From assembly GCA_015233675.1 (NCBI GenBank), contig JADFXH010000001.1:140563-204562 (forward strand): DNA of 64,000 nucleotides, read 5' to 3'. The notes below the pieces were generated by a model. The model did no database searches and was not told where the DNA came from. It worked only from the letters and a program-made list of their open reading frames with translations. How positions within the stretch are numbered: position 1 is the first letter of the stretch; each line of letters opens with the position of its first letter. The translations under genes were made by a program, and so were the position numbers. This document shows, one piece after another, positions 1-64,000 of the stretch. The stretch comes from Candidatus Omnitrophota bacterium (lineage in GTDB: Bacteria > Omnitrophota > Gorgyraeia > Zapsychrales > Fredricksoniimonadaceae).

Positions 1-154
1 GGCCCAAAACCACATTAGCTAAGGAATCCCCCACTAATATAATGTCAATACCTGCCCCATCCGCAAAAAAAGCCATGGGATAATCATAAGCTGTTAGCAT
101 CGTGATTGGCTCTTTTTTAGATTTTTGAGCTATGATCTCTTTGACTGTTTTCAT
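1..154 (-). CDS. panB: 3-methyl-2-oxobutanoate hydroxymethyltransferase (PanB), first 51 codons only; gene runs off the left edge
   Basis: Not in the ORF track (too short within the window). Manual translation from ATG at 154 gives [51 protein letters not shown], which matches the conserved PanB N-terminus (MLTAYD...ILVGDS). It starts 3 nt after the upstream stop codon. Confidence 0.8.
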
Positions 155-157
155 ATG

Positions 158-1507
158 TCATTTTAAATATTCAATGATTTTTTGCGCCGCGGCTTTTCCG
201 CCGGCGATGGCATCTACGACTGAACCGCCGCCCGTAACGACACTGCCGCAGCCAAATACCTTATCTATACTGGTCATGCCGCTCTGGGCATCAGCCCACA
301 AAGAGCCATCATTGTCCCATTTTAACTGAGGCAAATAATTCTTCAATAAATCATTGGGCCGCTGACCATTGGCGATGATCACCGTCTGTGCCTCTAAAAT
401 AACGGACTTGTCTTGAGACGGTTCAAGCTTTAAACCATTCTTTCCATCAACGATATCTAATTTACGGCATTTAACGCCCTGAACAAAGCCAGCGGCGTCA
501 CCTACCATCTCAAGGGCTTTTATCGAATGAATTTCTATCCCTTCTTCTCTCGATTCCTTTAGAATATCATGATCGACACCTGCCTGCTCCTCAAACCCTT
601 CGAAGATGACTTGAACCTTGCCGCCTAAACGCACGATTAGACGCGCCGCATCAAAAGCTGACTGCCCACAGCCGATAACCACCGTGTTGGGTCCACCTAT
701 CATCTGCCTTCGGGCTGCTTGCAAAGCATCTTCTTTTTTAATCGCTTGTAACCGGTACAAAAATTCCTTATCGTAAAAAACACCGCCAAGGCTGCTGCCC
801 GGCAGATCACTAAAAATTGGCAGGCCGGCTCCTGTAGCCAAGAGTATTGCTGAAAAGCCGCGCATAAATAACTCGTCAGTCATCATAGTGCGGCCAAACA
901 CTACATCCGTTTGAATTTCCACCCCCCACCTTTTTAATTGGGAAAACTGCTCATCGAGAACTTTCTGCGGCAGGCGGAATTCCGGGACCGTGTAGCGCAA
1001 GAACCCTCCGGGTTCATGCGCTGCCTCAAAAATAGTAACGCTAAAATTCATCTTAGCCAGATAATAAGAAGCGCTCATCCCTGCAGGGCCAGCGCCTATG
1101 ATGGCAACCTTTTTCCCCCCAAGAGCTAAAGACAGTTTTTCTGCTTTGGATTGGCCGAAATCAGCGGCAAAACGCTCAAGCCCGCGAATCGAAATCGGAT
1201 TCCCGTCTGATTGGAAAACGCATGCCTGCTCGCAAGGTGCCGGACAAATGCGGCCGCAAATCGCCGGAAAAGGATTCTCTTGTTTTATACGCTCAAGAGC
1301 TAAAACAGTATCCCCTTCGCGTAAAAAACGGATAAACCCCGGTATATCGATCCCAAGCGGACAGCCGGGCAAACACGCAGCCATCGCGCATTGCGGACAA
1401 CGGCGCGCTTCGTCTTGAGCTATTTTTTTGCTGAGACCCAAAGAGACTTCACCAAGGCTGCGAACCCTGGTCTCCTTGGGACGATAGGATGGGGTTGGTT
1501 TTCCCAT
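158..1507 (-). CDS. nfnB: GltD-like NADPH-dependent FAD/Fe-S oxidoreductase (large subunit of an NfnAB / SudAB-type ferredoxin:NADP oxidoreductase)
   Basis: Has N-terminal Cys clusters (CPQC..., CGRICPAPCEQAC), then the GKKVAIIGAGPAGMSASYYLA dinucleotide fold and a second GxGxxA motif. It is paired with a SudB/NfnA-like partner directly upstream. I moved the start to ATG 1507 (MGKPTPSYRPKE...); the track start at 1636 would overlap the upstream gene by 217 nt. Confidence 0.8.
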   Translation of the reverse strand: MGKPTPSYRPKETRVRSLGEVSLGLSKKIAQDEARRCPQCAMAACLPGCPLGIDIPGFIRFLREGDTVLALERIKQENPFPAICGRICPAPCEQACVFQSDGNPISIRGLERFAADFGQSKAEKLSLALGGKKVAIIGAGPAGMSASYYLAKMNFSVTIFEAAHEPGGFLRYTVPEFRLPQKVLDEQFSQLKRWGVEIQTDVVFGRTMMTDELFMRGFSAILLATGAGLPIFSDLPGSSLGGVFYDKEFLYRLQAIKKEDALQAARRQMIGGPNTVVIGCGQSAFDAARLIVRLGGKVQVIFEGFEEQAGVDHDILKESREEGIEIHSIKALEMVGDAAGFVQGVKCRKLDIVDGKNGLKLEPSQDKSVILEAQTVIIANGQRPNDLLKNYLPQLKWDNDGSLWADAQSGMTSIDKVFGCGSVVTGGGSVVDAIAGGKAAAQKIIEYLK

Positions 1508-2295
1508 GACCGCGACTCCAATGCATTCATGCGTTGTGACAAGTCCTGATAATCCACCATATGTCCGTCGAATTCCGGCCCATCGGTACACGCCAGGAGG
1601 TGTTTTCCATCTATTTTTACCCTGCAGGATCCGCACAGCCCCAAACCATTGACCATATACGGATTTAATGTCACCCTCAAGGGGATATTTTTTGCTTTAG
1701 TCATACGCGCAGCGGCCTGCATCATCTCAACCGAACCAATGGCGTAAACTCGATGGACAGTATATCTATTCAATAGTTCTTTCAAAAGATCTGAGGCCAA
1801 ACCGCGACGTTCATAGCTTCCGTCATTAGTCGTGATAAACACTTCATCACAAACCACTCTCATTTGAGACTCTAACATCAATACTTTCTTGGACTTAGCC
1901 CCGACAATACCGATAACTTTATTACCCTTTTTCTTTAAGCCGCGGCAAACAGGTAAAATTTGCGCCGCTCCAATACCAGTGGCCACACAAATAACCAAGC
2001 CATATTTGTCCATCTGAGCTGCCCTGCCCAGAGGGCCAACCATCTGATAAAGGCTCTCCCCGATAGAAAGATCGCCTAATTTTCGAGTTGCCGGCCCCAC
2101 TTCATGGACAATCAAGGAAATTACACTGCGACGCTCGTCACTGTCAACGATGGCCATAGGGATATTATGCTCACCCAAAACAGGCGTCACCATCACAAAC
2201 TGACCGGGCAAAGCACGGGACGCAATGACAGGCGCCGTGATATCGATCTTCTTGATATCCTGAGCGATGACTTGCTTATGAATAATCTTGTACAT
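1420..2295 (-). CDS. nfnA: Sulfide/dihydroorotate dehydrogenase-like FAD/NAD-binding electron-transfer subunit (NfnA/SudB-like)
   Basis: The 291-aa product has a ferredoxin-reductase-type layout with a C-terminal Cys cluster (CGSCRVKIDGKHLLACTDGPEF). It is adjacent to and overlaps the GltD-like partner. Confidence 0.75.
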   Translation of the reverse strand: MYKIIHKQVIAQDIKKIDITAPVIASRALPGQFVMVTPVLGEHNIPMAIVDSDERRSVISLIVHEVGPATRKLGDLSIGESLYQMVGPLGRAAQMDKYGLVICVATGIGAAQILPVCRGLKKKGNKVIGIVGAKSKKVLMLESQMRVVCDEVFITTNDGSYERRGLASDLLKELLNRYTVHRVYAIGSVEMMQAAARMTKAKNIPLRVTLNPYMVNGLGLCGSCRVKIDGKHLLACTDGPEFDGHMVDYQDLSQRMNALESRSWENQPHPIVPRRPGFAALVKSLWVSAKK

Positions 2296-2296
2296 A

Positions 2297-2467
2297 TTAA
2301 AAAAACATCCACGGTGGAGGCATAGGCAGGGTTGATGCCACCCCTAACGCCTGGCCGGCTAAACCAAACATGCCGCCAATGATCTGCCCCGGAAGACTTA
2401 AAAGCTCACAACCGCTTTGAGTTAAACAAACCATCAACAGCAAAAGAAAAAGCCATTTTCTAGACAT
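2297..2467 (-). CDS. Small (56 aa) putative lipoprotein, absent from the ORF track
   Basis: Manual translation gives MSRKWLFLLLLMVCLTQSGCELLSLPGQIIGGMFGLAGQALGVASTLPMPPPWMFF. It has a hydrophobic signal, a lipobox-like SGC, and a Gly-zipper-like mature part. Its stop lies 1 nt before the nfnA start. Confidence 0.5.
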   Translation of the reverse strand: MSRKWLFLLLLMVCLTQSGCELLSLPGQIIGGMFGLAGQALGVASTLPMPPPWMFF

Positions 2468-2498
2468 TATACGCAATCTCTAAGAAACACTTGCCGCA

Positions 2499-4454
2499 TC
2501 ATTTAACCAAAAACTCCGTTTCTAAAATTTTATCGTCAAAACGTATGGTGACCGCCTGGGCGTCGATAGACTCCAAGCCTTTTAAAACCGGAAATATTAG
2601 ATTTTCCATATTATACATAGTCAATTTAGCTGATTGAGCCCCTAAAGCGTAATTCTCCAAAAGACGGGCCAGGCCCTCTTTTTGTTCTATATAATCAGCG
2701 ATGTCCCCGCGGATAGATTTCTCTTCACGGGTTAAATTCTCTATTGCGCCGTTAACCAACGCCGGATCATCAAGAGATTTTTCTAACAACGGAGCCTCTT
2801 TAAGTTGATTTAATTTTTTTTGGGCTAAAACTAACTCTGCTTTCTTATCAGCAATAGCCTGGTCTAATTCCTGTTTTTTATTAGCTCCATCCTGTTTATA
2901 AGTCGCGGCTATGGAAACCTGACCGGACAAATATTTATCAACCCACCCCAGAAAATCCTGGGCCCGACGGGACAATTCAGAAGTTTTCATAAGGGTCACC
3001 GAATGGAATTTTCCCCCGTTAGCTAAGCTGAATTGCTCTACCGCGTCATCAGAAACAATGGAACGCAGTGAATCATCATAGGCATCAATGGACCTTTTAA
3101 GCAACTGACGGGTGGTGGCCATTAACAAATAGTCGCCCAGAAAGCTATAGCCCGGATCCATATTAGCCCCTAACGGCAAAGAGATATAATGAATATCCAC
3201 ATGATTATATTTTTCATTTTGCAGCAGAACGACTGAATTGTGGGTCAACTTATCCAGCAGGCGCTCTGCCCCCGGACGGTCATGTATTTTTACAAAAACC
3301 AAAAGACGGGGAAAAGGATAAGTGCCCTGCATATCGACATCGGTCAAATAACCGCCGATCTCATGGCCTAAGACAGGCAAAACATCCTTTCTAATATTGA
3401 TATGGAAATGTTTTTCTACTCTATGTTTGAACTTAACGACTCCTCGGGCCAATTCAGGGTATTCTTCCAGTTTCTGTTTGGCAGATACCCAAGACTGATC
3501 AAGATCATAACAACCTCCCCAGTTATACACAATGGCACTGGCCGGCACTAATTTCAAGGTGTCGTTAGCCAGAGCCGGGCAGGCAAAAACCTTTTGCATC
3601 CCGGAGGACACAAATTTTTCATCTATTCCCACCATTATTTTATATTTACTAACCGCCCCGGACATATATGACAGGCCGCACACCGGGAAGGCCGCCGTTT
3701 GATAGCCTAAAGGTGTTAGCTTGGAATCCATTACCCCTCGCCACAAATCCGAAAACAAATTAAGATTAACAAAAACCAACCCATCGCCCGTCGGATATGC
3801 ATTTCGGCGAACAAAATTAAATGAAAGGTCTTCTTGCAGAGGCCCATGTTTATGCCGATAAACATCCACCACATCTTCTAAATGCCCTAAAGACTCTGGA
3901 GCAACGATCAACAGGTCCCTGATACGCACATAGGCTAGTCCTAAACCCTGCCTTTTAAATAAAATATGGTTGATGGTCCTCCCAAGGTATTTTTGCCCCC
4001 TTACGCTGACATCATCCCCCCAATGATGAAAAACCTGGCCTAAAAATTCCGCTATCCTCGTCGATAATGTCAACCTGAAAATGACAAAAACTTGATAGGA
4101 ACCGCCCTGCCGATAAACAGCCACCGCGGCTTCTTTATCCAACAGCTTTTTGATATAAGGATTGTCCCCAAATTTTACCAAATATTCCTGCCAACGCTTA
4201 AGATCCCCGATGTCTTTTGAAGAGAAATTATTACGATTCAAAATATCCGGCAAATCAATGGCCGCTATGTTCTTCCCAAAATCTGAACGGGTCACTTGAT
4301 TGATATGTTCTTGAACATGCGCCAACCGGGCAAAAACCAGCGGATGAGACGGCAATACCCGCTCTACTGATAATCCGGGACGTTGAAACCAGAACAAAAG
4401 TCCTGTGATCACAGCTAAAATAATGATAACCGCTAAAATAATTTTATTTTTCAT
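2499..4454 (-). CDS. Membrane-anchored protein of unknown function with C-terminal coiled coil
   Basis: The 651-aa ORF has an N-terminal TM helix (IILAVIIILAVITGLLFWF), a large soluble domain, and a heptad-like C-terminus (KKQELDQAIADKKAELVLAQKKLNQLKE). I recognise no family. Confidence 0.7.
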   Translation of the reverse strand: MKNKIILAVIIILAVITGLLFWFQRPGLSVERVLPSHPLVFARLAHVQEHINQVTRSDFGKNIAAIDLPDILNRNNFSSKDIGDLKRWQEYLVKFGDNPYIKKLLDKEAAVAVYRQGGSYQVFVIFRLTLSTRIAEFLGQVFHHWGDDVSVRGQKYLGRTINHILFKRQGLGLAYVRIRDLLIVAPESLGHLEDVVDVYRHKHGPLQEDLSFNFVRRNAYPTGDGLVFVNLNLFSDLWRGVMDSKLTPLGYQTAAFPVCGLSYMSGAVSKYKIMVGIDEKFVSSGMQKVFACPALANDTLKLVPASAIVYNWGGCYDLDQSWVSAKQKLEEYPELARGVVKFKHRVEKHFHINIRKDVLPVLGHEIGGYLTDVDMQGTYPFPRLLVFVKIHDRPGAERLLDKLTHNSVVLLQNEKYNHVDIHYISLPLGANMDPGYSFLGDYLLMATTRQLLKRSIDAYDDSLRSIVSDDAVEQFSLANGGKFHSVTLMKTSELSRRAQDFLGWVDKYLSGQVSIAATYKQDGANKKQELDQAIADKKAELVLAQKKLNQLKEAPLLEKSLDDPALVNGAIENLTREEKSIRGDIADYIEQKEGLARLLENYALGAQSAKLTMYNMENLIFPVLKGLESIDAQAVTIRFDDKILETEFLVK

Positions 4455-4479
4455 ATTTTTATAGGGGCCCTGACCCTGG

Positions 4480-4680
4480 TTCTGCTAAAAATCCGCTTCC
4501 AAATGACGCGGGGCCTGTCCTTAGTCTCAACGTTAAGGTGCTCCTCAGACGGGGGACAACCTTAACAGCAGCACCAACGGTGGTTTCCCCTAAACCTCCC
4601 CCTTGTGCAGGTGCCGTGCGCGCCTTAACATTGAGACTAAGGACACCCGCTAATCCATGTTTTCATAAAAATTCTGACAC
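4480..4680. mobile_element. Copy 1 of a ~200-bp hairpin-rich intergenic insertion element (MITE-like), flanked by 7-bp direct repeat ACCCTGG
   Basis: By-eye alignment gives about 90 percent identity to 13249-13448. Internal 22-nt inverted repeats lie at 4517-4538 and 4623-4644 (21 of 22 complementary). Direct repeats ACCCTGG lie at 4473-4479 and 4682-4688. Confidence 0.6.
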
Positions 4681-4693
4681 AACCCTGGCCCTA

Positions 4694-5458
4694 TTAAATC
4701 CTAAAAAATGTTCTCGCATTGGCGTTTACCGCAGCCAAGGTCTTTTGCGCATCCAAATTCTTTAACAGGGCCAACGCCTTCAATGTTCTTATCACATCTT
4801 TTGGTTCGGCCGCAAAAACCGTTTCTCCATCTTTATAATTGACCGGCGAATCTGTTTCAACAAGAATCCTTCCTATCGGAGCATGCGACATGGCCTTCTG
4901 TGACTCAGGACTATAGGCAACACTGGGAGATGTCGACACATAAAAACCAGCCTCAAGGATTTTATCAAGAATCTCTACAGGGCCGCTGTACCAGTGAAAT
5001 AACGCCCGCGTTACTCCGTACTCAAGGCTCAACTTCAAACAATCCCTCCATGCCCCGCGGCTATGAATGACAATAGGCAGATCAAACTCGCGGGCCAAAC
5101 CTAAATGAAAGCGGAAGGAATCTTTTTGCTTTTGACGCTCCGTTTCATCTTTGCGTACCCATTTATACCAATAATCCAAACCAGTTTCACCGATGGCACA
5201 GGCCTGTTTGATGTTCGAGCGCATAAAATCACAAGCCGTCTGCAAGGTGTCCGGTTGGACCTTCCCCGGATGCACGCCTAAAGCAGGATGAATTTTAGGC
5301 TGCCGGTATTGACCCGCTAACTTCAAAAGCCTACTCATGGAACCCAAATCAACGCTCATGGCCACTATGTCACTGACTCCCGCTTCGTGCGCCCGCATCA
5401 AGGAACCAGACAAGTCCTCTATTTCATCAATGTGGGCATGAGAATCAATGATGGTCAT
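4694..5458 (-). CDS. tatD: TatD-family metal-dependent hydrolase/DNase
   Basis: Carries MTIIDSHAHIDE at the N-terminus, HWYSG and VETDSP motifs, and has the 254-aa length typical of TatD. Confidence 0.85.
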   Translation of the reverse strand: MTIIDSHAHIDEIEDLSGSLMRAHEAGVSDIVAMSVDLGSMSRLLKLAGQYRQPKIHPALGVHPGKVQPDTLQTACDFMRSNIKQACAIGETGLDYWYKWVRKDETERQKQKDSFRFHLGLAREFDLPIVIHSRGAWRDCLKLSLEYGVTRALFHWYSGPVEILDKILEAGFYVSTSPSVAYSPESQKAMSHAPIGRILVETDSPVNYKDGETVFAAEPKDVIRTLKALALLKNLDAQKTLAAVNANARTFFRI

Positions 5459-5895
5459 TTGCTATCGATAATCAAAGTCACAGGACCGTCGTTAATTAGA
5501 GAAACATCCATCATCGCTTTAAACTGTCCGGTCTCAACTACAACATTCGTGGCCTTTAGTTGCATCACAAAATAATTATATAATTCTTCGCCGCGAGCGG
5601 GATCCGCAGCTTCATCAAAAGAGGGCCTGCGGCCTTTATCGCAATTGCCGTACAAAGTAAATTGCGAAACAACCAAAAATTGAGCATTGGCTTGCCTTGC
5701 TGAAACATTCATCTTACCTTGCGCATCTTCAAAAATACGTAATTCCGTAATTTTTTTAATCAGGTAATCCGCACACGCGGAATCATCATCCCGGGCAACA
5801 CCTAAAAAAATCAGTATCCCATGGGCAATCCGGCCTATCACCTGGCCTGCCACTTTAACCTGTGCCTCTTTAACCCTTTGAATGACCGCGCGCAT
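5455..5895 (-). CDS. dtd: D-aminoacyl-tRNA deacylase
   Basis: The 146-aa product carries MRAVIQRV...GILIFLGV...SQFTLYG, the canonical Dtd signature. Confidence 0.9.
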   Translation of the reverse strand: MRAVIQRVKEAQVKVAGQVIGRIAHGILIFLGVARDDDSACADYLIKKITELRIFEDAQGKMNVSARQANAQFLVVSQFTLYGNCDKGRRPSFDEAADPARGEELYNYFVMQLKATNVVVETGQFKAMMDVSLINDGPVTLIIDSK

Positions 5896-6005
5896 ATATA
5901 ATATTCTATCTTGGATTTTTAATTATAGGTTCTCCTCCGGTAAGCGTCAATGAAATAAAGGACTTAAGTTTGACAAGGCCCTGCCTTTATGTTACAAAAT
6001 CATGG

Positions 6006-8255
6006 ATGAACCTTAAAGAACTTCTAACAAAGCACTCTTTCCCTCAACCAGTCATCGATGTCCTGACCGAATCCGGCATTACTACCCTGCACCCACCCCA
6101 GGCTGAAGCCATCCGTAAAGGAGTATTAGATAAAAAAAACGTGGTCATGGCCGTGCCTACAGCTGCCGGTAAAACCCTGGTCGCCGAGCTGTGCATGCTT
6201 AAATCCATCCTCCAAGAAGGGGGCAAAGCTTTGTACATCGTTCCGCTAAAAGCCCTGGCCAGCGAAAAATACCACGACTTTAAGAAAAAATACGAATCTT
6301 TAGGGATCAAAATCGGCATTGCCACCGGGGACCTGGATTCGCCCGGAAAATATCTTGACCGCTATCAAATATTGATCGCAACCGCTGAGAAAGTCGATTC
6401 CATCCTGCGTTCAAAAGCCGGATGGCTGATCAACTCCCTTACGGTCATTGTCCTGGATGAAATTCATTTTATCAACGATGAAGGCCGGGGGCCGACACTC
6501 GAAATCTTAACCGCCCGCATCAAACAATTAAAACCGGGTATTCAAATTTTAGCCCTTAGCGCCACTATCAGTAACGCACAGGAAATTGCCGGCTGGCTGG
6601 ATGCCAATCTTGCCCTTAGCCATTGGCGGCCCATCCCCCTTAAAGAAGGGGTTTATTTTAATGAGAAAATCATGTTTAACAACGATTCCATCCGCTTAGT
6701 TAAAGAGGATGCAGACGTAGACCTAAACAAACTCACGATGGACACTCTTCGCGGCGGCGGGCAGGTCTTGGTCTTTGTCAATTCCAGGCGCAGTGCCCAA
6801 GCCGCGGCACGTGAATTATGCCCCTCTGTCATAACCATCCTTAAAAGTGAAGAACAAAAAATACTCAATGATTTGGCCAACGAGATAAGCGAAGACCATT
6901 CTGCCACCAAAGTTTGCAAAAAATTAGGGGAAATCGTCAAAAACGGCTGCGCTTTTCACCATGCGGGGCTCACCCCCAAACAACGCCATTTAATCGAAGA
7001 CCATTTTAAAAGAAACATCATTAAGGTCATCTGTTCAACGCCAACTCTTGCCGCCGGCGTCAATCTTCCAGCCCGCCGGGCCATCATCCGCGACTGCAAA
7101 CGTTATGCCAGCGGTCTGGGATCAGTGTATATTTCTACCTCCGAATACAAGCAGTGCGCCGGCCGGGCCGGCCGCCCTCAATACGATGATTACGGAGAAG
7201 CCGTCCTGATGGCTAAATCCCTTTCAGAACAAAATACTTTGTTTGAAAAATTTATTTTAGCCAAACCGGAACCTGTGACTTCCAAACTGGGCTCTGAAGC
7301 GGCCCTTCGCATCCATATCCTGTCTTCCATCGCCGCGGGTTATGTGCACGATATCACCAGCATGTTCGATTTTCTTAATCATACCTTCCTTTCTTACCAG
7401 CGCCAAGGGATTGATCTGGTTAGCTTAGTCGGAAATATTTTTGAATATCTGCATAAAAATGGGTTTATCGACAAAAGCGGCTTTAAATATTTCACCACTC
7501 CTTTTGGCAACACCACCAGCCGCCTTTACATTGACCCCATGACCAGCCTTATCTTACGCGAAGGCCTGACCAAAATCCATGAGGGTAAATCATTTTCCAC
7601 CTACGGCCTTTTGCATATGCTGACCTGCTGTCCCGACAGTGAATTGTTAAATGTAGGCAAAAGCGATTACGAAGAATTGGAGAATTTAAGCCAAAAACTC
7701 GAAGACGAATTAATTATAACTCCCGACGGCCTGTCCATGCTGCAGGATGTCTACACCTATTACGCTACGCTCAAAACCATGTGGCTGTGGTCACGCTGGA
7801 TCGACGAAGACAAAGAAGAATCCATGTGCGATGATTTCAACGTAGGACCGGGGGATATTTACCGCCATGTGGAATCCGCCGGGTGGCTGCTGCACGCCGC
7901 GGGCATGATCGCCCAACTTCTCCACTATAAAAAAATGACCTTTGATTTGGAAGCCCTGCGCTTGCGCGTACGCTACGGGATCAAAGAAGAACTGCTGGAA
8001 TTAGCCGCCCTGGAAGGTGTGGGGCGCATCCGGGCGCGCATACTCTTTAAACATGGCTATCACACGTTGGCGGATTTAAAACCAGCCACCGCTGATCATT
8101 TAGCTTCCATCAAAACTATCGGCAAATCCCTTGCCCAAAGCATCGTCCAACAACTACATGCCCCCCTCACCAAACGCTTTGCCACTAAAAAATATTCCCC
8201 CATGGAGCCGGATACCCAGCCCGTTGCCGAAATCAACGAAGTCTGGACGGATTAA
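6006..8255 (+). CDS. Hel308/Hjm-type (Ski2-like) superfamily 2 DNA helicase
   Basis: SF2 motifs present: LHPPQAEAI (Q-motif region), AVPTAAGKT (Walker A), DEIH, SAT, and HHAGL...QCAGRAGR. These are followed by WH/ratchet-length sequence and a C-terminal helix-hairpin-helix (LAALEGVGRIRARILFKHGYHTLADL). The start is placed at ATG 6006; the track uses TTG 5970. Confidence 0.8.
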   Translation: MNLKELLTKHSFPQPVIDVLTESGITTLHPPQAEAIRKGVLDKKNVVMAVPTAAGKTLVAELCMLKSILQEGGKALYIVPLKALASEKYHDFKKKYESLGIKIGIATGDLDSPGKYLDRYQILIATAEKVDSILRSKAGWLINSLTVIVLDEIHFINDEGRGPTLEILTARIKQLKPGIQILALSATISNAQEIAGWLDANLALSHWRPIPLKEGVYFNEKIMFNNDSIRLVKEDADVDLNKLTMDTLRGGGQVLVFVNSRRSAQAAARELCPSVITILKSEEQKILNDLANEISEDHSATKVCKKLGEIVKNGCAFHHAGLTPKQRHLIEDHFKRNIIKVICSTPTLAAGVNLPARRAIIRDCKRYASGLGSVYISTSEYKQCAGRAGRPQYDDYGEAVLMAKSLSEQNTLFEKFILAKPEPVTSKLGSEAALRIHILSSIAAGYVHDITSMFDFLNHTFLSYQRQGIDLVSLVGNIFEYLHKNGFIDKSGFKYFTTPFGNTTSRLYIDPMTSLILREGLTKIHEGKSFSTYGLLHMLTCCPDSELLNVGKSDYEELENLSQKLEDELIITPDGLSMLQDVYTYYATLKTMWLWSRWIDEDKEESMCDDFNVGPGDIYRHVESAGWLLHAAGMIAQLLHYKKMTFDLEALRLRVRYGIKEELLELAALEGVGRIRARILFKHGYHTLADLKPATADHLASIKTIGKSLAQSIVQQLHAPLTKRFATKKYSPMEPDTQPVAEINEVWTD

Positions 8256-8347
8256 TGTGGATACTCCATGCGCGTGAAGGAGAAACAGTTATTATGTTTA
8301 GCTCTTCGGAGTTTTGAATGGGGAAAATCAGAGGCGTCCAATGGTGG

Positions 8348-8367
8348 ATTCCCGCTTGCGCAGGAAT
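8348..8367. repeat. REP-like GC hairpin (ATTCCCGC-TT-GCGcAGGAAT) between convergent genes; possible bidirectional terminator
   Basis: The stem-loop is visible in the sequence. Translated, it gives the VDSRLRRND / PACAGMT-type pseudo-peptides that I associate with a widespread intergenic hairpin repeat. Confidence 0.35.
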
Positions 8368-8402
8368 GACATAATCTTCATAAGAACGGCATAATCTTTG
8401 CT

Positions 8403-8930
8403 CTAAAACAATTCCTTACTCTGCTTGCCCGGCGGGAGTACTAACGGGTCTTTGCGGTTGTAGGCGTGCGGGTTAAAAACCCAGTCAAAATCATTCTCAC
8501 GTTTGGGGTACCACTCACCAAAAAATGGAATTTTTCCCGTTTTTTTATTAATAACAACTAAATATTCCGTCTCTATTAAGTCACTGTAGCTTGCCTTTAA
8601 AGCATCGCCGGACAAAGGCTCCAGAAGATTATGCCCAAAGACCACAAACCAGTAATCCGGATATTTATAAACCAATGGGCCGGTTTTAATGTCCGGAAAC
8701 GATATCCGATAGCTGTCTTTTTCCTCGGTATTAATCAATTTTTTCTGAGCGATGACCTTAGCGGACCGGACATCAACGCCGTTTTGCAGATGCACAAAAT
8801 TATCATAATTCTTGTAAATCGCCCTGTTTGAAGTACAACCTAGCAAGAAACACAAGGCTAATATGCCCCCCGCCCTTGCCCGCCCCACGGCGGGGAAGGG
8901 AATCCGGTTTACGTTAAAATATTTTCTCAT
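8403..8930 (-). CDS. Lipoprotein of unknown function
   Basis: It has a signal peptide with lipobox LLGC (ILALCFLLGCTS). It overlaps the recO stop by 4 nt, suggesting translational coupling. Confidence 0.65.
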   Translation of the reverse strand: MRKYFNVNRIPFPAVGRARAGGILALCFLLGCTSNRAIYKNYDNFVHLQNGVDVRSAKVIAQKKLINTEEKDSYRISFPDIKTGPLVYKYPDYWFVVFGHNLLEPLSGDALKASYSDLIETEYLVVINKKTGKIPFFGEWYPKRENDFDWVFNPHAYNRKDPLVLPPGKQSKELF

Positions 8931-9661
8931 GATAAAAACCTCGTTGAACGTAAATGGCGTTCCAAATGAAATACCAAAAAATGGTTCAAGACGTATTTAA
9001 GTTCCTTTTTAATAAACGGGGCCATGCCTAAACGAAGAGAGGCTTCCCAATTATTTTTTTGAATATGCATAATAGACGCTACCGCCCCCAATGAAATGGG
9101 CGTTGCTTCACCGGCTGAATCCTTGCAAAGCCCGCATAAAAGCCCCCCTAAACGCAGGCTGAAGCGCGGGGAATCAGCAACATCATTACTGCAGCGCACA
9201 CAGGTCTCCAAATGGGGCTTAAACCCGGACAAGGATAAAATCTTAATTTGAAATGTTTGGACTAACTTGCCTATATCCGAAGTTGTCTGCAAACACTTGA
9301 GAAATAACTGCATCAAATTATAAATCTCCAAATTTTGTTCTTCCGCCGGCATTAATGTATCAATAAGCTCAGCGGCATAACTGGCAGCTGTCATGCGTTC
9401 CAGGTCCTGACGCAGGCCCGAAAAAAAATCTTTCATATCACATTGGCTGACTAAATGGATATCGCTATTAAGGTATTGGTAATAGACGATATCATTGAGG
9501 GAGAATTTTTCGACACTGGAACCGAATTTCCCGGGATCTTTGCGTATGCCTTTTAATACACCTTTGACCTTGCCGTAATCCCTTGTCAAAAAGGTGGCCA
9601 TACGGCTTGTCTCACGCAAATCAGAACTCTTAAGGACTATGCCTTCAGTTTTTACAATCAT
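8927..9661 (-). CDS. recO: DNA repair protein RecO
   Basis: Starts MIVKTEGIVLKSSDLRETSRMATFLTRDYGKVKGVLKG (OB-fold N-terminus) and has a C-terminal CxxC...CxxC zinc motif (CVRC...CGLC). The product is 244 aa. Confidence 0.85.
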   Translation of the reverse strand: MIVKTEGIVLKSSDLRETSRMATFLTRDYGKVKGVLKGIRKDPGKFGSSVEKFSLNDIVYYQYLNSDIHLVSQCDMKDFFSGLRQDLERMTAASYAAELIDTLMPAEEQNLEIYNLMQLFLKCLQTTSDIGKLVQTFQIKILSLSGFKPHLETCVRCSNDVADSPRFSLRLGGLLCGLCKDSAGEATPISLGAVASIMHIQKNNWEASLRLGMAPFIKKELKYVLNHFLVFHLERHLRSTRFLS

Positions 9662-9669
9662 ACCCTTTG

Positions 9670-9697
9670 ATTATGCCAAAACTACAATATAATTCAA
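9670..9697 (-). promoter_or_regulatory. Putative sigma70-type promoter for recO (TTGAAT-N16-CATAAT), about 8 nt upstream of the ATG
   Basis: On the minus strand the -35 TTGAAT is at 9697-9692 and the -10 CATAAT is at 9675-9670. This is part of a ~60-80-bp duplicate of the pilin/exeA intergenic cassette at 15339-15400. Confidence 0.4.
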
Positions 9698-10081
9698 GGT
9701 AATGTGCAACGATTTTTATTAATTTTAAGCTCCCTGATAAATCCGGGATTAACAGGATATTTTTCGTTAACAACCGCTGCCGTTAGTTACACAAATACCA
9801 CCACCAGGGATCGTAACAACTCCGGTAGAACTTATAGTAAACGAAGGCACTGTTAAAGATACAGCATTCGCACCAACAGATGCAAAAGCTGTCCATCGTT
9901 GACGCATATATATGATTTTTATTAACAATCCTATTTATGTGTCCAATAAATAAGAAAAAACGAAAAAAAACATTATTTTTTATAAACATTATCATTTTAC
10001 GGGATATATGCTTATAAACGAGAGTAAATTGAAATATTTAGAGGAGGGGAAAGGGGGACGGAATCAAGCCGGCACGGGGAT

Positions 10082-11287
10082 TTAATTCTGTAATTCTTGC
10101 CGTGAGCCATATATGACGGACGGCCCGATCCCTTCGATCATCGGCAACCCGTTTGTGCCTAAAGTATAAAGTTCTGCGATTTCAGCGGAGGACAAAGCGC
10201 GGTTGTAAACACGCAGGTCGTCCATATAACCATAAAACCAATCAGTACCCAGACCTATGTATTGCGGTGTTGCGGTATTAGTAATAGATCCCGTTATCGC
10301 AGAAGAACTTTGTGAAGAACCGACTTGTCCCCCGTTTAAATAAAGATTAATCCCGGTTGCACTGCCACGATGCACGGTAACAGCAACATGTTGCCAGGCT
10401 AGCGCGGTTACGCCTACCTTAAGAACCATCTCTGTAGCAATAGTCCCATCTCCCATCTTAAAATGCAGGGCTCCGGGTTGGGGACTACTGTAGAGCCCTT
10501 CATTAACATCTAAAGCATAGCCTTGATAATTGCCAGTGAAACCCATTTTATTGACTATGCCGATAGGGTCCGTACTCCCCAGATAAATCCAACAAGAAAT
10601 ACTAAAATCTCCCGTACCAAAATCAAGACTTGTAGAATCTGATGCAGTAACAAATTGCCCCACCCCATTAAAACTCAACGCCCCGGCGCCTAGATGCCCT
10701 GTGTACCACGCAGGGTTGTTATGACACGCCCCGTTGTTGCCATTACCGCTGGAATCTAAAATTGGCGTACCTGAACTTGAACAAGTACCGGAAGTCCCTT
10801 CATCAAATTTCCACCAGCCCATTAAACCTGATGGTTGGGTGACACGAACCTGAATGGTCCTGGTTAATCCATTATAAGTGCCCGCGGATGTTATCTGGAT
10901 CTTATCACCCCAATTTACAACCCATATCGTATAACTGGAAACTCCCGCGTCTAACGATTCTTGACACGGCGGAGTCGGTGTGCCTGTGCCTACACATGCA
11001 CCCGGCGCAGTGCCTGCCGCGGCATAATTGCCCGAGCCAGCGGGATATGGCGTTGTCCGCCATGTGCCGTTCGTCGACCCGTCAGGAGCCGCATGCGGGG
11101 GTGTTAAATAATAAATAGCTTTGTTTATCCCCGCTTCCGCAAGATATAAAGCCTGTGTGTTGGCAACCTGGGCGCTGGCGTTGGTGCTGTTTAACATGAC
11201 CGTATTAAGGTACACCACGGCCAGGACCGTCAAACAAACCATCATGATCATGGTCATTAATAAAACACTGCCTTTGTGAGAAAACAT
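10082..11287 (-). CDS. PilX-like minor pilin with C-terminal LamG (concanavalin A-like lectin) domain
   Basis: The N-terminus KGSVLLMTMIMMVCLTVLAVVYL followed by ALYLAEAGINKAIYYL resembles the PilX N-terminal domain. The C-terminal half has WWKFDE...LDSSGNGNNG...LSFNG...DDLRVYNRALSSAEI, typical of Laminin_G_3-type LamG domains. Confidence 0.7.
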   Translation of the reverse strand: MFSHKGSVLLMTMIMMVCLTVLAVVYLNTVMLNSTNASAQVANTQALYLAEAGINKAIYYLTPPHAAPDGSTNGTWRTTPYPAGSGNYAAAGTAPGACVGTGTPTPPCQESLDAGVSSYTIWVVNWGDKIQITSAGTYNGLTRTIQVRVTQPSGLMGWWKFDEGTSGTCSSSGTPILDSSGNGNNGACHNNPAWYTGHLGAGALSFNGVGQFVTASDSTSLDFGTGDFSISCWIYLGSTDPIGIVNKMGFTGNYQGYALDVNEGLYSSPQPGALHFKMGDGTIATEMVLKVGVTALAWQHVAVTVHRGSATGINLYLNGGQVGSSQSSSAITGSITNTATPQYIGLGTDWFYGYMDDLRVYNRALSSAEIAELYTLGTNGLPMIEGIGPSVIYGSRQELQN

Positions 11288-11288
11288 A

Positions 11289-12410
11289 CTAATTCCCTAA
11301 CCCCGTGTTATAAAGTTGAGAAATTTCGCTGGCGGATAAAGCGCGATTATAAATACGCACATCAGCCATTGACCCATAATATGTTTGAGCATAATTTTTT
11401 TCTCTTCCAATGTAGGCCGCCGGGCAAGAAAAGGTCTGATTGATTGTCCCTTGTTGCATTCCATTCGCAAAAAGCGTTGAAGTGCCACTTATCTGGACAA
11501 ACACCAGATGAGTCCAGACATTCGGAGTCAACGCATATGAAGGTGAATAAATGTAATCGTTGACACCATAGTGAGTAAACCCCACGGGCTGATTGCTATA
11601 TTGTTCTGCACGGACGCTATAGACCCCATCATCTACAACTGAAGAATACTCTATTGTTGGTAACGAAACAGAAACTGGTTTAACCCAAGCCGCTACTGTG
11701 CATGGGGCGGGTTGAGTCGTGAAAGCAGTGTTCACGAATTGATTCGTTCCATTAAAACTCAACCCACCGACTACCGTGCTTATCTGGCCTGCTGCCCATG
11801 TTGGGCCGCTGACACACGTTCCCGTATTACCATTACCGCTGGAATCAACCACTGTTGAACACGAACCGGTGACAGTAGGATACACATCATCAAATCTCCA
11901 CCAACCCACCAGCCCTATCGGCATGTTTCTTGGGCTGACATTGCTTTGCAAGCGGACTCTTTCAGCATTTTGCACGGCCGTCATGTCAATGGCCACTAAA
12001 CTGTTGCTGCAAGTAAAAATTTTCGGGATGGTCCCGCCGTTGGGGGTCTGTATGCCTGTTGCCTTGACCACCGACAGCCCGGACTGGTCATCCTTTCTAA
12101 CTAAATTGGAACCACTTAAAGCGTAGGTATAATTGTTGACTAAATCCGGACTGAAAGTCACGCAAGGCGACGAAGTCGATGAACAATTAGAAGTCGTGGA
12201 GCATTCCGTAATGCTTTGGGCGTTATACAGTTCCCGGGTCATTAAATCCATGGCTTGTAAAAGTTTTGTCCTGACGGTCGTCCGGTCCTGACCGGCATTA
12301 AAAGCGCGGAAGCATGCCAGATAAGCATATACTATACCAGTCACCAAAAACAGCATCATGGCCATTGAAATTATCAATTCAAGTATAGTAAATGCGCTTT
12401 TGTTTTTCAT
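11289..12410 (-). CDS. Prepilin-type minor pilin (PilW-like) with C-terminal LamG domain
   Basis: It has a class III signal (MKNKSA|FTILELIISMAMMLFLV). The C-terminal WWRFDD...VDSSGNGNTG...LSFNG...ADVRIYNRALSASEI region is paralogous to the LamG part of the downstream gene. Confidence 0.7.
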   Translation of the reverse strand: MKNKSAFTILELIISMAMMLFLVTGIVYAYLACFRAFNAGQDRTTVRTKLLQAMDLMTRELYNAQSITECSTTSNCSSTSSPCVTFSPDLVNNYTYALSGSNLVRKDDQSGLSVVKATGIQTPNGGTIPKIFTCSNSLVAIDMTAVQNAERVRLQSNVSPRNMPIGLVGWWRFDDVYPTVTGSCSTVVDSSGNGNTGTCVSGPTWAAGQISTVVGGLSFNGTNQFVNTAFTTQPAPCTVAAWVKPVSVSLPTIEYSSVVDDGVYSVRAEQYSNQPVGFTHYGVNDYIYSPSYALTPNVWTHLVFVQISGTSTLFANGMQQGTINQTFSCPAAYIGREKNYAQTYYGSMADVRIYNRALSASEISQLYNTGLGN

Positions 12411-12414
12411 GGCA

Positions 12415-12849
12415 TTAAGAAGGTTGCACTAATAATGTCGTTAATGAAACTGAATTTTGCACCAAGCCAAGAGCCCAAGAAACATAAACTGTGGCTACTG
12501 TTACTGGATTAGTATTTGTACCTGCCCCGGTATAAACAGTCGTTACATAAGGCGACCAAGTTGTGACCGTGTAAAGGATAACTTGCCTGCTATAGTTTGA
12601 AAAAGCTCCCGTTAGAGGGGCAAGCCCTGTAGGGAAAGTCGTAGTGTTAATATTCGCATAAGCAGTATTTTTAACGGCCTCCATCTGTTCTTGGGCTAAA
12701 TTCAGGGCAACGGATTGTCCTTCGACGGATTTGTCCGCATATAAGCCGCTAGACACGGCATTGACAACGCCCACCACTCCCAAAACAACCAAGACGGTTG
12801 ACAATAATATTTCTATTAACGTAAAACCTTTTTTATCAAAACAGTTCAA
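12415..12849 (-). CDS. Prepilin-type minor pilin (PilV-like)
   Basis: Carries MNCFDKKG|FTLIEILLSTVLVVLGVVGVV, an N-terminal cleavage/methylation motif. The product is 144 aa. It has an ATGA overlap with the upstream gene. Confidence 0.7.
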   Translation of the reverse strand: MNCFDKKGFTLIEILLSTVLVVLGVVGVVNAVSSGLYADKSVEGQSVALNLAQEQMEAVKNTAYANINTTTFPTGLAPLTGAFSNYSRQVILYTVTTWSPYVTTVYTGAGTNTNPVTVATVYVSWALGLVQNSVSLTTLLVQPS

Positions 12850-13223
12850 GAAGACGGCCTTTCTTTTTCTTTGGAAACGACCCGGGAAGAAGGCGGAGAC
12901 ACTTCATCGCCGGCAACCGGAAGCCCCAGCTGGGCGCGTTTAGCATCCATAGCTTTTTTATGTTCTTCAAACATGGCCCTTATTTTTAGCCTCAAATCCC
13001 TGACCTTTTGCATTTCCTCTTTCATTTGCTCACGCAATGATTCATCTTCTTCACGGAAATGTTCTATCATTGCCCTTAATTCCCCAAGTTTCTGTTTTCT
13101 GGCTTCCATGCCCGTCGAATTCTGCACTGGTTGCCCCGTGGCCGGCGTCCCTTGAGCATGAGCCTTGCCAGAAAAACCGCTGATTAAACATGCCCCTAAA
13201 ACCATTACCCATAATTTTCTCAT
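12846..13223 (-). CDS. Secreted helical/coiled-coil protein of unknown function
   Basis: The start is moved to ATG 13223 (MRKLWVMVLGACLISGFSGKAHA signal peptide), with GGAGGA 6 nt upstream. The mature part is charged and helical (ELRAMIEHFREEDESLREQMKEEMQKVRDLRLKIRAMFEEHKK). Confidence 0.65.
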   Translation of the reverse strand: MRKLWVMVLGACLISGFSGKAHAQGTPATGQPVQNSTGMEARKQKLGELRAMIEHFREEDESLREQMKEEMQKVRDLRLKIRAMFEEHKKAMDAKRAQLGLPVAGDEVSPPSSRVVSKEKERPSS

Positions 13224-13248
13224 CGTTTCCTCCTCGCCTATCAAATGG

Positions 13249-13448
13249 TTCTGTCAAAATTCCGCTTCTAGATGACGCGGGTCCTGTCCTTAGTCTCAAC
13301 GTTAAGGTGCTCCTCAGGCGGAGGCAACCTTAACAGCAGCACCAACGGTGGTTTTCCCTAAACCGCCCCCTTGAGCAGGTGCCGTGCGCGCCATAACATT
13401 GAGACTAACGACACCCGCTAATCCATGTTTTCATAAAACTTTTGACAC
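13249..13448. mobile_element. Copy 2 of the ~200-bp hairpin-rich insertion element, flanked by 11-bp direct repeat CCTATCAAATG
   Basis: About 90 percent identical to 4480-4680 and in the same orientation. Direct repeats lie at 13237-13247 and 13451-13461; the right one overlaps the pilin stop codon. The internal inverted repeats are at 13286-13307 and 13391-13412 (19 of 22 complementary). Confidence 0.65.
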
Positions 13449-13454
13449 TACCTA

Positions 13455-15341
13455 TCAAATGCATACATTGCTTGAACAATTGTTGCTCAGACAATCTGTG
13501 GAAGCATTACATCCATACCCTGATAAGCCAGCAGAGCATCCCCAAGAAGAACAAATGGTGTTTGGGCTTGCACAGTCTGCGCCAGTATCACAATTATCTC
13601 CCATACCGCCAGTATTACATGTCCCCGTATAAGCATTACAAATGGGATACCCAATTGGACAGTCTGACGGACTACTACAGGAAGCCTGCAGAGGGTTAGC
13701 CGTGCACCCAATTCCCCAAGCACAATTGGGATATGCACTTGAACAGTCTGAGCTAGAACTACACCCCACCCCCTGTCCGCCAGTACTACATTGTCCATTA
13801 CTATTACAAAAATATCCGATTGGACAGTTTGCCGAACTTGTACACATGGCCCCCTGAGCGATTGCAGAGCATGTACCATTACAATATCCGCTTACACAGT
13901 CTGAGGGAGCAGAACACTCTGCCCCTGCCCCGCCGGCACTGCATGTACCCGTCGTACTGGAACAAATATGGGCTCCGGTTGTGCTTGCACAATCTGAGTT
14001 GCTGCTACAGGTCCCCCCATTAACAACACATACAAAAAAACTATTGCTACAAGTATAAGGAGATATACAGTCTGCGTTATTAAAACAGCCAACCCCCGGC
14101 TTGCCACTACTACAACTCGAAAAAGTATTACAAATGTATCCGATGGGACAGTTTGCGCTACTAAAGCACTGACTCCCCGCACCATCAGTAGTGCATACAC
14201 CATTAGAACAATATGGAGCTGCGATTAAACAGTCTGCATTACTATTACATCCAACACCCGGAGCACCAGTACTGCACATAGGCCAATAAAACGCTCTACA
14301 AATTGGAACGCCGCTTGGACAGGTTGCTCCAAAACAATCAGCCCCTTGAGGGTCAGAAGTACATTCATTCCAAACACAATACAATCCGCTTGCACAGTCT
14401 GCGGCAGAAGAACACGGGACTCCCACCCCGCCGGTACTGCATCCAAAAGTTTGAGAAGAACAAATAGGAGCTATGCTCGAACAGTCTGCGTTGCTGTTAC
14501 AGCCGACATCCGGACCGCAATAGCCCGTGCCGCATGTACTTCCGCACGTATCATCCCCGCAAGTTTTAGCACCACAACTATGGCTGCAACAGATGCCCGC
14601 ATAACAGCTCATGCCGTTTGGACAAACCGTACCACAAGCACCGCAGTTTTGAGTGTCGTTACTTAGGTTTGTGCTAGTCCCATTGCACCCTGTTTGGCCA
14701 CTAGCGCAGCAGGTCCCATTGATACAGCTCTGCCCGGCACTACAGACAGCAAGGCTGGTACCGCAAGCGCTGTTATTTGCGCTCACATCAGTGCAGGCCC
14801 CACTCACACAGCGCCGGCCGCCTGAACATCCGCCGCAAGCGTCTGTTCCTGTCCCTCCTGCCGCGCCTCCTCTAGGCGAAGAGGTTGCGCTAACATTACA
14901 GCCGGTACCGTTAGTTACGCAAATGGCATTATTAGCCGCAGTCACGACACCAGAACTACTATCAGTTGACACTGTTCCACTGCCCCCGGGGCCTTTAGAA
15001 TAAATAACGTAATATTGACCGGAAAGCTGGTAGCCATATTCCGTAGTATTGCCCGCGACAAAAGGATCGTATAAAGCATGCCTTAAGACCTGAGGCGTTG
15101 CCGCCGCTAAAACAGAAGAACCCAATGAGGCGCTCGAAGTAGGATAGGCATGCGGATTGGAATTTAAATAATAAGATGTGACTGCGGCCTGCAATGTTTT
15201 AAGCTCAGCTTCGACCAAAGAGGTCCTTGCCATATTCTGGATGCCTTTGAAACTGGGCAGCCTGACGCTGATCATAAGAACCACAACACCAAGAACAACA
15301 AGCAATTCCACTATGGTGAAGGCTTTATTTTGTACAATCAT
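13455..15341 (-). CDS. Type IV pilin-like protein with very large cysteine-rich repeat extension
   Basis: It has a class III signal (MIVQNKA|FTIVELLVVLGVVVLMI) and a pilin-like first ~135 aa. About 480 aa follow, carrying about 75 Cys in tandem modules of the form C-x3-4-[SA]-[DN]-C-x3-7-C-x4-8-C. Confidence 0.8.
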   Translation of the reverse strand: MIVQNKAFTIVELLVVLGVVVLMISVRLPSFKGIQNMARTSLVEAELKTLQAAVTSYYLNSNPHAYPTSSASLGSSVLAAATPQVLRHALYDPFVAGNTTEYGYQLSGQYYVIYSKGPGGSGTVSTDSSSGVVTAANNAICVTNGTGCNVSATSSPRGGAAGGTGTDACGGCSGGRRCVSGACTDVSANNSACGTSLAVCSAGQSCINGTCCASGQTGCNGTSTNLSNDTQNCGACGTVCPNGMSCYAGICCSHSCGAKTCGDDTCGSTCGTGYCGPDVGCNSNADCSSIAPICSSQTFGCSTGGVGVPCSSAADCASGLYCVWNECTSDPQGADCFGATCPSGVPICRAFYWPMCSTGAPGVGCNSNADCLIAAPYCSNGVCTTDGAGSQCFSSANCPIGYICNTFSSCSSGKPGVGCFNNADCISPYTCSNSFFVCVVNGGTCSSNSDCASTTGAHICSSTTGTCSAGGAGAECSAPSDCVSGYCNGTCSAIAQGAMCTSSANCPIGYFCNSNGQCSTGGQGVGCSSSSDCSSAYPNCAWGIGCTANPLQASCSSPSDCPIGYPICNAYTGTCNTGGMGDNCDTGADCASPNTICSSWGCSAGLSGYGCNASTDCLSNNCSSNVCI

Positions 15342-15347
15342 AACTTG

Positions 15348-15375
15348 ATTATGTCAAATTTATGATATAATTCAA
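15348..15375 (-). promoter_or_regulatory. Putative promoter of the Cys-rich pilin gene (TTGAAT-N16-CATAAT), 6 nt upstream of the ATG (near-leaderless)
   Basis: On the minus strand the -35 is at 15375-15370 and the -10 is at 15353-15348. The pilin ATG is at 15341 and has no Shine-Dalgarno sequence. Confidence 0.4.
15363..15371 (+). promoter_or_regulatory. Putative extended -10 promoter (TGaTATAAT) for the exeA-like gene, 8 nt upstream of its ATG
   Basis: TGATATAAT is read directly at 15363-15371. The exeA-like ATG is at 15380. It overlaps the divergent pilin promoter within a 38-nt intergenic region. Confidence 0.4.
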
Positions 15376-15379
15376 GGTA

Positions 15380-16201
15380 ATGTACAAGGATTTTTATAAG
15401 TTCAAGGAACACCCTTTTAACATTACCTCCGACCCTGATTTCTTTTTCTCGTCTACGCGCCACGAAGAGGCCTTCAATCATCTGGCCTACGGGATTGGCT
15501 CGCGAAAAGGCATTATTGTCATCACCGGTGAAATAGGCACGGGCAAAACTACCCTTTGCCGCACCCTGCTTAACCGTTTGGATAAAACAGTTAAAACCGC
15601 GCTGATCCTAAACCCCAATTTTTCGGACCTGCAGCTGCTGCAATTGATCATCAACGATTTGGATATCCGCTATACTAAAAAAACTAAACTTGACCTGGTA
15701 GGAGCCATCTCCCTGTTTTTACTTGAAGAGTCCGCCAAAGGGCACAATGTGGCCGTTATCATCGACGAATGCCAAAACCTCAACATCCGCCAGTTGGAAC
15801 AAATCCGGCTATTATCCAATCTTGAAACTGAAAAGGAAAAGCTGCTGCAAATTATTTTAGTCGGCCAGCCGGAATTGGGCGAAAAACTTAAAAACCCTGC
15901 CCTTCGTCAACTGACCCAGCGGGTAACCGTGCGCTACCATATCCTCCCTTTGCAAAAACATGAGATTGAGAATTATATCTATCACCGCTTGAAAATTGCC
16001 GGAGGTGCGCCTCAACTTCATTTTACACCGCAGGCTATTGACGCTATTTTTAACGTCTCCCAAGGCATCCCCCGCGTCATCAATATCCTCTGCGACCGCG
16101 CCCTCTTGGCCGGATTCTCCAGGGAGACCTTCACCATTGACCATTCCTTAATCCAGGAAAGCGCAAAGGAGACACAGTTTTCTTATGAGTATCATTCATG
16201 A
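15380..16201 (+). CDS. exeA: ExeA/GspA/MshM-family AAA ATPase
   Basis: Carries FFFSSTRHEEAFNHLAYGI..., GIIVITGEIGTGKTTLCR (Walker A) and VIIDECQNL (Walker B). The 273-aa length is typical of ExeA-like secretin-assembly ATPases. Confidence 0.75.
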   Translation: MYKDFYKFKEHPFNITSDPDFFFSSTRHEEAFNHLAYGIGSRKGIIVITGEIGTGKTTLCRTLLNRLDKTVKTALILNPNFSDLQLLQLIINDLDIRYTKKTKLDLVGAISLFLLEESAKGHNVAVIIDECQNLNIRQLEQIRLLSNLETEKEKLLQIILVGQPELGEKLKNPALRQLTQRVTVRYHILPLQKHEIENYIYHRLKIAGGAPQLHFTPQAIDAIFNVSQGIPRVINILCDRALLAGFSRETFTIDHSLIQESAKETQFSYEYHS

Positions 16202-16823
16202 TGCCCTCAAAAAAGTCCAGCAAAGCTTGACGTCTAAAAATGCCGAACCGGAAAATCCCCCTTCAGGAACTACCCAAAAGGGAGATACTTATCTCTATGC
16301 CCCCTCTCCTGTGGAAGATATTACGCCCGCGGCGGACCAAAAATCTGCCGAAATAAAAACAGCTGTCTTTAAAAAAATTAAGTTTCTGTTTAACCTCATT
16401 TGCGTTGTCCTGATCATGACAGGGGCTGTTTGGTATCTCTACCAACAATTTAAGAATGAAATCCCCCGCGCCAAAAGATTAGCTAAAAAATCGTTCTATC
16501 AGCTGATCCATAAAGAAGAACTTCCTGATTTTAAAAACAAGACCCCTGAGGACCTCAAACCTTTGGGCCAAATTACCGTTAAACCACCGATGTCCCCCAG
16601 ATCCGATACAGCCCCGACAGCCAACACACCCCCAATGGCTGCTCCCGTAACTCTTAAGATTCACGGGATCATGTCTAACGCGACTGGCAATCTGGCCCTG
16701 ATCAATAACCAGGTCTATCAGGAAGGCGACGAGGTTGCCGGCGCCAAAATCATCAAAATCAATTTTGACTCTGTCACGGTCAACATCAACGGCACTGAAA
16801 AAACAATTTTCGTGAAGAATTAA
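16185..16823 (+). CDS. gspB: GspB/ExeB-like protein
   Basis: It has the N-terminal MSIIHDALKKVQQ motif, a single TM segment, and a C-terminal LKIHGIMSNATGNLALINNQVYQEGDEVAGAKIIKINFDSVTV block typical of the T2SS protein B C-domain. It overlaps the exeA-like gene. Confidence 0.65.
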   Translation: MSIIHDALKKVQQSLTSKNAEPENPPSGTTQKGDTYLYAPSPVEDITPAADQKSAEIKTAVFKKIKFLFNLICVVLIMTGAVWYLYQQFKNEIPRAKRLAKKSFYQLIHKEELPDFKNKTPEDLKPLGQITVKPPMSPRSDTAPTANTPPMAAPVTLKIHGIMSNATGNLALINNQVYQEGDEVAGAKIIKINFDSVTVNINGTEKTIFVKN

Positions 16824-17915
16824 TCAGCCCAAAAACGATTGAATGGCCTTGATGATGATACTGGAGGGAATGTCATCCACCACCTTGACTTGGCCGATTT
16901 TTGGGATAAGAACAAAGCGGTTATGCCCCGCGCTAAATTTCTTGTCATGTCCCATTAAATCTAAAATTTTTGCTAAACGAATACCAACAATTTTTTCCGG
17001 TAGACCGACACCTGTGATTAATTGGTTGATACGAAGTTCTTGAGATTCCGCTAAAAGACCCAAAGCCACAGAAATACGGGCCGCCACACGCATACCAATA
17101 CCGACGGCTTCACCATGATGACAACGATCATACCGGCCTGCAGCTTCCACAGCGTGGCCCACGGTATGCCCGAAATTAAGTACCGTACGCAAAGCTTTAG
17201 TTTCTTTTTCATCCACCGAAACTATCCCGGCCTTAATCTGGGCGCAGCGTCGGACAATAAAATTCAACGCATTGGTCTCACCTTTAAAAAATTTATTATA
17301 GTTGGTCTCAATAAAGCCAAAAAGCTTCGCATCCGCTATGATACCGTATTTAATGGCCTCGGCTAAACCGTTGCGGATTTGACGCTGGCTTAAAGTTTTA
17401 AGCACCTTGGTATCCGTAAACACCAAACTGGGCTGATAAAAAGCACCAACCAGGTTCTTGCCTGTTTCCAGATCAATCGCTGTCTTGCCGCCGATGGAGG
17501 AATCAATCTGGGCTAAAAGTGTGGTAGGCACCTGAATATAGGGTACCCCGCGCTTGTAAATAGCCGCCACAAACCCGGCCAAATCACCGATAACTCCTCC
17601 CCCTAAAGCGACGATAAAAACTTTCTTGTCCACATCATAAACACTTATCTGTTTAAGCAACCGCAAAGCACAGGCAGCACTTTTGCTCTTTTCGCCTTCT
17701 GGAACATTTAAAATTTTAACCGTATACCCCGCTTTTTTAAGAGCAGAGGATAATTTAACCCCGTGCAGGCGTTCGATAAAAGGATGTGAGATAATCAACA
17801 CATCTTTCCCTAGTCTTAAATTACGGATAAACCTCGGAAGTTCTCCTAAAATCTCGGCGCCAACAATAATGGAATAAGGATTGTCTTTTAAATTTACCGG
17901 AATTCTTGAAATCAT
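16824..17915 (-). CDS. aroB: 3-dehydroquinate synthase
   Basis: Carries GGGVIGDLAGFVAA, PTTLLAQIDSSIGGKT and FGHTVGHAVE motifs. The start is placed at ATG 17915 (ATGA overlap with the upstream stop); the track start is 17933. Confidence 0.9.
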   Translation of the reverse strand: MISRIPVNLKDNPYSIIVGAEILGELPRFIRNLRLGKDVLIISHPFIERLHGVKLSSALKKAGYTVKILNVPEGEKSKSAACALRLLKQISVYDVDKKVFIVALGGGVIGDLAGFVAAIYKRGVPYIQVPTTLLAQIDSSIGGKTAIDLETGKNLVGAFYQPSLVFTDTKVLKTLSQRQIRNGLAEAIKYGIIADAKLFGFIETNYNKFFKGETNALNFIVRRCAQIKAGIVSVDEKETKALRTVLNFGHTVGHAVEAAGRYDRCHHGEAVGIGMRVAARISVALGLLAESQELRINQLITGVGLPEKIVGIRLAKILDLMGHDKKFSAGHNRFVLIPKIGQVKVVDDIPSSIIIKAIQSFLG

Positions 17916-18535
17916 ATCTGCACTCCAATCCAATATCCTACCTGTTCTATTATAGGAGAAAGGAATCCTAACAAACCCAAATTGAGAAATACGATCAGTA
18001 TAATTATGCCAAAAGGTTCCAAACGACTATAGTAGTATGCTAATTTCGCCGGCAAAATGCTGGTGACCACTCTCGAGCCGTCCAAAGGCGGTATAGGCAC
18101 CATATTAAAAACAGCCAAGGTCAAATTGAGCATCACCCCCCATGCGCAAAGTTGAGATACCTTAAATAATGCCGGCCATATATAAAGCCTGGAAAGAATA
18201 AAAGCCAAAGCAATATTGGTCAAAGGCCCCGCGATAGCAACCAAAGCCATCCCCAGCCGCAGAGGACGAAGATTCCTGAAATTAACAGGGACCGGACGTG
18301 CCCAGCCAAATAGCATCAAAGACCTTGTCAATCCAAAAAAATGCGCCAGAAAAAGAGCACCGGGAACAATGATGCTTCCTACCGGATCTATATGTTTTAC
18401 AGGATTTAAAGTAAGACGTCCTTGATTCTTGGCCGTGGGGTCGCCTAACATATACGCACTTAAACCATGAGCAACTTCATGCAGGACAATAGCAGGAACT
18501 ACAACGAAAACTATTAAGAGGAGTACGTCTAACAT
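17912..18535 (-). CDS. Site-2 protease family (M50) zinc metalloprotease
   Basis: It has a multi-TM profile and an HEVAHG (HExxH) motif in the first TM region. The product is 207 aa. Confidence 0.75.
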   Translation of the reverse strand: MLDVLLLIVFVVVPAIVLHEVAHGLSAYMLGDPTAKNQGRLTLNPVKHIDPVGSIIVPGALFLAHFFGLTRSLMLFGWARPVPVNFRNLRPLRLGMALVAIAGPLTNIALAFILSRLYIWPALFKVSQLCAWGVMLNLTLAVFNMVPIPPLDGSRVVTSILPAKLAYYYSRLEPFGIIILIVFLNLGLLGFLSPIIEQVGYWIGVQI

Positions 18536-18536
18536 G

Positions 18537-19322
18537 TTAAAGGACCAACGTGATTTTATTGATATGCAAGAGAGGGCACGTGAACTGTTTTTGTAAATCC
18601 GGCATAACAGTCCCTTCTATAGTAACCACCATATTCGCAAAAAATGATATTTGCGGAATATCCTGCACGTAGTAGACAGTCTTGTCATCAATAACAATTT
18701 CATAATGGACATCCGCCCCAACAGACTCAGGCAAGGCCTGTAGTTTCCCCTGCACAGAGACCCTTTCAATGACAACTTTAGATATATACTTGACTTCAAC
18801 CGTTGAGGGCCATTGGATCGTCGGGATAAAATAAGAGGACGGCACATCCGCTGATATTTCTTTCAAAAAATCCTTATGAACCCACCCCGCTGTCCCTGCT
18901 ACCGGCTCAAGACGGCACCATCCATTGACTTGCCCCTCAACTTTGACCAAGGTCCCTTTTTTGACTTCTCCCAAAGAGGCCGCATCACTGCTGGCTGATG
19001 AACGGACATTAACATTGTCTCCTAAAACTACAGCAACATCCCCCCCTTCTTTTATTTTCAAATAATCCGATCGAATATAAGATTTTGTCGTCGATAAAAG
19101 CTGGATCTTATACCATTCATAACTGCGGCCTAAAACCACCACTTGAACTCCCTTAGTCAACTTGTCGATCTTTTCAAAATTAGTATTCGGCCCCGAACGG
19201 ACATTAACGGATTCTTTGGACACCTCTGCCAGAAAAGGAAAATGCTCATCGGCAAACCCTGGCGCTATGAACGCAAATATCAGGAATACTGATGAGCAAA
19301 TCGTAGAAATTTTGTTCAACAT
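18537..19322 (-). CDS. Secreted protein with two bacterial SH3 domains
   Basis: Two VNVRSxP/A...W..I blocks are present (VNVRSGPNTNFEKIDKLTKGVQVVVLGRSYEWYKI and VNVRSSASSDAASLGEVKKGTLVKVEGQVNGWCRL). A signal peptide starts at ATG 19322 (MLNKISTICSSVFLIFAFIAPGFA). Confidence 0.7.
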   Translation of the reverse strand: MLNKISTICSSVFLIFAFIAPGFADEHFPFLAEVSKESVNVRSGPNTNFEKIDKLTKGVQVVVLGRSYEWYKIQLLSTTKSYIRSDYLKIKEGGDVAVVLGDNVNVRSSASSDAASLGEVKKGTLVKVEGQVNGWCRLEPVAGTAGWVHKDFLKEISADVPSSYFIPTIQWPSTVEVKYISKVVIERVSVQGKLQALPESVGADVHYEIVIDDKTVYYVQDIPQISFFANMVVTIEGTVMPDLQKQFTCPLLHINKITLVL

Positions 19323-19404
19323 TTCGTTGGGATCCCTCGCTTTTAGGATCGGAATAACATTCTTCACCGTTAGCTCAGGATGACATTCAACATTTCATTG
19401 AATA

Positions 19405-19674
19405 TCATTTTTTGGCGCCTGCGGCCGGCTTAGCAGCCTCTGCGGGCTTTCCTGCAGCACCTGCAGCGGTAGCGGGAGCAGCATCACCTTCAGCCTTAAT
19501 TTTCTTTTTGGCTTTGACGCGAACGATCTTGGTTTTGGGTAACCCAATCACACCGGTCTCTTCTTTCCAAAGACCTTTTTTCATCAACTCTTTAATACGC
19601 TCAATACGCGTCTGCACAGACCTTTGCGTGACGCTTGCCCTATCAATTTTTAACGAAGAATGTAATGACATCAA
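19405..19674 (-). CDS. Small basic protein (conserved ~70-90 aa family seen in PVC-group bacteria), Lys/Ala-rich tail
   Basis: MSLHSSLKIDRASVTQRSVQTRIERIKELMKKGLWKEETGVIGLPKTKI resembles that family as I remember it. The C-terminus is KKKIKAEGDAAPATAAGAAGKPAEAAKPAAGAKK. Confidence 0.45.
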   Translation of the reverse strand: MMSLHSSLKIDRASVTQRSVQTRIERIKELMKKGLWKEETGVIGLPKTKIVRVKAKKKIKAEGDAAPATAAGAAGKPAEAAKPAAGAKK

Positions 19675-20249
19675 AATCTCCTTACTTGACTTAAACGGAA
19701 CTGGCTGGGCAATTTTCGCAAATATGCCGTTGCAATTTCTTTATTGTTAAAATCACCAGCGCATAACAACCAGTATTTACCGCTTTTTATTAAAAAACTT
19801 TGAATTTTTTTGGCCTTTAAAAGTAAGGCGTCCTGACGAGCATACGCTTCACTCCCATAGGTTGCAACCTGAAGCGTGTAACGAGTTCCTTGCCCCTGCA
19901 TGAAACCACGCATATTCACCGGTCTTTGCTCTGTAACGCTCTTCACAACCGGTGCCTGCAGTTTAACAGGAGCTGGAAGAATCACACCAGCAACTGCTGT
20001 TCGGGCCCCCACATTCCACGCTGCAGAAACCCGTTCATCTAATGCCCGGGCGGCTAAAACCTTGCCTCGCTCCACTCCCAAAGAAAATGAAAAAAGAGCC
20101 ACCATTATACCCAAAATCGTAAAAATGACAAGACTTTCTACAGACAAGGTTAAATTAGCCAAAAGAAATTTGGGTTTATTGATATCTTCTAAAGTAGCTG
20201 AATTAGCGGGAAAAAGCTCAAACTGGGGTTGTTTATAATTAATATTCAT
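19671..20249 (-). CDS. SPOR domain-containing membrane protein
   Basis: It has one TM segment and a C-terminal YTLQVATYGSEAYARQDALLLKAKKIQSFLIKSGKYWLLCAGDFNNKEIA block that matches the SPOR repeat pattern. Confidence 0.65.
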   Translation of the reverse strand: MNINYKQPQFELFPANSATLEDINKPKFLLANLTLSVESLVIFTILGIMVALFSFSLGVERGKVLAARALDERVSAAWNVGARTAVAGVILPAPVKLQAPVVKSVTEQRPVNMRGFMQGQGTRYTLQVATYGSEAYARQDALLLKAKKIQSFLIKSGKYWLLCAGDFNNKEIATAYLRKLPSQFRLSQVRRF

Positions 20250-20321
20250 ATTTATAAGTCCAATAAAATAATAAGGTTAGTAAATAAAAGAACGCACTAG
20301 CGATTGAAAATCATTATAGTT

Positions 20322-21395
20322 CTAGGTCTTGAGTGAAGACAAGAGTTTTCTGAATTTTTTTTGAGAAGCCAATCTTGCAAAAGCATCAACTATTTTAGGA
20401 TCAAATTGTGAGCCGCGGTATTTGATCAACTCAGCCAGCGCCTTATCAATTGACAGCGACGAGCGATAAGGCCTGCCCTGAACCATCGCCTCAAAAGCGT
20501 CGACGCAGGCAATGATGCGGGCCCCTAAAGGGATCTGCTCTTTTTTAAGCCCCGACGGATAACCGCTCCCGTCGTATTTCTCATGATGATATAAAATTAT
20601 CGGAAGTATCGGCTTAAGAAATTCGACGGAGGAAATTAAAGCGACACTTTGCGCGGTATGCTGACGGACAACTTTAAATTCATTAGAGGACAATCCCCCG
20701 CGTTTGGATAAAATAGCATATGGGACGTCGATAATGCCTACGTCATGCAGCAGGCAGGCATATTCCAAATGCTTTATCCCCTCGCTGCTGACTTTCAAAT
20801 CCTGGGCCAGTATCTTGACAATTTCCATATAGACCGGCGCGTGAGTCAGCCCCTCAAGCGCCTGTTTTTTAAGCAAATTGCCGATGGAAGCTATAGAGCC
20901 TAATATGATCTTTTCATGCTCCTGATGCAATTGCAAATTCTTCAGGGCCGTCACTACTTGCTCAGAAAAAACTGAAATCATCTCGTGGTCAAAATTATTA
21001 AAAGGCTCCTCAGAGCCTTCCCGCCGGACAAATATAGCCCCCAAATAATCGTCAGCAACTAAAGGAAGGCCGATACAGTCATGTCTTAAAACCGAAGCCC
21101 CACGGGTAACTGCCAGGACTTCTTCTCCTACATCCTTCAAGTCCCTGGGCCTATCATGCCAAATATTAATTTGATTATCAAAACTGGCGCAAATAATCAC
21201 ATTCTTTTTAAGCGGATGCACCAGATAAACACTCGCCGAAGATGCCCGGATAAACTGACATAATAAGCGGGTCAAACGCAGGGTCAATTCTTTGACTGTA
21301 TACGTAGAATTAACCAGACGGTAAACCATATGTACCGCTGAGAGAACCAATGAGTAGCGTTTGGCAGAAGAAACAGAATTAGAAATCATATCCAT
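20322..21395 (-). CDS. GAF-like sensor / HD-GYP domain protein (putative c-di-GMP phosphodiesterase)
   Basis: Carries HDVGIIDVP and HHEKYDGSGYPSGL motifs in the C-terminal half, with a sensor-like N-terminal half. Confidence 0.8.
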   Translation of the reverse strand: MDMISNSVSSAKRYSLVLSAVHMVYRLVNSTYTVKELTLRLTRLLCQFIRASSASVYLVHPLKKNVIICASFDNQINIWHDRPRDLKDVGEEVLAVTRGASVLRHDCIGLPLVADDYLGAIFVRREGSEEPFNNFDHEMISVFSEQVVTALKNLQLHQEHEKIILGSIASIGNLLKKQALEGLTHAPVYMEIVKILAQDLKVSSEGIKHLEYACLLHDVGIIDVPYAILSKRGGLSSNEFKVVRQHTAQSVALISSVEFLKPILPIILYHHEKYDGSGYPSGLKKEQIPLGARIIACVDAFEAMVQGRPYRSSLSIDKALAELIKYRGSQFDPKIVDAFARLASQKKFRKLLSSLKT

Positions 21396-22570
21396 CAGAC
21401 TTTCTGATACGGATCAAAAAGCCGTTTATGTTCATCCAGGGCAAAACGGTCTGTCATAGAAGCAATATAATTACAGATAATAGCATATTTTTGCGATGTA
21501 GAAAACTTCTTATCGCGCGCGTATACGCTATAAGGCAACTGTTTAGGATTTTTTAAATAAACATCAAACAGATCGCGGATAATACGACGAGCTTTGGCGG
21601 TCATACGCTCCACCCGCCAATGATGATAAAGTTTTTCATTTAACAATTGTTGTAAATATTCCCGCTGTTGGTGCATGGTTTTACTAAAACCAACCACATA
21701 ATCTTTGTAATCCTTCACATCTTGGGCTGATTTAAATTTTAGCTTCCCCAAACGCTCATAAGTTGCCTGCAACAAGTCTTTTGCCTGCATATCAATTAAT
21801 TCCTTGACCACTTGATACCGAAACATATCACGATTTTGCGCCTCCCCGCTTCCCATGATCTTTCCAACCGCCTTCTGCCAAAGGACGCTACCCATCAAAT
21901 CTTTCTCAACTATACATCCCGAGGTCAAACCATCATCCACATCATGATTCAGATACGCCAGAGAATCTGCGATGTCGACAATCTGAGCTTCCAGGGTGGG
22001 ACCTTCATCACGGTATTGCCTGGGGATATCCGCTCCCGGCATATCAAAAACTGTCTGATGCTTAAGAATACCCACCAGCACTTCACGGGTTAAATTAAGG
22101 CCGTCAAAATAGGGATATTTCTTTTCTAATTTAGAAACGATCTCATAACTGCGGAAATTATGATTGAACTTGATCTTAGCCTCTCCGACGATGTTGTTAA
22201 GGGCCTCTTCCCCTGCGTGGCCAAAAGGCGGGTGGCCCAAGTCATGCGCCAGGGCAATGGCCTCGATCAAATCTTCGTTCAAACGCAAATTACGCCCCAA
22301 AGTGCGGGCTAATTGGGCGACTTCAATAGTATGGGTCAAACGCGTACGGTAATAATCTCCCTCGAAAATGACAAACACCTGGGTTTTATATTCAAGCTTG
22401 CGGAAAGCCTCGGCATGCACGATGCGGTCGCGGTCCCGTTGATAACATGTTCGCCATTCATGCTGAGGCTCGTCATATTGACGGGATCCGGCATCCTGGG
22501 ACTTCATGGCATAAAAAGCCAAATTCTTATTTTCGAGTTTCTCGATGTCTTTTCTTGTACGCATCATCAA
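21395..22570 (-). CDS. dgt: dGTP triphosphohydrolase-like HD-domain protein
   Basis: Carries RTRLTHTIEVAQLAR, AHDLGHPPFGH and DIADSLAYLNHDVDDG motifs. The product is 391 aa. Confidence 0.8.
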   Translation of the reverse strand: MMMRTRKDIEKLENKNLAFYAMKSQDAGSRQYDEPQHEWRTCYQRDRDRIVHAEAFRKLEYKTQVFVIFEGDYYRTRLTHTIEVAQLARTLGRNLRLNEDLIEAIALAHDLGHPPFGHAGEEALNNIVGEAKIKFNHNFRSYEIVSKLEKKYPYFDGLNLTREVLVGILKHQTVFDMPGADIPRQYRDEGPTLEAQIVDIADSLAYLNHDVDDGLTSGCIVEKDLMGSVLWQKAVGKIMGSGEAQNRDMFRYQVVKELIDMQAKDLLQATYERLGKLKFKSAQDVKDYKDYVVGFSKTMHQQREYLQQLLNEKLYHHWRVERMTAKARRIIRDLFDVYLKNPKQLPYSVYARDKKFSTSQKYAIICNYIASMTDRFALDEHKRLFDPYQKV

Positions 22571-23033
22571 GTTTCTTATAAATGACTGTTAAAGATAGAG
22601 AAATCACCTTAGTATCGGCAGTCACCGGCATAAAATTATGATCACCCCTCCAACGGGGTACGATGTGAATATGCAGATGTCCCGGGATACCCGCTCCGGC
22701 AATGCGCCCTAAATTTATCCCCACATTAAAACCCTGAGGCTTAAACACCTCTTGTAATAAATCCTTGGCTTCCCTTAATAATTCCATCAGATGCGCGTAT
22801 TCTTCCTGAGGCAATTTGCTGATATCTCCGACATGACGGCCAGGCACAACCAAACAGTGTCCGTTGCTGTACGGATATAGATTCAAAACCGCACATGCAT
22901 CAGGCTTACGGATAAAAATCAAATGCTTCTTATCATTACGGTCAGCCAGAATCCGGCAAAAGACACAATCCCTTTGCTTGGCCGAAAGATTGGCAACATA
23001 GGTTTCACGCCACGGCGCCCAAAGTCTTTGCAT
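22527..23033 (-). CDS. HIT-family nucleotide hydrolase/transferase
   Basis: It has the MQRLWAPWRETYV N-terminus and a histidine triad (GHLHIHIVPRW). Confidence 0.8.
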   Translation of the reverse strand: MQRLWAPWRETYVANLSAKQRDCVFCRILADRNDKKHLIFIRKPDACAVLNLYPYSNGHCLVVPGRHVGDISKLPQEEYAHLMELLREAKDLLQEVFKPQGFNVGINLGRIAGAGIPGHLHIHIVPRWRGDHNFMPVTADTKVISLSLTVIYKKLDDAYKKRHRETRK

Positions 23034-23034
23034 A

Positions 23035-23514
23035 TCAAATTTTAATAATCTCCGCGTTTATTTTTCCTGCCTCAATATTAATAATGCCATACGAAAATTT
23101 TTTGGCTTTTATCACATCATTAGGACTGCCGGGATTAAAATATAATGTCGGCCCCACTTTCTCGTTCATCGCCTGATGCGAATGCCCAAATATGACTACA
23201 TCCATCTTATCATCTTTAAAAGAAGACATGGCATTTTTTAATGCTTCACGCGTTTCACCGATATGCCCATGTGTCACACCAATTTTCAGATTACCGCACA
23301 TAATAATTTCTTTTAAAGGCAACAATTTTCTAACCGCCAACTCATCCATATTGCCCTGCACGGCTTTAGTAGGGGCCGTTTTTTTAAGCAATTTCAATGT
23401 TTGGAGATCACAAATATCGCCCGCATGGATAATCAAATCCGCCTTCTTTAATCTTTCAATTATTGCAGGAGGAATTTGGAAGGAATGCGTGTCTGAAAGC
23501 ACACCAATGATCAT
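23035..23514 (-). CDS. YfcE/MJ0936-family metallophosphoesterase
   Basis: Carries the VLSDTH, HAGD, GNMD, HGH and GHSH metallophosphoesterase motifs. The product is 159 aa. Confidence 0.8.
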   Translation of the reverse strand: MIIGVLSDTHSFQIPPAIIERLKKADLIIHAGDICDLQTLKLLKKTAPTKAVQGNMDELAVRKLLPLKEIIMCGNLKIGVTHGHIGETREALKNAMSSFKDDKMDVVIFGHSHQAMNEKVGPTLYFNPGSPNDVIKAKKFSYGIINIEAGKINAEIIKI

Positions 23515-25148
23515 CTTACAATTATAGGCTCATCAAATAAATGCATTAAACAATTAAGCTGGTCTTCATCCCAAATCCACAACTTCTCCTGAAGGGCTCG
23601 CACTTTGGCATTTTCATCCAAGCCGCTCAAAGAGACAATGACGCTGCGAAGTGGCCTGGGATCAAGTTTTTTGATCTCTTCAAGAATACCGTTAAGATCA
23701 TTATCATGAACAGGGTCTTTCTTGAGAACTACAAGCCACAAGCCCTCCTGACCCTGCGCGGAGATGGCGTCAAAATAATTTCCCGTTCCCGTTCGCAATT
23801 TTAAAATCTTTATGTCCCTGAAAGCAGTCAATTTATAACGACGGCCACAAAGCACAAAAGACTCGTTATCAAATTTATGCATCAAGTCCGAAATCCTTAC
23901 GGACAAATCTTTACGAGCCACCACGCCAAAATCATTCAATGCGCGATTTATCTCTTCCTTAAACTGTTTACGTGAGCGTCCCGCCTCAAGGTCAATAACA
24001 TGAAGCCGCCTCTGATAAACATATTTGATCCAATAACTAAATAATTTATCTTTGATATGATAATAGTTTCCGTTACGCTCAACGATATTGGAATCCTGCA
24101 ATGAATTGACACGGGGGCTAATTTGCGGGGACTTCAATTTCAAGCTTTCGGATAAATCACTGATCTTATGTTTCCCTTGTGCTAAAGCACCCAGCAGAGC
24201 AACTGCAAGCCCTGCACTTTTCCCTGCAGTCAAAGCGTTAATCTCTAATTCAAAATGACGGCTGATAACACCCCAGCGATTAAAGATCACATTTTCAATG
24301 GCTTGGGTGACAATAGGCGCATAGATCTCCTGCTGGGCATAAACACCACTTAAACAAATTAACTCCTGACACAACAAATTAATATACAGAGGATGCCCGC
24401 CGGCAAAATCTGCCATAAAATTCTTTAAATGCAGACCGATTTTAACACCATCAAGATTTTGATCGATCAATCCCTGAGCCTCGCTGAAATTAAAAGGTTG
24501 TAAAGGAATAGTCTCAAAATTGCCGAATAACAGAGATAATTTTTCGGACAGGATAGTTTCAGCCTGTTGGGGGAAAGAACTGGCTACAATATACAAACAA
24601 TTTTTCTGGGTCATGATGCGCTTACCCAGTTCAGCAAAAACTTCAGGGATATTAAAATTTTCCAAATGCCCAAATTCGTCAAAAATCAGGACCACCGATT
24701 TCCCTGTTTCCTGAGTAAAAACCTCAGGCAAAGACAAGATCATATGATACGCTTCCAACATTTTGCCCTGGCCAGTAAAATTCTCTATCGCCTGCACTAA
24801 AAATACCGTCCTGGGAATATGGTCTTTGGCCTCGGCACACAATAATTTTAAATCTTCCTGAAGGGGCAAATTCTCTTTTTTAAGGTAGTTGTAAAGCAGG
24901 CTTTTGGTAAATTGGACTGAAAAATAATCGAAATCGCGGTTCTCTAAATCCAAATAGATAAAAAAAACATCCTCATCTTCCATCTGGGACATCATACAAT
25001 GTAAAAGTGCTGTTTTGCCGATATAACGGCTGCCCAACAAGGCCACGTTTTGACGATAGCCTTCCTTGAGTCCCATAACGCGTTTTTTTAAAATTTCTAA
25101 AACGCTACGACGTCCATAAAAATTATAGTCAAAATCAATTAAATTCAC
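23511..25148 (-). CDS. Archaeal-ATPase-type (STAND-like) AAA ATPase with DUF234-like C-terminal domain
   Basis: It has Walker A (LLGSRYIGKTALL) and Walker B (VVLIFDEFGHL) motifs and a winged-helix-like middle region. The C-terminal FDAIS...LWLVVLKK block is reminiscent of the restriction-endonuclease-like DUF234. Confidence 0.6.
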   Translation of the reverse strand: MNLIDFDYNFYGRRSVLEILKKRVMGLKEGYRQNVALLGSRYIGKTALLHCMMSQMEDEDVFFIYLDLENRDFDYFSVQFTKSLLYNYLKKENLPLQEDLKLLCAEAKDHIPRTVFLVQAIENFTGQGKMLEAYHMILSLPEVFTQETGKSVVLIFDEFGHLENFNIPEVFAELGKRIMTQKNCLYIVASSFPQQAETILSEKLSLLFGNFETIPLQPFNFSEAQGLIDQNLDGVKIGLHLKNFMADFAGGHPLYINLLCQELICLSGVYAQQEIYAPIVTQAIENVIFNRWGVISRHFELEINALTAGKSAGLAVALLGALAQGKHKISDLSESLKLKSPQISPRVNSLQDSNIVERNGNYYHIKDKLFSYWIKYVYQRRLHVIDLEAGRSRKQFKEEINRALNDFGVVARKDLSVRISDLMHKFDNESFVLCGRRYKLTAFRDIKILKLRTGTGNYFDAISAQGQEGLWLVVLKKDPVHDNDLNGILEEIKKLDPRPLRSVIVSLSGLDENAKVRALQEKLWIWDEDQLNCLMHLFDEPIIVR

Positions 25149-25191
25149 TTGTATCCACCGTTAAACAATAGTGAGTTAAAGGCCCACCATT

Positions 25192-25884
25192 TCATGGCAA
25201 ATAATACAAAGGATTTGTCGCCTGACTTCCATGGCGAATTTCAAAATGTTCGACCACCCGGCTGCCTATTTGTCCGACTTGGGCAATAGCATCGCCTTTA
25301 TAAACATGGTCCCCAAGCTTAACCAAAAGCCTTGCATTGCGCGCGTACACTGTAGTAAATCCGTCTCTATGGTCTAATACCACTGTCTGTGCGTAGCCGC
25401 TCATATAATCAGCTAAAATCACATCACCTTCCCTGGCGGCCTGTACGGTGTCCCCTGCCTGAACCTGGATATCAATACCGTGGCTGCGGGCACTGACGCC
25501 TACGAAATCATCAAAATAAACCACTACTTTGCCTTTAATAGGCCAAATGAATTCATTTTTATTGTTGTCTACGGAGCGCTCAGAGATATCTTGGGCAGTT
25601 TTTGCCCCCGGAATAAAAAGCAATTGACCAACTTCAAGAGCGCTTCCATTAGGGATATTGTTACTATCAATAATATCCTTCATGCTTATCCCATAGCATT
25701 GAGCAATTTGCCAAAGTGTCTGCCCTCGTAAAACCTTATGATAAGCCCCTGCTTTTTTATTAACAGAAGGAGTTTTTCCCTCAGGCAGCGATGGCATGGG
25801 CTTATATTCCGTGGTCGCACAACCGGCCAGAAAACCCAAAAACGATACAAAGAGCAAAATTTCTAAACTTTTACGTCTTGGCAC
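25192..25884 (-). CDS. LysM + M23 peptidase lipoprotein (NlpD-like)
   Basis: It has a lipobox (FLAGC), a LysM block (YHKVLRGQTLWQIAQCYGISMKDIIDSNNI) and M23 motifs (SHGIDI, EHFEIRHG). Confidence 0.8.
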   Translation of the reverse strand: MPRRKSLEILLFVSFLGFLAGCATTEYKPMPSLPEGKTPSVNKKAGAYHKVLRGQTLWQIAQCYGISMKDIIDSNNIPNGSALEVGQLLFIPGAKTAQDISERSVDNNKNEFIWPIKGKVVVYFDDFVGVSARSHGIDIQVQAGDTVQAAREGDVILADYMSGYAQTVVLDHRDGFTTVYARNARLLVKLGDHVYKGDAIAQVGQIGSRVVEHFEIRHGSQATNPLYYLP

Positions 25885-25902
25885 TGCCTACCTCAAATCA
25901 TA

Positions 25903-25976
25903 TGGAGCGGGGGACGGGAATCGAACCCGCGTAGTCAGCTTGGGAAGCTGAAATTCTACCACTGAATTACCCCCGC
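25903..25976 (-). tRNA. tRNA-Gly (anticodon UCC), CCA encoded
   Basis: The reverse complement GCGGGGGTAATTCAGTGGTAGAATTTCAGCTTCCCAAGCTGACTACGCGGGTTCGATTCCCGTCCCCCGCTCCA folds as a cloverleaf. The anticodon loop is CTTCCCA and the T-loop is GGTTCGATTCC. Confidence 0.9.
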
Positions 25977-26012
25977 ATTTTGAAAATGCTAATGTAACCT
26001 ATCAATTCCGTG

Positions 26013-26651
26013 TCAACCGCCGCAAAGCAATTTTTTTAAGTCTCGCACTGACTGGCAAGGATCAGTTGCCAATAAAATATCCCTGCAAATCGCCGCCCTT
26101 CTCACTCCCAATGGAATTAATTGCCGTATATTCTCCCGGCTGATACCGCCAATGGGAAATACGGGGATCTTAACTCTCTTGATCACTTCCTGTAAAAGAT
26201 CTAAATCCATTTCCGGACAGCCGGGTTTAGTTTGTGTCTGAAATACTGGGCCAAAACCAATGTAGTCAGCTCCTTGATCTTGTGCTTTGAGAGCATGCGC
26301 CAAATTTTGACAAGAAACGCCAACGATTTTGCCGTGTCCCATCATTTTCCTGGCATGCAGGCAATCAAGATCTTCCTGGCCTACATGTAAACCATCCGCT
26401 CCGGAAAAAAAAGCCAAGTCAGCGCGGTCATTGACAATGAGCGGTATTTTACCCTTAGTGATTTTTAAAATTTTACTGCAAAAATTTAATATCTCTTTTG
26501 CACTGCCTTTTTTGTCACGCAATTGTACTATATCAATGCCGCCGCGTACAGAATATTTTAAAACTTGCAATAAAGCGCCGTAGCCCAATACCTGGGTATC
26601 CAAAATTAAATATAATTTAACTGAGTCTAATAACTTTTTGTTCGAGCGCAT
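26013..26651 (-). CDS. thiE: Thiamine-phosphate synthase
   Basis: Carries LYLILD, DIVQLRDK, GADGLHVGQEDL and PIGGI motifs. The start is placed at ATG 26651. Confidence 0.8.
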   Translation of the reverse strand: MRSNKKLLDSVKLYLILDTQVLGYGALLQVLKYSVRGGIDIVQLRDKKGSAKEILNFCSKILKITKGKIPLIVNDRADLAFFSGADGLHVGQEDLDCLHARKMMGHGKIVGVSCQNLAHALKAQDQGADYIGFGPVFQTQTKPGCPEMDLDLLQEVIKRVKIPVFPIGGISRENIRQLIPLGVRRAAICRDILLATDPCQSVRDLKKLLCGG

Positions 26652-27012
26652 AAACCTTGTACCGCAACACTTTAAGCTTGGAAGATATCTTTGCATCCAT
26701 TAATTTAGTTACTTCTTCGAGAACCCTCAAGGACTCCTTGACCCGCTGACTATTGGCCCAAAAAACCGCGTTTATATCATCTCTTTTAGATTCACTGATG
26801 GTGGTGGCACGCCCAACATCACCTTGAATATGACGGGCTTGAAGGACTTTTTGAATATCTAATACCGCTATGATCTGGGTCAATCCATGACGGACATCTT
26901 TGAAAGTACGAGTCAAAGTCTTTTGATTCCAGACATATCGGCATAAATCTTCACAAACTCTTAATCCTTCTTTAGCGCGATTAAAGTTGGCATCTAAAAT
27001 CCGATAAAGCAT
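26617..27012 (-). CDS. ThiE-associated helical domain protein (domain often fused N-terminally to ThiE)
   Basis: MLYRILDANFNRAKEGLRVCEDLCRYV matches the conserved ILDANxNRAxEGLRVxED motif seen at the N-terminus of long ThiE proteins. The start is placed at ATG 27012. Confidence 0.55.
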   Translation of the reverse strand: MLYRILDANFNRAKEGLRVCEDLCRYVWNQKTLTRTFKDVRHGLTQIIAVLDIQKVLQARHIQGDVGRATTISESKRDDINAVFWANSQRVKESLRVLEEVTKLMDAKISSKLKVLRYKVYALEQKVIRLS

Positions 27013-27022
27013 TTTGTCAGGA

Positions 27023-27496
27023 CTATTTTTCACTTTTAACAATTTTCTCAATAATGTTAGTCGTTGAAAACCCCTTAATATACTTAACAAGTTGCACCTT
27101 TTTAACCAAATCTTCACCAACAACAGACTTCCCCTCCCAATCAGCCCCCTTGATCAAAATATCCGGCTTAATTGCGGCAATGGTCTTATAAGGGGTATCT
27201 TCGTTAAAAATAACGATGAAATCCACACTTTCTAAAGCCGCTAATACTGCGGCACGGGATTTTTGCGGCACTATGGGACGGCTTGGCCCTTTTATATGAC
27301 GAATAGAAACATCACTATTAAGACCAACGATTAAAACGCGGTTTCCCCTTCCGGCTTCTTCCAAATATTTCACATGGCCGATATGCATCAGGTCAAAACA
27401 GCCGTTAGTAAAAGCAATGGTGTTGCCCTGCCTGCGTAAGACAGGCAATTTCTTTAATAAGGAAGATAAACTAAGAATTTTATTTTTGATCGGCAT
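27023..27496 (-). CDS. rfaE2: D-glycero-beta-D-manno-heptose 1-phosphate adenylyltransferase (RfaE domain II-like cytidylyltransferase)
   Basis: Carries TNGCFDLMHIGHVKYLEEA (HxGH nucleotidyltransferase motif). The product is 157 aa. Confidence 0.8.
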   Translation of the reverse strand: MPIKNKILSLSSLLKKLPVLRRQGNTIAFTNGCFDLMHIGHVKYLEEAGRGNRVLIVGLNSDVSIRHIKGPSRPIVPQKSRAAVLAALESVDFIVIFNEDTPYKTIAAIKPDILIKGADWEGKSVVGEDLVKKVQLVKYIKGFSTTNIIEKIVKSEK

Positions 27497-27574
27497 AATG
27501 AAGCATGAATTTTAACACAGGAATAAAAAAAATGGAAGGACTTATAACTCTTCCTGGAATCCCGCCAACAGCGC

Positions 27575-27602
27575 TTGCAATATAAAAGGAACATGCCATA
27601 AT
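27575..27602 (+). promoter_or_regulatory. Putative promoter of the plus-strand pilin gene (TTGCAA-N16-CATAAT)
   Basis: The hexamers are read directly at 27575-27580 and 27597-27602, 64 nt upstream of ATG 27667. The architecture matches the putative recO and pilin promoters. Confidence 0.3.
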
Positions 27603-27666
27603 ATCTTTCATCGTTTCATAAAACACCTTTTGTCTTACAATCCCATCATTAGAATTTAAGCTGATT

Positions 27667-28209
27667 ATGCAAAAAAGATTTCTTACGCGTAAAAAAGGGT
27701 TTACCTTAATAGAACTCATTGTAGTTTTAGTCATTTTGGGGATTTTGGCGGCGATTTCCATAACATCTTATTTTTCATGGGTAGAAAGCTCACATGTAGC
27801 TGAAGCTAACCTTAATATGAAAACTTTAGCTGACCAGATCGATGCCTGCATAGCTAAAGGACCAGTAGCAGGACAAGAACCACAAACAACAGCTCAGAAT
27901 TGTATTAACCCCCTTCTGACCCGAAACCAAGGCCCAAGTAGCCTGGTTTTTTTTAACATTTTGCCAGGATCTCCAAATTTCGTTTATACTGCCATGTCCT
28001 CTGGATTTATGACTGATCCTGGATATATAATTCTAACGGCTATGATTGATAGCAGTGGCACCCCCATACCCGGCTCATTTTCTTGGACGAATATTTGCGG
28101 ATCGAGTAGTACAACCTTAACGATGTATAATTGGAGACTTGTCCTCTGTAGAGATCCCTCTGGAAAACGTAGCCTTTATAGTAATGGCTCTTTTAATGGC
28201 GTCTTCTAA
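27667..28209 (+). CDS. Type IV pilin / pseudopilin
   Basis: Carries MQKRFLTRKKG|FTLIELIVVLVILGILAAI, a canonical prepilin cleavage/methylation motif with Glu5. The product is 180 aa and has Cys residues for a C-terminal disulfide. Confidence 0.85.
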   Translation: MQKRFLTRKKGFTLIELIVVLVILGILAAISITSYFSWVESSHVAEANLNMKTLADQIDACIAKGPVAGQEPQTTAQNCINPLLTRNQGPSSLVFFNILPGSPNFVYTAMSSGFMTDPGYIILTAMIDSSGTPIPGSFSWTNICGSSSTTLTMYNWRLVLCRDPSGKRSLYSNGSFNGVF

Positions 28210-28249
28210 ATTTGTAATTTGATACGACTTTGAATTATTCTTTGAGAAT

Positions 28250-31200
28250 CTAACCATACACCTGTGAATGTCCGGTTTGAACCACACCTAAGAAATCCTT
28301 TAAATTCATCATCGGCTGGATATTGACAATCACCGGCACAAAGCCCGGGGCATTTTGGAGTTTTTGGAGCATGGCAGGGTCAATGCGAAATTTAATCCCT
28401 TCATTAGAATTTTGAGTCTGCAAATTCATATTAGCAGGAGTTAAATCAATACCCCCTTTCTGAAAAACATTCATCGCCTTATCATTCTTTTCGAAAGCAT
28501 CCTCACCTTTTATCTTATCCAAAATTTGCTTAGCACTGTTTGGATTATCTAAAATTATATAAACAAAACCGATCGCTTTAGAAATAATATCAACATCCAA
28601 CGAATTTTTTTCTCCTTCATTCCGGCTTTCCCTTACTAAAAAAAATCTAATCCCTTGATCAACTAAATTATAATCATGATAGGATTTATCAAAAATTTCA
28701 TTTGTATATTGGACTAACCTTCTTAAGATTTTCTCCCAACTTAACTTTTTTTCTCTCATTTTAATTAACAATGTTATTGCATTTTCTTTCGGATTTTTTG
28801 TCGGATCCATCTTGCCCAAGGCTCCAGGCTTAAAGGATTTATTTATCATCGCTTTATCCGCCACACCCAATTGGGCGCTTTGCCCAACCATCCCCATTTC
28901 GCCCCTAGCCTTACCGACTTTTTCCCACATACTAGACAAGCCATCACCCCCGCTAGGGTCATAGTTTACTCTTTGAAAACCCTCAATCTCTGACGTTTGC
29001 TTGTCCCTTCCTCCTTCATTAAGTAACAAAATGCCTCCCGGGCTTAACTGTCGTAAAATTTCGTTGAAAAATAAAAAGGACACCTTTAAATGCAGGCCTC
29101 TAGGATAAAAAATATCAAATCCGGACCTTAATTCTTCTATTTGATCGGGATTACTCTTTGACGCATCAGCCCTATATAACACAATCTGCCTGTCTATACC
29201 CTCAAAATCAAATGTCAGCGTTATTTTTTCATGAGACCCAGCATTTTTTGTTCTTAAAACGGTCAAATTCCTTCCTCCTTGGGAAAATATCGTTGCCCTA
29301 TACCTATCCACGAAACTGTCTATATCCTCCCCCTCCAGCGGATCTATCCCTACAACTTGATGAATCCCTTTGATATTAAAAATAGGGTCTATGTCCGCCC
29401 CCATACCAGGATAATACAGCACCCCTGTTTTAGCTTTAAAAAAAACATTCAAATCTTGATAAAAATCCTTAATACTATCCCAATATTCATCGGGATAATA
29501 AGGATGGTTTATTAAAAATACTCTGTCGGCAAAGAATTTCATTAATGGTTCACTATTTAAATTCTCAGCTATTTTATACCCGTTCAAATAAAATCTTTCT
29601 ATGGCTTTTAATGTCACACAGCTTCCCATTAAAGTTGCGTCAAGAGCCATATTCTTCAGTACGAATTTCGCATTATAGAATCCAGCACTAGCTTTCATCG
29701 CCTGATCCTGCCGGGCCGATTGGGTGCTGTCCTCAATTTTTGAGGGTTGCCCCAATACCAACCCCCTGCTGGTCATACGATATATCCTTTGCCCAATGTT
29801 ATCTACGCCCTCCCGGGACGAATCGGGTAATCTGATAATTTCAGCCACATTCTGATAAAAATTAATTCTGATGTTGATACCATACGTTTCAAATAATAGC
29901 TTTTCAAAATTTTTTAATGCATCCACTGCTTCTTTATTTAAATCTTCTCTGCCTGGCTCAACTAACGCCTGGGCCACTTCATTGGGATCACCGGTCCCAT
30001 ACCCAACCTTGTCTTCAATAAAAAAATAAAAATTTTCTAATTCGGGCATGACTTTACGCAAAGTGTACACATCCACTAATAGCCGGCCTTTAGGCTTCAG
30101 GGCCTTAACAAATTTTGAAAAAAGTTTTGTGCTCTGTGGACTTTGGGCAAGAGCATAAGTTAAAGAGAAAGTGCCGATCATTAGGTCAAGTTGATCCTCA
30201 CCGTAATCCAGGCTTTTAAAATCTGCGGTCAACGGCTGAATATCCACATTGTTGGGAACGACCGTATTGTACCTTACTTTTACCGCGTCAAATTTCTGTT
30301 CATTCCTCAAAAATTTCTTCAAAGAACTCTGGACTCTATCAGAAATATGATATCTCCCCCATTCCCTTCTAAGAGTATAAGTTTCATTTTCCGATTCTCC
30401 TGTTGTCATTTTTAATATTTTCGATATCTCTCCTTCGTCTTTAGAAATAACAGCTAATTCGATCGGACGTTTACTATGCCCTGCGCTTAATACTGACATC
30501 ACCTCAAACAATTGGGGCGATTCAGAAACACCGTCCTTCTCATACATTCCAGGCCCCATCAAGGCAACTTTTAGACTATGCTCCGTATTGTCGTCGTTTG
30601 ACTTTAACAACAAATCATAAAGCGCAGGGTAACGAAGCGGCCATGTTATAGTACTACTAATCATTTCTCCTTTGAATGCAGCCAATACCGGGTTAATGGC
30701 CCTTAAATAATCTACATATTTTTCTGTGTGGATCGTAAAAATCTCATCGATGTCCCCTTCATTGCGAATAAATTCTGAATAGGTAATTAATCTTCTTAGT
30801 GAATCGTTGGCTTGTTCTTCATTGATTTTTCTGTTTTGCAAAGCTTGACGTATGCCTTCTTGAAAGAATTCCAAATCTTCATCCGGGAAAAGATAGGCCA
30901 AATGATGGTCTCCTTTGATACCCAAACGATAAGGAATGCGTTTAAGCCTATTAGGAGTATCTTTAATAGCATTTAAAATAAATTCCCCATAAGTTTTTCC
31001 TTCCGGCGCCTTAAAAGTGCGATCAAGCATTACCCAATATGGCCCATAAATGTCAGGCCGGGCAAAAGTTTTAATATACCTTTTATTACCAAATGGCCCG
31101 TAATACCTATCATCTATGGATAAACCTATAGCCGCTGAAGCAACCCCAAAGGCAAAGCACTTTAATACTGTGCCAATATATTTTGGTTCCGGATTTTCAA

Positions 31201-34200
31201 TAAAATTGTTCAGTGCGCTTAACAAGCCCTGTCCCGCAATCATTGATCCCAATATCATATTAGATTGGGCCATCAGAGACATCATCTGGGAAAAACTCAA
31301 AAAGGACTTTTTTATCTTTTGGTCTAATATAATATTCAGCATTGCTTTTTTCTTTGATTCCCTGTCCTTTTTAATCCAACTTTCTCCCAAATGTACCCCG
31401 ACCCCATGCCCCCAATAGCCCCTTTTTGCCGCCAATGCAATAATTTTTTCAGTGATATCGGACGAATTGATCAAGCCATTAAATTTCGATTCTAAAGGGT
31501 CCGATTTCTTGCCAGTCATAGCCTGATCAAACTGGGCCGGATCATAAAGCACAGATGGCACGGCCGTGGGGGGTATTTCTTTTCTCCAATCAATGAACTT
31601 ACTCTGGTCTACCTTTCCTAAAAGTATCTTAAATGCTGCCCCGCGTGTTCCATGCGAAAAAAACACACCTGTATCGCCATCTAATAACCGGTCCAAATCT
31701 TCCAGCTCCTTTTTTGACTGTTCTAAGAATCGGATAAAGTCATCCCCTCCGCCCACAGAAACAGCGGCATTATAACCCCGATAGGCCTGGCTTACCTTAA
31801 GGGCTAAAGGGCCCATTTTCTCTTCAATTATTTTATCCGATTTGTTCTCGAACTCCCCAAAGCTCATTTCAGCAAGCCCTTCCCGCGGCTCCCCTTCAAA
31901 ATCGAAATGCATGGCCTCCATAGCCGGTTGTGCCGTCTGAAAAGCTCTGAATAAAGGACTCCTGAAATAATGAATTGGTTTTTTCTCCTCTTTTAATATG
32001 CCTTGCAGTTTATCCACTACTGAGAGCGCCTGATTTTCACCATGGGTACTCAGCTGATTTAAAAACGGATCATCAACATTGCCTTGATATCGAGGCCGAT
32101 TTTGATCCCTTTTCCCTTCTTCAATTAAATGGGTATCCCCGTGACGAATAAAAATTATCTTAGATTTTAACCGCAGGGGCTTGAAATCTTTCCCATAATA
32201 AAGTTTTCCATTTCTCCATTCCAAACCTAATTCCTTTAATATTCCCGCTTGTTCTTCATCAGGGACAAACCGTGCCTGCTTTGGGTCCCAGGGTTTCTCG
32301 CTTACCTGTGCATTACTCATCGCCCAGTCCTGATCGGCCCGTTGGGAAGTGTACCAATTTTTACCTCCCCTCAAGGGTCCCAAAACAAATTCCCGGTGTG
32401 GCAATTGCTGACTATTGTTTAAAACATTTTCTCGAAATTTTAAGAATAATGCATCAACATCACTTAACCACTGCTTGTTAGAGTCATAATTTAAATAGGT
32501 TGGGGACCGAAACCCCATCACATCATTAATGGGCAAACCAAGCCTCTTAAAAGTTTCTTCCAGCACCTTAAAAGTTTGTTCAACTTGCTGAACATTAAGA
32601 TGATATTTAATAGGTTCGTCCAACCCCTTAATTGACCGCAAATCATCATGCTCTTTCTGAAAAAGCGAAAAGAAATCATAATCAATATTCACAAAAATCG
32701 GTCCGGGATATTCAGATAATTTGTATGGTTTTCCAAAAACATCAGCCTCAGCTTCATCCAGAGTAGACAATCTTGACGCATACTTACCTTTAATATCTTT
32801 GAATATATCCAGCTCACTGTTAAATAATATTCGATCCGGCTTAGGTTCAAACCAGCGCCTGCCATCATCTGGTTCCCCCAAAGGCTCTCCAAACAAAGAA
32901 AAAACTATTCTAGGGGCCTGTATTTTCCCTTCTTGATCAAATAAACCTCCTTTTGTCATAAATCCATCTGCAGGAATAACCGTACCCACTTTTACGGCAT
33001 TAATAGATTCAAGGGTAAAAGCCCAGCTAGCGTCCCTTTTGATTTCTCGAGCAGATAACCCCCCAATAGGTTTTATAGCGCTCTCTATAGCATTATACCT
33101 ATCATGATGCGGATCAACATTGATGACTAAAATTGGCCAACCGTGATCTAATCCGACCATACGGACAGTATGAACAATATTCAACATGTCCCCATGCTTG
33201 TTAGAAATGGGATATTCCACTGGCTTATCTGTAACCCATGATGGATTGCTGCTCAAAACTTTGTCTTGATGAATATGGGCTAGCGCTTGTTGATAGAGGG
33301 TGAAAAATTTAGTTGTTTTATTTAGTAATGAAGCCGCAGGGTTAGCTTGATCTATACGGCAATTCACAACTACCTTCGGAGAAGATTCTTTATCAAGCAT
33401 GGCAGCATCTGTTGTCACTCTTAATATTTCCTGCGGCCTTGAAGATGTTGACCGGTTAGAAAGAAGCGCCAAGTCCGTACCACCTGAAAAATATTTTCTT
33501 GGGACATTCTCTTGGGTTGTAGGATTAATTTCATCTTTTATATAGTTGTAAACGCCTTTTTTGAAGGCTTGAAGGTAGCGTTGGTAGATGAGTTGAACGT
33601 CACTGCTTTCAGGCGATTGGTTGTTTCCCTGGGGCGCTTTCGCATTCAAAACTACCTCGCTTGGCAACGTGCTTGGGGACACATTTTTTTGTTGTTCTTT
33701 ATTGAACATGTCCCCTGGTTGCCCTCCCCTGGTTGGCGGCGCTGGTATGACACTTTGATCATAGCCTACCCCAGCCACTTTATTTTTATCCGCGTACACT
33801 TGAGCCAAAATACTGTCTTTGATTTTCTTCTTGTACCATGTCGCCAATATTAACGAATTGTAGACTTGCCGCAGTTGGGCGAAATTTCTGCCTTCATTGA
33901 CTTCTTTGATTAATTCGGGGATGACGATCTCGTGGACGATTTGGGAGGCTAAAGAGTTGGTGTCTTTGTTTGGCAGGCGGCGTTCGGAGATGTGTCCTCT
34001 GGTTGGCTCTTGATTTTTTGACAAAGCTAAATAATCTTGCTCAAGCATTACCTTAAGTTTTGACTCAACTACATACGCCGTCCCTGCCTGAGCATTCTCA
34101 TATACCATTGCCTTTTCGGGAACTATCCACACTTTATTAAAAGTATTTACCGGAATGTTGGTGGAGCCAAATATCTTCGCAGTTTTTTCATAGATACGCT

Positions 34201-34699
34201 TCCAAAACTTTTTACCGATTTCACCTTCCGGATAAACCAAACTGGCGGTGATCTGTTTGAGCATGTAGTCTTCCGCCAAAAGGTCCCTGCCCATTTCCGT
34301 TAAGCCAAAACTTTGTGGAATAATGCGGTCTTTTTCGTAAGGTGAAAGATTGACCCACAGGTCTTTTTCAGGGATGGTTAAGGAGGCAAGGAAATATTTG
34401 ATGAGTTTGGTGGCTCCTTGTTTAAGATCTCGCCCTCCCCTTGCCCCTCCCTCCAAGGGAGAGGAATTCTTACCAACAAAGACAGAAGAATCACCTTGAT
34501 CTAAAATAAAATCAAGTCGAAAAGGATTTTCAGTATGGACTTTGAGGCCTTTTAATATGGGGGAGTTATATTCGGGGCTTAAACCGACACGCACACCGGG
34601 TGTAGGCAAACGGAATTCCTGGGCATAAACGGGAGACGTCCCATATACACTTGTTATTAAAAAACACAAGATAGTAAGGATTAAAATTAACTTTTTCAT
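28250..34699 (-). CDS. Giant secreted multidomain protein (2149 aa from ATG 34699) with histidine-phosphatase and two methyltransferase-like regions
   Basis: All residue numbers below use track-ORF numbering. The signal peptide is MKKLILILTILCFLITSVYGTSPVYA. Residues ~853-1037 carry IIFIRHGD, SPLFRAFQTA and FFSHG, matching the histidine phosphatase superfamily. Residues ~1384-1555 (ALMGPGM...LKPKGRLLV) and ~1766-1905 (YYPGMGAD...LSPGGILLL) look like Rossmann-type methyltransferases. Residues ~510-690 carry INVDPHHD and VNIDYDFF, which are arginase/deacetylase-like metal motifs. Confidence 0.75.
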   Translation of the reverse strand: MKKLILILTILCFLITSVYGTSPVYAQEFRLPTPGVRVGLSPEYNSPILKGLKVHTENPFRLDFILDQGDSSVFVGKNSSPLEGGARGGRDLKQGATKLIKYFLASLTIPEKDLWVNLSPYEKDRIIPQSFGLTEMGRDLLAEDYMLKQITASLVYPEGEIGKKFWKRIYEKTAKIFGSTNIPVNTFNKVWIVPEKAMVYENAQAGTAYVVESKLKVMLEQDYLALSKNQEPTRGHISERRLPNKDTNSLASQIVHEIVIPELIKEVNEGRNFAQLRQVYNSLILATWYKKKIKDSILAQVYADKNKVAGVGYDQSVIPAPPTRGGQPGDMFNKEQQKNVSPSTLPSEVVLNAKAPQGNNQSPESSDVQLIYQRYLQAFKKGVYNYIKDEINPTTQENVPRKYFSGGTDLALLSNRSTSSRPQEILRVTTDAAMLDKESSPKVVVNCRIDQANPAASLLNKTTKFFTLYQQALAHIHQDKVLSSNPSWVTDKPVEYPISNKHGDMLNIVHTVRMVGLDHGWPILVINVDPHHDRYNAIESAIKPIGGLSAREIKRDASWAFTLESINAVKVGTVIPADGFMTKGGLFDQEGKIQAPRIVFSLFGEPLGEPDDGRRWFEPKPDRILFNSELDIFKDIKGKYASRLSTLDEAEADVFGKPYKLSEYPGPIFVNIDYDFFSLFQKEHDDLRSIKGLDEPIKYHLNVQQVEQTFKVLEETFKRLGLPINDVMGFRSPTYLNYDSNKQWLSDVDALFLKFRENVLNNSQQLPHREFVLGPLRGGKNWYTSQRADQDWAMSNAQVSEKPWDPKQARFVPDEEQAGILKELGLEWRNGKLYYGKDFKPLRLKSKIIFIRHGDTHLIEEGKRDQNRPRYQGNVDDPFLNQLSTHGENQALSVVDKLQGILKEEKKPIHYFRSPLFRAFQTAQPAMEAMHFDFEGEPREGLAEMSFGEFENKSDKIIEEKMGPLALKVSQAYRGYNAAVSVGGGDDFIRFLEQSKKELEDLDRLLDGDTGVFFSHGTRGAAFKILLGKVDQSKFIDWRKEIPPTAVPSVLYDPAQFDQAMTGKKSDPLESKFNGLINSSDITEKIIALAAKRGYWGHGVGVHLGESWIKKDRESKKKAMLNIILDQKIKKSFLSFSQMMSLMAQSNMILGSMIAGQGLLSALNNFIENPEPKYIGTVLKCFAFGVASAAIGLSIDDRYYGPFGNKRYIKTFARPDIYGPYWVMLDRTFKAPEGKTYGEFILNAIKDTPNRLKRIPYRLGIKGDHHLAYLFPDEDLEFFQEGIRQALQNRKINEEQANDSLRRLITYSEFIRNEGDIDEIFTIHTEKYVDYLRAINPVLAAFKGEMISSTITWPLRYPALYDLLLKSNDDNTEHSLKVALMGPGMYEKDGVSESPQLFEVMSVLSAGHSKRPIELAVISKDEGEISKILKMTTGESENETYTLRREWGRYHISDRVQSSLKKFLRNEQKFDAVKVRYNTVVPNNVDIQPLTADFKSLDYGEDQLDLMIGTFSLTYALAQSPQSTKLFSKFVKALKPKGRLLVDVYTLRKVMPELENFYFFIEDKVGYGTGDPNEVAQALVEPGREDLNKEAVDALKNFEKLLFETYGINIRINFYQNVAEIIRLPDSSREGVDNIGQRIYRMTSRGLVLGQPSKIEDSTQSARQDQAMKASAGFYNAKFVLKNMALDATLMGSCVTLKAIERFYLNGYKIAENLNSEPLMKFFADRVFLINHPYYPDEYWDSIKDFYQDLNVFFKAKTGVLYYPGMGADIDPIFNIKGIHQVVGIDPLEGEDIDSFVDRYRATIFSQGGRNLTVLRTKNAGSHEKITLTFDFEGIDRQIVLYRADASKSNPDQIEELRSGFDIFYPRGLHLKVSFLFFNEILRQLSPGGILLLNEGGRDKQTSEIEGFQRVNYDPSGGDGLSSMWEKVGKARGEMGMVGQSAQLGVADKAMINKSFKPGALGKMDPTKNPKENAITLLIKMREKKLSWEKILRRLVQYTNEIFDKSYHDYNLVDQGIRFFLVRESRNEGEKNSLDVDIISKAIGFVYIILDNPNSAKQILDKIKGEDAFEKNDKAMNVFQKGGIDLTPANMNLQTQNSNEGIKFRIDPAMLQKLQNAPGFVPVIVNIQPMMNLKDFLGVVQTGHSQVYG

Positions 34700-34710
34700 T
34701 ATATTCTGGA

Positions 34711-34719
34711 AGTATAACA
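34711..34719 (-). promoter_or_regulatory. Putative extended -10 promoter (TGTTATACT) of the giant gene, implying a very short leader
   Basis: The reverse complement of 34711-34719 is TGTTATACT. The ATG at 34699 lies 11 nt downstream of the hexamer and there is no Shine-Dalgarno sequence. Confidence 0.35.
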
Positions 34720-34765
34720 CGTGTATTTATATACTGCCAATTCAAGGAAGGAAGTTGAAGGAAGT

Positions 34766-35335
34766 TCAAACGGCAAGGGTATTTTCAACCAACTCGCAGA
34801 TGGAATGGAATATGACCAGATGGGATTCTTGAATGCGGGCGGTTTTAGAAGACGCGGCAATAATGGGGATATCACACATACCAGCTAATTGACCGCCACT
34901 ACTACCAGTGACACCTACAGTGGTTATCCCCATCGCTTTCGCCTGTTTAACAGCCGCCAGGACATTTTTGGAATTTCCGCTGGTAGAAATGGCAACTAAA
35001 ACATCACCCTTCTGCCCTAATGCCTGCAATTGGCGGGAAAAAACAATATCAAACGTATAATCATTACCCAAAGCCGTCAAGGAAGAGGTATCTGTGGTCA
35101 GGGCAATCGCCGGCCAAGCCTTGCGTTCCTTTTGAAAACGCCCGACAAACTCCGCGGCAATATGCTGGCTATCCGCGGCTGAGCCGCCATTACCGCAAAA
35201 AAATAATTTATGACCGCTTCTAAATGCACTGATGATAACTTCGGCGGCATTAATTATTTGAGACAGGTTCTTTTTTAAAGTTTCCTGTTTAACTTCTATT
35301 GATTCCGCAAAAATTTGTTCAATTGTTTTCTTCAT
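34766..35335 (-). CDS. gmhA: D-sedoheptulose 7-phosphate isomerase (SIS domain)
   Basis: Carries CGNGGSAADSQHIAAEF and ISTSGNS motifs. The start is placed at ATG 35335, 4 nt after the pfk stop. Confidence 0.85.
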   Translation of the reverse strand: MKKTIEQIFAESIEVKQETLKKNLSQIINAAEVIISAFRSGHKLFFCGNGGSAADSQHIAAEFVGRFQKERKAWPAIALTTDTSSLTALGNDYTFDIVFSRQLQALGQKGDVLVAISTSGNSKNVLAAVKQAKAMGITTVGVTGSSGGQLAGMCDIPIIAASSKTARIQESHLVIFHSICELVENTLAV

Positions 35336-35339
35336 ACCG

Positions 35340-36374
35340 CTATCTGGAGGCAAATACATTAGCAATTTCAACCAAATCCATATTCACTAATTTACGTTGA
35401 TACACCGCTTCTTCCATATCCACAAAACGAATTTTATTTTCCTTAAGGCTCGCCATTTTCCCAAACTTATGCTCTTTGACAAGCTCCACGGCTTTAACCC
35501 CCAAGCGCGTACCAAGAACTCGGTCAAACGCGGTTGGAGTCCCTCCGCGTAAAATATAGCCGAGAACGCTGACCCTTGTTTCATAACCGGTGTTGTCTTC
35601 AATCGCTTTGGCTAAAAATTCACCTACACTGCCAAATCGGCGTTTCTCCATAAGCGGCACATGGGCGTCACTGGAACGCGATAAGTATCCGTCTATTTTA
35701 GTGCCTTCAGAAATAACAATAATACTAAAAGGCTTGCCGCGCTTATGCCTCTCATGCAGCAGTTCATAAACTTCTTTTAGATCCACCGGAATTTCAGGGA
35801 TCAAAATAATATCTGCCCCGCCGGCAATCCCGGATTGCACGGCCAGCCATCCGGTGTACAAGCCCATGACCTCAACAACCATGATGCGATGATGCGACTC
35901 AGCAGTTGTATGTAAACGATCAATGCATTCGGTGGCCACATTTACAGCCGTATCAAAACCGAAAGCGTAATCTGTGCCTGACAGCGCATTATCAATGGAT
36001 TTAGGCACAGCAACAGCCTGAATAATGCCTCTTTTATGCAGGTTCAAGGCTATTTTAATAGTCTCCTCGCCCCCAACGACAATCAGCGCGTCCATGCCGC
36101 TTCTGGCATAATTGTCTTTGATTTTCTTAACCTGCTCCTCGTCTTGCAAAGGATCCGTGCGGCTGGTCCCCAAAATAGTACCACCTTTATCCAAAATGCC
36201 GGTGGTGGACTTTACATCCAAAACGCGCATATCATTTTCGATTAATCCCAGCCATCCATTCTTAATACCTGTGACAACATAGCCTTCCTGCATACCTTTT
36301 CGCACTACGGCACGAATAACTGAATTAAGCCCCGGACAATCAGCTCCCCCTGTCATAATTCCTATTTTCTTCAT
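35340..36374 (-). CDS. pfkA: 6-phosphofructokinase
   Basis: Carries MKKIGIMTGGADCPGLN, VVGGEET, PKSIDN and MGLYTGWLA motifs. The product is 344 aa. Confidence 0.85.
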   Translation of the reverse strand: MKKIGIMTGGADCPGLNSVIRAVVRKGMQEGYVVTGIKNGWLGLIENDMRVLDVKSTTGILDKGGTILGTSRTDPLQDEEQVKKIKDNYARSGMDALIVVGGEETIKIALNLHKRGIIQAVAVPKSIDNALSGTDYAFGFDTAVNVATECIDRLHTTAESHHRIMVVEVMGLYTGWLAVQSGIAGGADIILIPEIPVDLKEVYELLHERHKRGKPFSIIVISEGTKIDGYLSRSSDAHVPLMEKRRFGSVGEFLAKAIEDNTGYETRVSVLGYILRGGTPTAFDRVLGTRLGVKAVELVKEHKFGKMASLKENKIRFVDMEEAVYQRKLVNMDLVEIANVFASR

Positions 36375-36424
36375 TTAAATTACCTCGACAAAAATTCTAG
36401 AGATATGCTGTTTTGTAACGGTGT

Positions 36425-37024
36425 TCATGAGCTATACCCATGAAACGGAGACTGAGCCGAAATTTGAAAGTCTTCATTATTCTTGAATTTAATGTCTTCC
36501 AGTGAAATCTTGGTCACATGTATCCGTATATTGATCTTGCCTTCCATGCCGACAGCTTCTTCTATTTTTCGGCGCACTAATTCCTGAAACCGGGAGGTCA
36601 GTTCCGGAATATTGACTTCATGGCGCAATACCAATTTAATATCTACTTCCAAACCTTTTCTGTTGGCAATCATATATGGACGAATCTCTTTAACCTCAGG
36701 CATTTGCACAATCAAACGCTTAATCAGATCTTCAAGAGCTGTCAGTGATACAGTTACCCTGCCGGCAGGGTTTTCAAAAGCAATAGTGCGTTCCATCTGG
36801 TGCCCTCCGTAAATAAGCTTCGCCAAAAGAAAACTCATAAACATGATACCCCCCGCACAAATTCCGGCAATGGTACCCTTTTGACTATCCTTATAAATCA
36901 GCTCAAGCACTCCTTGAATGGACAGCAAGTCGATCTTATGCCAAACAAACAACACCACTGCAATGCTTGTCACCCAGATAATGGAAATATAAAATATGAT
37001 GGCAATACGGGTCAGCAACCACAT
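36425..37024 (-). CDS. AmaP-like alkaline shock response membrane anchor protein
   Basis: It has two N-terminal TM helices followed by an Asp23-like soluble part. It lies directly downstream of, and overlaps, an Asp23-family gene. Confidence 0.5.
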   Translation of the reverse strand: MWLLTRIAIIFYISIIWVTSIAVVLFVWHKIDLLSIQGVLELIYKDSQKGTIAGICAGGIMFMSFLLAKLIYGGHQMERTIAFENPAGRVTVSLTALEDLIKRLIVQMPEVKEIRPYMIANRKGLEVDIKLVLRHEVNIPELTSRFQELVRRKIEEAVGMEGKINIRIHVTKISLEDIKFKNNEDFQISAQSPFHGYSS

Positions 37025-37377
37025 TATTCTCTCCTCTCAACGGCTTGAACATTGACATTGATTTCTTTTAGATTAATATCCACAGCATCTTCCACAGCTT
37101 GCCGGATCACATCCTGAATTTGGCGAGCAATGACCGGGATGTTCATGCCATAATAAATTATAACACGAATTTTGATGGAAATTTGATGATCTTTATCTAC
37201 GGTAACACTGACAGCGGGATAATTCTTATAACCAAAAATTTCAGCGACGTAACTGATGACACCAAAAGTTGCCAGCTGGGCACCGGCAACTTCTTTAACA
37301 GATGCAGCCGCGATATCACCGATGACTTTCTTGTGAATTTGTACAACACCTAAATCAACAGTATTGTCCTGGCGCAT
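37024..37377 (-). CDS. Asp23/Gls24-family envelope stress protein
   Basis: The 117-aa product carries IHKKVIGDIAAASVKEVAGA...VSVTVDKDHQISIKIRVIIYYGMNIPVIARQIQDVIRQAVE, which matches the Asp23 pattern. Confidence 0.75.
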   Translation of the reverse strand: MRQDNTVDLGVVQIHKKVIGDIAAASVKEVAGAQLATFGVISYVAEIFGYKNYPAVSVTVDKDHQISIKIRVIIYYGMNIPVIARQIQDVIRQAVEDAVDINLKEINVNVQAVERRE

Positions 37378-37392
37378 TTAACTCCCCCCTCT

Positions 37393-37417
37393 CCCCCTCT
37401 TTTTAAAAAAGAAGGGG
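37393..37417 (-). terminator. Hairpin between accC and the asp23-like gene (CCCCTTCTTTTT/AAAAAGAGGGGG)
   Basis: A ~11-12-bp stem is read directly. It lacks a clear U-tail and abuts the GGGGGGAG ribosome-binding site of the downstream gene, so its role is uncertain. Confidence 0.3.
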
Positions 37418-37424
37418 AAATTTC

Positions 37425-38771
37425 TTACTCATTCTTCATCATTTTTTCCAAAAAGTGAGTTGTTGCCTTGCCCTCCAGGAATATCGGATGATGAAGAATT
37501 TCCATATGTAACGGGATAGTGGTCTTGATAGGTGAAATATAAAACTCATCCAGGGCACGGCGCATGATCCGCACCGCTTCATTACGGTCTTTGCCGTGAA
37601 CGATCACTTTAGCCACCATGGAATCATAATACGGACTAATTGTGTAGCCCGGATAAATATGCGTGTCTATGCGAACTCCAGGCCCTCCGGGCAAATTGAG
37701 CTCCTCAATCTTTCCGGGACTTGGAATAAAATTATTATAAGGATCTTCAGCGTTGATGCGGCACTCGATAGCCGCACCGTGAAATTTGACTTCTTCCTGT
37801 TTTAACTTAAGCTTCTGGCCCATGGCAACTTTGATCTGCTCTTTGATCAAATCAATGCCTGTGATCATCTCGGTGACAGGGTGCTCGACTTGGATACGGG
37901 TATTCATTTCCATAAAATAAAAATTATTATGCGCATCTAACAAGAATTCAATAGTGCCCGCTCCATGATAATTAACGGCTTTAGCGGCTTTAACCGCAGC
38001 ATCGCCCATTTTCTTGCGTAAATTAGCATCCAAAGCGGTCGAAGGTGATTCTTCTAACAGTTTTTGATGGCGCCGTTGCACAGAACAATCGCGCTCACCA
38101 AGATGGATCAAATTACCATATTCATCCGCCAAAATTTGAAATTCCACATGGCGAGGACCCTCAATGTACTTCTCAATATAAACGTCTCCAACCCCAAAAT
38201 TAGCTTCTGCCTCGGTTTGTGCCATTTTAAAAGAATTAATCAAAGTCACATCATTATGACAGACACGCATGCCTTTGCCGCCGCCGCCAGCTACAGCCTT
38301 GATAATCACAGGGTACTTTATCTTCTGGGCTATACTTAGCGCCTGTTCCTGAGTTTTGATAACACCGCTGCTGCCGGGCGTTAAAGGCACTCCCATTTTC
38401 TTGACTGATTCCTTGGCGACAATTTTATCGCCCATTTTGCGTATACTTTCCGGAGTAGGGCCGATAAACTTGATATGACAGGATTCACAAATTTCAACAA
38501 AATGCGCGTTTTCCGACAAAAAACCATAACCGGGATGAATGGCGGACACATCCGTGATTTCCGCGGCAGAAACTATGGCAGGAATATTAAGATAGCTATC
38601 TTTACTAGAGGCCTTACCGATACATACCGCTTCATCGGCGAAACGCACGTGTAAAGAATTACGGTCTGCTTCAGAATATACCGCAACGGTGCGTATGCCC
38701 ATTTCTTTGCAGGCACGAATGACCCTTAAGGCAATTTCACCGCGGTTGGCAATTAAGATTTTGGAAAACAT
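37425..38771 (-). CDS. accC: Acetyl-CoA carboxylase, biotin carboxylase subunit
   Basis: Carries [36 protein letters not shown] and [14 protein letters not shown] motifs. The start is placed at ATG 38771. Confidence 0.95.
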
Positions 38772-38790
38772 AATGGAATGACGTCCCTTT

Positions 38791-39249
38791 TTATAAAGGA
38801 TCGACAATAAAAAGGGTTTGTCCGAATTCTACCGGTTCCGCGTTTTGCACAGCCACTTCCACAACCTTACCACGGATCTCGGATTTGATTTCGTTCATTA
38901 ACTTCATGGCTTCAACGATACAAACCACCTGGCCTACTTCAACAGTCTGCCCAATTTCAACAAAAGGCTCAGCTTCGGGTGAGGGAGCGCGATAGAAAGT
39001 GCCTACCATCGGAGACTTGATATCTTTTGTGTTTTTAGATGCATCTGCCGAAGATGCTGCAGAAGCTGTGACAGGCACTGCCTTGGGTGCTGGAAGAGAT
39101 TCCACGGCATAATGGGTCGGCCCACCCATGACCACAGCTCCCATGGATTTCTTGAGCTTAAGTTTTAATCCGTCACGTTCAATCTCGATTTCATTAAGAT
39201 TATTTTCATTCATCAGAGCAAGGATCTCTTTAATCTCTTTTAAATTCAT
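38791..39249 (-). CDS. accB: Biotin carboxyl carrier protein
   Basis: It has the EAMKLMNEI biotinylation motif and an Ala/Pro-rich linker. It lies upstream of accC. Confidence 0.9.
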
Positions 39250-39812
39250 TTTTTGACCCTTTCGACGTAAACCCCTGTTCTGGTATCAACTTTAATGGTC
39301 TCTCCCTGTCCTATAAACAAAGGAACGGAAACAGAGGCCCCTGTATCAATTTTAGCCGGCTTATACCCCGCGCGAGAAGAATCCCCCTTTAATCCCGGGT
39401 CAGCTTCTACTATGGTCGCAATAATAAAGTTAGGGACATCAACCTTGACCACCTGATTTTTATACAAGATGGTCTCAACCACCATATTATCCTGCAAATA
39501 TTTAACCCCATCACCTAATAATTGCTTACCAATAACAGTATCTTCAAAAGAACTTTGATCCATGAAATGATACTCTTCACCGGTTACATAAGTAAATTGC
39601 ATGCGGCGGCGCTCAAGATCTGCTTCTTCCAATGTCTCTGCTGTACGGTAGGTACGCTCTAAAACAGCATCCGTACGGAGATTTTTAAGCCGAACACGCA
39701 CAAACGCCGACCCTTTGCCGGGCTTAACATGATTAAGTTCAGTCACAAAAAAAAGCTGACCATCAACAAGCAACCCCATACCATTTTCAAGTTCATTAAT
39801 TGTAATAGCCAC
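39246..39812 (-). CDS. efp: Elongation factor P
   Basis: The 188-aa product carries HVKPGKGSAFVRVRLKNL and a C-terminal OB-domain pattern. Confidence 0.9.
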   Translation of the reverse strand: MAITINELENGMGLLVDGQLFFVTELNHVKPGKGSAFVRVRLKNLRTDAVLERTYRTAETLEEADLERRRMQFTYVTGEEYHFMDQSSFEDTVIGKQLLGDGVKYLQDNMVVETILYKNQVVKVDVPNFIIATIVEADPGLKGDSSRAGYKPAKIDTGASVSVPLFIGQGETIKVDTRTGVYVERVKK

Positions 39813-40854
39813 TTAACACCTCACACCCTTCTTTAGTTACTAATACCATGTCTTCTACTCTTATGCCAAACTGATTGGGAACATAGACACCCGGCTCCAC
39901 AGTGACTACCATCCCAGGCTCTAATATGCTCGTACTCTGGCTTGAAAGCCGGGGGGCTTCATGAATATCCACCCCCACTCCATGGCCTAATGAGTGGCCA
40001 AAATATTTTGCTAAACCAAACTTGCGCAAAACCTTACGTGCCTGAGCATCAACTTGAGAGCAAGCAACGCCTGGCTTGATAAGACTAATAGCCTCCCGTT
40101 GCGCAAGTGTCAGAGCGTCAAACACCTGCTTTACATGAGGCGTTATTCTACCCAAAAAGAAATTCCGTGTCAAGTCAGACTTATAACCATTAAGATCAAT
40201 ACCAAAATCCAACAAAACTCCTTCATTGTTACGGATGACACGATCAGTCACCCTGGCATGAGGAAGACAGGAATTAGGGCCAGAGGCAATAATGGGAGAA
40301 AATGAAAACTCTGCCCCATTAGACTTGACAAAACGCTCCAACTGGAGAAGGACTTGACGCTCGGTCAAGCCGGGCTTCACCACTTTTTTCATAAAATCAA
40401 TGGCCTTAAAGTGCAGTTTTAGGCAATTTTTAATCTGAGCCACTTCCCCTTCATCTTTAATCTCCCGAAAGGACTCAACCATTCCAATGGTTGGGATAAG
40501 TTTTGGTTTTCTGGGACAAAATTCCTTAAGTTTTTTCCATAAAGCAAAACTGGTATGCTTCTCATCAAACCCTAAACGTTTGATCTTGTATTGTTTGCAA
40601 AGCTCACAAAGTGTCGCAGAAGGCGTCCGGCTATATTGTTTGACCGAAATACCGTCAAGTCCCTGACGAGCTTCCAAAGCATATCGGGAATCAGTTATAT
40701 AAAAAGCTTTTATTTTCGTAACCAATAGCCAAGACTCCAAAGCCGGAAAATTGGTCAAATAACGAATATTGCTGTCATTGAAAATTAAAAACGCATCAAT
40801 GTTTTTATGGCGGGAAAAATCTTCAACGAGCTTTTCTAAACGTGTATTCATCAT
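39796..40854 (-). CDS. pepP: Xaa-Pro aminopeptidase (M24B)
   Basis: It has a creatinase-like N-domain plus the M24 motifs DFG...GY.SDLTR, HSLGHGVG.DIHE and EPG.Y. Confidence 0.8.
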   Translation of the reverse strand: MMNTRLEKLVEDFSRHKNIDAFLIFNDSNIRYLTNFPALESWLLVTKIKAFYITDSRYALEARQGLDGISVKQYSRTPSATLCELCKQYKIKRLGFDEKHTSFALWKKLKEFCPRKPKLIPTIGMVESFREIKDEGEVAQIKNCLKLHFKAIDFMKKVVKPGLTERQVLLQLERFVKSNGAEFSFSPIIASGPNSCLPHARVTDRVIRNNEGVLLDFGIDLNGYKSDLTRNFFLGRITPHVKQVFDALTLAQREAISLIKPGVACSQVDAQARKVLRKFGLAKYFGHSLGHGVGVDIHEAPRLSSQSTSILEPGMVVTVEPGVYVPNQFGIRVEDMVLVTKEGCEVLSGYYN

Positions 40855-40889
40855 GGGATGTTAAAACATGTGCCCATTGCGAAGCGATC

Positions 40890-41045
40890 TCAATGCTCAG
40901 CCTGATCCACTAAAAGCACCGGAATACCATCTACAATGGGGTAACTGCGCAGACATTGTATACAAACAATTTTATTATTTTTAACCTGAACTTCACCTTG
41001 ACAGGCTGGACAAACGAGCAAAGCCAATAATTTTTTATCAATCAT
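40890..41045 (-). CDS. Trm112/YcaR-family small zinc-ribbon protein (51 aa), absent from the ORF track
   Basis: Manual translation gives MIDKKLLALLVCPACQGEVQVKNNKIVCIQCLRSYPIVDGIPVLLVDQAEH. This matches the UPF0434/Trm112 pattern (LLxxLVCPxC...C..C...YPI.DGIPVLL). It has an ATGA overlap with the upstream stop. Confidence 0.8.
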   Translation of the reverse strand: MIDKKLLALLVCPACQGEVQVKNNKIVCIQCLRSYPIVDGIPVLLVDQAEH

Positions 41046-41410
41046 TTTGACAAGTCCACATAGCGCAACTGCAGCTCGTAAATGGAGCCGTTGAGCAAAT
41101 CATCTTCTTCTTTAGACAAATTGCCCTTGGTTTTATCACGCAAAATGACTAACGTATCGATCAAAAATTTGGCTTGCTTGAGATTTTTTTCAACCTGATT
41201 GGTCATGGGGTTGGGCATTTCCCCTAAAAAAATCATAGTTTGGAAACCCAAACTCGCAATATAATTAAAAAAATCCAATTGTGGTTCCGCGCCTGCCTGT
41301 GCGGCATCATCCGTTGAAGGTTTAGGTGAAGAGGTCAGAGGCTGACCGTCCGGGCCTAAAAGCCCTCCATCCTTCTCAACATTATCTCCAAAACGATTTT
41401 GCAAAGTCAT
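41042..41410 (-). CDS. DUF1844 domain protein
   Basis: FFNYIASLGFQTMIFLGEMPNPMTNQVEKNLKQAKFLIDTLVILRDKTKGNLSKEEDDLL matches the DUF1844 signature as I remember it. Confidence 0.7.
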   Translation of the reverse strand: MTLQNRFGDNVEKDGGLLGPDGQPLTSSPKPSTDDAAQAGAEPQLDFFNYIASLGFQTMIFLGEMPNPMTNQVEKNLKQAKFLIDTLVILRDKTKGNLSKEEDDLLNGSIYELQLRYVDLSK

Positions 41411-41457
41411 ATAAACCCTTCCTTTAATGTTATTTCTAAATAAAGCGCATTACATTA

Positions 41458-41739
41458 TCATTGGTTTTTAAAAAAGTCAACTTTTGCGTAAGTGGAGCTT
41501 AAGTGGAAAAGCTCTTTTGGGTAAAAAGAGCAGAGAAAGTTGTTGTACCAGCTTCTTGGCCTTCCCCAAATAAACCCGGAAGGAAATCTTGTCCTCATCA
41601 GGACGCCAGCCTTGCTCCTGAAATATTCCGCTAAAACATTAGCAGTGACAATTTGCCCCGCCTCATTCAATTTGTCGTCAACAATTTCAATAGGCGGCAG
41701 GTACTTGGGGTCTAATAATGCGTTCTGCAGGTCTTTCAT
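41458..41739 (-). CDS. Hypothetical protein (93 aa)
   Basis: This is ORF evidence only. It is the first gene of the accessory region and I recognise no motif. Confidence 0.35.
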   Translation of the reverse strand: MKDLQNALLDPKYLPPIEIVDDKLNEAGQIVTANVLAEYFRSKAGVLMRTRFPSGFIWGRPRSWYNNFLCSFYPKELFHLSSTYAKVDFFKNQ

Positions 41740-41856
41740 GCGGATGCCGTTCAGCCTATTGATAATAAAATGATCGTCGTCCTTTTGCCGAAGGCGGGTA
41801 GAAAAATCCTTAATTTTCTAGATAACTGACCGAATCATAAAGATGGGGTTTGTACC

Positions 41857-42222
41857 TTATGCTTTTATTATCTCACCTATCCGATTAGCCAAAGTTACCG
41901 CTAACCAACAGGAGCAGGCAGACAAAATCACTGCAATAATATTCCAAGATATCCTATCCAATTTACGTGATTTAAACAACGAAAACCCCTCAAGCTCATG
42001 TGTATTAAAAAGAGCAATAAAATAAGCCCACATGAAAGCATACGTTAGTGTCACTAATCCAGAAAGAAGCCCCGACTTGCTTTGTTTAGCAACATAATGT
42101 AATGTCCCAAGAATTAAAATCCAACCTAACCACTCAAACCATTTTGAGGTCAGTTTCAGATAAATGGCAAGCGCACGTTCAAAACCGCTCTCTGGATTCT
42201 TAACCTTAATGTCAAATTTCAT
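41857..42222 (-). CDS. Small integral membrane protein (immunity-like candidate)
   Basis: The 121-aa product has 3-4 hydrophobic helices (WLGWILILGTLHYV, LVTLTYAFMWAYFIALF, IIAVILSACSCWLAVTLA). Confidence 0.5.
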   Translation of the reverse strand: MKFDIKVKNPESGFERALAIYLKLTSKWFEWLGWILILGTLHYVAKQSKSGLLSGLVTLTYAFMWAYFIALFNTHELEGFSLFKSRKLDRISWNIIAVILSACSCWLAVTLANRIGEIIKA

Positions 42223-42275
42223 AATTCACACAGGCCGCTTCTACCGGGCAAGTCCATTGCCCCTATTTATCTCAA

Positions 42276-42590
42276 TTAATTATTTTCTACACTAATCACA
42301 GTAACTTCCGTAATTCCTCTTCCAAGCCCAAAATATTCTTTACACATTTTTTTCTCATGTGGCTCTAAATTAATTCCAACTCGTGATTCAGCAGATGAAG
42401 GCGCCCTTATCCTCCAACTACTTGAAATCAGAAGATTAGCTATTAAGGGCCTGTCCGTAGTATTTTGAGCTATACATGACACAAATGGCGAGTCATAACT
42501 CACTTGAGAAATAATCACTGGCCTTTTTTGAGGACTGCCTATTTCTCTTCTCTTGCGACCTACTGCTGTCCTTCCTTGCCCCAACGCCAC
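42276..42590 (-). CDS. Hypothetical protein (start uncertain; GTG in track)
   Basis: This is ORF evidence only, with no ATG near the 5' end. Confidence 0.3.
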   Translation of the reverse strand: MALGQGRTAVGRKRREIGSPQKRPVIISQVSYDSPFVSCIAQNTTDRPLIANLLISSSWRIRAPSSAESRVGINLEPHEKKMCKEYFGLGRGITEVTVISVENN

Positions 42591-42943
42591 TTTAATCCTC
42601 CCTCAACCTTTCCTTGAAAAAGTAAACAGAAAAGAACTGAAATGATTACCACGTCAATAATGAATCTTAAGATTGATTTTAAAGGAACGCCATTCGTATG
42701 TGACACAAGCCCATCAACAAAAGCAATTGTCAAAATTAACAGTATTAGAAAACAAAGAGCAACCCACCCTTGCCAAGCAGTTGGCACCCCAAAACCCCAG
42801 CCATAATCTTTAGGTTTAAACCAGCATTTATTCATGTGCTTGTCACTCTTTATGAAACGGAAAGTTAAATATTTTTGTACTGGCTCCTGGTATTCATTTT
42901 TTACTCGGTGGAAAAAGCCGATTATTTTCTTATCACAAATCAC
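42560..42943 (-). CDS. Small membrane protein (likely starts at ATG 42835: MNKCWFKPKDYGWGFGVPTAWQGW...)
   Basis: It has a YGWG...WQGW motif followed by two TM helices. Confidence 0.45.
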   Translation of the reverse strand: MICDKKIIGFFHRVKNEYQEPVQKYLTFRFIKSDKHMNKCWFKPKDYGWGFGVPTAWQGWVALCFLILLILTIAFVDGLVSHTNGVPLKSILRFIIDVVIISVLFCLLFQGKVEGGLKWRWGKEGQQ

Positions 42944-43391
42944 ATGAATAATGGGCTTCTTTTACTTCTATATCTTTTAAAATTTCATTCTTAAATGTTA
43001 ATTTCCCCCATTGGTAGTGCCATGACAATACTCCTCCATTACAACCAGAATATGTCCATACCTCGACACTTTGCTTATTGGTAATTTTGTTAGGATTACC
43101 GATTAAAACCTTGACCTGCTCCTTATTCATCCCCTTTGCAAAAATAAATTTTCCTAAATCATTTTTCACGTCCAAATTTAAATTTTGATTTTCGTTAATA
43201 AAATTATTAACTCTTTCTTTAATCAATACAACATTATTGTAATCCCACCATCCTGGCCCCTCATCCATATAAGACAACTGCACCGACGCAGGATGAGTTA
43301 TTATCGTTTGAGGCCCAAAAATTGACTCCTTTACACAAACACAACCACTCATTACAGCTATGCCTAAAATAAATATTATGAATTTTGTCAT
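42933..43391 (-). CDS. Putative lipoprotein of unknown function
   Basis: It has a signal and lipobox-like sequence (MTKFIIFILGIAVMSGC). The product is 152 aa. Confidence 0.5.
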   Translation of the reverse strand: MTKFIIFILGIAVMSGCVCVKESIFGPQTIITHPASVQLSYMDEGPGWWDYNNVVLIKERVNNFINENQNLNLDVKNDLGKFIFAKGMNKEQVKVLIGNPNKITNKQSVEVWTYSGCNGGVLSWHYQWGKLTFKNEILKDIEVKEAHYSCDL

Positions 43392-43420
43392 TTTAATTTA
43401 AAAACTGGCCCCTTCTTGAA

Positions 43421-44113
43421 TTATTTGACCTCAACACTTTTCTTCCATTCATCAGTTCCGTTCACAAAGGATATTAAAATATTGATAATTTCTTCGGCGT
43501 TAAAATTTCTTTTACTTTTATGACGCTCTGAACCTTCCTGACATTCAACACAAAAGCCATTTTCTTTAGAAAGCACAGTGATGTTAGGCACAATACTTGC
43601 TGGCGTAATCATTATGTACCCAGGAACAAAATTTTCGGAAGTATTCTTCGCAATAAACGACATTACAGCTTTTTCAATATCGTTTGGGTTTGGATTTTTA
43701 ACCATCTTTAATGTCTTACTATCTTTTAAGACCAAAGTGTTTTTCGCTGGAATCTTTTCCCCAATAGCATATTGAGAAGGGTCATTTTTATTTTCATCTA
43801 AATATATAAAATATCGTCCATAATCTTCTTTTTCGAATGAAAAATAATACCCCCCGTAATCTTTATCATTTAAGGTTTTTTTAGGAATAAATTCTGGTTC
43901 CAATTCCTTGTATTTTTCGGGAACAACACCAAAACCTAACGCTCCTTCAATTTGGTCATGTTCGGCAACCATAACAGTACCCTTTGGAATAATACAATCC
44001 TCGGAACCAGTATAAGGCTTTCCCCAAGATGTCATTGCATGTGTTGAAAAATCTTTAACAACTATGAATCGAGTACCCTTTTTGACATTTTCCATAATAT
44101 TAAAACCTTCCAT
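43421..44113 (-). CDS. Candidate immunity protein to the upstream Rhs C-terminal toxin module
   Basis: The 230-aa ORF has a start codon that overlaps the toxin-frame stop by 1 nt (TAATG). I recognise no motif. Confidence 0.45.
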   Translation of the reverse strand: MEGFNIMENVKKGTRFIVVKDFSTHAMTSWGKPYTGSEDCIIPKGTVMVAEHDQIEGALGFGVVPEKYKELEPEFIPKKTLNDKDYGGYYFSFEKEDYGRYFIYLDENKNDPSQYAIGEKIPAKNTLVLKDSKTLKMVKNPNPNDIEKAVMSFIAKNTSENFVPGYIMITPASIVPNITVLSKENGFCVECQEGSERHKSKRNFNAEEIINILISFVNGTDEWKKSVEVK

Positions 44114-45166
44114 TAAGTTTTACCAAATATAGGCGTATGATATGGGTCTGAATAAATTGGATAACCGGGTTCACCTGCTTTATAATAAGTATATTGTCCG
44201 CCTCCCCAATTATGCCAATTTCCACCTGATTGAACTTGATTTGGAACCCATGCATCAACATAATAATCACCAGTCGAACCTGTAACTCGAACATCGGCGG
44301 CTGTATTTAATGCTGTAGTAAAATATGCACCAGGGCCATACTCTCCACCAGACGAATTATAGACATAACCACTTCCTCTTATTCCCGCTTGACCAGCCTG
44401 ACTCGTATAATGTCTAAAATAATTCCCACTTCCATCATTTTCGTTATTTTGACCATTTGCGTTCCCTGCCCCCGTTCCTGCCATTGGTGACAAAGACGCA
44501 GAAGCCGAAGGAGGAACTATTTGATTCCATTCAGATTCCCCGATTCCATGAAATGAACTTTGCCAATGAGCGGCGTATGACCCTTCCATCAATCCGCCAG
44601 TTATGGCCCCTATACCACCGCCAATCGCTCCTGCCTCAAATGCCTGACCTATCCTTGCTCCAGAGCCTAAAGCTCTCCTCCAAATCCCGCTCCAAAGCCC
44701 CCTATGCCCATTTCTGTGGCACCAACTTCAAATCCTTCTCCGAAAGTTGCCTGGGCAAATGGCACTCCCCAGGCTCGTATTATATCTGCGCCCAAAGCTC
44801 CGCCTACATACCCCCACCTATCAGCCCTCCCGCAAGCGAACCTGCAAACCCTCCCCAATTTCCCGATATTCCAGCGTTAATTAACGAACTTACCCCATTA
44901 AACACCTGGAAGCCGACCATGAAGTTGCCACCTGTTAGAACAGTCGCAACTACACCAGCTATGGCTCCTACAATGTCACCAACAAATTTTTCAATCTTAT
45001 GCCAAAACTTCTTCCACCAACTATGCCCCGTAGGGTCAACTAAATTTACAGGGTTGTTGTTACAGTACGTGTAGCGATTGAGTGTCTGCGGATTACTTGG
45101 GGCCTGCACCACCGTATCAGGAGTAATGAATCGTCCTAACGACGGATTATAATACCTCGCCCCCAA
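44113..45166 (-). pseudogene. Orphan Rhs/YD-repeat core tail + C-terminal toxin cassette, N-terminally truncated and split by two -1 frameshifts
   Basis: GARYYNPSLGRFITPDTVV...NRYTYCNNNPVNLVDPTGH is the RHS repeat-associated core end. An in-frame TGA lies 6 codons upstream of it. The reading frame then passes through three frames (45166-44804, 44858-44667, 44727-44113), which carry Gly-zipper segments and a C-terminal domain with an FRHYTS...GPGAYFT motif. Confidence 0.7.
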
Positions 45167-45264
45167 TATCTATCATAGGTTCAATTTCAAAGAACGATAT
45201 ATTCCCTTAACGCATAATGTCTTACTGAATTTCAGCTCAAATCTTCTGCTATGCTGGAAGCCCC

Positions 45265-46095
45265 TTATTTCAGTGCCTTCTTGGCCTTTAAGGACAAGAA
45301 ATTTTCCTTTGATACAACCTTCTCGCCAATTTGACGTTCAATATCCCTTCTGGTTCTTCCAGCAACAGCACCACCGTCTTTAGCGTCCTTCTTTAGGGCT
45401 GGAACGCCTTGCGAATCACGGTTTGTTGTTATCCGTGTTGTGGCGGCTTCTCCCAATATAGTGATAATAAGTTCTAAATCGGTCATATGGTCACGCAGGT
45501 TTTCCCTTTTCAAACCTTTGTGTTTCTTATGTTCGTCTACTTTAAGGTCAAACGCTCCTTGCATTATCTCATTAGTCAATATGGCATAGTCTTGGTCAGT
45601 ACCAGCACCACGTCCGTCCCATTCGTCAGTTAACTTTTGCCTGACGGCTATCCCACGCAGCCGCTTTTCAATCCATTCCTTTGGATATCCCTTCTTTTCG
45701 TAAAGTTCTTTGGTTCTCTGCATACCCAGTTCTGGGTTTTCGATTTCGTCCAGACGCTCTTTGCCGATACGTGCGAGCCAACGCTTGAATGGTTCTGCCT
45801 TTGGTGACGGTATAGACTGAATAATACGGAAGACACCCTCGGCATTGGCACAGTCTGTCGCATATTTCTTGCCGTCAGCAGCCTCCAATTTCAGTTGTCG
45901 ACAAAATGTCGACAACTCAACTTTGGCTTCTTCCGTTTCCCGAACCTTCATTTTATACCAGTAATCCCGTGGGTTATCGCTATCAGTAAGGACAGCGACT
46001 ATATCAATAACTGAAAACCACCACTCGTCATTAACCAAGACTCGCCGGATATTTCTGCCTTTGAAAACTGCTATCTTCGTGATTTCTGCTGACAT
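45265..46095 (-). CDS. BRO-N domain protein (phage antirepressor / DinD-like)
   Basis: IAVFKGRNIRRVLVNDEWWFSVIDIVAVLTDSDNPRDYW matches the Bro-N pattern. The start is placed at ATG 46095, with GGGAGG 5 nt upstream. Confidence 0.7.
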   Translation of the reverse strand: MSAEITKIAVFKGRNIRRVLVNDEWWFSVIDIVAVLTDSDNPRDYWYKMKVRETEEAKVELSTFCRQLKLEAADGKKYATDCANAEGVFRIIQSIPSPKAEPFKRWLARIGKERLDEIENPELGMQRTKELYEKKGYPKEWIEKRLRGIAVRQKLTDEWDGRGAGTDQDYAILTNEIMQGAFDLKVDEHKKHKGLKRENLRDHMTDLELIITILGEAATTRITTNRDSQGVPALKKDAKDGGAVAGRTRRDIERQIGEKVVSKENFLSLKAKKALK

Positions 46096-46147
46096 TGCAA
46101 CCTCCCTGGAAGACTTTGTCAAATTTATGTCATTATACGCCAGGCGT

Positions 46148-46501
46148 CTATAAACGCAATTTCTTTATGGCTCCACGGGGGTGGTATTTGTGCACAGTCT
46201 TCTTTAGTTCTGACGGGCATACACGTGTGTAAACTTCAGTGGACTTGACGCGGGCGTGCCCCAGAAGGTTCTGGATAATAGCAATGTCAGCACCGTTTGC
46301 CAGCAAGTGTGTCGCAAATGAGTGCCTTAATGAATGGGGCGTTATTTCTTTGCCCAGGTTCATTCGCTTGGAATACACCCGCAGAATGTAGAGCACGGTT
46401 TCTCGTGCCATTGCCTTGCCGTATTGGCTCAAGAACAGTGCCGTCTCATTGTGCTGGGCACGGGCTAACTTGGGTCTGTATGAAGAAAGGTTACCAAGGA
46501 A
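46148..46501 (-). pseudogene. Tyrosine recombinase/integrase, C-terminal ~117-codon remnant
   Basis: Carries ALFLSQYGKAM...ITPHSLRHSFATHLLANGADIAIIQNLLGHARVKSTEVYTRV, which includes the catalytic H-x-x-R, H and Y region. The frame is closed by TAA at 46502-46504 and no N-terminal domains are present. Confidence 0.75.
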
Positions 46502-46741
46502 TTAACTGTGGCGTGTTAAGGGTTGTCTTTATGACGCGTCAGGTACTGGGAGAACGGCAAGGATAGGGGAATTAGTGTGCAAGCCCCACAGAGAACTCAA
46601 ACCCTAAATCCCCAGAGCATTGCCGGAAGGTCTTTGACGCTTGCTCGCGGGTTTGTTGTTTGCCCTGTCCCCATTTTGGGGACTGTCCCCTTCTCTGAGG
46701 CGGGAAGGTGTTTTGGGGTGGACGGACGACTGGATTTGCAA

Positions 46742-47053
46742 TTAAAACAAACCGCCTTTTATCCACCAGAGTAACAACAAAACCACACATACAGCTATTA
46801 GAATCATTATGAAGTCTGTCTTTTTGGAATCTTGCTTAAACTCCGCCTGATTCTTTAATTCAAAGTCTTTGATAATAGCAACAGCTTTATCAAAAGACTC
46901 CTCGGGAACATATATGCTTATCAAAGCAGTATCAGCAAAGCTATACAAGCTGGTATTTATGGGCTTTTCTATTTTAGCCATTATACCTTCGTCAGATAAT
47001 ATTTTATCATACTGCCAAGAGACTTGTTTATAAAATTTTCCCAGTAACTTCAT
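46742..47053 (-). CDS. Small protein, DUF2007-like N-terminal fold plus C-terminal TM helix
   Basis: The 103-aa product has a beta-alpha pattern (ALISIYVPEESFDKAVAIIKDFE) and a tail of ILIAVCVVLLLLWW. The assignment is weak. Confidence 0.4.
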   Translation of the reverse strand: MKLLGKFYKQVSWQYDKILSDEGIMAKIEKPINTSLYSFADTALISIYVPEESFDKAVAIIKDFELKNQAEFKQDSKKTDFIMILIAVCVVLLLLWWIKGGLF

Positions 47054-47810
47054 ATTTAAATTTGTCTGATTTTTTCTTTAAGCTATCAAGAAATTTTGAA
47101 TCATTTCCATTAAATTTATACCCTAACGACTTTGCTTTTTTTATATCCTCCCATGCTTCTTTGTACTGTTCCAATTTAAAATAATCAAATGCACGTTTAA
47201 TATAGGTTTTTGAATAACTTGGATTTATTTCAATCGTTCTAGAATAATCGCTAATAGATTGAATAAAATTTTCTTGCTGTTGGTAAATTACACCTCGATT
47301 ATAAAATCCTTCTGCTTGATTTGGATCAATCTGAATGGATTTAGTAAAATCAAGAATCGCCTCGTTAAATTTACCTTTTATGCCATACGCAATTCCCCTA
47401 TTGCGATATACCCCTGCATCATTAGGATTTATTCTTATGGCTTGGGTAAAGTCAGCTATTGAACGATTTAAATTGTTCCGTTTTCTGTAAAGCACCCCTC
47501 GATTAAAATAAGCAACTGCAAGTTCCGAATCATACTGAATGGCTTTATTAAAATCTGACAAAGATTGAGAAAGGTTTAAAATATTTAAATTAGCCAACCC
47601 ACGATTGTTATATGCTTTTGCATATTGGGGGTTTATTTTTATGGCTTTGGTATAGTCAGAAATAGCCTCAATATAATGCTTGCGTTTGGACTCAAGATTG
47701 CCCTTATTATAGTAATCATCCGCTGTCGAGGCACCATAAACAATAGTGGTGAAGCCAAAGACCAAAACTAAACAACTGTTTCTCAATTTATTTTTGAACT
47801 CAACGTGCAT
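47028..47810 (-). CDS. Secreted tetratricopeptide (TPR) repeat protein
   Basis: It has at least six 34-aa repeats (AI.DY/FT.AI.INP..A.AY.NRG.AY). A signal peptide starts at ATG 47810. Confidence 0.8.
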   Translation of the reverse strand: MHVEFKNKLRNSCLVLVFGFTTIVYGASTADDYYNKGNLESKRKHYIEAISDYTKAIKINPQYAKAYNNRGLANLNILNLSQSLSDFNKAIQYDSELAVAYFNRGVLYRKRNNLNRSIADFTQAIRINPNDAGVYRNRGIAYGIKGKFNEAILDFTKSIQIDPNQAEGFYNRGVIYQQQENFIQSISDYSRTIEINPSYSKTYIKRAFDYFKLEQYKEAWEDIKKAKSLGYKFNGNDSKFLDSLKKKSDKFKYEVTGKIL

Positions 47811-48143
47811 TTTGAATCCATTGCTGATCGCCACAACTCACACCTCCACCACACGCCCTTACTGTTCCTGCATAGTGCGTGACATTTGGGTCATATAAAA
47901 CATGCTGTCCTGCCGCCGCTAACAAGCTAGGCATGTAATTAGAAGCCCCTTCTTTAACGGCCAATGCATCAATCTTTTCGAATCCAATTTTATCTAATGC
48001 TGTTAGTAAATCATTTGCAGATTCAACTAACTCTTTGTGACAATTAATAACATTTACAATTAGTTTTGAATTTGCGAGTTGTTCATCTAACGAAGGGGCT
48101 CCCCAACATTTTGTTTAGCCATTTCCCCCCGACTCTCCTCTTA

Positions 48144-48356
48144 TCAATTATTATCATTGCATCTCACCTTATGAATAAGCTCTTTTACCTTTTCTGTTTT
48201 TTCCAAAACACCCGAGTTCTTTGTCCAATCTTTTGATCCAGCCCTCAACAAACCTTCAAGTGCATTAACAAGCTCATCTTGAAAATAACAACCCGCCCTA
48301 AAGCCTTCTTGAAACGCCTGATCAGCTGGACTTCCTTCTCTAAATCGTGATTTCAT
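48144..48356 (-). CDS. Hypothetical small protein (70 aa)
   Basis: This is ORF evidence only. Confidence 0.3.
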   Translation of the reverse strand: MKSRFREGSPADQAFQEGFRAGCYFQDELVNALEGLLRAGSKDWTKNSGVLEKTEKVKELIHKVRCNDNN

Positions 48357-48668
48357 CTAACCACCTGACCTTCCATTATTTAGTTGACAATTAGTTAAAA
48401 TGGACTTCCCAAAATCTTCATCGTATTTACGCCTAACGAAATATTTATTGTATTATAAACCTGAACTCCGAATTAGAACAGCTAAGAACCATGTTTTTTC
48501 ATCGGGATATTCTTGTTTCCGCTGCCATTATCCCTCTATATTCTTATCAACTAACCGCCTTTGCTTAATTTTATAAAAACCATGCCGGAGACTGCAATAA
48601 TTTTGCTTTTAGGCACACACCTCTATTGCTGACCTTTCATGCCTGAGCTAAAATGGACTTTTTCAGCA

Positions 48669-49165
48669 CTACGCAGATAACATTTTCATCTGACAATACT
48701 TGAACCGTTCAAACACTTCATGCGTCACATTTATGATCTTACAAGAATATTTCCTGCCACTCCTGACAACCTTCCCGCACACATTAATAAATTGATACCT
48801 CATGATCTTGATTGTCCACACGACAGCGTCGGTGCATAAATAAAACAACTTCATAGCCTGCGCCATGTTATACGCCAATACACCTAAAAAAATACCCGCG
48901 GTTCTTCTCAAAATCATGGCTTGGCGTATAATCGCATCCATATCCTGTCTTTAATTCCTTATGTATCTGCTCAATAGTCCCCATACGCCCATTATGCATC
49001 GTAAGCCATTCCATCGGCTCAATGTCTCGCTAACCATCTTCTTAAACCCAAAATGCCTCAAACTATCAACCATCCACCCAAGCCCAATTTTACCCGTTAT
49101 CGTTTCTTCGCTCTTTTTTCGCTCTTTTTTAACTCGACTTTGTACAAATTATTTGCTATTTTCAT
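48669..49165 (-). pseudogene. Remnant of an IS4/IS1380-like DDE transposase (internal deletion and frameshifts)
   Basis: Fragments in three frames are visible. First, a 22-aa N-terminal stub with GGAGG upstream. Second, HNGRMGTIEQIHKELKTGYG (the E-x6-K part of the DDE signature). Third, GIFLGVLAYNMAQAMKLF...VVRSGRKYSCKI, a C-terminal end typical of these transposases. Confidence 0.6.
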
Positions 49166-49482
49166 CTTGCCTCCGTTTTTCACCCTTTGGGTGAACGTAA
49201 ATGATGTTCTCGCAAACACCATTTTACGTCGGAGGCATCTTTTTTTATTCTCTTTTATTGCTTTTCTAATTCGAAGCTAGGGTATAAATGATTATTTAGG
49301 AAGAATTAGAATGTAAAAAGAAAAAGAAAATTTTTAACCACCACTAAAACTAAGAATTCCAAGCCATATATTGGAAAATACCCTAATGCTCTTGTTTTGC
49401 TCATTAGTAAATTCAATCGTGCCAGTTACAGTCAAAATTTTTATTTTATTAGTGAATCCAAATAGCCTGCTAAGCTATTCGA

Positions 49483-50151
49483 TCAATCGCTGACCTGATA
49501 CTGGATCTGAATGTTGAAAGGATACTCGGTAAGATTCATGCCTTTTAAAAAAGCCGGGAACGGGCTGGCTTCCTTGAGGCTCCTGAGGGCAATCTCTTGC
49601 AGATGTTCTGACGCATCGGTTTTTTCCGGAATAATCTTTGCGGCTTTAAGAACCCCATGCTCATCTAACAAAAACGTCAAATAAACAGACCCCTTTTCCA
49701 TCCTGTCATAGTTCTGGTAAACCCTCTCCTTAATGCGGTCTCTGACCATTTCATTATACGCAGCATAAACGGGGTTATTTATTTTCTCCGACTGGATAGG
49801 CATAATGGAAATCCTGTGGCTTAAATCCATTGTACGCATATATTCCGGCTTGCGCTCATAGCGCATCCCAAAAGGCAGTATTGGTTTTTCTTTGACCATG
49901 CTCACAGGTATGGTCCCATCAGTAAAAAACTTCGTATTATTACTTAAGTCTAACTTCTGGACCGGCTTAATAGGATATTCTCGAATGTCGACTGATTTTT
50001 TATGAATAGCTTTATAGCTGATCTCAATACGATTCTGGCGCATGGCCCTATACTGCGGGTCATTCAACCTGCTAAAATAAACAGTACACACGAATGCCGT
50101 ATGAAGGGCCAATGAAATAAACAAAGCCTTAAAAATAAAATTTTCAGTCAT
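49483..50151 (-). CDS. TonB-family protein (C-terminal domain)
   Basis: It has one N-terminal TM helix and a C-terminal YPxxA-like block (GSVYLTFLLDEHGVLKAAKIIPEKTDASEHLQEIALRSLKEASPFPAF). The start is placed at ATG 50151. Confidence 0.5.
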   Translation of the reverse strand: MTENFIFKALFISLALHTAFVCTVYFSRLNDPQYRAMRQNRIEISYKAIHKKSVDIREYPIKPVQKLDLSNNTKFFTDGTIPVSMVKEKPILPFGMRYERKPEYMRTMDLSHRISIMPIQSEKINNPVYAAYNEMVRDRIKERVYQNYDRMEKGSVYLTFLLDEHGVLKAAKIIPEKTDASEHLQEIALRSLKEASPFPAFLKGMNLTEYPFNIQIQYQVSD

Positions 50152-50818
50152 TTTTCCGAAATAGTTCACGCCATAGATAGGCAATAAAACGAACGGTGTC
50201 ACGCACAGGCTGGATCTTGCTCACCTCATCCCTATAAATAGTTTGTATATCGACCGAAGCTATTTTAAACCCTTTTCTGCTGGATTTAATCAGGACCTCC
50301 GTCTCAATTTCAAAGTCAGAGCTTTCGAGCTTAATGGCTTGAAGTACCTTTGTTTTAATCAGCCGAAAACCGCATTGAGTGTCTGGAATAAACTGGCGGC
50401 AAAAAAGAGAAACCAACCAGGACATCAAACGGTTAGTGGCTAAACGCACCAGCGGCATACCTTGCGGATTGCCCATACGGTTTCCGCTGACAATATCTGC
50501 GTTTGTATTTTGACAACATGCCACAAATGCGGAAATATCTGACGGTGAATGCTGGCCGTCGCCATCCATGGCAATCAGGGCTTCATAACCATTCCTAATC
50601 ACATAATCAAAACCAACTTTTAAAGCTTTACCTTTGCCGCTTTTGCTCCCAGTTTTTAGAACCACCGCAAGAGATTTTCCCGCCACCTCACCGGTTTGAT
50701 CCACGGAGCCGTCATCAATCACGATGCAATCATAACCTAAGGCACGCACAGCCTCAACCAAGGGGCCAATGGTTTGCACTTCATTATGGGCAGGTATAAC
50801 AACGGCGATTTTCATCAT
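50144..50818 (-). CDS. Family 2 glycosyltransferase (polyprenyl-phosphate sugar synthase-like)
   Basis: Carries KIAVVIPAHNE, VIDDGSVDQT and AMDGDGQH motifs. The product is about 224 aa. Confidence 0.75.
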   Translation of the reverse strand: MMKIAVVIPAHNEVQTIGPLVEAVRALGYDCIVIDDGSVDQTGEVAGKSLAVVLKTGSKSGKGKALKVGFDYVIRNGYEALIAMDGDGQHSPSDISAFVACCQNTNADIVSGNRMGNPQGMPLVRLATNRLMSWLVSLFCRQFIPDTQCGFRLIKTKVLQAIKLESSDFEIETEVLIKSSRKGFKIASVDIQTIYRDEVSKIQPVRDTVRFIAYLWRELFRKND

Positions 50819-51675
50819 TGAGCAAACTCCCTGAACAGAAGCCACTGAGACGGGTTCTTCCTAATTTCAGCCTCAATGCACATCAAATATTTATAAATAT
50901 ACTCACTCGCCGTTTGGTGCGTGATTTTAGTGTCCGGCAATTGAGGGGGCTCAATAGGCGGATAAATATTAATCTCAAAATTATCCTTATCCTGACGAAT
51001 AAAAAAAATAGGGACAATAGGAGTCCCTGTTTTCAAAGAAAAAAAAGCCGCCCCCTTGGGAATCATTGTTTTCTGGCCTAAAAAATCCATCACTATCCCG
51101 CTTTTCCCAAAATCCCTGTCTCCCAAAATAGCGACTAGACGGTTTCTCTGAAGATGCTCAACGATTCGCCGGACCGCCACATCGGCTTGGATCACCATGC
51201 ATCCAAAAGCTTCCCTTTGTGTGTTAAACAAAGCATTGACCCGTTTATCCTTATGGGCTAAAGCCACAACAGACAACGGAAAACCCAAAATCGGCAATAT
51301 CGCCCCTCCCATTTCCCAATTACCAACATGCGCACTGACAAGAATAGCACCCTTGCCTTTTTGCAACACTTCGTTAAGGTATTCAATATTCTTAATATGG
51401 ACATTAGATTTGATAAACTCCGGGCGCAAACGCTTGGTCATGGTAAAAAACTCGAGCAGGTATTTACCAAAACCACGAAACACCGCGCGAACCTGGGCTT
51501 TAGGCACATGATCCGTCTTGGAAACTAATTTTAAATTATTTTCAACGGCTTGACGATCGGCCTTGGAAAAAAAATAATGCAGGTCACACAAAGCCATGAC
51601 CAAAGCATTGCTCACCCCCAAAGGCAAAATTCTTGCTAAAAACTTACCTATCCTATAAAGATAATAATTACCCAT
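50815..51675 (-). CDS. Lipid A biosynthesis (LpxL/HtrB-type) or lysophospholipid acyltransferase
   Basis: The 286-aa product has an N-terminal membrane anchor, an AHVGNWE motif (HX4D/E-type) and the family-typical length. Confidence 0.6.
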   Translation of the reverse strand: MGNYYLYRIGKFLARILPLGVSNALVMALCDLHYFFSKADRQAVENNLKLVSKTDHVPKAQVRAVFRGFGKYLLEFFTMTKRLRPEFIKSNVHIKNIEYLNEVLQKGKGAILVSAHVGNWEMGGAILPILGFPLSVVALAHKDKRVNALFNTQREAFGCMVIQADVAVRRIVEHLQRNRLVAILGDRDFGKSGIVMDFLGQKTMIPKGAAFFSLKTGTPIVPIFFIRQDKDNFEINIYPPIEPPQLPDTKITHQTASEYIYKYLMCIEAEIRKNPSQWLLFREFAQ

Positions 51676-51692
51676 ATTTTGAAAAAAGTTTG

Positions 51693-52823
51693 TTACAAAG
51701 ACCCGCTTAAAATTAATTTCGCAATATTTTCTGCGGCTTTTGGTTTACCGTTCTTTAAAGCCGCATGCTTCATCGCCGCCAATTGCTTTGGATTATTCAA
51801 TAATACATCAATCTCACGGGCAATATGCCGTTTATCATCCACTCGGATAGCAATGCCCTGATTGACCAAAAATTGAGAATTCCGTTCTTCCTGTCCGGGG
51901 ATAGGGTCAACGATCACCATAGGTAACCCTTTAGCCAGACATTCACTGGTTGTCATGCCACCGGGTTTGCTGACGATCAAAGTAGATACTTCCATCAGCT
52001 CATCCACATTGCTGGCATAATCATAAAAGATAATTCTTTTTGCCGTCTTACGCTGGGTTTTTTTAATCCAATTGACTAACTTGACATTTGTACCGCATAT
52101 AACAATGAGTTGTAAAGGCCGGTCCAGACGCACCAATGATTTGACCGCTTCTTTCATGGGTCCCAACCCTTGTCCCCCTCCCATAATCAAAATAGTCGGG
52201 ATATTTAAATCAAGCCCTAATTTCTTAGCAATATGAGACGATCCTTTATTCTCAGCAAATTTCATACGGATAGGAATCCCAAAAATTTTGATATGCTCCT
52301 TAGGGACCCCTTCTTTCACATAGCGATCAAGAGCCTCTTGGGACGGCACCACATAATAGTCCACGCCTTCATGTAGCCAATATAAATGCGGGGCGTAATC
52401 TGTCAGGACTCCAACGACGATCATGGGATGATTGTGGGTCTTTTTATAATCCGCGACCATCCCGCAGGGAAAAGCCTGGGTACAGACGACCACATCGGGC
52501 TTGAACTCGTCAATCAGGGGTTTAAGTTTTTTATGAGAAGATTTATGGATGGATTGTTTCCATTTTTCAGAAAACTTAATGACCTTCGGGTTATCATAAA
52601 GGTATTCCCAAATTTTGGGAACACGTTTGATCATTCCCATATAGGTGGTATTGATAACCTTTTCCATTAACGGATAGGTGTAACCAAATCCGTTGATACT
52701 CAAAACCTCACAATCAGGATCAAGGGATTTTAGGGATTTGGCGATCGCCACCGCACCCTGACGATGCCCGGAAACCTGGGAAATATACATTAATAAAACA
52801 CGCTTGTGCTTGATTTCCGTCAT
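51693..52823 (-). CDS. MGDG-synthase-like / GT28 diacylglycerol glycosyltransferase (UgtP-like)
   Basis: It starts KRVLLMYISQVSGHRQGAVAI. The C-terminal half carries SKPGGMTTSECLAKGLPMV, a GT28 C-terminal motif. Confidence 0.65.
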   Translation of the reverse strand: MTEIKHKRVLLMYISQVSGHRQGAVAIAKSLKSLDPDCEVLSINGFGYTYPLMEKVINTTYMGMIKRVPKIWEYLYDNPKVIKFSEKWKQSIHKSSHKKLKPLIDEFKPDVVVCTQAFPCGMVADYKKTHNHPMIVVGVLTDYAPHLYWLHEGVDYYVVPSQEALDRYVKEGVPKEHIKIFGIPIRMKFAENKGSSHIAKKLGLDLNIPTILIMGGGQGLGPMKEAVKSLVRLDRPLQLIVICGTNVKLVNWIKKTQRKTAKRIIFYDYASNVDELMEVSTLIVSKPGGMTTSECLAKGLPMVIVDPIPGQEERNSQFLVNQGIAIRVDDKRHIAREIDVLLNNPKQLAAMKHAALKNGKPKAAENIAKLILSGSL

Positions 52824-52826
52824 ATT

Positions 52827-53057
52827 TTACTCAATTGTCCCTAACACACAACCCACAAAAGCTTCCTGCCCATCAATGATGGAAATAGATTTAAGTTTCC
52901 CTGCAATCGGCGCCTCAATAATAAAAGATGCTTTATCTGTAACTGCCTCGCAGACTTCCTGTCCTTCTTGCAAGCTATCACCCACCTTCGCATGCCAGCA
53001 GGCAATCGTCGCTTTGGTGATCCCTTCGCCTAATTCAGGTAAAATAATTTCAGTCAT
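52827..53057 (-). CDS. Stand-alone lipoyl/biotinyl attachment domain protein (76 aa)
   Basis: MTEIILPELGEGITKATIACWHAKVGDSLQEGQEVCEAVTDKASFIIEAPIAGKL is an E2-type lipoyl domain with a DKA lysine. The start is placed at ATG 53057. Confidence 0.7.
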   Translation of the reverse strand: MTEIILPELGEGITKATIACWHAKVGDSLQEGQEVCEAVTDKASFIIEAPIAGKLKSISIIDGQEAFVGCVLGTIE

Positions 53058-53140
53058 AAATTCCGAGCCACCCGCCGCCACTTTTCTATTTCGCTCACAT
53101 TGGACGGATAAATAGCGGCTATTCATCCGTCCATGCAATA

Positions 53141-53788
53141 TCATTGAAAATACTTTTGAAACTGTTCAACTGCTTTAGTTTTAACATCCTTTATCAGCAC
53201 CGCATGGCCTTTTAGTTTTTGCATCGACGTCATGCGCACATTAAGACCGCAGGGCTTGATCAAATCAAATAGGGACAAATCCGTATTCACGTTAATCCCT
53301 AAACCGTGATACGTCACCCATTTACGAACTCCCACACCGATGGAAATAATTTTATCCGGCCCGACAAACACACCCCGTTGCCCTGGAATGCTTATTGCCA
53401 ATATACCAAAATTCTTCAATAAATCAACCGCAACTTCTTCAAGCATTTGCATATAAATTCTAAGATCTTTGCCGTGATTATTTAAATTAAAGATAGGATA
53501 AACAACCAATTGTCCCGGCGCATGTAAGGTCACATCCCCGCCACGATCGACGGTTGTGATCGTCACAGCGCGTTCTTCAATGTCTTTAGGTTGATAGAGT
53601 AAGCTGGCCTGATTGGTCATTCTTCCCAGTGTTATTGCAGGGGGATGTTCGCAAAGGATCAGGTGATCCTTTGCGCCTGCCGCGACTTTTCCAACGCACT
53701 GCATTTGACGTTCATAGCCATCAGCGTATTTAATCAATCCCCAATCTTCAACGATCATTGCCTGTCCCATGCTCTCCATACCGGGCAT
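53141..53788 (-). CDS. lipB: Lipoyl(octanoyl) transferase
   Basis: Carries RGGDVTLHAPGQLVVYPI, the KIISIGVGVRKWVTYHGLGINV block and PCGL. The product is 215 aa. Confidence 0.85.
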   Translation of the reverse strand: MPGMESMGQAMIVEDWGLIKYADGYERQMQCVGKVAAGAKDHLILCEHPPAITLGRMTNQASLLYQPKDIEERAVTITTVDRGGDVTLHAPGQLVVYPIFNLNNHGKDLRIYMQMLEEVAVDLLKNFGILAISIPGQRGVFVGPDKIISIGVGVRKWVTYHGLGINVNTDLSLFDLIKPCGLNVRMTSMQKLKGHAVLIKDVKTKAVEQFQKYFQ

Positions 53789-53920
53789 TTCGATCGCAGG
53801 TACGCTTATTATTCTTCATTCCAGACACGCATAGCTGCATCGGTTGCCTAATTAAAAAGCCGCCGGGATCGAATCCCAACGGCCTTCCCAATCATTCAAG
53901 CACATTACCCCCTTAAGGCA

Positions 53921-55009
53921 CTATAGCTTTTTACAAATCGCTTCTGCCATTTGCATGGTCCCGACAGCGCTAGGATCATTACGATCAGGCTTTAAATCAT
54001 AGGTTACAGACACACCTTCTTTTAAAACAATACGGACAGCATTGTCTAACCGATCAGCCGCGGCATCTTCTTTAAGGTGGCGTAACATCCAAACAGCGGA
54101 TAAAATTGTCGCGGTGGGATTGACTTTATTTTGACCGGCATATTTAGGCGCCGAACCGTGTACCGGTTCAAACAAAGCGATTTCTTCGCCATAATTAGCC
54201 CCCGGAGCAACTCCCAAACCGCCGACTAAACCGGCACACAAATCTGAAACAATATCCCCGTACAGATTGGGCAAGACAAGGCAATCATAAAGAACAGCCT
54301 TCTGAACTAACTGCATGCACATATTGTCCACAATGCAGTCGCTAAATTCAATTTTACCTTCGTATTCACGGGCCACGTCCCTGGCACATTGCAAAAAAAG
54401 ACCGTCGGTAAATTTCATAATATTGGCTTTATGAACCACCGTCATTTTTTTGCGGCCAAATTTGACCGCCCAATCAAAAGCAAATTTAACAATTCGTTTA
54501 GAAGCACTCACTGAAATCGGCTTGATGGAAATAGCCGAATCTTCTTTGACCTTTTTAGGCGATATCTCATTGATCAAGGCCCGCAGACGATTTACTTCAG
54601 GAGAGTTAAGATCAAACTCAATGCCGGCATACAAGTCCTCCGTATTTTCACGGAAGATCATTAAATTCACTTTTTTAATGGGAGTCTTGGTCCCCTCATA
54701 ATAAAAACAAGGGCGAACACAGGCAAACAAATCAAGAGACTGGCGCAACTGAACATTCACCGAACGAAAGCCTTTACCGATCGGTGTCGTAATAGGGCCT
54801 TTGATAGCAGTCTTGTTACGGCGAATGGATTCCAAAACTTCTTCCGGCAAAGGTTTTCCACATTTTTGAATAGACTTCTCACCGGCATCATGCACTTCCC
54901 AGTTAACTTTTACACCTGCAGCATCCACGCACATTCTCATGGCATTGGTTACTTCAGGACCAATACCATCTCCTGGGATTAACGTTACCGGATGCCCCAT
55001 ATTAGCCAA
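53921..55009 (-). CDS. icd: Isocitrate dehydrogenase, NAD-dependent type (isocitrate/isopropylmalate dehydrogenase family)
   Basis: Carries VTLIPGDGIGPEV, AIKGPITTPIGKGFRSVNVQLRQSLDLFACVRPC, NLYGDIVSDL and HGSAP motifs. Confidence 0.8.
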   Translation of the reverse strand: MANMGHPVTLIPGDGIGPEVTNAMRMCVDAAGVKVNWEVHDAGEKSIQKCGKPLPEEVLESIRRNKTAIKGPITTPIGKGFRSVNVQLRQSLDLFACVRPCFYYEGTKTPIKKVNLMIFRENTEDLYAGIEFDLNSPEVNRLRALINEISPKKVKEDSAISIKPISVSASKRIVKFAFDWAVKFGRKKMTVVHKANIMKFTDGLFLQCARDVAREYEGKIEFSDCIVDNMCMQLVQKAVLYDCLVLPNLYGDIVSDLCAGLVGGLGVAPGANYGEEIALFEPVHGSAPKYAGQNKVNPTATILSAVWMLRHLKEDAAADRLDNAVRIVLKEGVSVTYDLKPDRNDPSAVGTMQMAEAICKKL

Positions 55010-55069
55010 ACCCCTTCAATTTCTAAAACATTACTATCTTAAATCCCCTAAAAATCCAGTTCACTGTGC

Positions 55070-56146
55070 TTAAGAATGGTGCTTCGACATTAACCCCTTT
55101 AATTCATTGACATCCGTGGCCATATTCAAAGCGGTCTGGTAATTAATGATACCTTTTTCACAGAGGTCCTTAAGAGATTTATCAAAAGTGCGCATGCCAT
55201 ATTGACCGCCGGTTTGAATGGCCGTACGCAGTTGCTCTACGGCCCTCTCACGAATCATATTACGTACACCAGATGTCGCTACCATGATTTCCGCAACCAT
55301 GATACGGCCTTTGCCTGAAGCCCTGGGGGCTAATTTCTGAGAAATGACGCCCTGTAAAACCGACGAAAGTTGCAGACGGACCTGCTGTTGCTGATACGGC
55401 GGGAAAACATCAATAATACGCTCAATAGTTTGCGGGGCATCAGGGGTATGGACGGTAGCTAAGACCAAATGCCCTGTTTCTGCCGCTGTCAAGGCCGTTG
55501 ATATCGTTTCCAAATCACGCATTTCTCCGACCACGATCACATCCGGGTCCTGGCGCAAACAGCGCTTAAGGGCTTCCGCAAACGAATTGGTATCACGGTA
55601 AACTTCACGCTGCTTGACGACTGATTTTTTATTCACAAAAATATACTCAATGGGATCTTCAATGCACATAATCACACAAGTGCGTTCGGAATTGATCAAA
55701 TTAATCATCGATGCCAAGGTTGTGGTTTTCCCTGTCCCTGTAGGGCCGGTAACCAAAACCAAACCATTTTGCTTGCGCGCCAGATCCGCAATCACTGGCG
55801 GCAATTGCAACTCTTCCATGGAGGGAATAAATAAGGAAATACGACGGAACGCCGCCTCCACTGAACCGCGCTGAATATGCACATTCACACGAAACCGGTC
55901 CATACCGGTTAACGCTAATGAAAAATCGAGTTCCTTTTCTGCTTCGAATTTAGCCCTCTGCGTATCAGAGAGGATCCCATAAATCATTTCCTGGATTTGA
56001 TCACGGTTTAGGATTTCGGCATTAAGCGCAACCAAACGGCCATCAATACGAAAAATCGGAGGGGTTTTTTCAGTCAAATGAAGATCAGAAGCGTTTTCCT
56101 GAATAGATAATAAAAGAAGCTCCCGTAAAAGAGAAATTTTTTCCAT
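55070..56146 (-). CDS. pilT: Type IV pilus retraction ATPase PilT
   Basis: Carries GLVLVTGPTGTGKTTTLA (Walker A), DPDVIVVGEMRD (Walker B / Asp box) and GHLVLATVHT (His box). The 358-aa length is typical of PilT. Confidence 0.85.
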   Translation of the reverse strand: MEKISLLRELLLLSIQENASDLHLTEKTPPIFRIDGRLVALNAEILNRDQIQEMIYGILSDTQRAKFEAEKELDFSLALTGMDRFRVNVHIQRGSVEAAFRRISLFIPSMEELQLPPVIADLARKQNGLVLVTGPTGTGKTTTLASMINLINSERTCVIMCIEDPIEYIFVNKKSVVKQREVYRDTNSFAEALKRCLRQDPDVIVVGEMRDLETISTALTAAETGHLVLATVHTPDAPQTIERIIDVFPPYQQQQVRLQLSSVLQGVISQKLAPRASGKGRIMVAEIMVATSGVRNMIRERAVEQLRTAIQTGGQYGMRTFDKSLKDLCEKGIINYQTALNMATDVNELKGLMSKHHS

Positions 56147-56153
56147 ATTTTTG

Positions 56154-57335
56154 TTAATCCTTTAATGAAGAAGGTTGATTAGCGATCCACTGACCCACGC
56201 GAGCAATGCCTTCTTGAATGCGCGCATCCGATGTGGCAAAACTAAACCTGATATAATTTGAAGCCCCAAAGCTGTCACCCGGGATTCCAGCCACCTTAAC
56301 TTCATCAAGCATCTTCTTGGCTATAACAGTCGCATCGCCTACCTTAGAAAAATCACAAAAAACGTAAAAAGCCCCTTCAGGGCGAATATAAGAAAGTTGG
56401 GGGATCCTGTCTAAACATTGTAACATCAAATCACGGCGTTTTTTAAATACCTGGCACATTTGGTCAGTGGACTCTTGAGAAGCTTTCAAAGCTTCCATGG
56501 CCGCCACCTGGCTTATGGACGCTGGGTTCGATGTTGAATGGTCCTGGTATTTCTTGATATACTCCATGATCTCAAGCGCCCCGGCCGCGTATCCGATGCG
56601 CCAACCAGTCATGGCATATGCTTTAGACACACCGTTGACTGTCAGCGTTAAATCAAAAATTTCTTTACCCAGTGATGCTATCGAAGTAAAAACATCAGTA
56701 TCATAAATCAATTTCTCGTAAATTTCATCACTAATCACACAAATCTTGTGTGCAACACAAATTTCGGCAATCTTAGACAGCTCTTCTTTATGATACATAA
56801 CTCCCGTTGGATTAGATGGTGAATTAATGATCAAAACCTTAGTTTTAGGGGTAATATGCTTTTTTAATAATTCCGGAGTAATTTTAAATCGACTTGCGGC
56901 ATTGGTGGGGATAATCACTGATTTGCCGCCAGCAGCTTTGACCATTTCAGGATAACTTACCCAATAGGGTGATTGAAAAATAACTTCATCCCCATCGTCC
57001 ACAAGGACTTGAATGATATTAAACAAAGAATGCTTGGCTCCGCAAGAAACCACGATCTGATTGGGCTTATAAATAAGCCCATTATCTTTCTGAAATTTAG
57101 CAGCAATGGCTTCGCGCAAATTCTGAGCCCCGATGGAAGGGGTATATTTAGTCATGCCGCTCTCAATGGCCTTGATGCCTGCTTTCTTAATAAAGTCCGG
57201 AGTATCAAAATCAGGCTCCCCCGCGCCAAAATTGACCACATCATGTCCTTGGGCCTGTAATTCTTTAGCCCGGGCAGTGATAGCCAGCGTCGTTGATCCC
57301 ACCATATCTTTAACTCTGCGATTAACGTGAAGCAT
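56154..57335 (-). CDS. aspC: Class I pyridoxal-phosphate aminotransferase (aspartate aminotransferase-like)
   Basis: Carries GEPDFDTP, NSPSNPTG and SKAYAMTGWRIGY (PLP lysine) motifs. The product is 393 aa. Confidence 0.8.
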   Translation of the reverse strand: MLHVNRRVKDMVGSTTLAITARAKELQAQGHDVVNFGAGEPDFDTPDFIKKAGIKAIESGMTKYTPSIGAQNLREAIAAKFQKDNGLIYKPNQIVVSCGAKHSLFNIIQVLVDDGDEVIFQSPYWVSYPEMVKAAGGKSVIIPTNAASRFKITPELLKKHITPKTKVLIINSPSNPTGVMYHKEELSKIAEICVAHKICVISDEIYEKLIYDTDVFTSIASLGKEIFDLTLTVNGVSKAYAMTGWRIGYAAGALEIMEYIKKYQDHSTSNPASISQVAAMEALKASQESTDQMCQVFKKRRDLMLQCLDRIPQLSYIRPEGAFYVFCDFSKVGDATVIAKKMLDEVKVAGIPGDSFGASNYIRFSFATSDARIQEGIARVGQWIANQPSSLKD

Positions 57336-57380
57336 ACAATTCTCCTTCCGACTTAGTCAGGTCTGTCAAAATTCTTGCAG

Positions 57381-57559
57381 GTTATGCATGAGAAGAGATA
57401 TTATTTGCTCAACGGGATATTTTCGCCGTTGGCGTCGGTTTACAGCATAAATGTTCTAAAGTTTCTCTTCATTTGGAACATTTTTGCTGTAAACCCTAGC
57501 CAACTTTTGGCGAAAAATCCCTGAATGTTTCGCAAACAATATCTCTTCTCATACATAAC
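57381..57559. repeat. 179-bp imperfect palindrome (long hairpin), flanked by 9-bp direct repeat AATTCTTGC; MITE/ERIC-like element
   Basis: The arms at 57381-57456 and 57476-57559 are complementary apart from a few mismatches and small internal loops, with a 19-nt apical loop. Direct repeats lie at 57370-57378 and 57564-57572. Confidence 0.55.
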
Positions 57560-57628
57560 ACCCAATTCTTGCCCAGGCTGATACTGGTATGTTGTCCCAT
57601 ATGCATGGCAGCAGGGATAAATAATATT

Positions 57629-58447
57629 TCACGCGGCTACGATACAGATGCCTGCTTTATTCGCGAGCCTCACGGTTTTCTCGCGGTCGATGATCAACGT
57701 TTTACCCGCCTCAATGGCTAAGCAGCCGGCTTTGACAGCCGCCATGGTTCGCACCGTACGCGGCCCGATAACCGGAACGTCAAAACGGTTGTCTTGAGCA
57801 GGTTTGGAAGTTTTAACCACCACCGCTCCCTCACGGGCGATCTGTCCGCCGCGGGCGATGGCACGGTCCGTTCCTTCCATCGCCTCAATGGCCACAATGG
57901 CCTTTTCTTTAATGACCACCGTTTGACCAATATCAATGCTCCCCACAAGTTTGGCAATGGTCAACCCAAATTCAATATCTTTTAACTGACTCTCACTGGG
58001 GGCATGTTTAGTTAATGTGCCGCGGGGCGCTAAATATTTCTTCAATAAAAAGACGGAATCAAGCAAGGTCATTCCTTCTTTGTTTAAACGGTCAGCCACC
58101 GCGGAGAAAATAGTGTCCGCCTTGCGATCACGCAAGGCATCGGAAAGAGCCTTGAACTCTTCATCTAATTTAACAGCCGGGTTGAATAAATTATCCTGAT
58201 TGACTTGGCCCGCCATGATGACCTGATTGACAGAATTTTCATGGAAATACTTAAAAAGTTTTTTTAATTCGCCGACTTTGAAATATTGGAACTTATCGAC
58301 GAAGAAATATAAAAAAGGCGACGTGTCCCCCGCAATTCCTGCCGCGACTATTTTATAACCCTGTTCTCTGGCCGCTCTGGCAAAAAGGAAAGGGAATTGC
58401 CTGTTGCCCGCGATAAGGCCTATGATTTTTGAATTAGGAGATGCCAC
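57629..58447 (-). CDS. lpxI: UDP-2,3-diacylglucosamine pyrophosphatase LpxI (DUF1009)
   Basis: KIIGLIAGNRQFPFLFARAAREQG...DIGQTVVIKEKAIVAIEAMEGTDRAI matches LpxI. I propose the GTG start at 58447 (MASPNSKIIGLIAG), overlapping the lpxA end by 14 nt. The track start at 58528 is unlikely. Confidence 0.75.
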   Translation of the reverse strand: MASPNSKIIGLIAGNRQFPFLFARAAREQGYKIVAAGIAGDTSPFLYFFVDKFQYFKVGELKKLFKYFHENSVNQVIMAGQVNQDNLFNPAVKLDEEFKALSDALRDRKADTIFSAVADRLNKEGMTLLDSVFLLKKYLAPRGTLTKHAPSESQLKDIEFGLTIAKLVGSIDIGQTVVIKEKAIVAIEAMEGTDRAIARGGQIAREGAVVVKTSKPAQDNRFDVPVIGPRTVRTMAAVKAGCLAIEAGKTLIIDREKTVRLANKAGICIVAA

Positions 58448-59213
58448 GTTTGGATGTCTGGATAAACTCAATAACCCTGTAGACCTCAGGCAAGACATTA
58501 AGCTGCTCCTGAACCTGAAGAACGGCATTGCTACGGTTTAAACCAGAATTAAAAAGGATTTTAAATGCATGGTGCAAAGACCTTTGGACAGGCGAAGGGA
58601 TATCCGCACGCTTTAATCCCACGATATTCAAACCCCTTAAAGTTGCAGGATTACCATCGACTAATGAAAACGGCGGCACATCCTGATTGACCTTGGAACA
58701 TCCCCCGATCATTGATAAGTACCCCACCCGCGCATACTGATGAACGCCGGACAAACCGCCGATCACCGCCCGGTCCTCAATAGTCACATGCCCTGAAAGC
58801 CCCACATAATTAGCCAAAACACAATCATGGCCAATATGACAGTCATGAGCGACATGACAGCAGGCCATAAACAAATTATTGTCCCCAATACAAGTTTCAG
58901 AACCGCCTTCAATGGTGCCGGGATTAACTGTCACATATTCACGAAAAACATTATTAAAACCTATTTTCAAAAAGACCTTGTCTGCTTTTTGGTGCTTTCT
59001 ATCCTGAGGAGGAGAGCCAATCACCGCTCCGGTATATAATTGACATCCATTCCCGATGGTGGTATGCCCATCAACGACACAATGAGCACCTATAATAACA
59101 TCATCTCCCAAGGTCACCTGGCCATCAATGACCGAGTAGGGGCCGATGCTTACATTTTTCCCAAGCTTTACTTGTTCACCGACAATCGCGGTTTTATGAA
59201 TTTTATTTGCCAT
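58434..59213 (-). CDS. lpxA: Acyl-ACP--UDP-N-acetylglucosamine O-acyltransferase
   Basis: It starts IHKTAIV and has hexapeptide repeats and a C-terminal helical domain. The product is 259 aa and sits within the lpx cluster. Confidence 0.9.
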   Translation of the reverse strand: MANKIHKTAIVGEQVKLGKNVSIGPYSVIDGQVTLGDDVIIGAHCVVDGHTTIGNGCQLYTGAVIGSPPQDRKHQKADKVFLKIGFNNVFREYVTVNPGTIEGGSETCIGDNNLFMACCHVAHDCHIGHDCVLANYVGLSGHVTIEDRAVIGGLSGVHQYARVGYLSMIGGCSKVNQDVPPFSLVDGNPATLRGLNIVGLKRADIPSPVQRSLHHAFKILFNSGLNRSNAVLQVQEQLNVLPEVYRVIEFIQTSKRGIS

Positions 59214-59230
59214 AAAAAATTTCTGCCTGT

Positions 59231-60559
59231 TTAAGTATAAAGATAATGCGCTTCTGTATAAGAAAACATCATATCTGCTTCAATAGCCACCTCCCCGCCA
59301 ACACGTCCAACCCCTTTGACACTCGCCGTGCGTTCCCTGTCGCGGATGATCTCAACTTCCATCAATAACTGATCTCCGGGAATGACCACCCTGCGAAATT
59401 TCACATCAGAAACAAACATGAATAAAGCTACTTTACCATTATGAGCACCGCTGGTCAATACCACAACTCCCGCAGTTTGGGCCATGGCTTCGATCATGAT
59501 TACCCCCGGCATGACCGCCTTCTGGGGGAAATGCCCTTGAAAAAATCCGTCATTGATCGTCACATTTTTAATGCCTATCCCTTTTTTCCCCGGCTCGATC
59601 TCAATGACCCTGTCAACCAGCAAAAACGGATAACGATGAGGCAAAATTTTCATAACTTCACCAATGTTAAAAACCCTCTTTCCCTCGACGGGTATAGGAG
59701 CAGGATAAGAAACTGCGGTGTATTTCTGACGCTGGGCTTCTATTTTCCTGACCAAAGCCCGATTTAGCGCATGCCCGCTTTTAGTGGCATAAACGGCCCC
59801 CATGACAGGATAGCCGAGTAAGTATAGATCTCCGAGGACATCCAAAACCTTGTGGCGCGCGCATTCATCCGAAAAACGTAAGGTATTCTCCAAAGGCCCT
59901 TTAGTTGACATTACCAAGGTGTTTTTACAATCAGCCCCTTTGGCTAAACCCTGGGCTTTAATCCCCTCAACCTCGGATTCCAGGCAAAAGGTGCGCGCCC
60001 CTGCCAACTCTTTGGCAAAAGAATGCAAATCTATGGATTGTGAAAAAAACTGTGAACGCAATAACGGATGATCATAATCCATCGTATAAGAAATATTTAA
60101 TTGGTCATGAGGGACCATTACAATTGTCGATGTTTTATTAGAGACGACAATCGGCTCCTGGATCATAAATATATTCTTATCCGCCTGTTGTTCTATGATC
60201 CCTGCATGCTCTATTGCCTTTAAAAATTCTAAACTGCTGCCATCCATGCCCGGGATTTCCTCTGCGTCAACCTCGATAGTCGCATTATCTATCCCTAAGC
60301 CGTGTAAAACAGCCATTATATGCTCAATGGTATAAACACGCACACCCTGGTATTCGATCACGGTACAACGTGTTATCTTCTCATCCATGACCGCGTTGGA
60401 AGCGGTAACCTTGATTGGTTGTTTACCGGGCAAATCAACACGAACAAAAGAAATGCCTTCATTCTCTTTTGCCGGCTTTACAGTCATCCTTGCGAACTTG
60501 CCGGTATGCAAGCCTATACCGGAAAAAGAAACAGGATTATTTATCGTTTTTTGTTTCAT
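59231..60559 (-). CDS. lpxC: Bifunctional UDP-3-O-acyl-GlcNAc deacetylase / 3-hydroxyacyl-ACP dehydratase (LpxC-FabZ fusion)
   Basis: The N-terminal ~280 aa look like LpxC (GIGLHTG, HKVLDVLGDL, SGHALN). The C-terminal ~150 aa look like FabZ (LPHRYPFLLVDRV, FFQGHFP, PGV.MIEAMAQ). Confidence 0.9.
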   Translation of the reverse strand: MKQKTINNPVSFSGIGLHTGKFARMTVKPAKENEGISFVRVDLPGKQPIKVTASNAVMDEKITRCTVIEYQGVRVYTIEHIMAVLHGLGIDNATIEVDAEEIPGMDGSSLEFLKAIEHAGIIEQQADKNIFMIQEPIVVSNKTSTIVMVPHDQLNISYTMDYDHPLLRSQFFSQSIDLHSFAKELAGARTFCLESEVEGIKAQGLAKGADCKNTLVMSTKGPLENTLRFSDECARHKVLDVLGDLYLLGYPVMGAVYATKSGHALNRALVRKIEAQRQKYTAVSYPAPIPVEGKRVFNIGEVMKILPHRYPFLLVDRVIEIEPGKKGIGIKNVTINDGFFQGHFPQKAVMPGVIMIEAMAQTAGVVVLTSGAHNGKVALFMFVSDVKFRRVVIPGDQLLMEVEIIRDRERTASVKGVGRVGGEVAIEADMMFSYTEAHYLYT

Positions 60560-60645
60560 TGATTTCCCTTTCTAAAATAATTCACAGCTTTACTAATGCG
60601 TAAACGATTGGGTAACGCCGCAAGAAGCCATCTCTCACATAAATC

Positions 60646-61704
60646 TTACTTCCTCTCGAATTCCTCAACCCGCTTTCTCAAATCTTTGATCATCTCAACA
60701 TACTTATCAAGCCTTTGGATATGCGCATTATTCCTGAACGCATTTTTGATAGGCTGGGCCGGAGATCCGAAAACCTGCTCACCCGCCCTGATGGACTTAG
60801 TTACCCCCGACTGCGCCGCCACCACGGCCCCATCTCCAATTTCTATATGCCCAACTAAACCGGCCTGGGCCGCCAAAATCACATAATCCCCTAAATTCGT
60901 ACTGCCGGCGATGCCTGCTTGGGATACAATCAAACAATGTTTGCCGATCCTGACATTATGGGCAATTTGCACCAAATTATCTATTTTTGTCCCCTCACCG
61001 ATAACCGTTTTATCGAAACGCGCGCGGTCTATAGTGACATTAGCTCCGATTTCCACATCATCTTCGATAAGAACAGAACCTACTTGCGGTATTTTCATAT
61101 GCTTGCCGTCAACAGTTGTGTAACCAAACCCATCACTGCCAACAACAGTACCGCTGTGTATTATCACACGGTTGCCCAGAACAACCCTTTCACGTAAAAC
61201 CACCTGAGGATAAATAAGACAATTTTGCCCCAAATGCGTTTCATGCCCCACATAACAGTTGGCATAAAGAACACAACCCTTTTCGATGGTGGCCCCGTCT
61301 TCAATGATCGTGTGGGCGCCGATAGCTGCACCAGATGCTACTTTGGCTTTTGGCGATATAACAGCGGTTGGATGGATACCACGCGGCTTATAATCAGGAG
61401 CATCCTTTAATAAATGGTTGACCGCTTCAGTGAAACTTAAAGAAGGATTATCAACCCTTATAAGAGTTTTCCCCGGACAAACTGTCTGCCGGGGAACAAG
61501 GACCACACCAGCCTGAGTGTCAAGAAGCAAAGGCTCATATTTAGAATTGCTCAAAAAAGCCAGTTCGTTCTTTTTGGCTTCCTTGATCCCTGCAAAACCA
61601 CTGACTAATAATTCACCGTCACCGATCAATTCTCCCTTGACCAACCGGGCGATATCAGCGGCGCTGATTTGCATGACGGATAAATTACTTCTTGTAACTG
61701 TCAT
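60646..61704 (-). CDS. lpxD: UDP-3-O-acylglucosamine N-acyltransferase
   Basis: It has an N-terminal uridine-binding domain (LAFLSNSKY), long hexapeptide repeats, and a C-terminal helix. The product is 352 aa. Confidence 0.9.
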
Positions 61705-62191
61705 TTAAATTCTTCATCACCTCATCGGTGATATTAAATTGCGGATCACCATAAACCATGACACGGTCATTTAAAACAAAAGCGTAGCCTTCTTTTTTAG
61801 CAATAATGCTGACGATACCCTGGACCTCCGATAGAATTTCCCGCACTTTATCATCACGCCGTTTAGCTAATTCCGTCCTCTTCTCCTTGTCAAAGGCAAT
61901 GACCTCATTCTTTTGTTTTTCAATATCCGCCTGCATGGAAGTTTTCTGGGCATCACTCATCAGGGCCAACTTACTTTGAGCGTCCTCAATCTTCTGGACC
62001 ATGGCGTCACGTTGTTTCTGAAATTTCTCACCCTCACCTTGCAAAACAGCATCGAATTCTTTTGTTTTTTGATAACTATCGAACACTTTAGCCAAATCCA
62101 CATAGGCAATTTTCAAATCAGCGGCTAAACCTATCCCTGTCGTCATCAACCCTAAAATTGCTGCTAAACCTAACACTTTTAACGCTTTCAT
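61685..62191 (-). CDS. skp: OmpH/Skp-family periplasmic chaperone
   Basis: It has a signal peptide and a coiled-coil-rich 168 aa. It sits between bamA and lpxD, which is the conserved position for skp. Confidence 0.8.
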
Positions 62192-62302
62192 ATTTCCCTC
62201 CTGTTTGTACTATTAGAAACTTAAAAAATAACCTGCGAAACACTGCAGGGTTGTGTTAAAAACCTTCCTCTTTATAGATTAAATAGAAAGATAATTATAC
62301 CA

Positions 62303-64000
62303 TTAAAAACCGCGGCTGACGCTAAAATAAAATTTTCCGCTTTTGTTACTTTGTCCTGGTTCGGTATCTAAAGGAATACCATAATCTAATTTAATAGGAC
62401 CAATAGGAGTCTTAACACGCAAACCAACGCCTGTGCCGGATTTGACCCCACCGGTACCGTAATTCCTGACCTTATCCCACACATTTCCAGTGTCGAAAAA
62501 TATAGCACCTTTAATAATCTCGATGATCGGTACGGTATACTCGACACTGCCAAGTAAAATGGCATCACCGCCGACAGCGTCATTTGTATTAGGATCAAGA
62601 GGCCCCACTGTACGCTCATCATAACCACGGATCGAATCCTGCCCGCCGGCAAAATAACGTTCAAAAATAGGGACATCCGGAGTATCCGGATAAGACTGGA
62701 CTATACCGGTTCGACCGCTGACTTCAAGCACCGTTGTCACACCATTAATTTTCAAAGGGTAATAATATTGCCCGCTGGTTTGCACACGATAAAAATTCTT
62801 GTCCCCACCTAACGGTCCGCCGGCAATATCCGCGCTATTGGTCACAGACCAGCCTTGGGTCGGGGCCAATTTACTGTCGCGATAATCGTTCGTAACACTA
62901 AAGCCCAAAGAGCTTACCAGACTGTTCCCTGCCTGCTCCGCTAAAGCCTCGGACACGCCCGAATCCAAATTGCTGATATTAATATGCTCCAGGCGATAAA
63001 CAGAACCTACGGAAAGATTATCATTAAAGCTTTTGCCCAAACGCAAATCACCGCCGATAACTTTCTGGTCATAGGAATATCCCGTAGAGCCATCTTTAAG
63101 ATTCTCCGTCAAATAGGCATCAAAGCCGGCGGAAACCGGATGATCAAACAACCATGGTTCGGTGAAACTTAATAATAAATTACGCTGACTTGAACCGATC
63201 TGGGCACGCAAACGCAAATCCTGACCGCCACCCGTAAATGAAGACCAGTTAGAAATGTCAAAATTCTTCTGTTCGACTTCTACAAACCCGACCAATCTAT
63301 CCACCGTACTATAACCTCCGCCAAAAGAAAAAGTGCCTGTCTTGGCTTCTTTGACCTGTACGACCAAATCCTTATAGTCCTGTTGGTCGGAGTCTTCAAT
63401 GTCGTAACCAACATCTTCAAAATAACCCAAATCTTTCAAGCGCTGTTTAGAAAGGCGTAATTTCGCGCCGTCGAACTGATCACCGGGATACATACGCAAC
63501 TCTCGACGAATAACTATATCACGGGTATGGGCATTGCCTTGTATCTTAATCTTGTTAATATATGCCAATCTGCCTTCCTTAATGCTGATCTTAATATCAA
63601 CCTTGCCCGTCCCGGTATTAAATGACGTCGCTTCTTCAACAAGTGCAGAAATATAGCCGCGGTCAAAATAAGCCTCACGGACACTGCCAATATCCTCTTG
63701 CATCTTTTCATGACTGAAGAAATTCCCTTCTTTCAAATTCTTAATATGAGCTTTGATGTCATTAACCGAAAGGATGGTATTGCCAAAAAAGCTGACATCA
63801 CCCACGTAATAACGCCTGCCTTCTTGAATGGTAACATTAACATTCACCAGTCCCTGAAATAAAGGCTCTATCTGGTAGGCAGCTTTAGTATCAAGAAAAC
63901 CGTTTTGTTCATAAAAAGACTGAATGGCTTTCATGTCTTCCTCTAACTGCTCTTCTTTGAGAAGACCTGAGCCAAAAAGCCAGGCCCAACGGGACTTCAT
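62303..64000 (-). CDS. bamA: Outer membrane protein assembly factor BamA, C-terminal 565 codons (N-terminus beyond right edge)
   Basis: It has POTRA-like repeats followed by a beta-barrel with a terminal aromatic residue (...FYFSVSRGF). The position upstream of skp-lpxD is conserved synteny. Confidence 0.9.
   Translation of the reverse strand: MKSRWAWLFGSGLLKEEQLEEDMKAIQSFYEQNGFLDTKAAYQIEPLFQGLVNVNVTIQEGRRYYVGDVSFFGNTILSVNDIKAHIKNLKEGNFFSHEKMQEDIGSVREAYFDRGYISALVEEATSFNTGTGKVDIKISIKEGRLAYINKIKIQGNAHTRDIVIRRELRMYPGDQFDGAKLRLSKQRLKDLGYFEDVGYDIEDSDQQDYKDLVVQVKEAKTGTFSFGGGYSTVDRLVGFVEVEQKNFDISNWSSFTGGGQDLRLRAQIGSSQRNLLLSFTEPWLFDHPVSAGFDAYLTENLKDGSTGYSYDQKVIGGDLRLGKSFNDNLSVGSVYRLEHINISNLDSGVSEALAEQAGNSLVSSLGFSVTNDYRDSKLAPTQGWSVTNSADIAGGPLGGDKNFYRVQTSGQYYYPLKINGVTTVLEVSGRTGIVQSYPDTPDVPIFERYFAGGQDSIRGYDERTVGPLDPNTNDAVGGDAILLGSVEYTVPIIEIIKGAIFFDTGNVWDKVRNYGTGGVKSGTGVGLRVKTPIGPIKLDYGIPLDTEPGQSNKSGKFYFSVSRGF

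Follow-up and report, generated by a model that had tools for sequence, protein, structure and literature searches.

Correia elements (CREE, Neisseria), ERIC, RUP and BOX are foldback elements of 100–250 bp located in the intergenic spacers of operons. Transcripts of these elements form long hairpins that can be cleaved by RNase III or alter mRNA stability; Correia elements duplicate TA. The IS6/IS26 family of insertion sequences is characterized by 8-bp target repeats, conserved GG tips, and the motifs cTGTt and caaa, and it contains two MITEs, of 227 and 336 bp (Varani et al., PMC7986276). The consensus of the IS6/IS26 terminal inverted repeats (TIRs) is GGTTCTGTTGCAAA; every IS but one keeps G1, G2 and G7, clade III has A at position 10, and variation is greatest at positions 3–4 (Harmer and Hall, PMC6807381).

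The element described here occurs twice in a 64-kb stretch of Omnitrophota DNA (hereafter the window, i.e. the whole stretch that was analyzed). We consider it probable that this element is a MITE, i.e. a non-autonomous DDE transposon without a gene of its own, most likely of the IS6/IS26 type. The kind of element is already known and this example is new; no published description of such an element in Omnitrophota was found in the literature searched.

Extent, termini and family assignment of the element

Positions 4477–4684 and 13246–13452 of the window are 91.8% identical over 208 alignment columns, on the same strand and with one 1-nt indel (blastn, E = 1.9 × 10−82), in full agreement with the original prediction, which had recognized a repeat of about 90% identity in the same orientation with a single 1-nt indel. 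Outside the two copies, the sequences are unrelated and the flanks do not align (blastn), and no third copy was detected in the 64-kb window with blastn (word size 7), nhmmer --max or a covariance model. The two copies are placed as follows:

4478–4684, plus strand: putative MITE copy 1, 207 bp, 52% G+C; extent from the homology with copy 2, from (T)GG to ACC, and from the nhmmer envelope (4478–4684)
Location of copy 1: between the tatD stop codon (4694–4696) and the start of the DUF3352 gene (4454), a junction that relatives have without the element
13247–13452, plus strand: putative MITE copy 2, 206 bp; extent from blastn and nhmmer
Location of copy 2: between the stop codon of the 628-aa prepilin-type gene (13455–13457) and the start of a 125-aa gene (13223)

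With GG...CC taken as the tips, the lengths of 207 and 206 bp fit the single 1-nt indel. The copies differ at 17 of 207 positions, and these differences, which are scattered along the element, include the TIRs; the copies thus look old and decaying, and the scatter is as would be expected under neutral decay.

In copy 1, one reading frame has no stop codon, and an ORF of 75 aa with a GTG start is present at 4538–4765, but the frame is broken in copy 2, and a six-frame translated query against 5.8 billion proteins, aimed at spurious ORFs over related copies, gave no match. The earlier statement that the element encodes no ORF is thus nearly, though not strictly, correct: no frame is open in both copies and, as in MITEs generally, a length below ~500 bp is combined with the lack of shared coding capacity.

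The repeats within and around the two copies are the following:

4470–4477: left target-site duplication of copy 1, CTGACCCT; 7/8 identical to 4685–4692, period 215
4478–4490, plus strand: left TIR of copy 1, GGTTCTGCTAAAA; over the first 14 nt, 11/14 positions agree with the IS6/IS26 consensus (p = 7 × 10−5 against background)
4516–4541: left arm of the long internal hairpin of copy 1; 26 nt, 92% complementary to 4620–4645, forming a 28-bp stem in folds
4620–4645: right arm of the long internal hairpin of copy 1, from the inverted-repeat search; 78 nt between the arms
4672–4684, minus strand: right TIR of copy 1, GGTTGTGTCAGAA read inward; 9/14 to the IS6/IS26 consensus
4685–4692: right target-site duplication of copy 1, CTGGCCCT; ends 1 nt before the tatD stop codon
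13239–13246: left target-site duplication of copy 2, TATCAAAT; 8/8 identical to 13453–13460, period 214
13247–13259, plus strand: left TIR of copy 2, GGTTCTGTCAAAA; its first 8 nt equal the IS6/IS26 consensus exactly
13285–13310: left arm of the long internal hairpin of copy 2; 26 nt, 85% complementary
13388–13413: right arm of the long internal hairpin of copy 2, with two uncompensated substitutions
13440–13452, minus strand: right TIR of copy 2, GGTAGTGTCAAAA read inward; 13 nt, 85% complementary to the left arm
13453–13460: right target-site duplication of copy 2, TATCAAAT; holds the upstream stop codon (TCA, i.e. TGA on the minus strand, 13455–13457)

The tips of the element are GG...CC in both copies. 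An independent repeat search found the TIR pair of copy 2, GGTTCTGTCAAAA / TTTTGACACTACC, complementary at 11 of 13 positions; the pair of copy 1 is more decayed. The 13-nt arms of copy 2 (85% complementary) contradict the earlier view that the element has no obvious terminal inverted repeats. Moreover, the outer ~70 nt of either end, long stem included, are gapped inverted repeats of each other, and the sole part outside these repeats is a G+C-rich, non-palindromic core of ~78 nt. The internal inverted repeat had been recognized before, as one of 22 nt enclosing a core of ~85 nt; its presence is confirmed, whereas its measures have to be amended to 26 nt, 92% complementary, and 78 nt apart.

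The duplications are read as 8 bp long at both of the two sites available, namely, TATCAAAT twice (8/8) around copy 2 and CTGACCCT/CTGGCCCT (7/8, differing by one transition) around copy 1, as in the IS6/IS26 family. Their periods, 214 and 215, agree with the single 1-nt indel between the copies, and this register gives symmetric GG...CC tips. A 10-bp reading also fits: CC precedes the left 8-mer in both copies, so that the flanking repeats are readable as CCCTGACCCT/CCCTGGCCCT at copy 1 and as CCTATCAAAT twice at copy 2, and a 10-bp duplication with asymmetric tips is equally likely by likelihood. However, the 10-bp reading entails unequal tips (GG vs. TA/AA), an unusual situation for DDE elements; because such elements normally have matching tips, the 8-bp reading is preferred.

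The original prediction had set the boundaries differently, describing an element of no recognized family and without obvious TIRs that inserted into a hairpin loop and is flanked by a 7-bp repeat. Under this reading, the element would run from 4480 to 4681 and make duplications of variable length (7 bp at copy 1 and 11 bp at copy 2); if the length were variable, a mechanism based on microhomology or target priming would be suggested. The repeats in question are perfect: ACCCTGG (7/7) is found at 4473–4479 and 4682–4688, and CCTATCAAATG (11/11), which was missed in the initial list, flanks copy 2. Furthermore, removal of the element in either register rebuilds a small hairpin at copy 1, and the predicted flank ATAGGGGCC...GGCCCTAT is present, although its stem carries a 1-nt bulge. 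However, these repeats, with periods of 209 and 214, imply elements of 202 and 203 bp, the ends of which are shifted by 2 nt relative to the alignment of the copies. The 7-mer does not follow the register of the duplication (period 209 vs. 215) and arises as a by-product because the target is CCCTGR-periodic and the element supplies GG and ACC at its ends. The existence of the 13-nt TIRs in copy 2 and the absence of both a reverse transcriptase and a poly-A-like tail also argue against this reading, as does the target of copy 2, which has no hairpin; the rebuilt hairpin of copy 1 was found in no relative examined. Hence this version appears quite unlikely, and we retain the 8-bp duplications and the GG...CC tips.

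The four ends of the element match the IS6/IS26 consensus GGTTCTGTTGCAAA at 11, 9, 10 and 8 of the 14 positions (p = 7 × 10−5, 3 × 10−3, 5 × 10−4 and 1.3 × 10−2, respectively, against the background of all 14-mers of the window), a likeness that was spotted post hoc, among the families considered. All four ends carry G1, G2 and G7. Each of them has A instead of the highly conserved G10, which fits the clade III variant only, and CAAA of the IS6/IS26 tip aligns only via a 2-nt gap. The initial remark that no known family was recognized in the element is not supported: its tips match a published TIR consensus, and the 8-bp duplications are typical of the same family. A MITE of another DDE family with GG..CTGT tips and ~8-bp duplications (the IS1595/IS1016 group or ISL3), or of a family with 9–10-bp duplications, is an unlikely alternative. 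ISApl4 (IS1595 family) has the TIR GGGGCTGTACTAGA and 8-bp repeats, the related IS1016 elements have repeats of 7–9 bp, and ISArsp7 (ISL3) has a GGCTCTTCG... end and an 8-bp repeat; a 9–10-bp family would accord with the 10-bp reading of the flanks and would meet the same objection of unequal tips. When compared with the ends of the element, however, the TIR of ISApl4 matches at 6–7 and that of ISArsp7, GGCTCTTCGCGGTT, at 3–6 of 14 positions, i.e. near background in the one example taken per family, vs. 8–11 of 14 for IS6/IS26.

Under the preferred assignment to an IS6/IS26-type MITE, a DDE transposase encoded elsewhere would bind both ends of the element and make staggered cuts 8 bp apart in the target, the repair of which would produce the 8-bp duplication. 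Both the length of this duplication and the sequence of the tips point to an IS6/IS26-type (H-HTH + DDE) transposase, in which case movement would proceed via a cointegrate resolved by recombination. No homologue of the IS26 transposase, Tnp26, was detected in the window or in 196 kb of relatives by tblastn, a search that is weak for distant transposases. Two full copies and one truncated relative are known. A palindromic element derived from IS200/IS605 (PATE), which would have no TIR, no target duplication and subterminal hairpins, was ruled out by the TIRs and the 8-bp duplications.

Insertion sites and the corresponding loci in relatives

Both copies lie between co-directional minus-strand genes, as originally described. 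Read in the sense of these genes, the order at copy 1 is the tatD stop TAA, 1 nt, AGGGCCAG, element, AGGGTCAG, 15 nt, ATG, and the order at copy 2 is ATTTGATA, which holds the last codon and the stop (ATT-TGA), element, ATTTGATA, 15 nt with GAGGAGG, ATG. The target 8-mer starts 15 nt above the downstream ATG in both copies, and the end of the element is 23 nt from the ATG; under the boundaries of the original prediction, the distance of 25 nt to the ATG (4454 and 13223) that it gave is likewise correct for both. Both targets touch the end of the upstream gene, either 0–1 nt from the stop codon or overlapping it, and the original spacers were ~17–24 nt long. Since an insertion must spare the stop codon and the ribosome-binding site, ~13–20 positions would be allowed, so that the equal 23-nt distance seems to be only a mild coincidence. 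The duplication leaves both genes intact, which is why the insertions would be tolerated.

The DUF3352 locus was compared in 11 related contigs (L011–L013, L016–L018 and L040–L044), of which L044 duplicates L043 over the first ~15 kb, including the tatD-DUF3352 junction, leaving 10 loci to be counted. The neighboring genes encode TatD, D-Tyr-tRNA deacylase, a helicase, RecO and the DUF3352 protein; homologues are assigned to Candidatus Omnitrophica, and two proteins of the window are identical to the NCBI MAG proteins MBF0570355.1 and MBF0570365.1 (locus tags HQL12_). None of the 10 loci has the element at the tatD-DUF3352 junction (L011, L012, L013, L016, L017, L018 and L040–L043); the spacers there range from 4 to ~70 nt and are different in each; in L011, the spacer is 4 nt long and the DNA on either side of the junction is 84–86% identical to the window. 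The absence from 10/10 related loci indicates insertion in the window and lends support to the initial interpretation as an inserted, repeated, non-coding mobile element with target-site duplications. Presence and absence thus vary at orthologous junctions, and the element occupies several sites, i.e. those of the two window copies and of a diverged copy in L017. It is extremely unlikely that the element is ancestral and non-mobile and has been deleted from the relatives: even though none of the relatives examined has an exact empty site, in which the spacer would equal that of the window apart from the element, this would require independent precise losses at 10 loci. It would also leave unaccounted for the second copy, which occupies an unrelated site and has an 8-bp flanking repeat of its own, and the third, at another unrelated site in L017.

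Copy 2 lies inside a 5.6-kb segment (about 9730–15322) that is missing in L011 and L012, as well as in the RecO/AAA-ATPase synteny of L018 and L043. This segment codes for two LamG-domain proteins, two small proteins (one of the prepilin type) and a 628-aa Cys-rich prepilin-type protein, and it is bounded by a 58-nt direct repeat (9667–9724 and 15345–15402; 84% identical) that resembles a duplicated promoter region. The 628-aa protein (13455–15341, minus strand) has the prepilin-type N-terminus FTIVELLVVLG and Cys-rich repeats of ~27 aa (81-bp periodicity in the DNA); it has no Pfam match and, apart from the source MAG's own protein, no close match in the databases. A composite transposon made of the two direct copies was ruled out, given that each copy has its own duplication and that the synteny with L011 runs through the region.

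Several other features of the window and the related loci were recorded. In the tatD-DUF3352 spacer, where the window has copy 1, L013 (8311–8348) and L016 (6833–6871) have another hairpin, CCCCCTCTTTTTATAAAGAGGGG. A separate palindromic repeat, TCCCGCGAAAGCGGGAATCCAG, has 11 exact occurrences in L012, L016, L018, L040, L041 and L042, often in tandem and downstream of genes, and one degenerate copy with 3 mismatches in the window (8344–8365, minus strand); it probably represents a REP-like family of this group of Omnitrophota. A Y1_Tnp (IS200/IS605-type) transposase gene is inserted between a gltD-like gene and panB in one relative only (L018:14506–14934). Throughout the L011 and L012 loci, most genes are fragmented compared to the window and the other relatives, probably due to frameshift errors of long-read assemblies and not as real pseudogenes. 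In the window, an ORF of 2156 aa spans 28250–34720 (minus strand).

A diverged relative and the long hairpin

A diverged relative of the element is present at ~9391–9599 of L017 (GCA_041643115.1, Omnitrophota), with E = 3.7 × 10−4 in an nhmmer search with the two-copy profile and 140 bits with a covariance model that includes the L017 copy itself. The stretch that contains it is lineage-specific, with a 301-aa gene on one side and an ORF6N gene on the other; at this site, L013, L016, L018, L040 and L042 have other sequence or nothing. The L017 copy lacks the left ~20 nt of the element and retains the right end (GTTGTGCCAGATTTATG against GTTGTGTCAGAATTTTTATG; pattern GTTGTG(T/C)CAGA..TTT..ATG), the GCGGG/CCCGC helix, and the blocks GTTAAG(G)TGCTCCTYAG, GGTRCCGTGCGC and CTTAACAT. 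Its long stem has other sequence and is still paired, whereby 13 pairs are changed on both sides compared to the window copies, a number that was reached by 0/500 shuffles (slid controls, 0–3). A covariance model built from the three copies detected no further copies in 263 kb.

Wider searches were also negative. Among GTDB species genomes, the exact 20-mer AACAGCAGCACCAACGGTGG had 10 matches, all of them 20–21-nt chance matches in unrelated organisms. The exact pattern of both hairpin arms had one match in JGI metagenomes, in coding sequence, and nothing else aligned (the metagenome match, L014:2440–2485, is the coding sequence GGIDLNPANLNIETKG, a chance 20-nt identity unrelated to the element). 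In viral contigs, there were 0 matches to the 20-mer and 21 to a two-block motif, 0 of which were confirmed by nhmmer; plasmids and phages gave only 24–25-nt chance matches (blastn), and the TIR string appeared in the literature only in unrelated primer sequences. The lack of any other copy in the exact-word scans of GTDB species genomes and JGI metagenomes suggests that the family is very rare; the wider searches, including that of translated frames, require exact 19–20-mers or called ORFs, so that diverged copies like that in L017 would be missed.

The element folds strongly, with −94.6 kcal/mol (z = −5.5) for the minus-strand RNA and −74.6 (z = −4.3) for the plus strand; the better-folding strand is the same one in L017, at −65.9 (z = −3.3) vs. 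−57.9 (z = −1.1). It is conceivable, if rather improbable, that the element is a mobile structured RNA, i.e. that an RNA or single-stranded DNA hairpin is under selection for pairing and the transposon-like ends only spread it; candidate roles would be that of a small RNA or, inside operons, that of an element for stability or for processing of the RNase III type. The 13 pairs that are doubly changed yet still paired would be expected under such selection, as would the conserved blocks beside the stem (GCGGG/CCCGC, GTGCTCCTYAG and GGTRCCGTGCGC), and the better-folding strand, the same in the window and in L017, is the mRNA sense in both window copies. In L017, however, this strand is antisense to the neighboring genes, and the two window copies, when compared, show no compensatory change and two substitutions that break the long stem. 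A search against Rfam 15, on both strands of all copies, gave nothing at the gathering score (chance hits, E ≥ 0.03 and far below the cut-offs, differed between copies), and the hammerhead-like CUGAGGA comes without its GAAA partner. The RNA role is kept as a minority reading because long TIRs binding one transposase would co-vary likewise without any role as RNA, because the structure was drawn from these very three sequences, of which two are nearly identical, and because the core folds differently in L017. It is quite improbable that there exists, across Omnitrophota lineages, a small mobile module in which the hairpin and the motifs GCGGG/CCCGC and GCGCACGGYACC...CURAGGAGCAC (minus strand) are selected as RNA or single-stranded DNA; such a module would be a structured RNA not yet described, spread by transposition and transcribed as part of host operons.

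A type II hammerhead ribozyme, in which CUGANGA and GAAA cores are surrounded by three stems, was considered and rejected: CUGAGGA adjoins the long stem on the minus strand, but the GAAA site reads GCAC in 3/3 copies and there is no Rfam match. Retron RNA and bridge or omega RNA were ruled out as well, with no Rfam match and no partner gene. The scan for promoters and terminators inside the element found none; an outward promoter was rejected since, although copy 2 has a perfect TTGACA directed toward the downstream gene, the ribosome-binding site occupies the place of the −10 element.

For the preferred reading as a MITE, the position of both copies inside minus-strand operons makes co-transcription probable. 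A co-transcribed element would form a long RNA hairpin, with possible effects on processing or polarity like those of other bacterial MITEs.

Implications and comparison with known elements

These observations add a MITE, probably of the IS6/IS26 type, to the uncultivated phylum Omnitrophota and indicate how, even where operons are very compact, MITEs can insert precisely at the ends of genes, given that stop codon and ribosome-binding region are restored by the target duplication. With respect to annotation, the element accounts for two puzzling 240-nt spacers. If the hairpin indeed acted as RNA, it would represent a new RNA class; the present evidence favors the ordinary reading, i.e. a MITE.

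The element resembles Correia/CREE, ERIC, RUP and BOX as a foldback element of the 100–250-bp class in operon spacers, with no sequence relation to any of these; it differs from Correia elements in the duplication of 8 bp instead of TA, and its transcription is presumed from its position. The autonomous IS26 and IS257 share with it the GG..CTGT..CAAA tip motif and the 8-bp duplications. They encode, however, a 234-aa DDE transposase, whereas the present element encodes nothing, and IS26 itself (a control copy of 820 bp, with GGCACTGTTGCAAA at both ends) matches the present ends at only 7–9 of 14 positions. The closest counterparts are the IS6/IS26 MITEs MITEBth2 and MITEHarch3 (ISfinder; 227 and 336 bp), which are likewise small, have no transposase gene, keep both ends, and have GG tips with G7 and 8-bp duplications, a likeness judged from published features of the family (PMC6807381, PMC7986276). 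Compared to the IS6/IS26 MITEs, the element from uncultivated Omnitrophota has a TIR with A, not G, at position 10, which deviates from the consensus after position 8, and ends that extend to inverted repeats of ~70 nt with a 26–28-bp stem.

Follow-up and report, generated by a model that had tools for sequence, protein, structure and literature searches.

Organisation of the pilin-like locus

The window, by which we mean the whole 64-kb stretch of DNA analysed here, carries a pilin-like locus on its minus strand. The upstream gene, preceded by a promoter-like site (15375-15348, minus strand), codes for a Cys-rich protein of 628 aa whose N-terminus resembles that of pilins (KAFTIVELLVVLGVVV). 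The downstream gene codes for a protein of 125 aa, in which the N-terminus resembles a signal peptide and another region a coiled coil. It is followed by minor-pilin-like genes for proteins of 144 aa (with N_methyl), 373 aa and 401 aa (with LamG). An element of about 200 bp, hereafter copy 2, is located between the 628-aa and 125-aa genes, and a related element, copy 1, is found in another part of the window. The features are as follows (arms are named in the RNA sense).

12846..13223, minus strand: gene of the 125-aa protein, with the ribosome binding site (RBS) GGAGGA at 13228-13233
13237..13246: left 10-bp direct repeat CCTATCAAAT (target-site duplication), delimited by the unit ends of four copies
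13247..13276, minus strand: 3' arm, ...GAAGCGGAAUUUUGACAGAACC, terminal inverted repeat partner of the 5' arm, shared with copy 1, L067 and L050 only
13277..13418, minus strand: conserved 142-nt core (covariance model R1, 115 bits, E 8e-32; family alignments; stem covariation)
13419..13450, minus strand: 5' arm, UAGUGUCAAAAGUUUUAUGAAAACAUGGAUUA, with ends common to the four arm-bearing copies
13451..13460: right 10-bp direct repeat CCTATCAAAT, which holds the pilin-like stop codon (13455-13457) and the last Ile codon
13455..15341, minus strand: gene of the 628-aa pilin-like protein (ORF, no Pfam match)
4478..4682, minus strand: copy 1, 92% identical to copy 2, between the genes for TatD (4694-5458) and DUF3352 (2499-4454), located by alignment and covariance model

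If the unit and one repeat are deleted, the junction becomes ...TGC ATT TGA TAGGCGAGGAGGAAACG ATG, in which a 17-nt spacer with GGAGGA separates the stop codon from the start codon; the reconstructed uninterrupted junction reads ...TGCATTTGATAGGCGAGGAGGAAACGATG. This is a normal tight intercistronic spacing, just as the first-pass annotation had proposed for the element-free state. Its placement of a unit of about 200 bp between the pilin-like gene and the next gene, with a duplication that includes the stop codon, was equally confirmed. The same annotation took the element to split the operon. Physically this is the case, but transcriptionally it probably is not, as no terminator-like site was found on the minus strand in or after the element, and the family consensus is free of a T-run.

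No empty site for copy 2 was found among the homologous pilus clusters compared, which are organised differently and of which the closest is about 45% identical. For the 373-aa LamG pseudopilin, identity to the best homologues does not exceed 46%, and neither the 125-aa gene nor the element is present in the clusters of these homologues.

Direct repeats and boundaries of the unit

An exact 11-bp repeat, CCTATCAAATG, had been reported on either side of the unit, and it does occur at exactly two sites in the 64-kb window (13237-13247 and 13451-13461, plus strand). The unit ends GGTTCTG...GACAC[A/T]A (plus strand) are common to copy 1, copy 2 and two further members of the family, L067 and L050. 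By these common ends copy 2 covers 13247-13450 (204 bp), and because the ends agree across four copies, its duplication is 10 bp long (13237-13246 and 13451-13460). The 11th base of CCTATCAAATG, a G, is the first base of the unit on the left, while on the right it is a base of a Cys codon of the pilin-like gene; the last Cys codon of this ORF begins at the 11th base of the right repeat. The last Ile codon and the stop codon (TCA on the plus strand) are inside the right copy. Read in the sense of the minus strand, the left repeat follows the element and precedes the RBS of the 125-aa gene.

When random positions of this window 204 bp apart were compared over 10 nt on each side, a flank match of 10/10 had a frequency of 3.9e-5 and one of at least 9/10 a frequency of 1.2e-4, so chance is a poor explanation of the repeat. 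A shuffle-based estimate for the repeat permitted one mismatch and any location in the window, and so does not bear on adjacency. The repeat was also claimed to lie outside the conserved unit, and this is so: copy 1, L067 and L050 have flanks unlike the copy 2 repeat. Presence of the 11-mer within the conserved unit of other copies had been named beforehand as an observation that would speak against a duplication; it was looked for and was not seen.

Copy 1 is flanked by 10-bp repeats of its own (4468-4477, CCCTGACCCT; 4683-4692, CCCTGGCCCT), which match at 9/10 positions. A 10-bp duplication is thus seen at each of the window copies: CCTATCAAAT in copy 2 and CCCTGRCCCT in copy 1. At the same boundaries the flanks match at 6/10 positions in L067 and at 2/10 in L050, and the flanks of the four arm-bearing copies have at most AGG and A in common. 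The first-pass annotation had counted 11 bp for one window copy versus 6-7 bp for the other and took the difference as a hint of a non-DDE mechanism. This argument falls away, since at consistent boundaries both copies have 10 bp (10/10 and 9/10).

Insertion and mobility

The TatD/DUF3352 junction, occupied by copy 1 in the window, is empty in three related lineages (L002, L005 and L008), where the two genes are 1-24 nt apart. The proposed insertion is thus borne out independently for copy 1. Three element positions are found in the clade, two in the window and one in L005, and none of them is common to two genomes. Insertion is well supported, because the 10-bp repeats occur at the same boundaries and the copy 1 junction is empty in three lineages.

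Across 90 family copies, flanking direct repeats showed no excess over chance, and the inverted-repeat arms are present in four family copies only (copy 1, copy 2, L067 and L050). Mobility is therefore shown for the arm-bearing sub-lineage only. The proposal that all family copies are recent insertions was rejected, as the family-wide search for flanking repeats matched the null.

Architecture of the element

The element is 204-205 bp long, lacks a transposase ORF and is crossed by short spurious ORFs only. In the predicted fold the 3' arm (13247-13276) pairs with 13419-13450. The terminal inverted repeats, read on the minus strand, pair GGUAGUGUCAAAA... with ...UUUUGACAGAACC at 11/13 positions, the arm sequences being GGTTCTGTCAAAA / TTTTGACACTA. 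The arms are 88% identical between copy 1 and copy 2; elsewhere, copies that share a genome are about 45% identical in their flanks. The core enclosed by the arms consists of a multiloop with the conserved blocks GGCGCGCACGG, AGGGAAAACCACC and GAGGAGCACCUUAAC, closed by a long stem (GCGGG / CCCGC followed by about 20 bp).

The 64-kb window contains only the two copies and no further arm matches, and a search that covered it found neither a transposase nor a full-length IS with these ends. The element has no blastn match in phage records, and the family pattern found nothing in viral contigs. The arm pattern has eight matches in viral contigs, all of them unrelated and due to chance. The TTGACA of the arms was considered as part of a sigma-70 promoter and rejected, as there is no usable -10 at the right spacing on the sense strand (copy 2, L015, L043 and L107).

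A structured RNA family in Omnitrophota

The core is a member of a family with 99 loci in metagenomes and another 35 in Omnitrophota MAGs, corresponding to at least 117 distinct copies. The family was scanned for with a degenerate two-block pattern; a 24-mer of the window subtype, required to match exactly, gave 0 matches in genomes. All copies are located in Omnitrophota MAGs or environmental metagenome contigs, with 5-9 core copies per Omnitrophota MAG by the strict pattern. Rfam 15 at gathering score found nothing but a tRNA in the whole window, and neither the region around copy 2 (E up to 10) nor five loci belonging to the commonest subtype (E up to 1) gave a credible match. Searches of a literature library by taxon, topic and sequence strings found no description of the family either. 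The structured RNA element is apparently undescribed so far.

In the outer stem 97.5% of cells are paired, compared with 30-54% in slid controls, and double changes occupy 111 cells versus 19 in shuffles. G·U pairs outnumber A·C pairs (58 vs 17) on the gene-sense strand, and because of this excess we take it to be the RNA strand. The covariance model scores the two window copies at 115 and 111 bits on the minus strand and at 20 and 23 bits on the plus strand. For the interior of the core, conflicting folds across subtypes were obtained from the column-pair scan, from single-sequence folding and from per-subtype alifold; structure is established for the closing stem only. The unpaired sequence blocks of the core are highly conserved.

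The family has a characteristic position relative to genes. An RBS and a start codon are located within 60 nt downstream on the same strand in 41/88 copies, versus 3/92 in the reverse control; the distance from the core end to the start codon has a median of 21 nt and is about 10-30 nt in most copies. On the upstream side, the nearest ORF has the same direction in 83/109 copies, with a median of 22 nt from stop codon to core. The upstream gene is divergent in another 24 of the 109, so the element is not strictly intercistronic. Host junctions include L7/L12→RpoB (rplL→rpoB, with two family members), HisS→AspS (hisS→aspS) and HisB→HisH, and divergent genomes retain the core at the same junctions, e.g., upstream of aspS, rpoB, dnaJ and apgM. 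The earlier view of copy 2 as a disruptive insert was therefore incomplete: its core belongs to a conserved, sense-oriented structured RNA family which is normally located between co-directional genes.

The 80 downstream proteins match 107 Pfam families (AspRS, RpoB, DnaJ, PFK, phosphoglycerate mutases and epimerases among them) without a common theme. A riboswitch for one pathway was rejected, as the downstream genes are too diverse.

Interpretation of copy 2

We consider it probable that the copy 2 unit is a recent non-autonomous insertion with inverted-repeat arms and a 10-bp duplication, whose cargo is the 142-nt Omnitrophota RNA module, a portable cis-acting element that is co-transcribed with its neighbours. 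A DDE-type transposase provided in trans would have pasted the element between the pilin-like stop codon and the next RBS. The element would then be transcribed within the operon mRNA, and its RNA may act in cis on the downstream cistron, most likely as a processing/stability structure or as a translation-initiation platform. Either action would uncouple the presumably abundant pilin-like protein from the downstream minor components.

The first-pass annotation came close to describing a purely selfish MITE, that is, a decayed IS, bounded by inverted repeats, whose arrival in the operon was accidental and whose sequence is functionless. Inverted-repeat arms, a 10-bp duplication, the lack of an ORF and the empty site for copy 1 are what such an element would display, and a long hairpin is likewise usual in MITEs (MITE definition, PMC3184786). 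It would, however, hardly keep its core at the aspS, rpoB, dnaJ and apgM junctions of divergent genomes, nor show a strong orientation bias towards the downstream gene (41/88 vs 3/92), conserved unpaired blocks and stem covariation with a strand-specific G·U excess. Arms and flanking repeats are, moreover, absent from most copies. This explanation is quite unlikely in our opinion; the element is more than a selfish MITE. The family could instead be a fixed, non-mobile cis-regulatory leader (a riboswitch or a protein-binding RNA), with the window copies produced by local duplication or gene conversion and the repeats incidental. The low copy number (5-9 per MAG), the conserved positions at some junctions, the lack of a family-wide excess of flanking repeats and the fact that no transposase was seen agree with this. 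We nevertheless find it unlikely, as two independent copies have 10-bp repeats (10/10 and 9/10) at identical unit ends, these repeats differ between the copies and were therefore not copied along with the element, and copy 1 is absent from three related lineages with 1-24 nt between the genes. A classical riboswitch in particular is hard to reconcile with 80 downstream proteins that match 107 Pfam families and share no pathway.

A very stable hairpin that directly follows the stop codon of a structural gene with a probably abundant product might also be an intrinsic terminator or attenuator which ends pilin transcription and leaves the downstream genes as a separate unit. Junctions of the rplL→rpoB type are classical attenuation sites in E. 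coli, which counts for this possibility. We judge it very unlikely, because neither the window copies nor the family consensus have a T-run behind the stem, and an RBS and start codon located 10-30 nt past the stem in most copies leave no space for a new promoter. A stand-alone gene for a trans-acting small RNA would agree with the conservation, the structure and the length (about 150 nt) of the unit and with its several copies per genome. It would not be expected to lack both a fixed-distance promoter and a terminator, or to be wedged in the sense direction between a stop codon and the next RBS, and we hold it to be highly improbable.

Within the favoured reading of a mobile element with an RNA cargo, we also entertain, as a rather doubtful possibility, that the 142-nt core represents a new functional RNA class (a ligand- or protein-responsive switch, or a self-processing RNA) which steers unrelated housekeeping operons and spreads inside a MITE as a regulatory cassette. 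If true, a new functional RNA riding on a MITE would mean that gene control can be rewired by transposition.

Omnitrophota are uncultured, and we know of no work on RNA-level gene control in this phylum. A family of more than 100 members with a conserved covarying RNA structure, reused before unrelated essential genes and now described by a covariance model, provides predictions that are testable in metatranscriptomes. A concrete case of an RNA module with transposon ends and a target duplication makes the movement of regulatory RNA parts between operons a testable idea, and the pilin-like locus suggests a route to different expression of the first and the downstream genes from one transcript.

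Comparison with known elements

The element has the usual properties of a MITE: terminal inverted repeats, small size without a transposase ORF, a duplication of constant length (10 bp in both window copies) and, for copy 1, presence/absence at the same site. ERIC sequences, of about 127 bp, are reported to alter the stability of flanking mRNA (PMC3184786). Like the Omnitrophota element, they are small non-coding imperfect palindromes located in intergenic regions of operons that are transcribed, probably so for the Omnitrophota element (PMC3184786). Terminal inverted repeats, target duplications and a long stem-loop at the RNA level are further shared features, as is conservation over a large taxon in low to moderate numbers of copies. 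ERIC duplicates TA, whereas the Omnitrophota element duplicates 10 bp; the Omnitrophota family, in addition, differs by its 142-nt core, in which the conserved multiloop is complex, by a strong bias for the sense strand and by tight RBS spacing, and most of its copies are without arms and duplications. We claim no sequence relation to ERIC, and this comparison is one of features rather than a direct alignment to the ERIC consensus.

Correia elements of Neisseria (CREE / NEMIS) are MITEs of 100-160 bp that influence the expression of neighbouring genes (PMC3184786). Both they and the Omnitrophota element adjoin genes, are co-transcribed (probably so in the latter), have hairpin-forming inverted repeats and differ in presence between close relatives. 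The target duplication of Correia elements is TA, they contain an IHF site and promoters, and their copies number in the hundreds, while the element described here has a 10-bp duplication, 5-9 copies per MAG by the strict pattern and no apparent functional promoter, and belongs to another phylum. It is the TA target duplication, not found in the Omnitrophota element, rather than a direct comparison of consensus sequences, that sets it apart from both ERIC and Correia families.

REP, BIME and REPIN sequences are also palindromic intergenic repeats, often found between co-transcribed genes near stop codons, and act on mRNA, as the Omnitrophota element may do. REPs are 20-40 nt long, number more than 100 copies, make no target duplications and have RAYT transposases linked to them (PMC2817692, PMC3337134); the Omnitrophota unit is 5-10 times longer and has a duplication. 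Elements derived from IS200/IS605 (PATE) are set apart by the 10-bp duplication and by the lack of a fixed tetra- or pentanucleotide in the flanks, which share at most AGG and A.

Structured RNAs located between cistrons are familiar from the E. coli rplL-rpoB junction, with its RNase III site and attenuator, and from the EAR antitermination RNA inside eps operons. These RNAs are formed on the sense strand, as in the Omnitrophota family, but each is a single-locus structure, whereas the Omnitrophota family is reused at dozens of unrelated junctions and is mobile in one lineage.

Evidence for insertion of the element

The first-pass annotation described copy 2 of the element as an insertion that splits a pilin operon and is bordered by an 11-bp target duplication. 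The two copies and the genes of the pilin-like locus, all of which lie on the - strand, are placed as follows:

4478-4682, same orientation as copy 2: copy 1 of the element, 92% identity, at the TatD/DUF3352 junction
12846-13223, - strand: 125-aa ORF, signal-peptide-like start
225-bp gap between the 125-aa and 628-aa ORFs: site of copy 2
13455-15341, - strand: pilin-like ORF, 628 aa, Cys-rich, pilin-like N-terminus
also on the - strand: further ORFs of 144, 373 and 401 aa with prepilin N-methylation, PilX_N and LamG signatures

The 11-mer CCTATCAAATG indeed has only two exact matches in the window (13237-13247 and 13451-13461), the right repeat includes the 628-aa ORF's stop codon, and without the unit and one repeat a spacer of 17 nt containing GGAGGA would precede the next ATG. 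The description thus holds as an observation, and its interpretation holds in part. The unit ends GGTTCTG...GACAC[A/T]A (+ strand) are common to copies 1 and 2 and the metagenome copies L067 and L050. By these ends copy 2 occupies 13247-13450, which leaves 10 bp of repeat outside it (CCTATCAAAT), the 11th base being a G that is the first base of the unit itself. Insertion with target duplication stands, its length being corrected to 10 bp for both copies.

Copy 1, delimited by identical boundaries, lies between CCCTGACCCT (4468-4477) and CCCTGGCCCT (4683-4692), which match in nine of ten positions; the corresponding flanks match in 6/10 positions in L067 and 2/10 in L050. For positions sampled 204 bp apart in the window, the chance of a 10/10 match is 3.9e-5 and that of at least 9/10 is 1.2e-4. 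Since both window copies have 10-bp repeats at identical boundaries, the reported discrepancy of 11 versus 6-7 bp, taken as a hint of an odd mechanism, was an artefact of demanding exact matches and disappears. A 10-bp duplication in both copies is the expected product of one cut-and-paste or copy-and-paste transposase, and the arm-bearing sub-lineage carries an insertion signature. A promoter-like site (TTGACA-16-TACATT, 10/12) at 13442-13469 (+) runs from the right arm of the element into the flank, antisense to the pilin-like gene; copy 1 and L067 do not conserve it.

The window belongs to an Omnitrophota MAG, and contigs of relatives (GspA-like ATPase 88-89% identical) have the same gene order. 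In three related lineages the TatD-DUF3352 spacing is 1, 1 and 24 nt, the element is absent and the coding sequence on either side aligns with the window. Judged from these alignments, the empty junctions are independent evidence for insertion of copy 1. Three positions of the element were observed in the clade (two in the window, one in L005, one of these lineages), none of them common between genomes. Those relatives lack the pilin-like cassette altogether, recO lying immediately next to the ATPase gene, and the homologous pilus clusters nearest to the copy 2 locus are about 45% identical and differently arranged.

The cassette itself (~5.6 kb, about 9.7-15.35 kb) sits between copies of a 58-nt direct repeat (9667-9724 and 15345-15402, 84% identity), a duplicated recO/GspA-like-ATPase intergenic region that is single in the relatives L001, L005 and L008. 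Both recO and the pilin-like ORF start with MIV, and the cassette resembles the product of an insertion or rearrangement in which the promoter and start of recO were duplicated. Beside recO, within an ORF at 9767-9928 (-), part of the pilin-like gene recurs (ICVTNG[S/T]GC, 85% DNA identity; 9770-9796 and 14898-14924), which points to the remains of a pilin gene or to a partial copy that is silent. The pilin-like gene has no Pfam match and contains at least five internal Cys-rich repeats (13548-14514) spaced by 162-324 nt.

A conserved RNA family

Conserved blocks were recognised from the distant L005 copy and turned into a two-block search pattern, which matched all three known copies. It located 99 metagenome loci and 35 loci in Omnitrophota MAGs (5-9 per MAG, a few of the MAG records being titled Planctomycetales), with no match in viral contigs. 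The family totals 117 distinct copies. A covariance model built from them added almost nothing to the pattern matches and found only copies 1 and 2 in the window. Neither Rfam nor the literature searched contains a match or description, so the RNA family is apparently undescribed; this, together with its link to mobility, is the main significance of the element.

Conservation covers a core of some 142 nt (13277-13418 in copy 2); the 30-nt arms are common only to copy 1, copy 2, L067 and L050. The core is closed by a long stem of GCGGG/CCCGC followed by about 20 bp, in which 97.5% of cells are paired (30-54% in slid controls) and two-sided changes affect 111 cells, against 19 in shuffles. On the strand equivalent to the window - strand, G·U pairs outnumber A·C (58 vs 17), and the model gives copy 2 a score of 115 bits on - and 20 on +, and copy 1 a score of 111 bits on - and 23 on +. 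Therefore, it is the sense strand of the neighbouring genes that folds. Inside the core are unpaired blocks that are strongly conserved (GGCGGACGGUGAC, AGGGAAACCACC, UUAGGAGCACC), with several variants among subtypes, and no single fold was obtained for this interior across the family. Two conserved blocks are invariant by construction, as the search pattern demanded them; neither the stem nor the remaining blocks depend on it.

In five loci (L026, L033, L039, L068, L124) the 5' strand of the closing stem is swapped for another sequence, itself conserved (...AATGCCGAGCAAGAAATAGGGAATATGG), which prevents the stem from forming as in the remaining family. TTTTGACAGAAC, the end of the 3' arm of the window element, resembles the core's own GACAGGACC and is also present 10-21 nt past the core in five unrelated copies without a 5' arm (L015, L028, L031, L043, L107).

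Genomic context and possible action

The conserved sense-strand structure lies just ahead of the RBS of the downstream gene. In RNA orientation, an RBS and start codon follow within 60 nt on the same strand in 41/88 copies, against 3/92 in the reverse control; the distance from core end to start codon peaks at 10-29 nt (median 21 nt). The nearest upstream ORF is co-directional in 83/109 copies, with a median of 22 nt from stop codon to core, and all four arm-bearing copies start 1-11 nt past a stop codon. Junctions include L7/L12→RpoB, HisS→AspS and HisB→HisH; elsewhere the gene that follows is, for example, dnaJ, a phosphoglycerate mutase gene, PFK, pyrH or ssb. Altogether, 80 downstream proteins matched 107 Pfam families and 73 upstream proteins matched 81. 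Several of the junctions are found again in divergent genomes, so many of the copies are old and have been passed down in place.

This pattern fits neither a pathway-specific riboswitch nor a random selfish insert. There is no terminator-like site within the window copy or behind it, and the family consensus has no T-run. The unit does sit between the pilin-like and 125-aa genes, and what had been called a split operon is better interpreted as the usual site of an RNA module that is co-transcribed with its neighbours. Such a module would be transcribed inside the operon mRNA and would act in cis on the downstream cistron, presumably as a processing/stability structure or a translation-initiation platform. 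We favour these two modes because the module is tightly spaced from the RBS that follows it and loosely from the stop codon that precedes it, its closing stem has the length needed for a double-strand RNase substrate, and at many junctions (L7/L12→RpoB; pilin-like → minor components in the window) a presumably highly expressed upstream gene precedes a less expressed one. The module may also be a switch responding to a global signal or protein.

In the DNA the arms act as inverted repeats and in the RNA they add an outer helix, and in this lineage a transposase probably moves the module in trans; none for the arm-bearing unit was found in the window. Mobility should not be extended to all copies, since flanking repeats show no family-wide excess.

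The closest analogues are the ERIC and Correia elements, small hairpin-forming MITEs that lie in transcribed intergenic regions and affect neighbouring mRNAs (PMC3184786). By the MITE criteria tested, the window copies have inverted repeats, a constant duplication, small size, no ORF and, for copy 1, an empty site. However, their duplication is 10 bp and not TA, their core is large, conserved and built of several blocks, and their family is strongly sense-biased in orientation and low in copy number, which places them outside the ERIC and Correia families.

At the HisB→HisH junction of two different genomes (L088, ~1385-1600; L062, ~3740-3925), ATTAT[T/A]GATTA stands on both sides of the element, once in the hisB end and once in the first hisH codons; the pair may be an old duplication that coding constraint has preserved, or may be due to chance. 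Two other short repeat families, GATTGCTTCG...CTCGCAATGACA (L005, L025, L034, L036, L068, L086) and GGATTCCCGCTTTCGCGGGAATGAC (L014, L021, L046), adjoin several copies, and these intergenic regions seem to accumulate several kinds of repeats. On a 1.7-kb contig (L022), two family copies in opposite orientation, 477-631 (-) and 1454-1609 (+), flank an ORF of about 270 codons.

Follow-up and report, generated by a model that had tools for sequence, protein, structure and literature searches.

Orphan rhs-CT modules are thought to be displaced toxin tips that can recombine with the main rhs gene. Modules of this kind, in which rhs-CT is paired with rhsI, have reportedly been described in Enterobacteria (E. 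coli, Salmonella and Dickeya) by Poole et al. in 2011 and Koskiniemi et al. in 2014. The Omnitrophota, the phylum that hosts the locus considered here, are uncultured and have very small cells.

The HYD1 class of ADP-ribosyltransferase toxins is defined by a conserved His in an HxT/S motif, an aromatic residue ([FY]) in a GPGVY-type motif, an [RK] position and a third catalytic [DE] (PMC3482391). Tre23, the Tox-ART-HYD1 (PF15633) tip of the Photorhabdus laumondii Rhs protein Plu0353, is delivered by a T6SS and ADP-ribosylates 23S rRNA at helix 44; His8 and Tyr33 are essential, and immunity is conferred by binding (PMC8661411). The C-terminal ART toxin of Salmonella Rhs1, TreTu (PDB 7zhl/7zhm), is a minimal ART-fold tip of about 110 residues (PMC9825190). 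For the T6SS effector Tde1, a glycine zipper is required for translocation (PMC10240207).

Here, we describe a locus on the minus strand of a 64-kb window (the whole stretch of DNA that was analysed) from a Candidatus Omnitrophica MAG. In all likelihood, positions 44113-45166, together with 43421-44095, are an ordinary decaying orphan Rhs-CT/immunity cassette (Table 1). Orphan Rhs-CT leftovers are of a well-known kind; what stands out in this one is the rare, divergent toxin domain.

Table 1. Features of the cassette and its upstream neighbours, in the order of minus-strand reading
Feature	Position	Strand	Basis
Xer-type tyrosine recombinase, C-terminal remnant, 94 aa	46148..46432	-	Pfam Phage_integrase 99-168/172, E 1.3e-18
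Bro-N domain gene, intact, between recombinase remnant and Rhs remnant	45265..46122	-	Pfam Bro-N, E 1.8e-13
In-frame TGA and TAG stops; 5' truncation point	45170..45175	-	read from sequence
Rhs core-end remnant (LGARYYNPSLGRF...NNNPVNLVDPTGH), including DPxGH autoproteolysis-type motif	45023..45166	-	TIGR03696
Glycine-zipper pre-toxin linker (HSWWKK...EGSYAAHWQSSFHG), 161 aa when repaired, over three frames	44545..45022	-	homologue alignment
Frameshift site 1, G5 run; one added G restores ...GGLIGGGYVGGALG...	44811..44815	-	alignment to intact homologues
Frameshift site 2, GGAGGAGAGC (also given as GGAGGAGA), not a homopolymer; one added G restores ...GFGAGFGGGALGSG...	44672..44681	-	
Low-complexity spacer between linker and toxin (IGESEWNQIVPPSASASLSPMAGTGAGNANGQNNENDGSG)	44425..44544	-	translation; not conserved in homologues
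Toxin tip, ~105 aa and stop codon, divergent Tox-ART-HYD1-like	44113..44424	-	part of HQL12_00865
Putative cognate immunity gene, intact, HQL12_00860	43421..44095	-	co-occurrence with tip

Core end, linker and reading frame

The ORF piece at 44804-45166, which translates as (I)LGARYYNPSLGRFITPDTVVQAPSNPQTLNRYTYCNNNPVNLVDPTGH, matches the NCBIfam profile TIGR03696 (Rhs_assc_core) at 56.7 bits (E 2.5e-15; cutoff 32.5). This score is far beyond chance and bears out the RHS core end that the preliminary description had recognised by its demarcation motif, which is present as NPVNLVDPTGH (pattern PxxxxDPxG[LH]). The match is confined to profile positions 34-76 of 76, and about 47 terminal core residues are encoded. 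The in-frame TGA reported upstream is present (45173-45175) and is joined by a TAG (45170-45172), but the stops lie two codons before the G of GARYY and not six codons away as had been stated. Throughout the 64-kb window, tblastn with four full-length Rhs queries found no other Rhs or YD sequence (sole match, 44807-45166), and no main rhs gene is present within the 19 kb upstream and 44 kb downstream of the cassette that the window spans. The partial profile match, the adjacent stops and the tblastn result uphold the earlier view of an orphan, 5'-truncated module. As far as the sequence tells, the Rhs shell and any credible translation start have been lost from the cassette.

Intact counterparts of the module are found elsewhere in the phylum. 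The core-end sequence QTLNRYTYCNNNPVNL recurs in 12 Omnitrophota loci and, in seven of the 12, ends proteins with 955 to at least 2335 residues upstream of it. Full-length relatives with the same core end carry SpvB, FG-GAP, TcdB_toxin_midN and RHS domains, and the intact layout runs from a Sec signal through SpvB, FG-GAP, TcdB_mid and the RHS cocoon to NNNPVNLxDPxGH, a linker, a variable tip and an immunity gene. The full-length Rhs genes that the preliminary description wished to see in the genome or its relatives are thus carried by relatives within Omnitrophota.

The linker departs from that description, in which the variable toxin began directly after DPxGH; in Omnitrophota Rhs proteins, a conserved linker of about 160 aa, ending in EGSYxAGWQSxxHG, intervenes between this motif and the variable tips. 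The glycine-zipper-like segments noted earlier are real: the 161-aa linker of the window consists of 27% Gly and contains 20 overlapping GxxxG motifs and one strongly hydrophobic segment. It aligns colinearly with the single-frame proteins P0001-P0007, P0011 and P0019, whose C-terminal domains differ, an example of an unrelated domain behind the same linker being DUF7689 in P0004. Pfam glycine-zipper families gave no match in the window sequence; a sister protein (L007) matches Gly-zipper_YMGG at 24.7 bits, under the cutoff of 28.9.

The coding signal shifts by -1 twice, from 44804-45166 to 44667-44858 and then to 44113-44592, with site 1 lying in the context ATAGGTGGGGGTATG. Insertion of one G at each site yields a single 352-codon ORF, which confirms the two -1 frameshifts at the sites named previously, and the repaired ORF is colinear, end to end, with the intact single-frame homologues P0001-P0007. 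Read against these homologues, both breaks are 1-nt deletions inside the glycine-zipper linker and outside the toxin. With two linker deletions, three ORF pieces, and the shell and start gone, no deliverable toxin can therefore be made. A 205-aa ORF on the plus strand (44457-45074) was discarded as an antisense by-product, the coding strand being rich in Gly/Pro.

It is unlikely that the breaks are sequencing or assembly errors, in which case the real locus would be an uninterrupted 5'-truncated orphan that recombination with a full-length rhs gene could reactivate. Errors would fit three observations: the G5 run of site 1 has GGN-rich surroundings, the tip has a low dN/dS, and another assembly, L017, is likewise shifted (at GFGAGFGG/ALGSG), on a contig shifted in many places that looks error-prone. 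Against this, site 2 is not homopolymeric, further genes nearby are decayed too, the recombinase remnant among them, and the two indels are at most 140 nt apart, whereas the remaining window genes that were checked give full-length domain matches. The assembly is therefore not generally frameshifted; overlapping ORF pairs elsewhere in the window, considered as a sign of such shifting, were rejected as separate genes with complete domains. The suggestion of homopolymer slippage in the preliminary description could apply to the G run of site 1 only, site 2 being no homopolymer, so that slippage cannot explain both breaks. Far less probable still is a functional origin of the breaks, by programmed -1 ribosomal frameshifting or by slipped-strand phase variation at the G run. 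Both shifts are indeed -1, and the short G run of site 1 is followed by a stop two codons later, but neither site has a canonical X_XXY_YYZ heptamer, site 2 lacks a repeat run, and the intact homologues use one frame throughout. Moreover, with no shell, secretion domain or convincing start, a read-through product would still be undeliverable.

The toxin tip and the gene downstream

The tip contains the motifs FRHYTS, YGPGAYFT, YYVDAWVP and HTPIFG, as well as GDYYVD; in the family alignment, FRHYTS, GPGAYFT and GDYYVD are conserved motifs of a small tip family. This family is rare, with nine matches among 1.8 billion representatives, and one database protein (P0112) is 100% identical to the tip ORF. 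In GenBank, the tip-bearing ORF carries the locus tag HQL12_00865 and the immunity-type gene HQL12_00860.

Several lines of evidence connect the tip to the HYD1 class, as the preliminary description had proposed. Tox-ART-HYD1 is the only Pfam match of the tip, and seven of the eight family members match it too. The tip scores 13.8-16.5 bits (E 0.095-0.013), below the Pfam gathering cutoff of 25 bits for PF15633; the best family member reaches E 6.6e-4, and the match spans only profile positions 2-38 of 97. Comparison of the tip family with HYD1-annotated members by hhalign gave a probability of 98.9% (E 3.3e-17) over 38 columns, that is, over the H..Y half only, and in a profile search of 5.8 billion proteins, HYD1-annotated proteins come next after the tip family itself. 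The His of RHYTS and the aromatic residue of GPGAYFT, corresponding to the HYD1 His and [FY], are conserved in the family. The Asp of Y[VI]D[VA]W is invariant across the family, in the half that does not align to HYD1 members, and the D of YVDAW is, by analogy, the putative third catalytic residue; no clear equivalent of the conserved [RK] of HYD1 was found in the tip.

An AF2 model of the tip (pLDDT 85.5, pTM 0.79) was compared with the PDB using Foldseek, and the best 50 matches all belong to the ART superfamily (PARP/tankyrase, Tpt1 and TreTu), at E values of 0.077 or higher and TM scores of 0.45-0.51. A sequence-profile search of the PDB with the tip family returned chance-level matches only. 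The weak, ART-only structural matches point the same way as the sub-cutoff Pfam match and the hhalign result, and the tip is probably a divergent relative of Tox-ART-HYD1 and a probable ADP-ribosylating enzyme.

The intact gene downstream of the tip, which an earlier reading of the sequence alone had overlooked, encodes a product of 224 aa if read from the ATG at 44095, which is conserved; a second ATG, farther upstream at 44113, overlaps with the stop codon of the toxin. One database protein (P0107) is 100% identical to it. Homologues with 57-78% identity follow the same tip in L001 and L002 and a tip remnant in L003 and L004, and the pair is found together in three independent contexts. From its position and this co-occurrence, we consider it a putative immunity gene that co-varies with the tip. 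The protein has no Pfam or NCBIfam match and is thus unrelated to Imm-My6CBD, the usual partner of HYD1. Its AF2 model is mediocre (pLDDT 75.5, pTM 0.49), and a Foldseek search with this model found nothing significant, only a weak and partial similarity to the immunity protein DddI; neither a macrodomain nor an ARH fold, which would have suggested enzymatic reversal, was seen. The dN/dS of the gene is 0.13-0.18, that of the tip is 0.145 against L001, and the overall range for the two is 0.09-0.18, indicating that both evolved as coding sequence. The low value for the tip leaves two options, a recent inactivation or continued use of the tip piece.

Two other readings of the tip deserve consideration. 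The more plausible of them, although on balance we doubt it, is that the tip is not an ADP-ribosyltransferase but some other small toxin fold, with nothing more than a short HYTS...GPGVY motif in common with HYD1. The partial, sub-cutoff Pfam match, the C-terminal half (YVDVWVP...YTY...HPPIFG) without a counterpart in HYD1 members, the Foldseek E values and the PDB sequence-profile search that yielded nothing relevant all agree with this reading. However, the matching part contains precisely the His and Tyr that are both essential in Tre23, HYD1-annotated proteins are the nearest outside the family in the profile search, and the top 50 structural matches are exclusively of the ART superfamily, including an Rhs toxin, TreTu. 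A stand-alone, toxin-antitoxin-like addiction pair, made up of an expressed HQL12_00865 and the immunity gene, seems very unlikely. HQL12_00865, a 158-aa ORF (44113-44592) comprising the linker tail and the tip, is intact, has its own ATG at 44589 and is annotated in GenBank; its stop is separated by 17 nt from the conserved immunity start downstream or, if the alternative ATG is used, overlaps it by 1 nt; and several tip-family members are short ORFs as well, while low dN/dS would also suit such a pair. Nevertheless, this ORF begins in the middle of the linker by an accident of frameshifting, the promoter scan found no more sites than expected by chance, and homologues of the tip are joined to the ends of Rhs cores.

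Surroundings and proposed history

Upstream of the Rhs remnant lie the intact Bro-N gene and the recombinase remnant, both of which had been overlooked in the preliminary description. In another genome (L010), a second truncated Rhs core end is immediately preceded by a longer homologue of the recombinase. The truncation points are nearly the same (GARYYNPSLGRF here, NPSLGRF in L010), and an identical 12-mer, ATCGTTCTTTGA, occurs in both junctions. Because a recombinase gene occurs just upstream of similarly truncated core ends in two genomes that have this 12-mer in common, one might envisage a dedicated Xer-type tyrosine recombinase that moves orphan Rhs tips of Omnitrophota by site-specific cassette exchange, in addition to homologous recombination, with the linker as a pre-toxin domain for translocation that had not been described before in TcB/TcC-like Rhs proteins; we regard this as a long shot. 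Scans for Rfam families and tRNAs gave no match around the locus, and no tRNA that could serve as an attachment site adjoins the island. A repeat search across 40.5-49.5 kb returned short chance-level matches only, with no flanking att-like repeats, and promoter and terminator counts equalled the shuffled expectation.

Related tips occur in several settings. In L001 and L002, the same tip and immunity pair is again orphaned, but follows another core end and lacks the linker; in L003 and L004, a Y1 transposase cuts the toxin down to a stub and the immunity gene is kept; and a more distant tip (P0117) is part of a classic orphan array that follows a main rhs gene. A metagenome scan with a single tip protein found only the already known L003 contig.

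These observations are consistent with the following history. The cassette may have arrived, or been displaced, along with the adjacent mobile-element genes. Of the module, some 47 core codons are left, followed by linker, tip and immunity gene. The tip would belong to the H-Y-[ED] clade of NAD+-dependent ADP-ribosyltransferases, as distant kin of Tox-ART-HYD1 of the Tre23 type, possibly targeting nucleic acid or the translation machinery; the linker could help it cross the target-cell membrane, and the 224-aa protein would neutralise it by binding. The locus is probably inactive as a weapon, and its main present-day function is likely to be the immunity gene, which selection may still maintain as protection against kin with active toxin.

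Comparison with known systems

The locus shares with the enterobacterial orphan rhs-CT/rhsI modules the order of a 5'-truncated core end, a toxin tip and an immunity gene, and thereby extends the orphan Rhs-CT/immunity pattern to Omnitrophota. Unlike those modules, it has no main rhs gene in the window and contains two frameshifts, and its host belongs to a different phylum. Its full-length kin also differ from enterobacterial Rhs proteins: with SpvB, FG-GAP and TcdB_mid domains, they resemble TcB/TcC fusions and are not of the PAAR/T6SS type. The Rhs proteins of Omnitrophota resemble TcB/TcC fusions exported by Sec rather than cargo of a T6SS.

A GxxxG-rich segment N-terminal to a toxin domain is likewise seen in Agrobacterium Tde1, the toxin of which acts in the cytoplasm (PMC10240207). 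Compared with the Tde1 segment, the linker is far longer, a conserved module of ~160 aa that follows the Rhs DPxGH motif, and the likeness is one of GxxxG pattern. We consider it a candidate module for membrane permeabilisation or translocation, and it forms part of the recombining unit of this lineage, where it separates the toxin from the Rhs cleavage motif.

Of the structures matched, TreTu comes nearest to the tip in size, and it alone is covered by the alignment over most of its length (TM 0.48-0.49, rmsd 3.1 A over 82 columns), at a non-significant E value of 0.38. With about 16% sequence identity to the tip, TreTu belongs to a different sequence family; a sister Omnitrophota Rhs (L012) weakly matches TreTu_C, whereas the tip of the window does not. 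Like Tre23, the tip is a small C-terminal Rhs toxin in which HYTS is followed, after about 25-29 residues, by GPGVY, and a small immunity gene lies downstream. In contrast to Tre23, it falls below the Pfam cutoff, differs in its C-terminal half, has an immunity-type partner unrelated to Imm-My6CBD and shows no T6SS context at this locus. Together, the tip family and its partner define what is probably a branch of the HYD1-type ADP-ribosyltransferase toxins that is both rare and divergent, along with a new putative immunity family.

The Rhs remnant, its linker and the two frameshifts

The first of three ORF pieces in the cassette (see table) translates to LGARYYNPSLGRFITPDTVVQAPSNPQTLNRYTYCNNNPVNLVDPTGH followed by a glycine-rich stretch, and scores 56.7 bits against the RHS repeat-associated core model of NCBIfam, TIGR03696 (E 2.5e-15; cutoff 32.5 bits), the match being confined to profile positions 34-76 of 76. 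Two codons before GARYY lie the in-frame stops TGA (45173-45175) and TAG (45170-45172); the preliminary description correctly reported a stop upstream of the core end but slightly miscounted the distance, as 6 codons. No further Rhs-like sequence was detected in the 64-kb window by tblastn with four full-length Rhs proteins of relatives. The coding signal shifts by -1 at site 1, a G5 run at 44811-44815 (-), and again at site 2, GGAGGAGAGC at 44672-44681 (-). Addition of one G at each site produces a single 352-codon ORF, which bears out the two -1 frame hops originally proposed, the first at the G5 run, and, together with the ORF pieces, the TIGR03696 match and the upstream stops, confirms the cassette observation as a whole.

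A search with the repaired protein retrieved 106 proteins, chiefly from Omnitrophota and neighbouring uncultured groups. In the best matches (P0001-P0007, P0011 and P0019), the core end leads, in a single frame, into a ~160-aa glycine-rich region that ends in EGSYxAGWQSxxHG and then into C-terminal domains that differ widely, for example, DUF7689 in P0004. Because different domains follow a conserved linker, the polymorphic boundary in this lineage lies after the linker and not, as initially assumed, directly after DPxGH. The window linker contains 27% glycine, 20 overlapping GxxxG motifs and one strongly hydrophobic segment.

The peptide QTLNRYTYCNNNPVNL, searched as a degenerate DNA pattern in GTDB representative genomes, was found at 12 loci, all in Omnitrophota or 'uncultured Planctomycetales' MAGs; seven of these have an ORF of 955 to at least 2335 residues upstream of the match. 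Therefore, full-length Rhs genes with the same core end exist in relatives (loci L006-L009 and L011-L013), as the orphan interpretation had anticipated. Orphan core ends were present at L005 (two in tandem), L010 and L016 (one each). The two analysed full-length loci encode a signal-peptide-like N-terminus followed by SpvB, FG-GAP, TcdB_toxin_midN and RHS repeats, and the proteins are TcB/TcC-fusion-like cocoons; no PAAR or VgrG was seen in the full-length Rhs proteins that share this core end in Omnitrophota. Their tips show weak matches to TreTu_C (L012) and Gly-zipper_YMGG (L007).

Features of the cassette, its surroundings and related loci
Feature	Position	Strand	Remarks
ORF piece 1	44804-45166	-	120 aa
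ORF piece 2	44667-44858	-	63 aa
ORF piece 3	44113-44592	-	159 aa
Putative immunity ORF	43421-44113	-	conserved start at second ATG, 44095
Lipoprotein-like ORF	42933-43391		152 aa
Membrane-like ORF	42560-42943		
Membrane-like ORF	41857-42222		
Xer-type tyrosine recombinase remnant	46148-46432	-	last 94 residues
TPR protein	47028-47834		
Giant ORF	28250-34720	-	2156 aa; sole recognised domain His_Phos_1 (histidine phosphatase), residues 855-1063
Full-length Rhs, L007	811-7368	-	
Full-length Rhs, L012	1039-7416	+	

With the two bases restored, the cassette aligns colinearly to the single-frame homologues, so the frameshifts are lesions against a conserved architecture; both fall inside the conserved linker and spare the toxin tip. 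They may instead reflect sequencing or assembly error, given that a G5 run forms site 1 and that L017, an ENA contig whose linker is closely related (6001-7700), is likewise shifted at the same spot, GFGAGFGG|ALGSG. L017 is itself broken in many places, its SpvB/TcdB/RHS gene carrying several further frameshifts along its length, and is probably an error-prone assembly; it may also show that GGN-rich runs of this sort are prone to indels. In favour of real decay, site 2 is not a homopolymer, both indels fall within 140 nt, and every other window gene checked gives complete domain matches, neighbouring ORF pairs overlapping merely through upstream alternative starts; moreover, the neighbourhood is itself a graveyard, as the truncated recombinase attests. 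Programmed frameshifting as the source of both shifts is very unlikely: a slippery heptamer is absent, the shifts are not conserved, and nothing upstream could deliver the product.

A divergent ADP-ribosyltransferase-like tip

The 158-aa tip ORF is 100% identical to GenBank protein HQL12_00865 (Candidatus Omnitrophica MAG, 321,724-bp contig), and phmmer, run exhaustively against 1.84 billion representatives, yielded just 9 relatives. The family shares the motifs [FY]RHYTS, YGPGVY[FL]T, [YF][VI]DVW[VI]P, YTY and HPPIFG; several members sit behind Rhs core ends, one of these, P0118, with in-frame YD repeats. The sole Pfam match, Tox-ART-HYD1 (13.8-16.5 bits, profile positions 2-38 of 97), falls below the 25-bit cutoff, so that by Pfam's own threshold the tip is not a HYD1 member; the same profile matches 7 of 8 family members (best E 6.6e-4). 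Among 5.8 billion proteins, a profile search ranked the tip family first and proteins pre-annotated as PF15633 next (E 5e-4 to 9e-3). Comparison of the tip family with the PF15633-annotated set by hhalign gave 98.9% probability (E 3.3e-17) over 38 columns, HYTS...GPGVYLT, which include the His and Tyr essential in Tre23, a Photorhabdus Rhs tip of the HYD1 type that ADP-ribosylates 23S rRNA (PMC8661411). The HYD1 definition of Zhang et al. comprises H, [RK], [FY] and [DE] on an ART fold (PMC3482391). The AF2 model is confident (pLDDT 85.5, pTM 0.79), and its 50 best PDB matches all belong to the ART superfamily, including tankyrase and other PARP domains, Tpt1/KptA and the Salmonella Rhs1 toxin TreTu, albeit none significantly (best E 0.077, TM 0.45-0.51). 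Jointly, the sub-cutoff Pfam match, the hhalign result and these structural matches support the ART-HYD1-like tip first suggested, and we conclude that it is a putative divergent, HYD1-related ART of the H-Y-[ED] clade, with the third catalytic residue assigned by analogy alone.

The putative immunity gene and the mobile neighbourhood

The 224-aa downstream protein, 100% identical to GenBank protein HQL12_00860 (Candidatus Omnitrophica MAG), has four close homologues and no family assignment. Its model (pLDDT 75.5) shows no significant fold, and specifically no macrodomain or ARH; we therefore infer that it would neutralise the tip by binding, as for Tri23. At L001/L002, the tip is 76% identical and the immunity copy behind it 62% identical; this tip lacks the linker and is joined straight to a truncated core end that differs from the one here (...PEIGRWLTQDPLGF...DPYGL). 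A further truncated core end after the immunity gene marks this as an orphan array. At L003/L004, a 78%-identical immunity copy lies behind a 49-codon tip stub cut by a Y1 transposase gene. In L003 (134-658 and 683-829), the Y1 (IS200-type) transposase gene has taken the place of the tip except for its final 49 codons, and the immunity gene is intact, an independent instance in which the toxin was lost and the immunity kept. The more distant tip P0117 (38% identical) belongs to a textbook array in the order main rhs, immunity, orphan, immunity, orphan, immunity; the gene downstream of P0117 is unrelated. Low dN/dS values (0.13-0.18 for the immunity gene, 0.09-0.15 for the tip) indicate that both evolved as coding sequence, so either the lesions arose recently or the tip piece still has some use.

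A Bro-N gene separates the recombinase and Rhs remnants in the window. L010 encodes a near full-length Xer-type tyrosine recombinase in two frames (114-1024) just upstream of its truncated Rhs core end; thus, this arrangement with a 5'-truncated core end occurs in two different genomes, and the same 12-mer, ATCGTTCTTTGA, lies in both junctions (window 45187-45198 (-); L010 1037-1048). The region 41400-49400 is island-like, with GC down to 34-38% versus ~44% elsewhere and many small ORFs without family matches, among them the lipoprotein-like and the two membrane-like ORFs of the table; the TPR protein lies in this region too.

Proposed function and relation to known elements

In intact relatives, the YD cocoon would encapsulate the toxin, with release at DPxGH, and the glycine-zipper linker would aid passage across the target membrane, for which the Tde1 glycine zipper offers a precedent (PMC10240207); NAD+-dependent ADP-ribosylation of an essential component by the tip would follow in the cytoplasm of the target cell. 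The window cassette is incapable of encapsulation, release, translocation or target modification. Protection by the immunity gene against neighbours that possess the active toxin is the probable reason for the persistence of the locus, which may also serve as raw material for recombination. The original interpretation is supported, with refinements on three points: a conserved linker precedes the tip, an immunity gene accompanies it, and the surroundings contain mobile-element genes. As an orphan Rhs-CT/immunity cassette, the element is of a familiar kind; what is new here is the tip, a divergent member of a toxin superfamily already known, in a phylum that has received little study.
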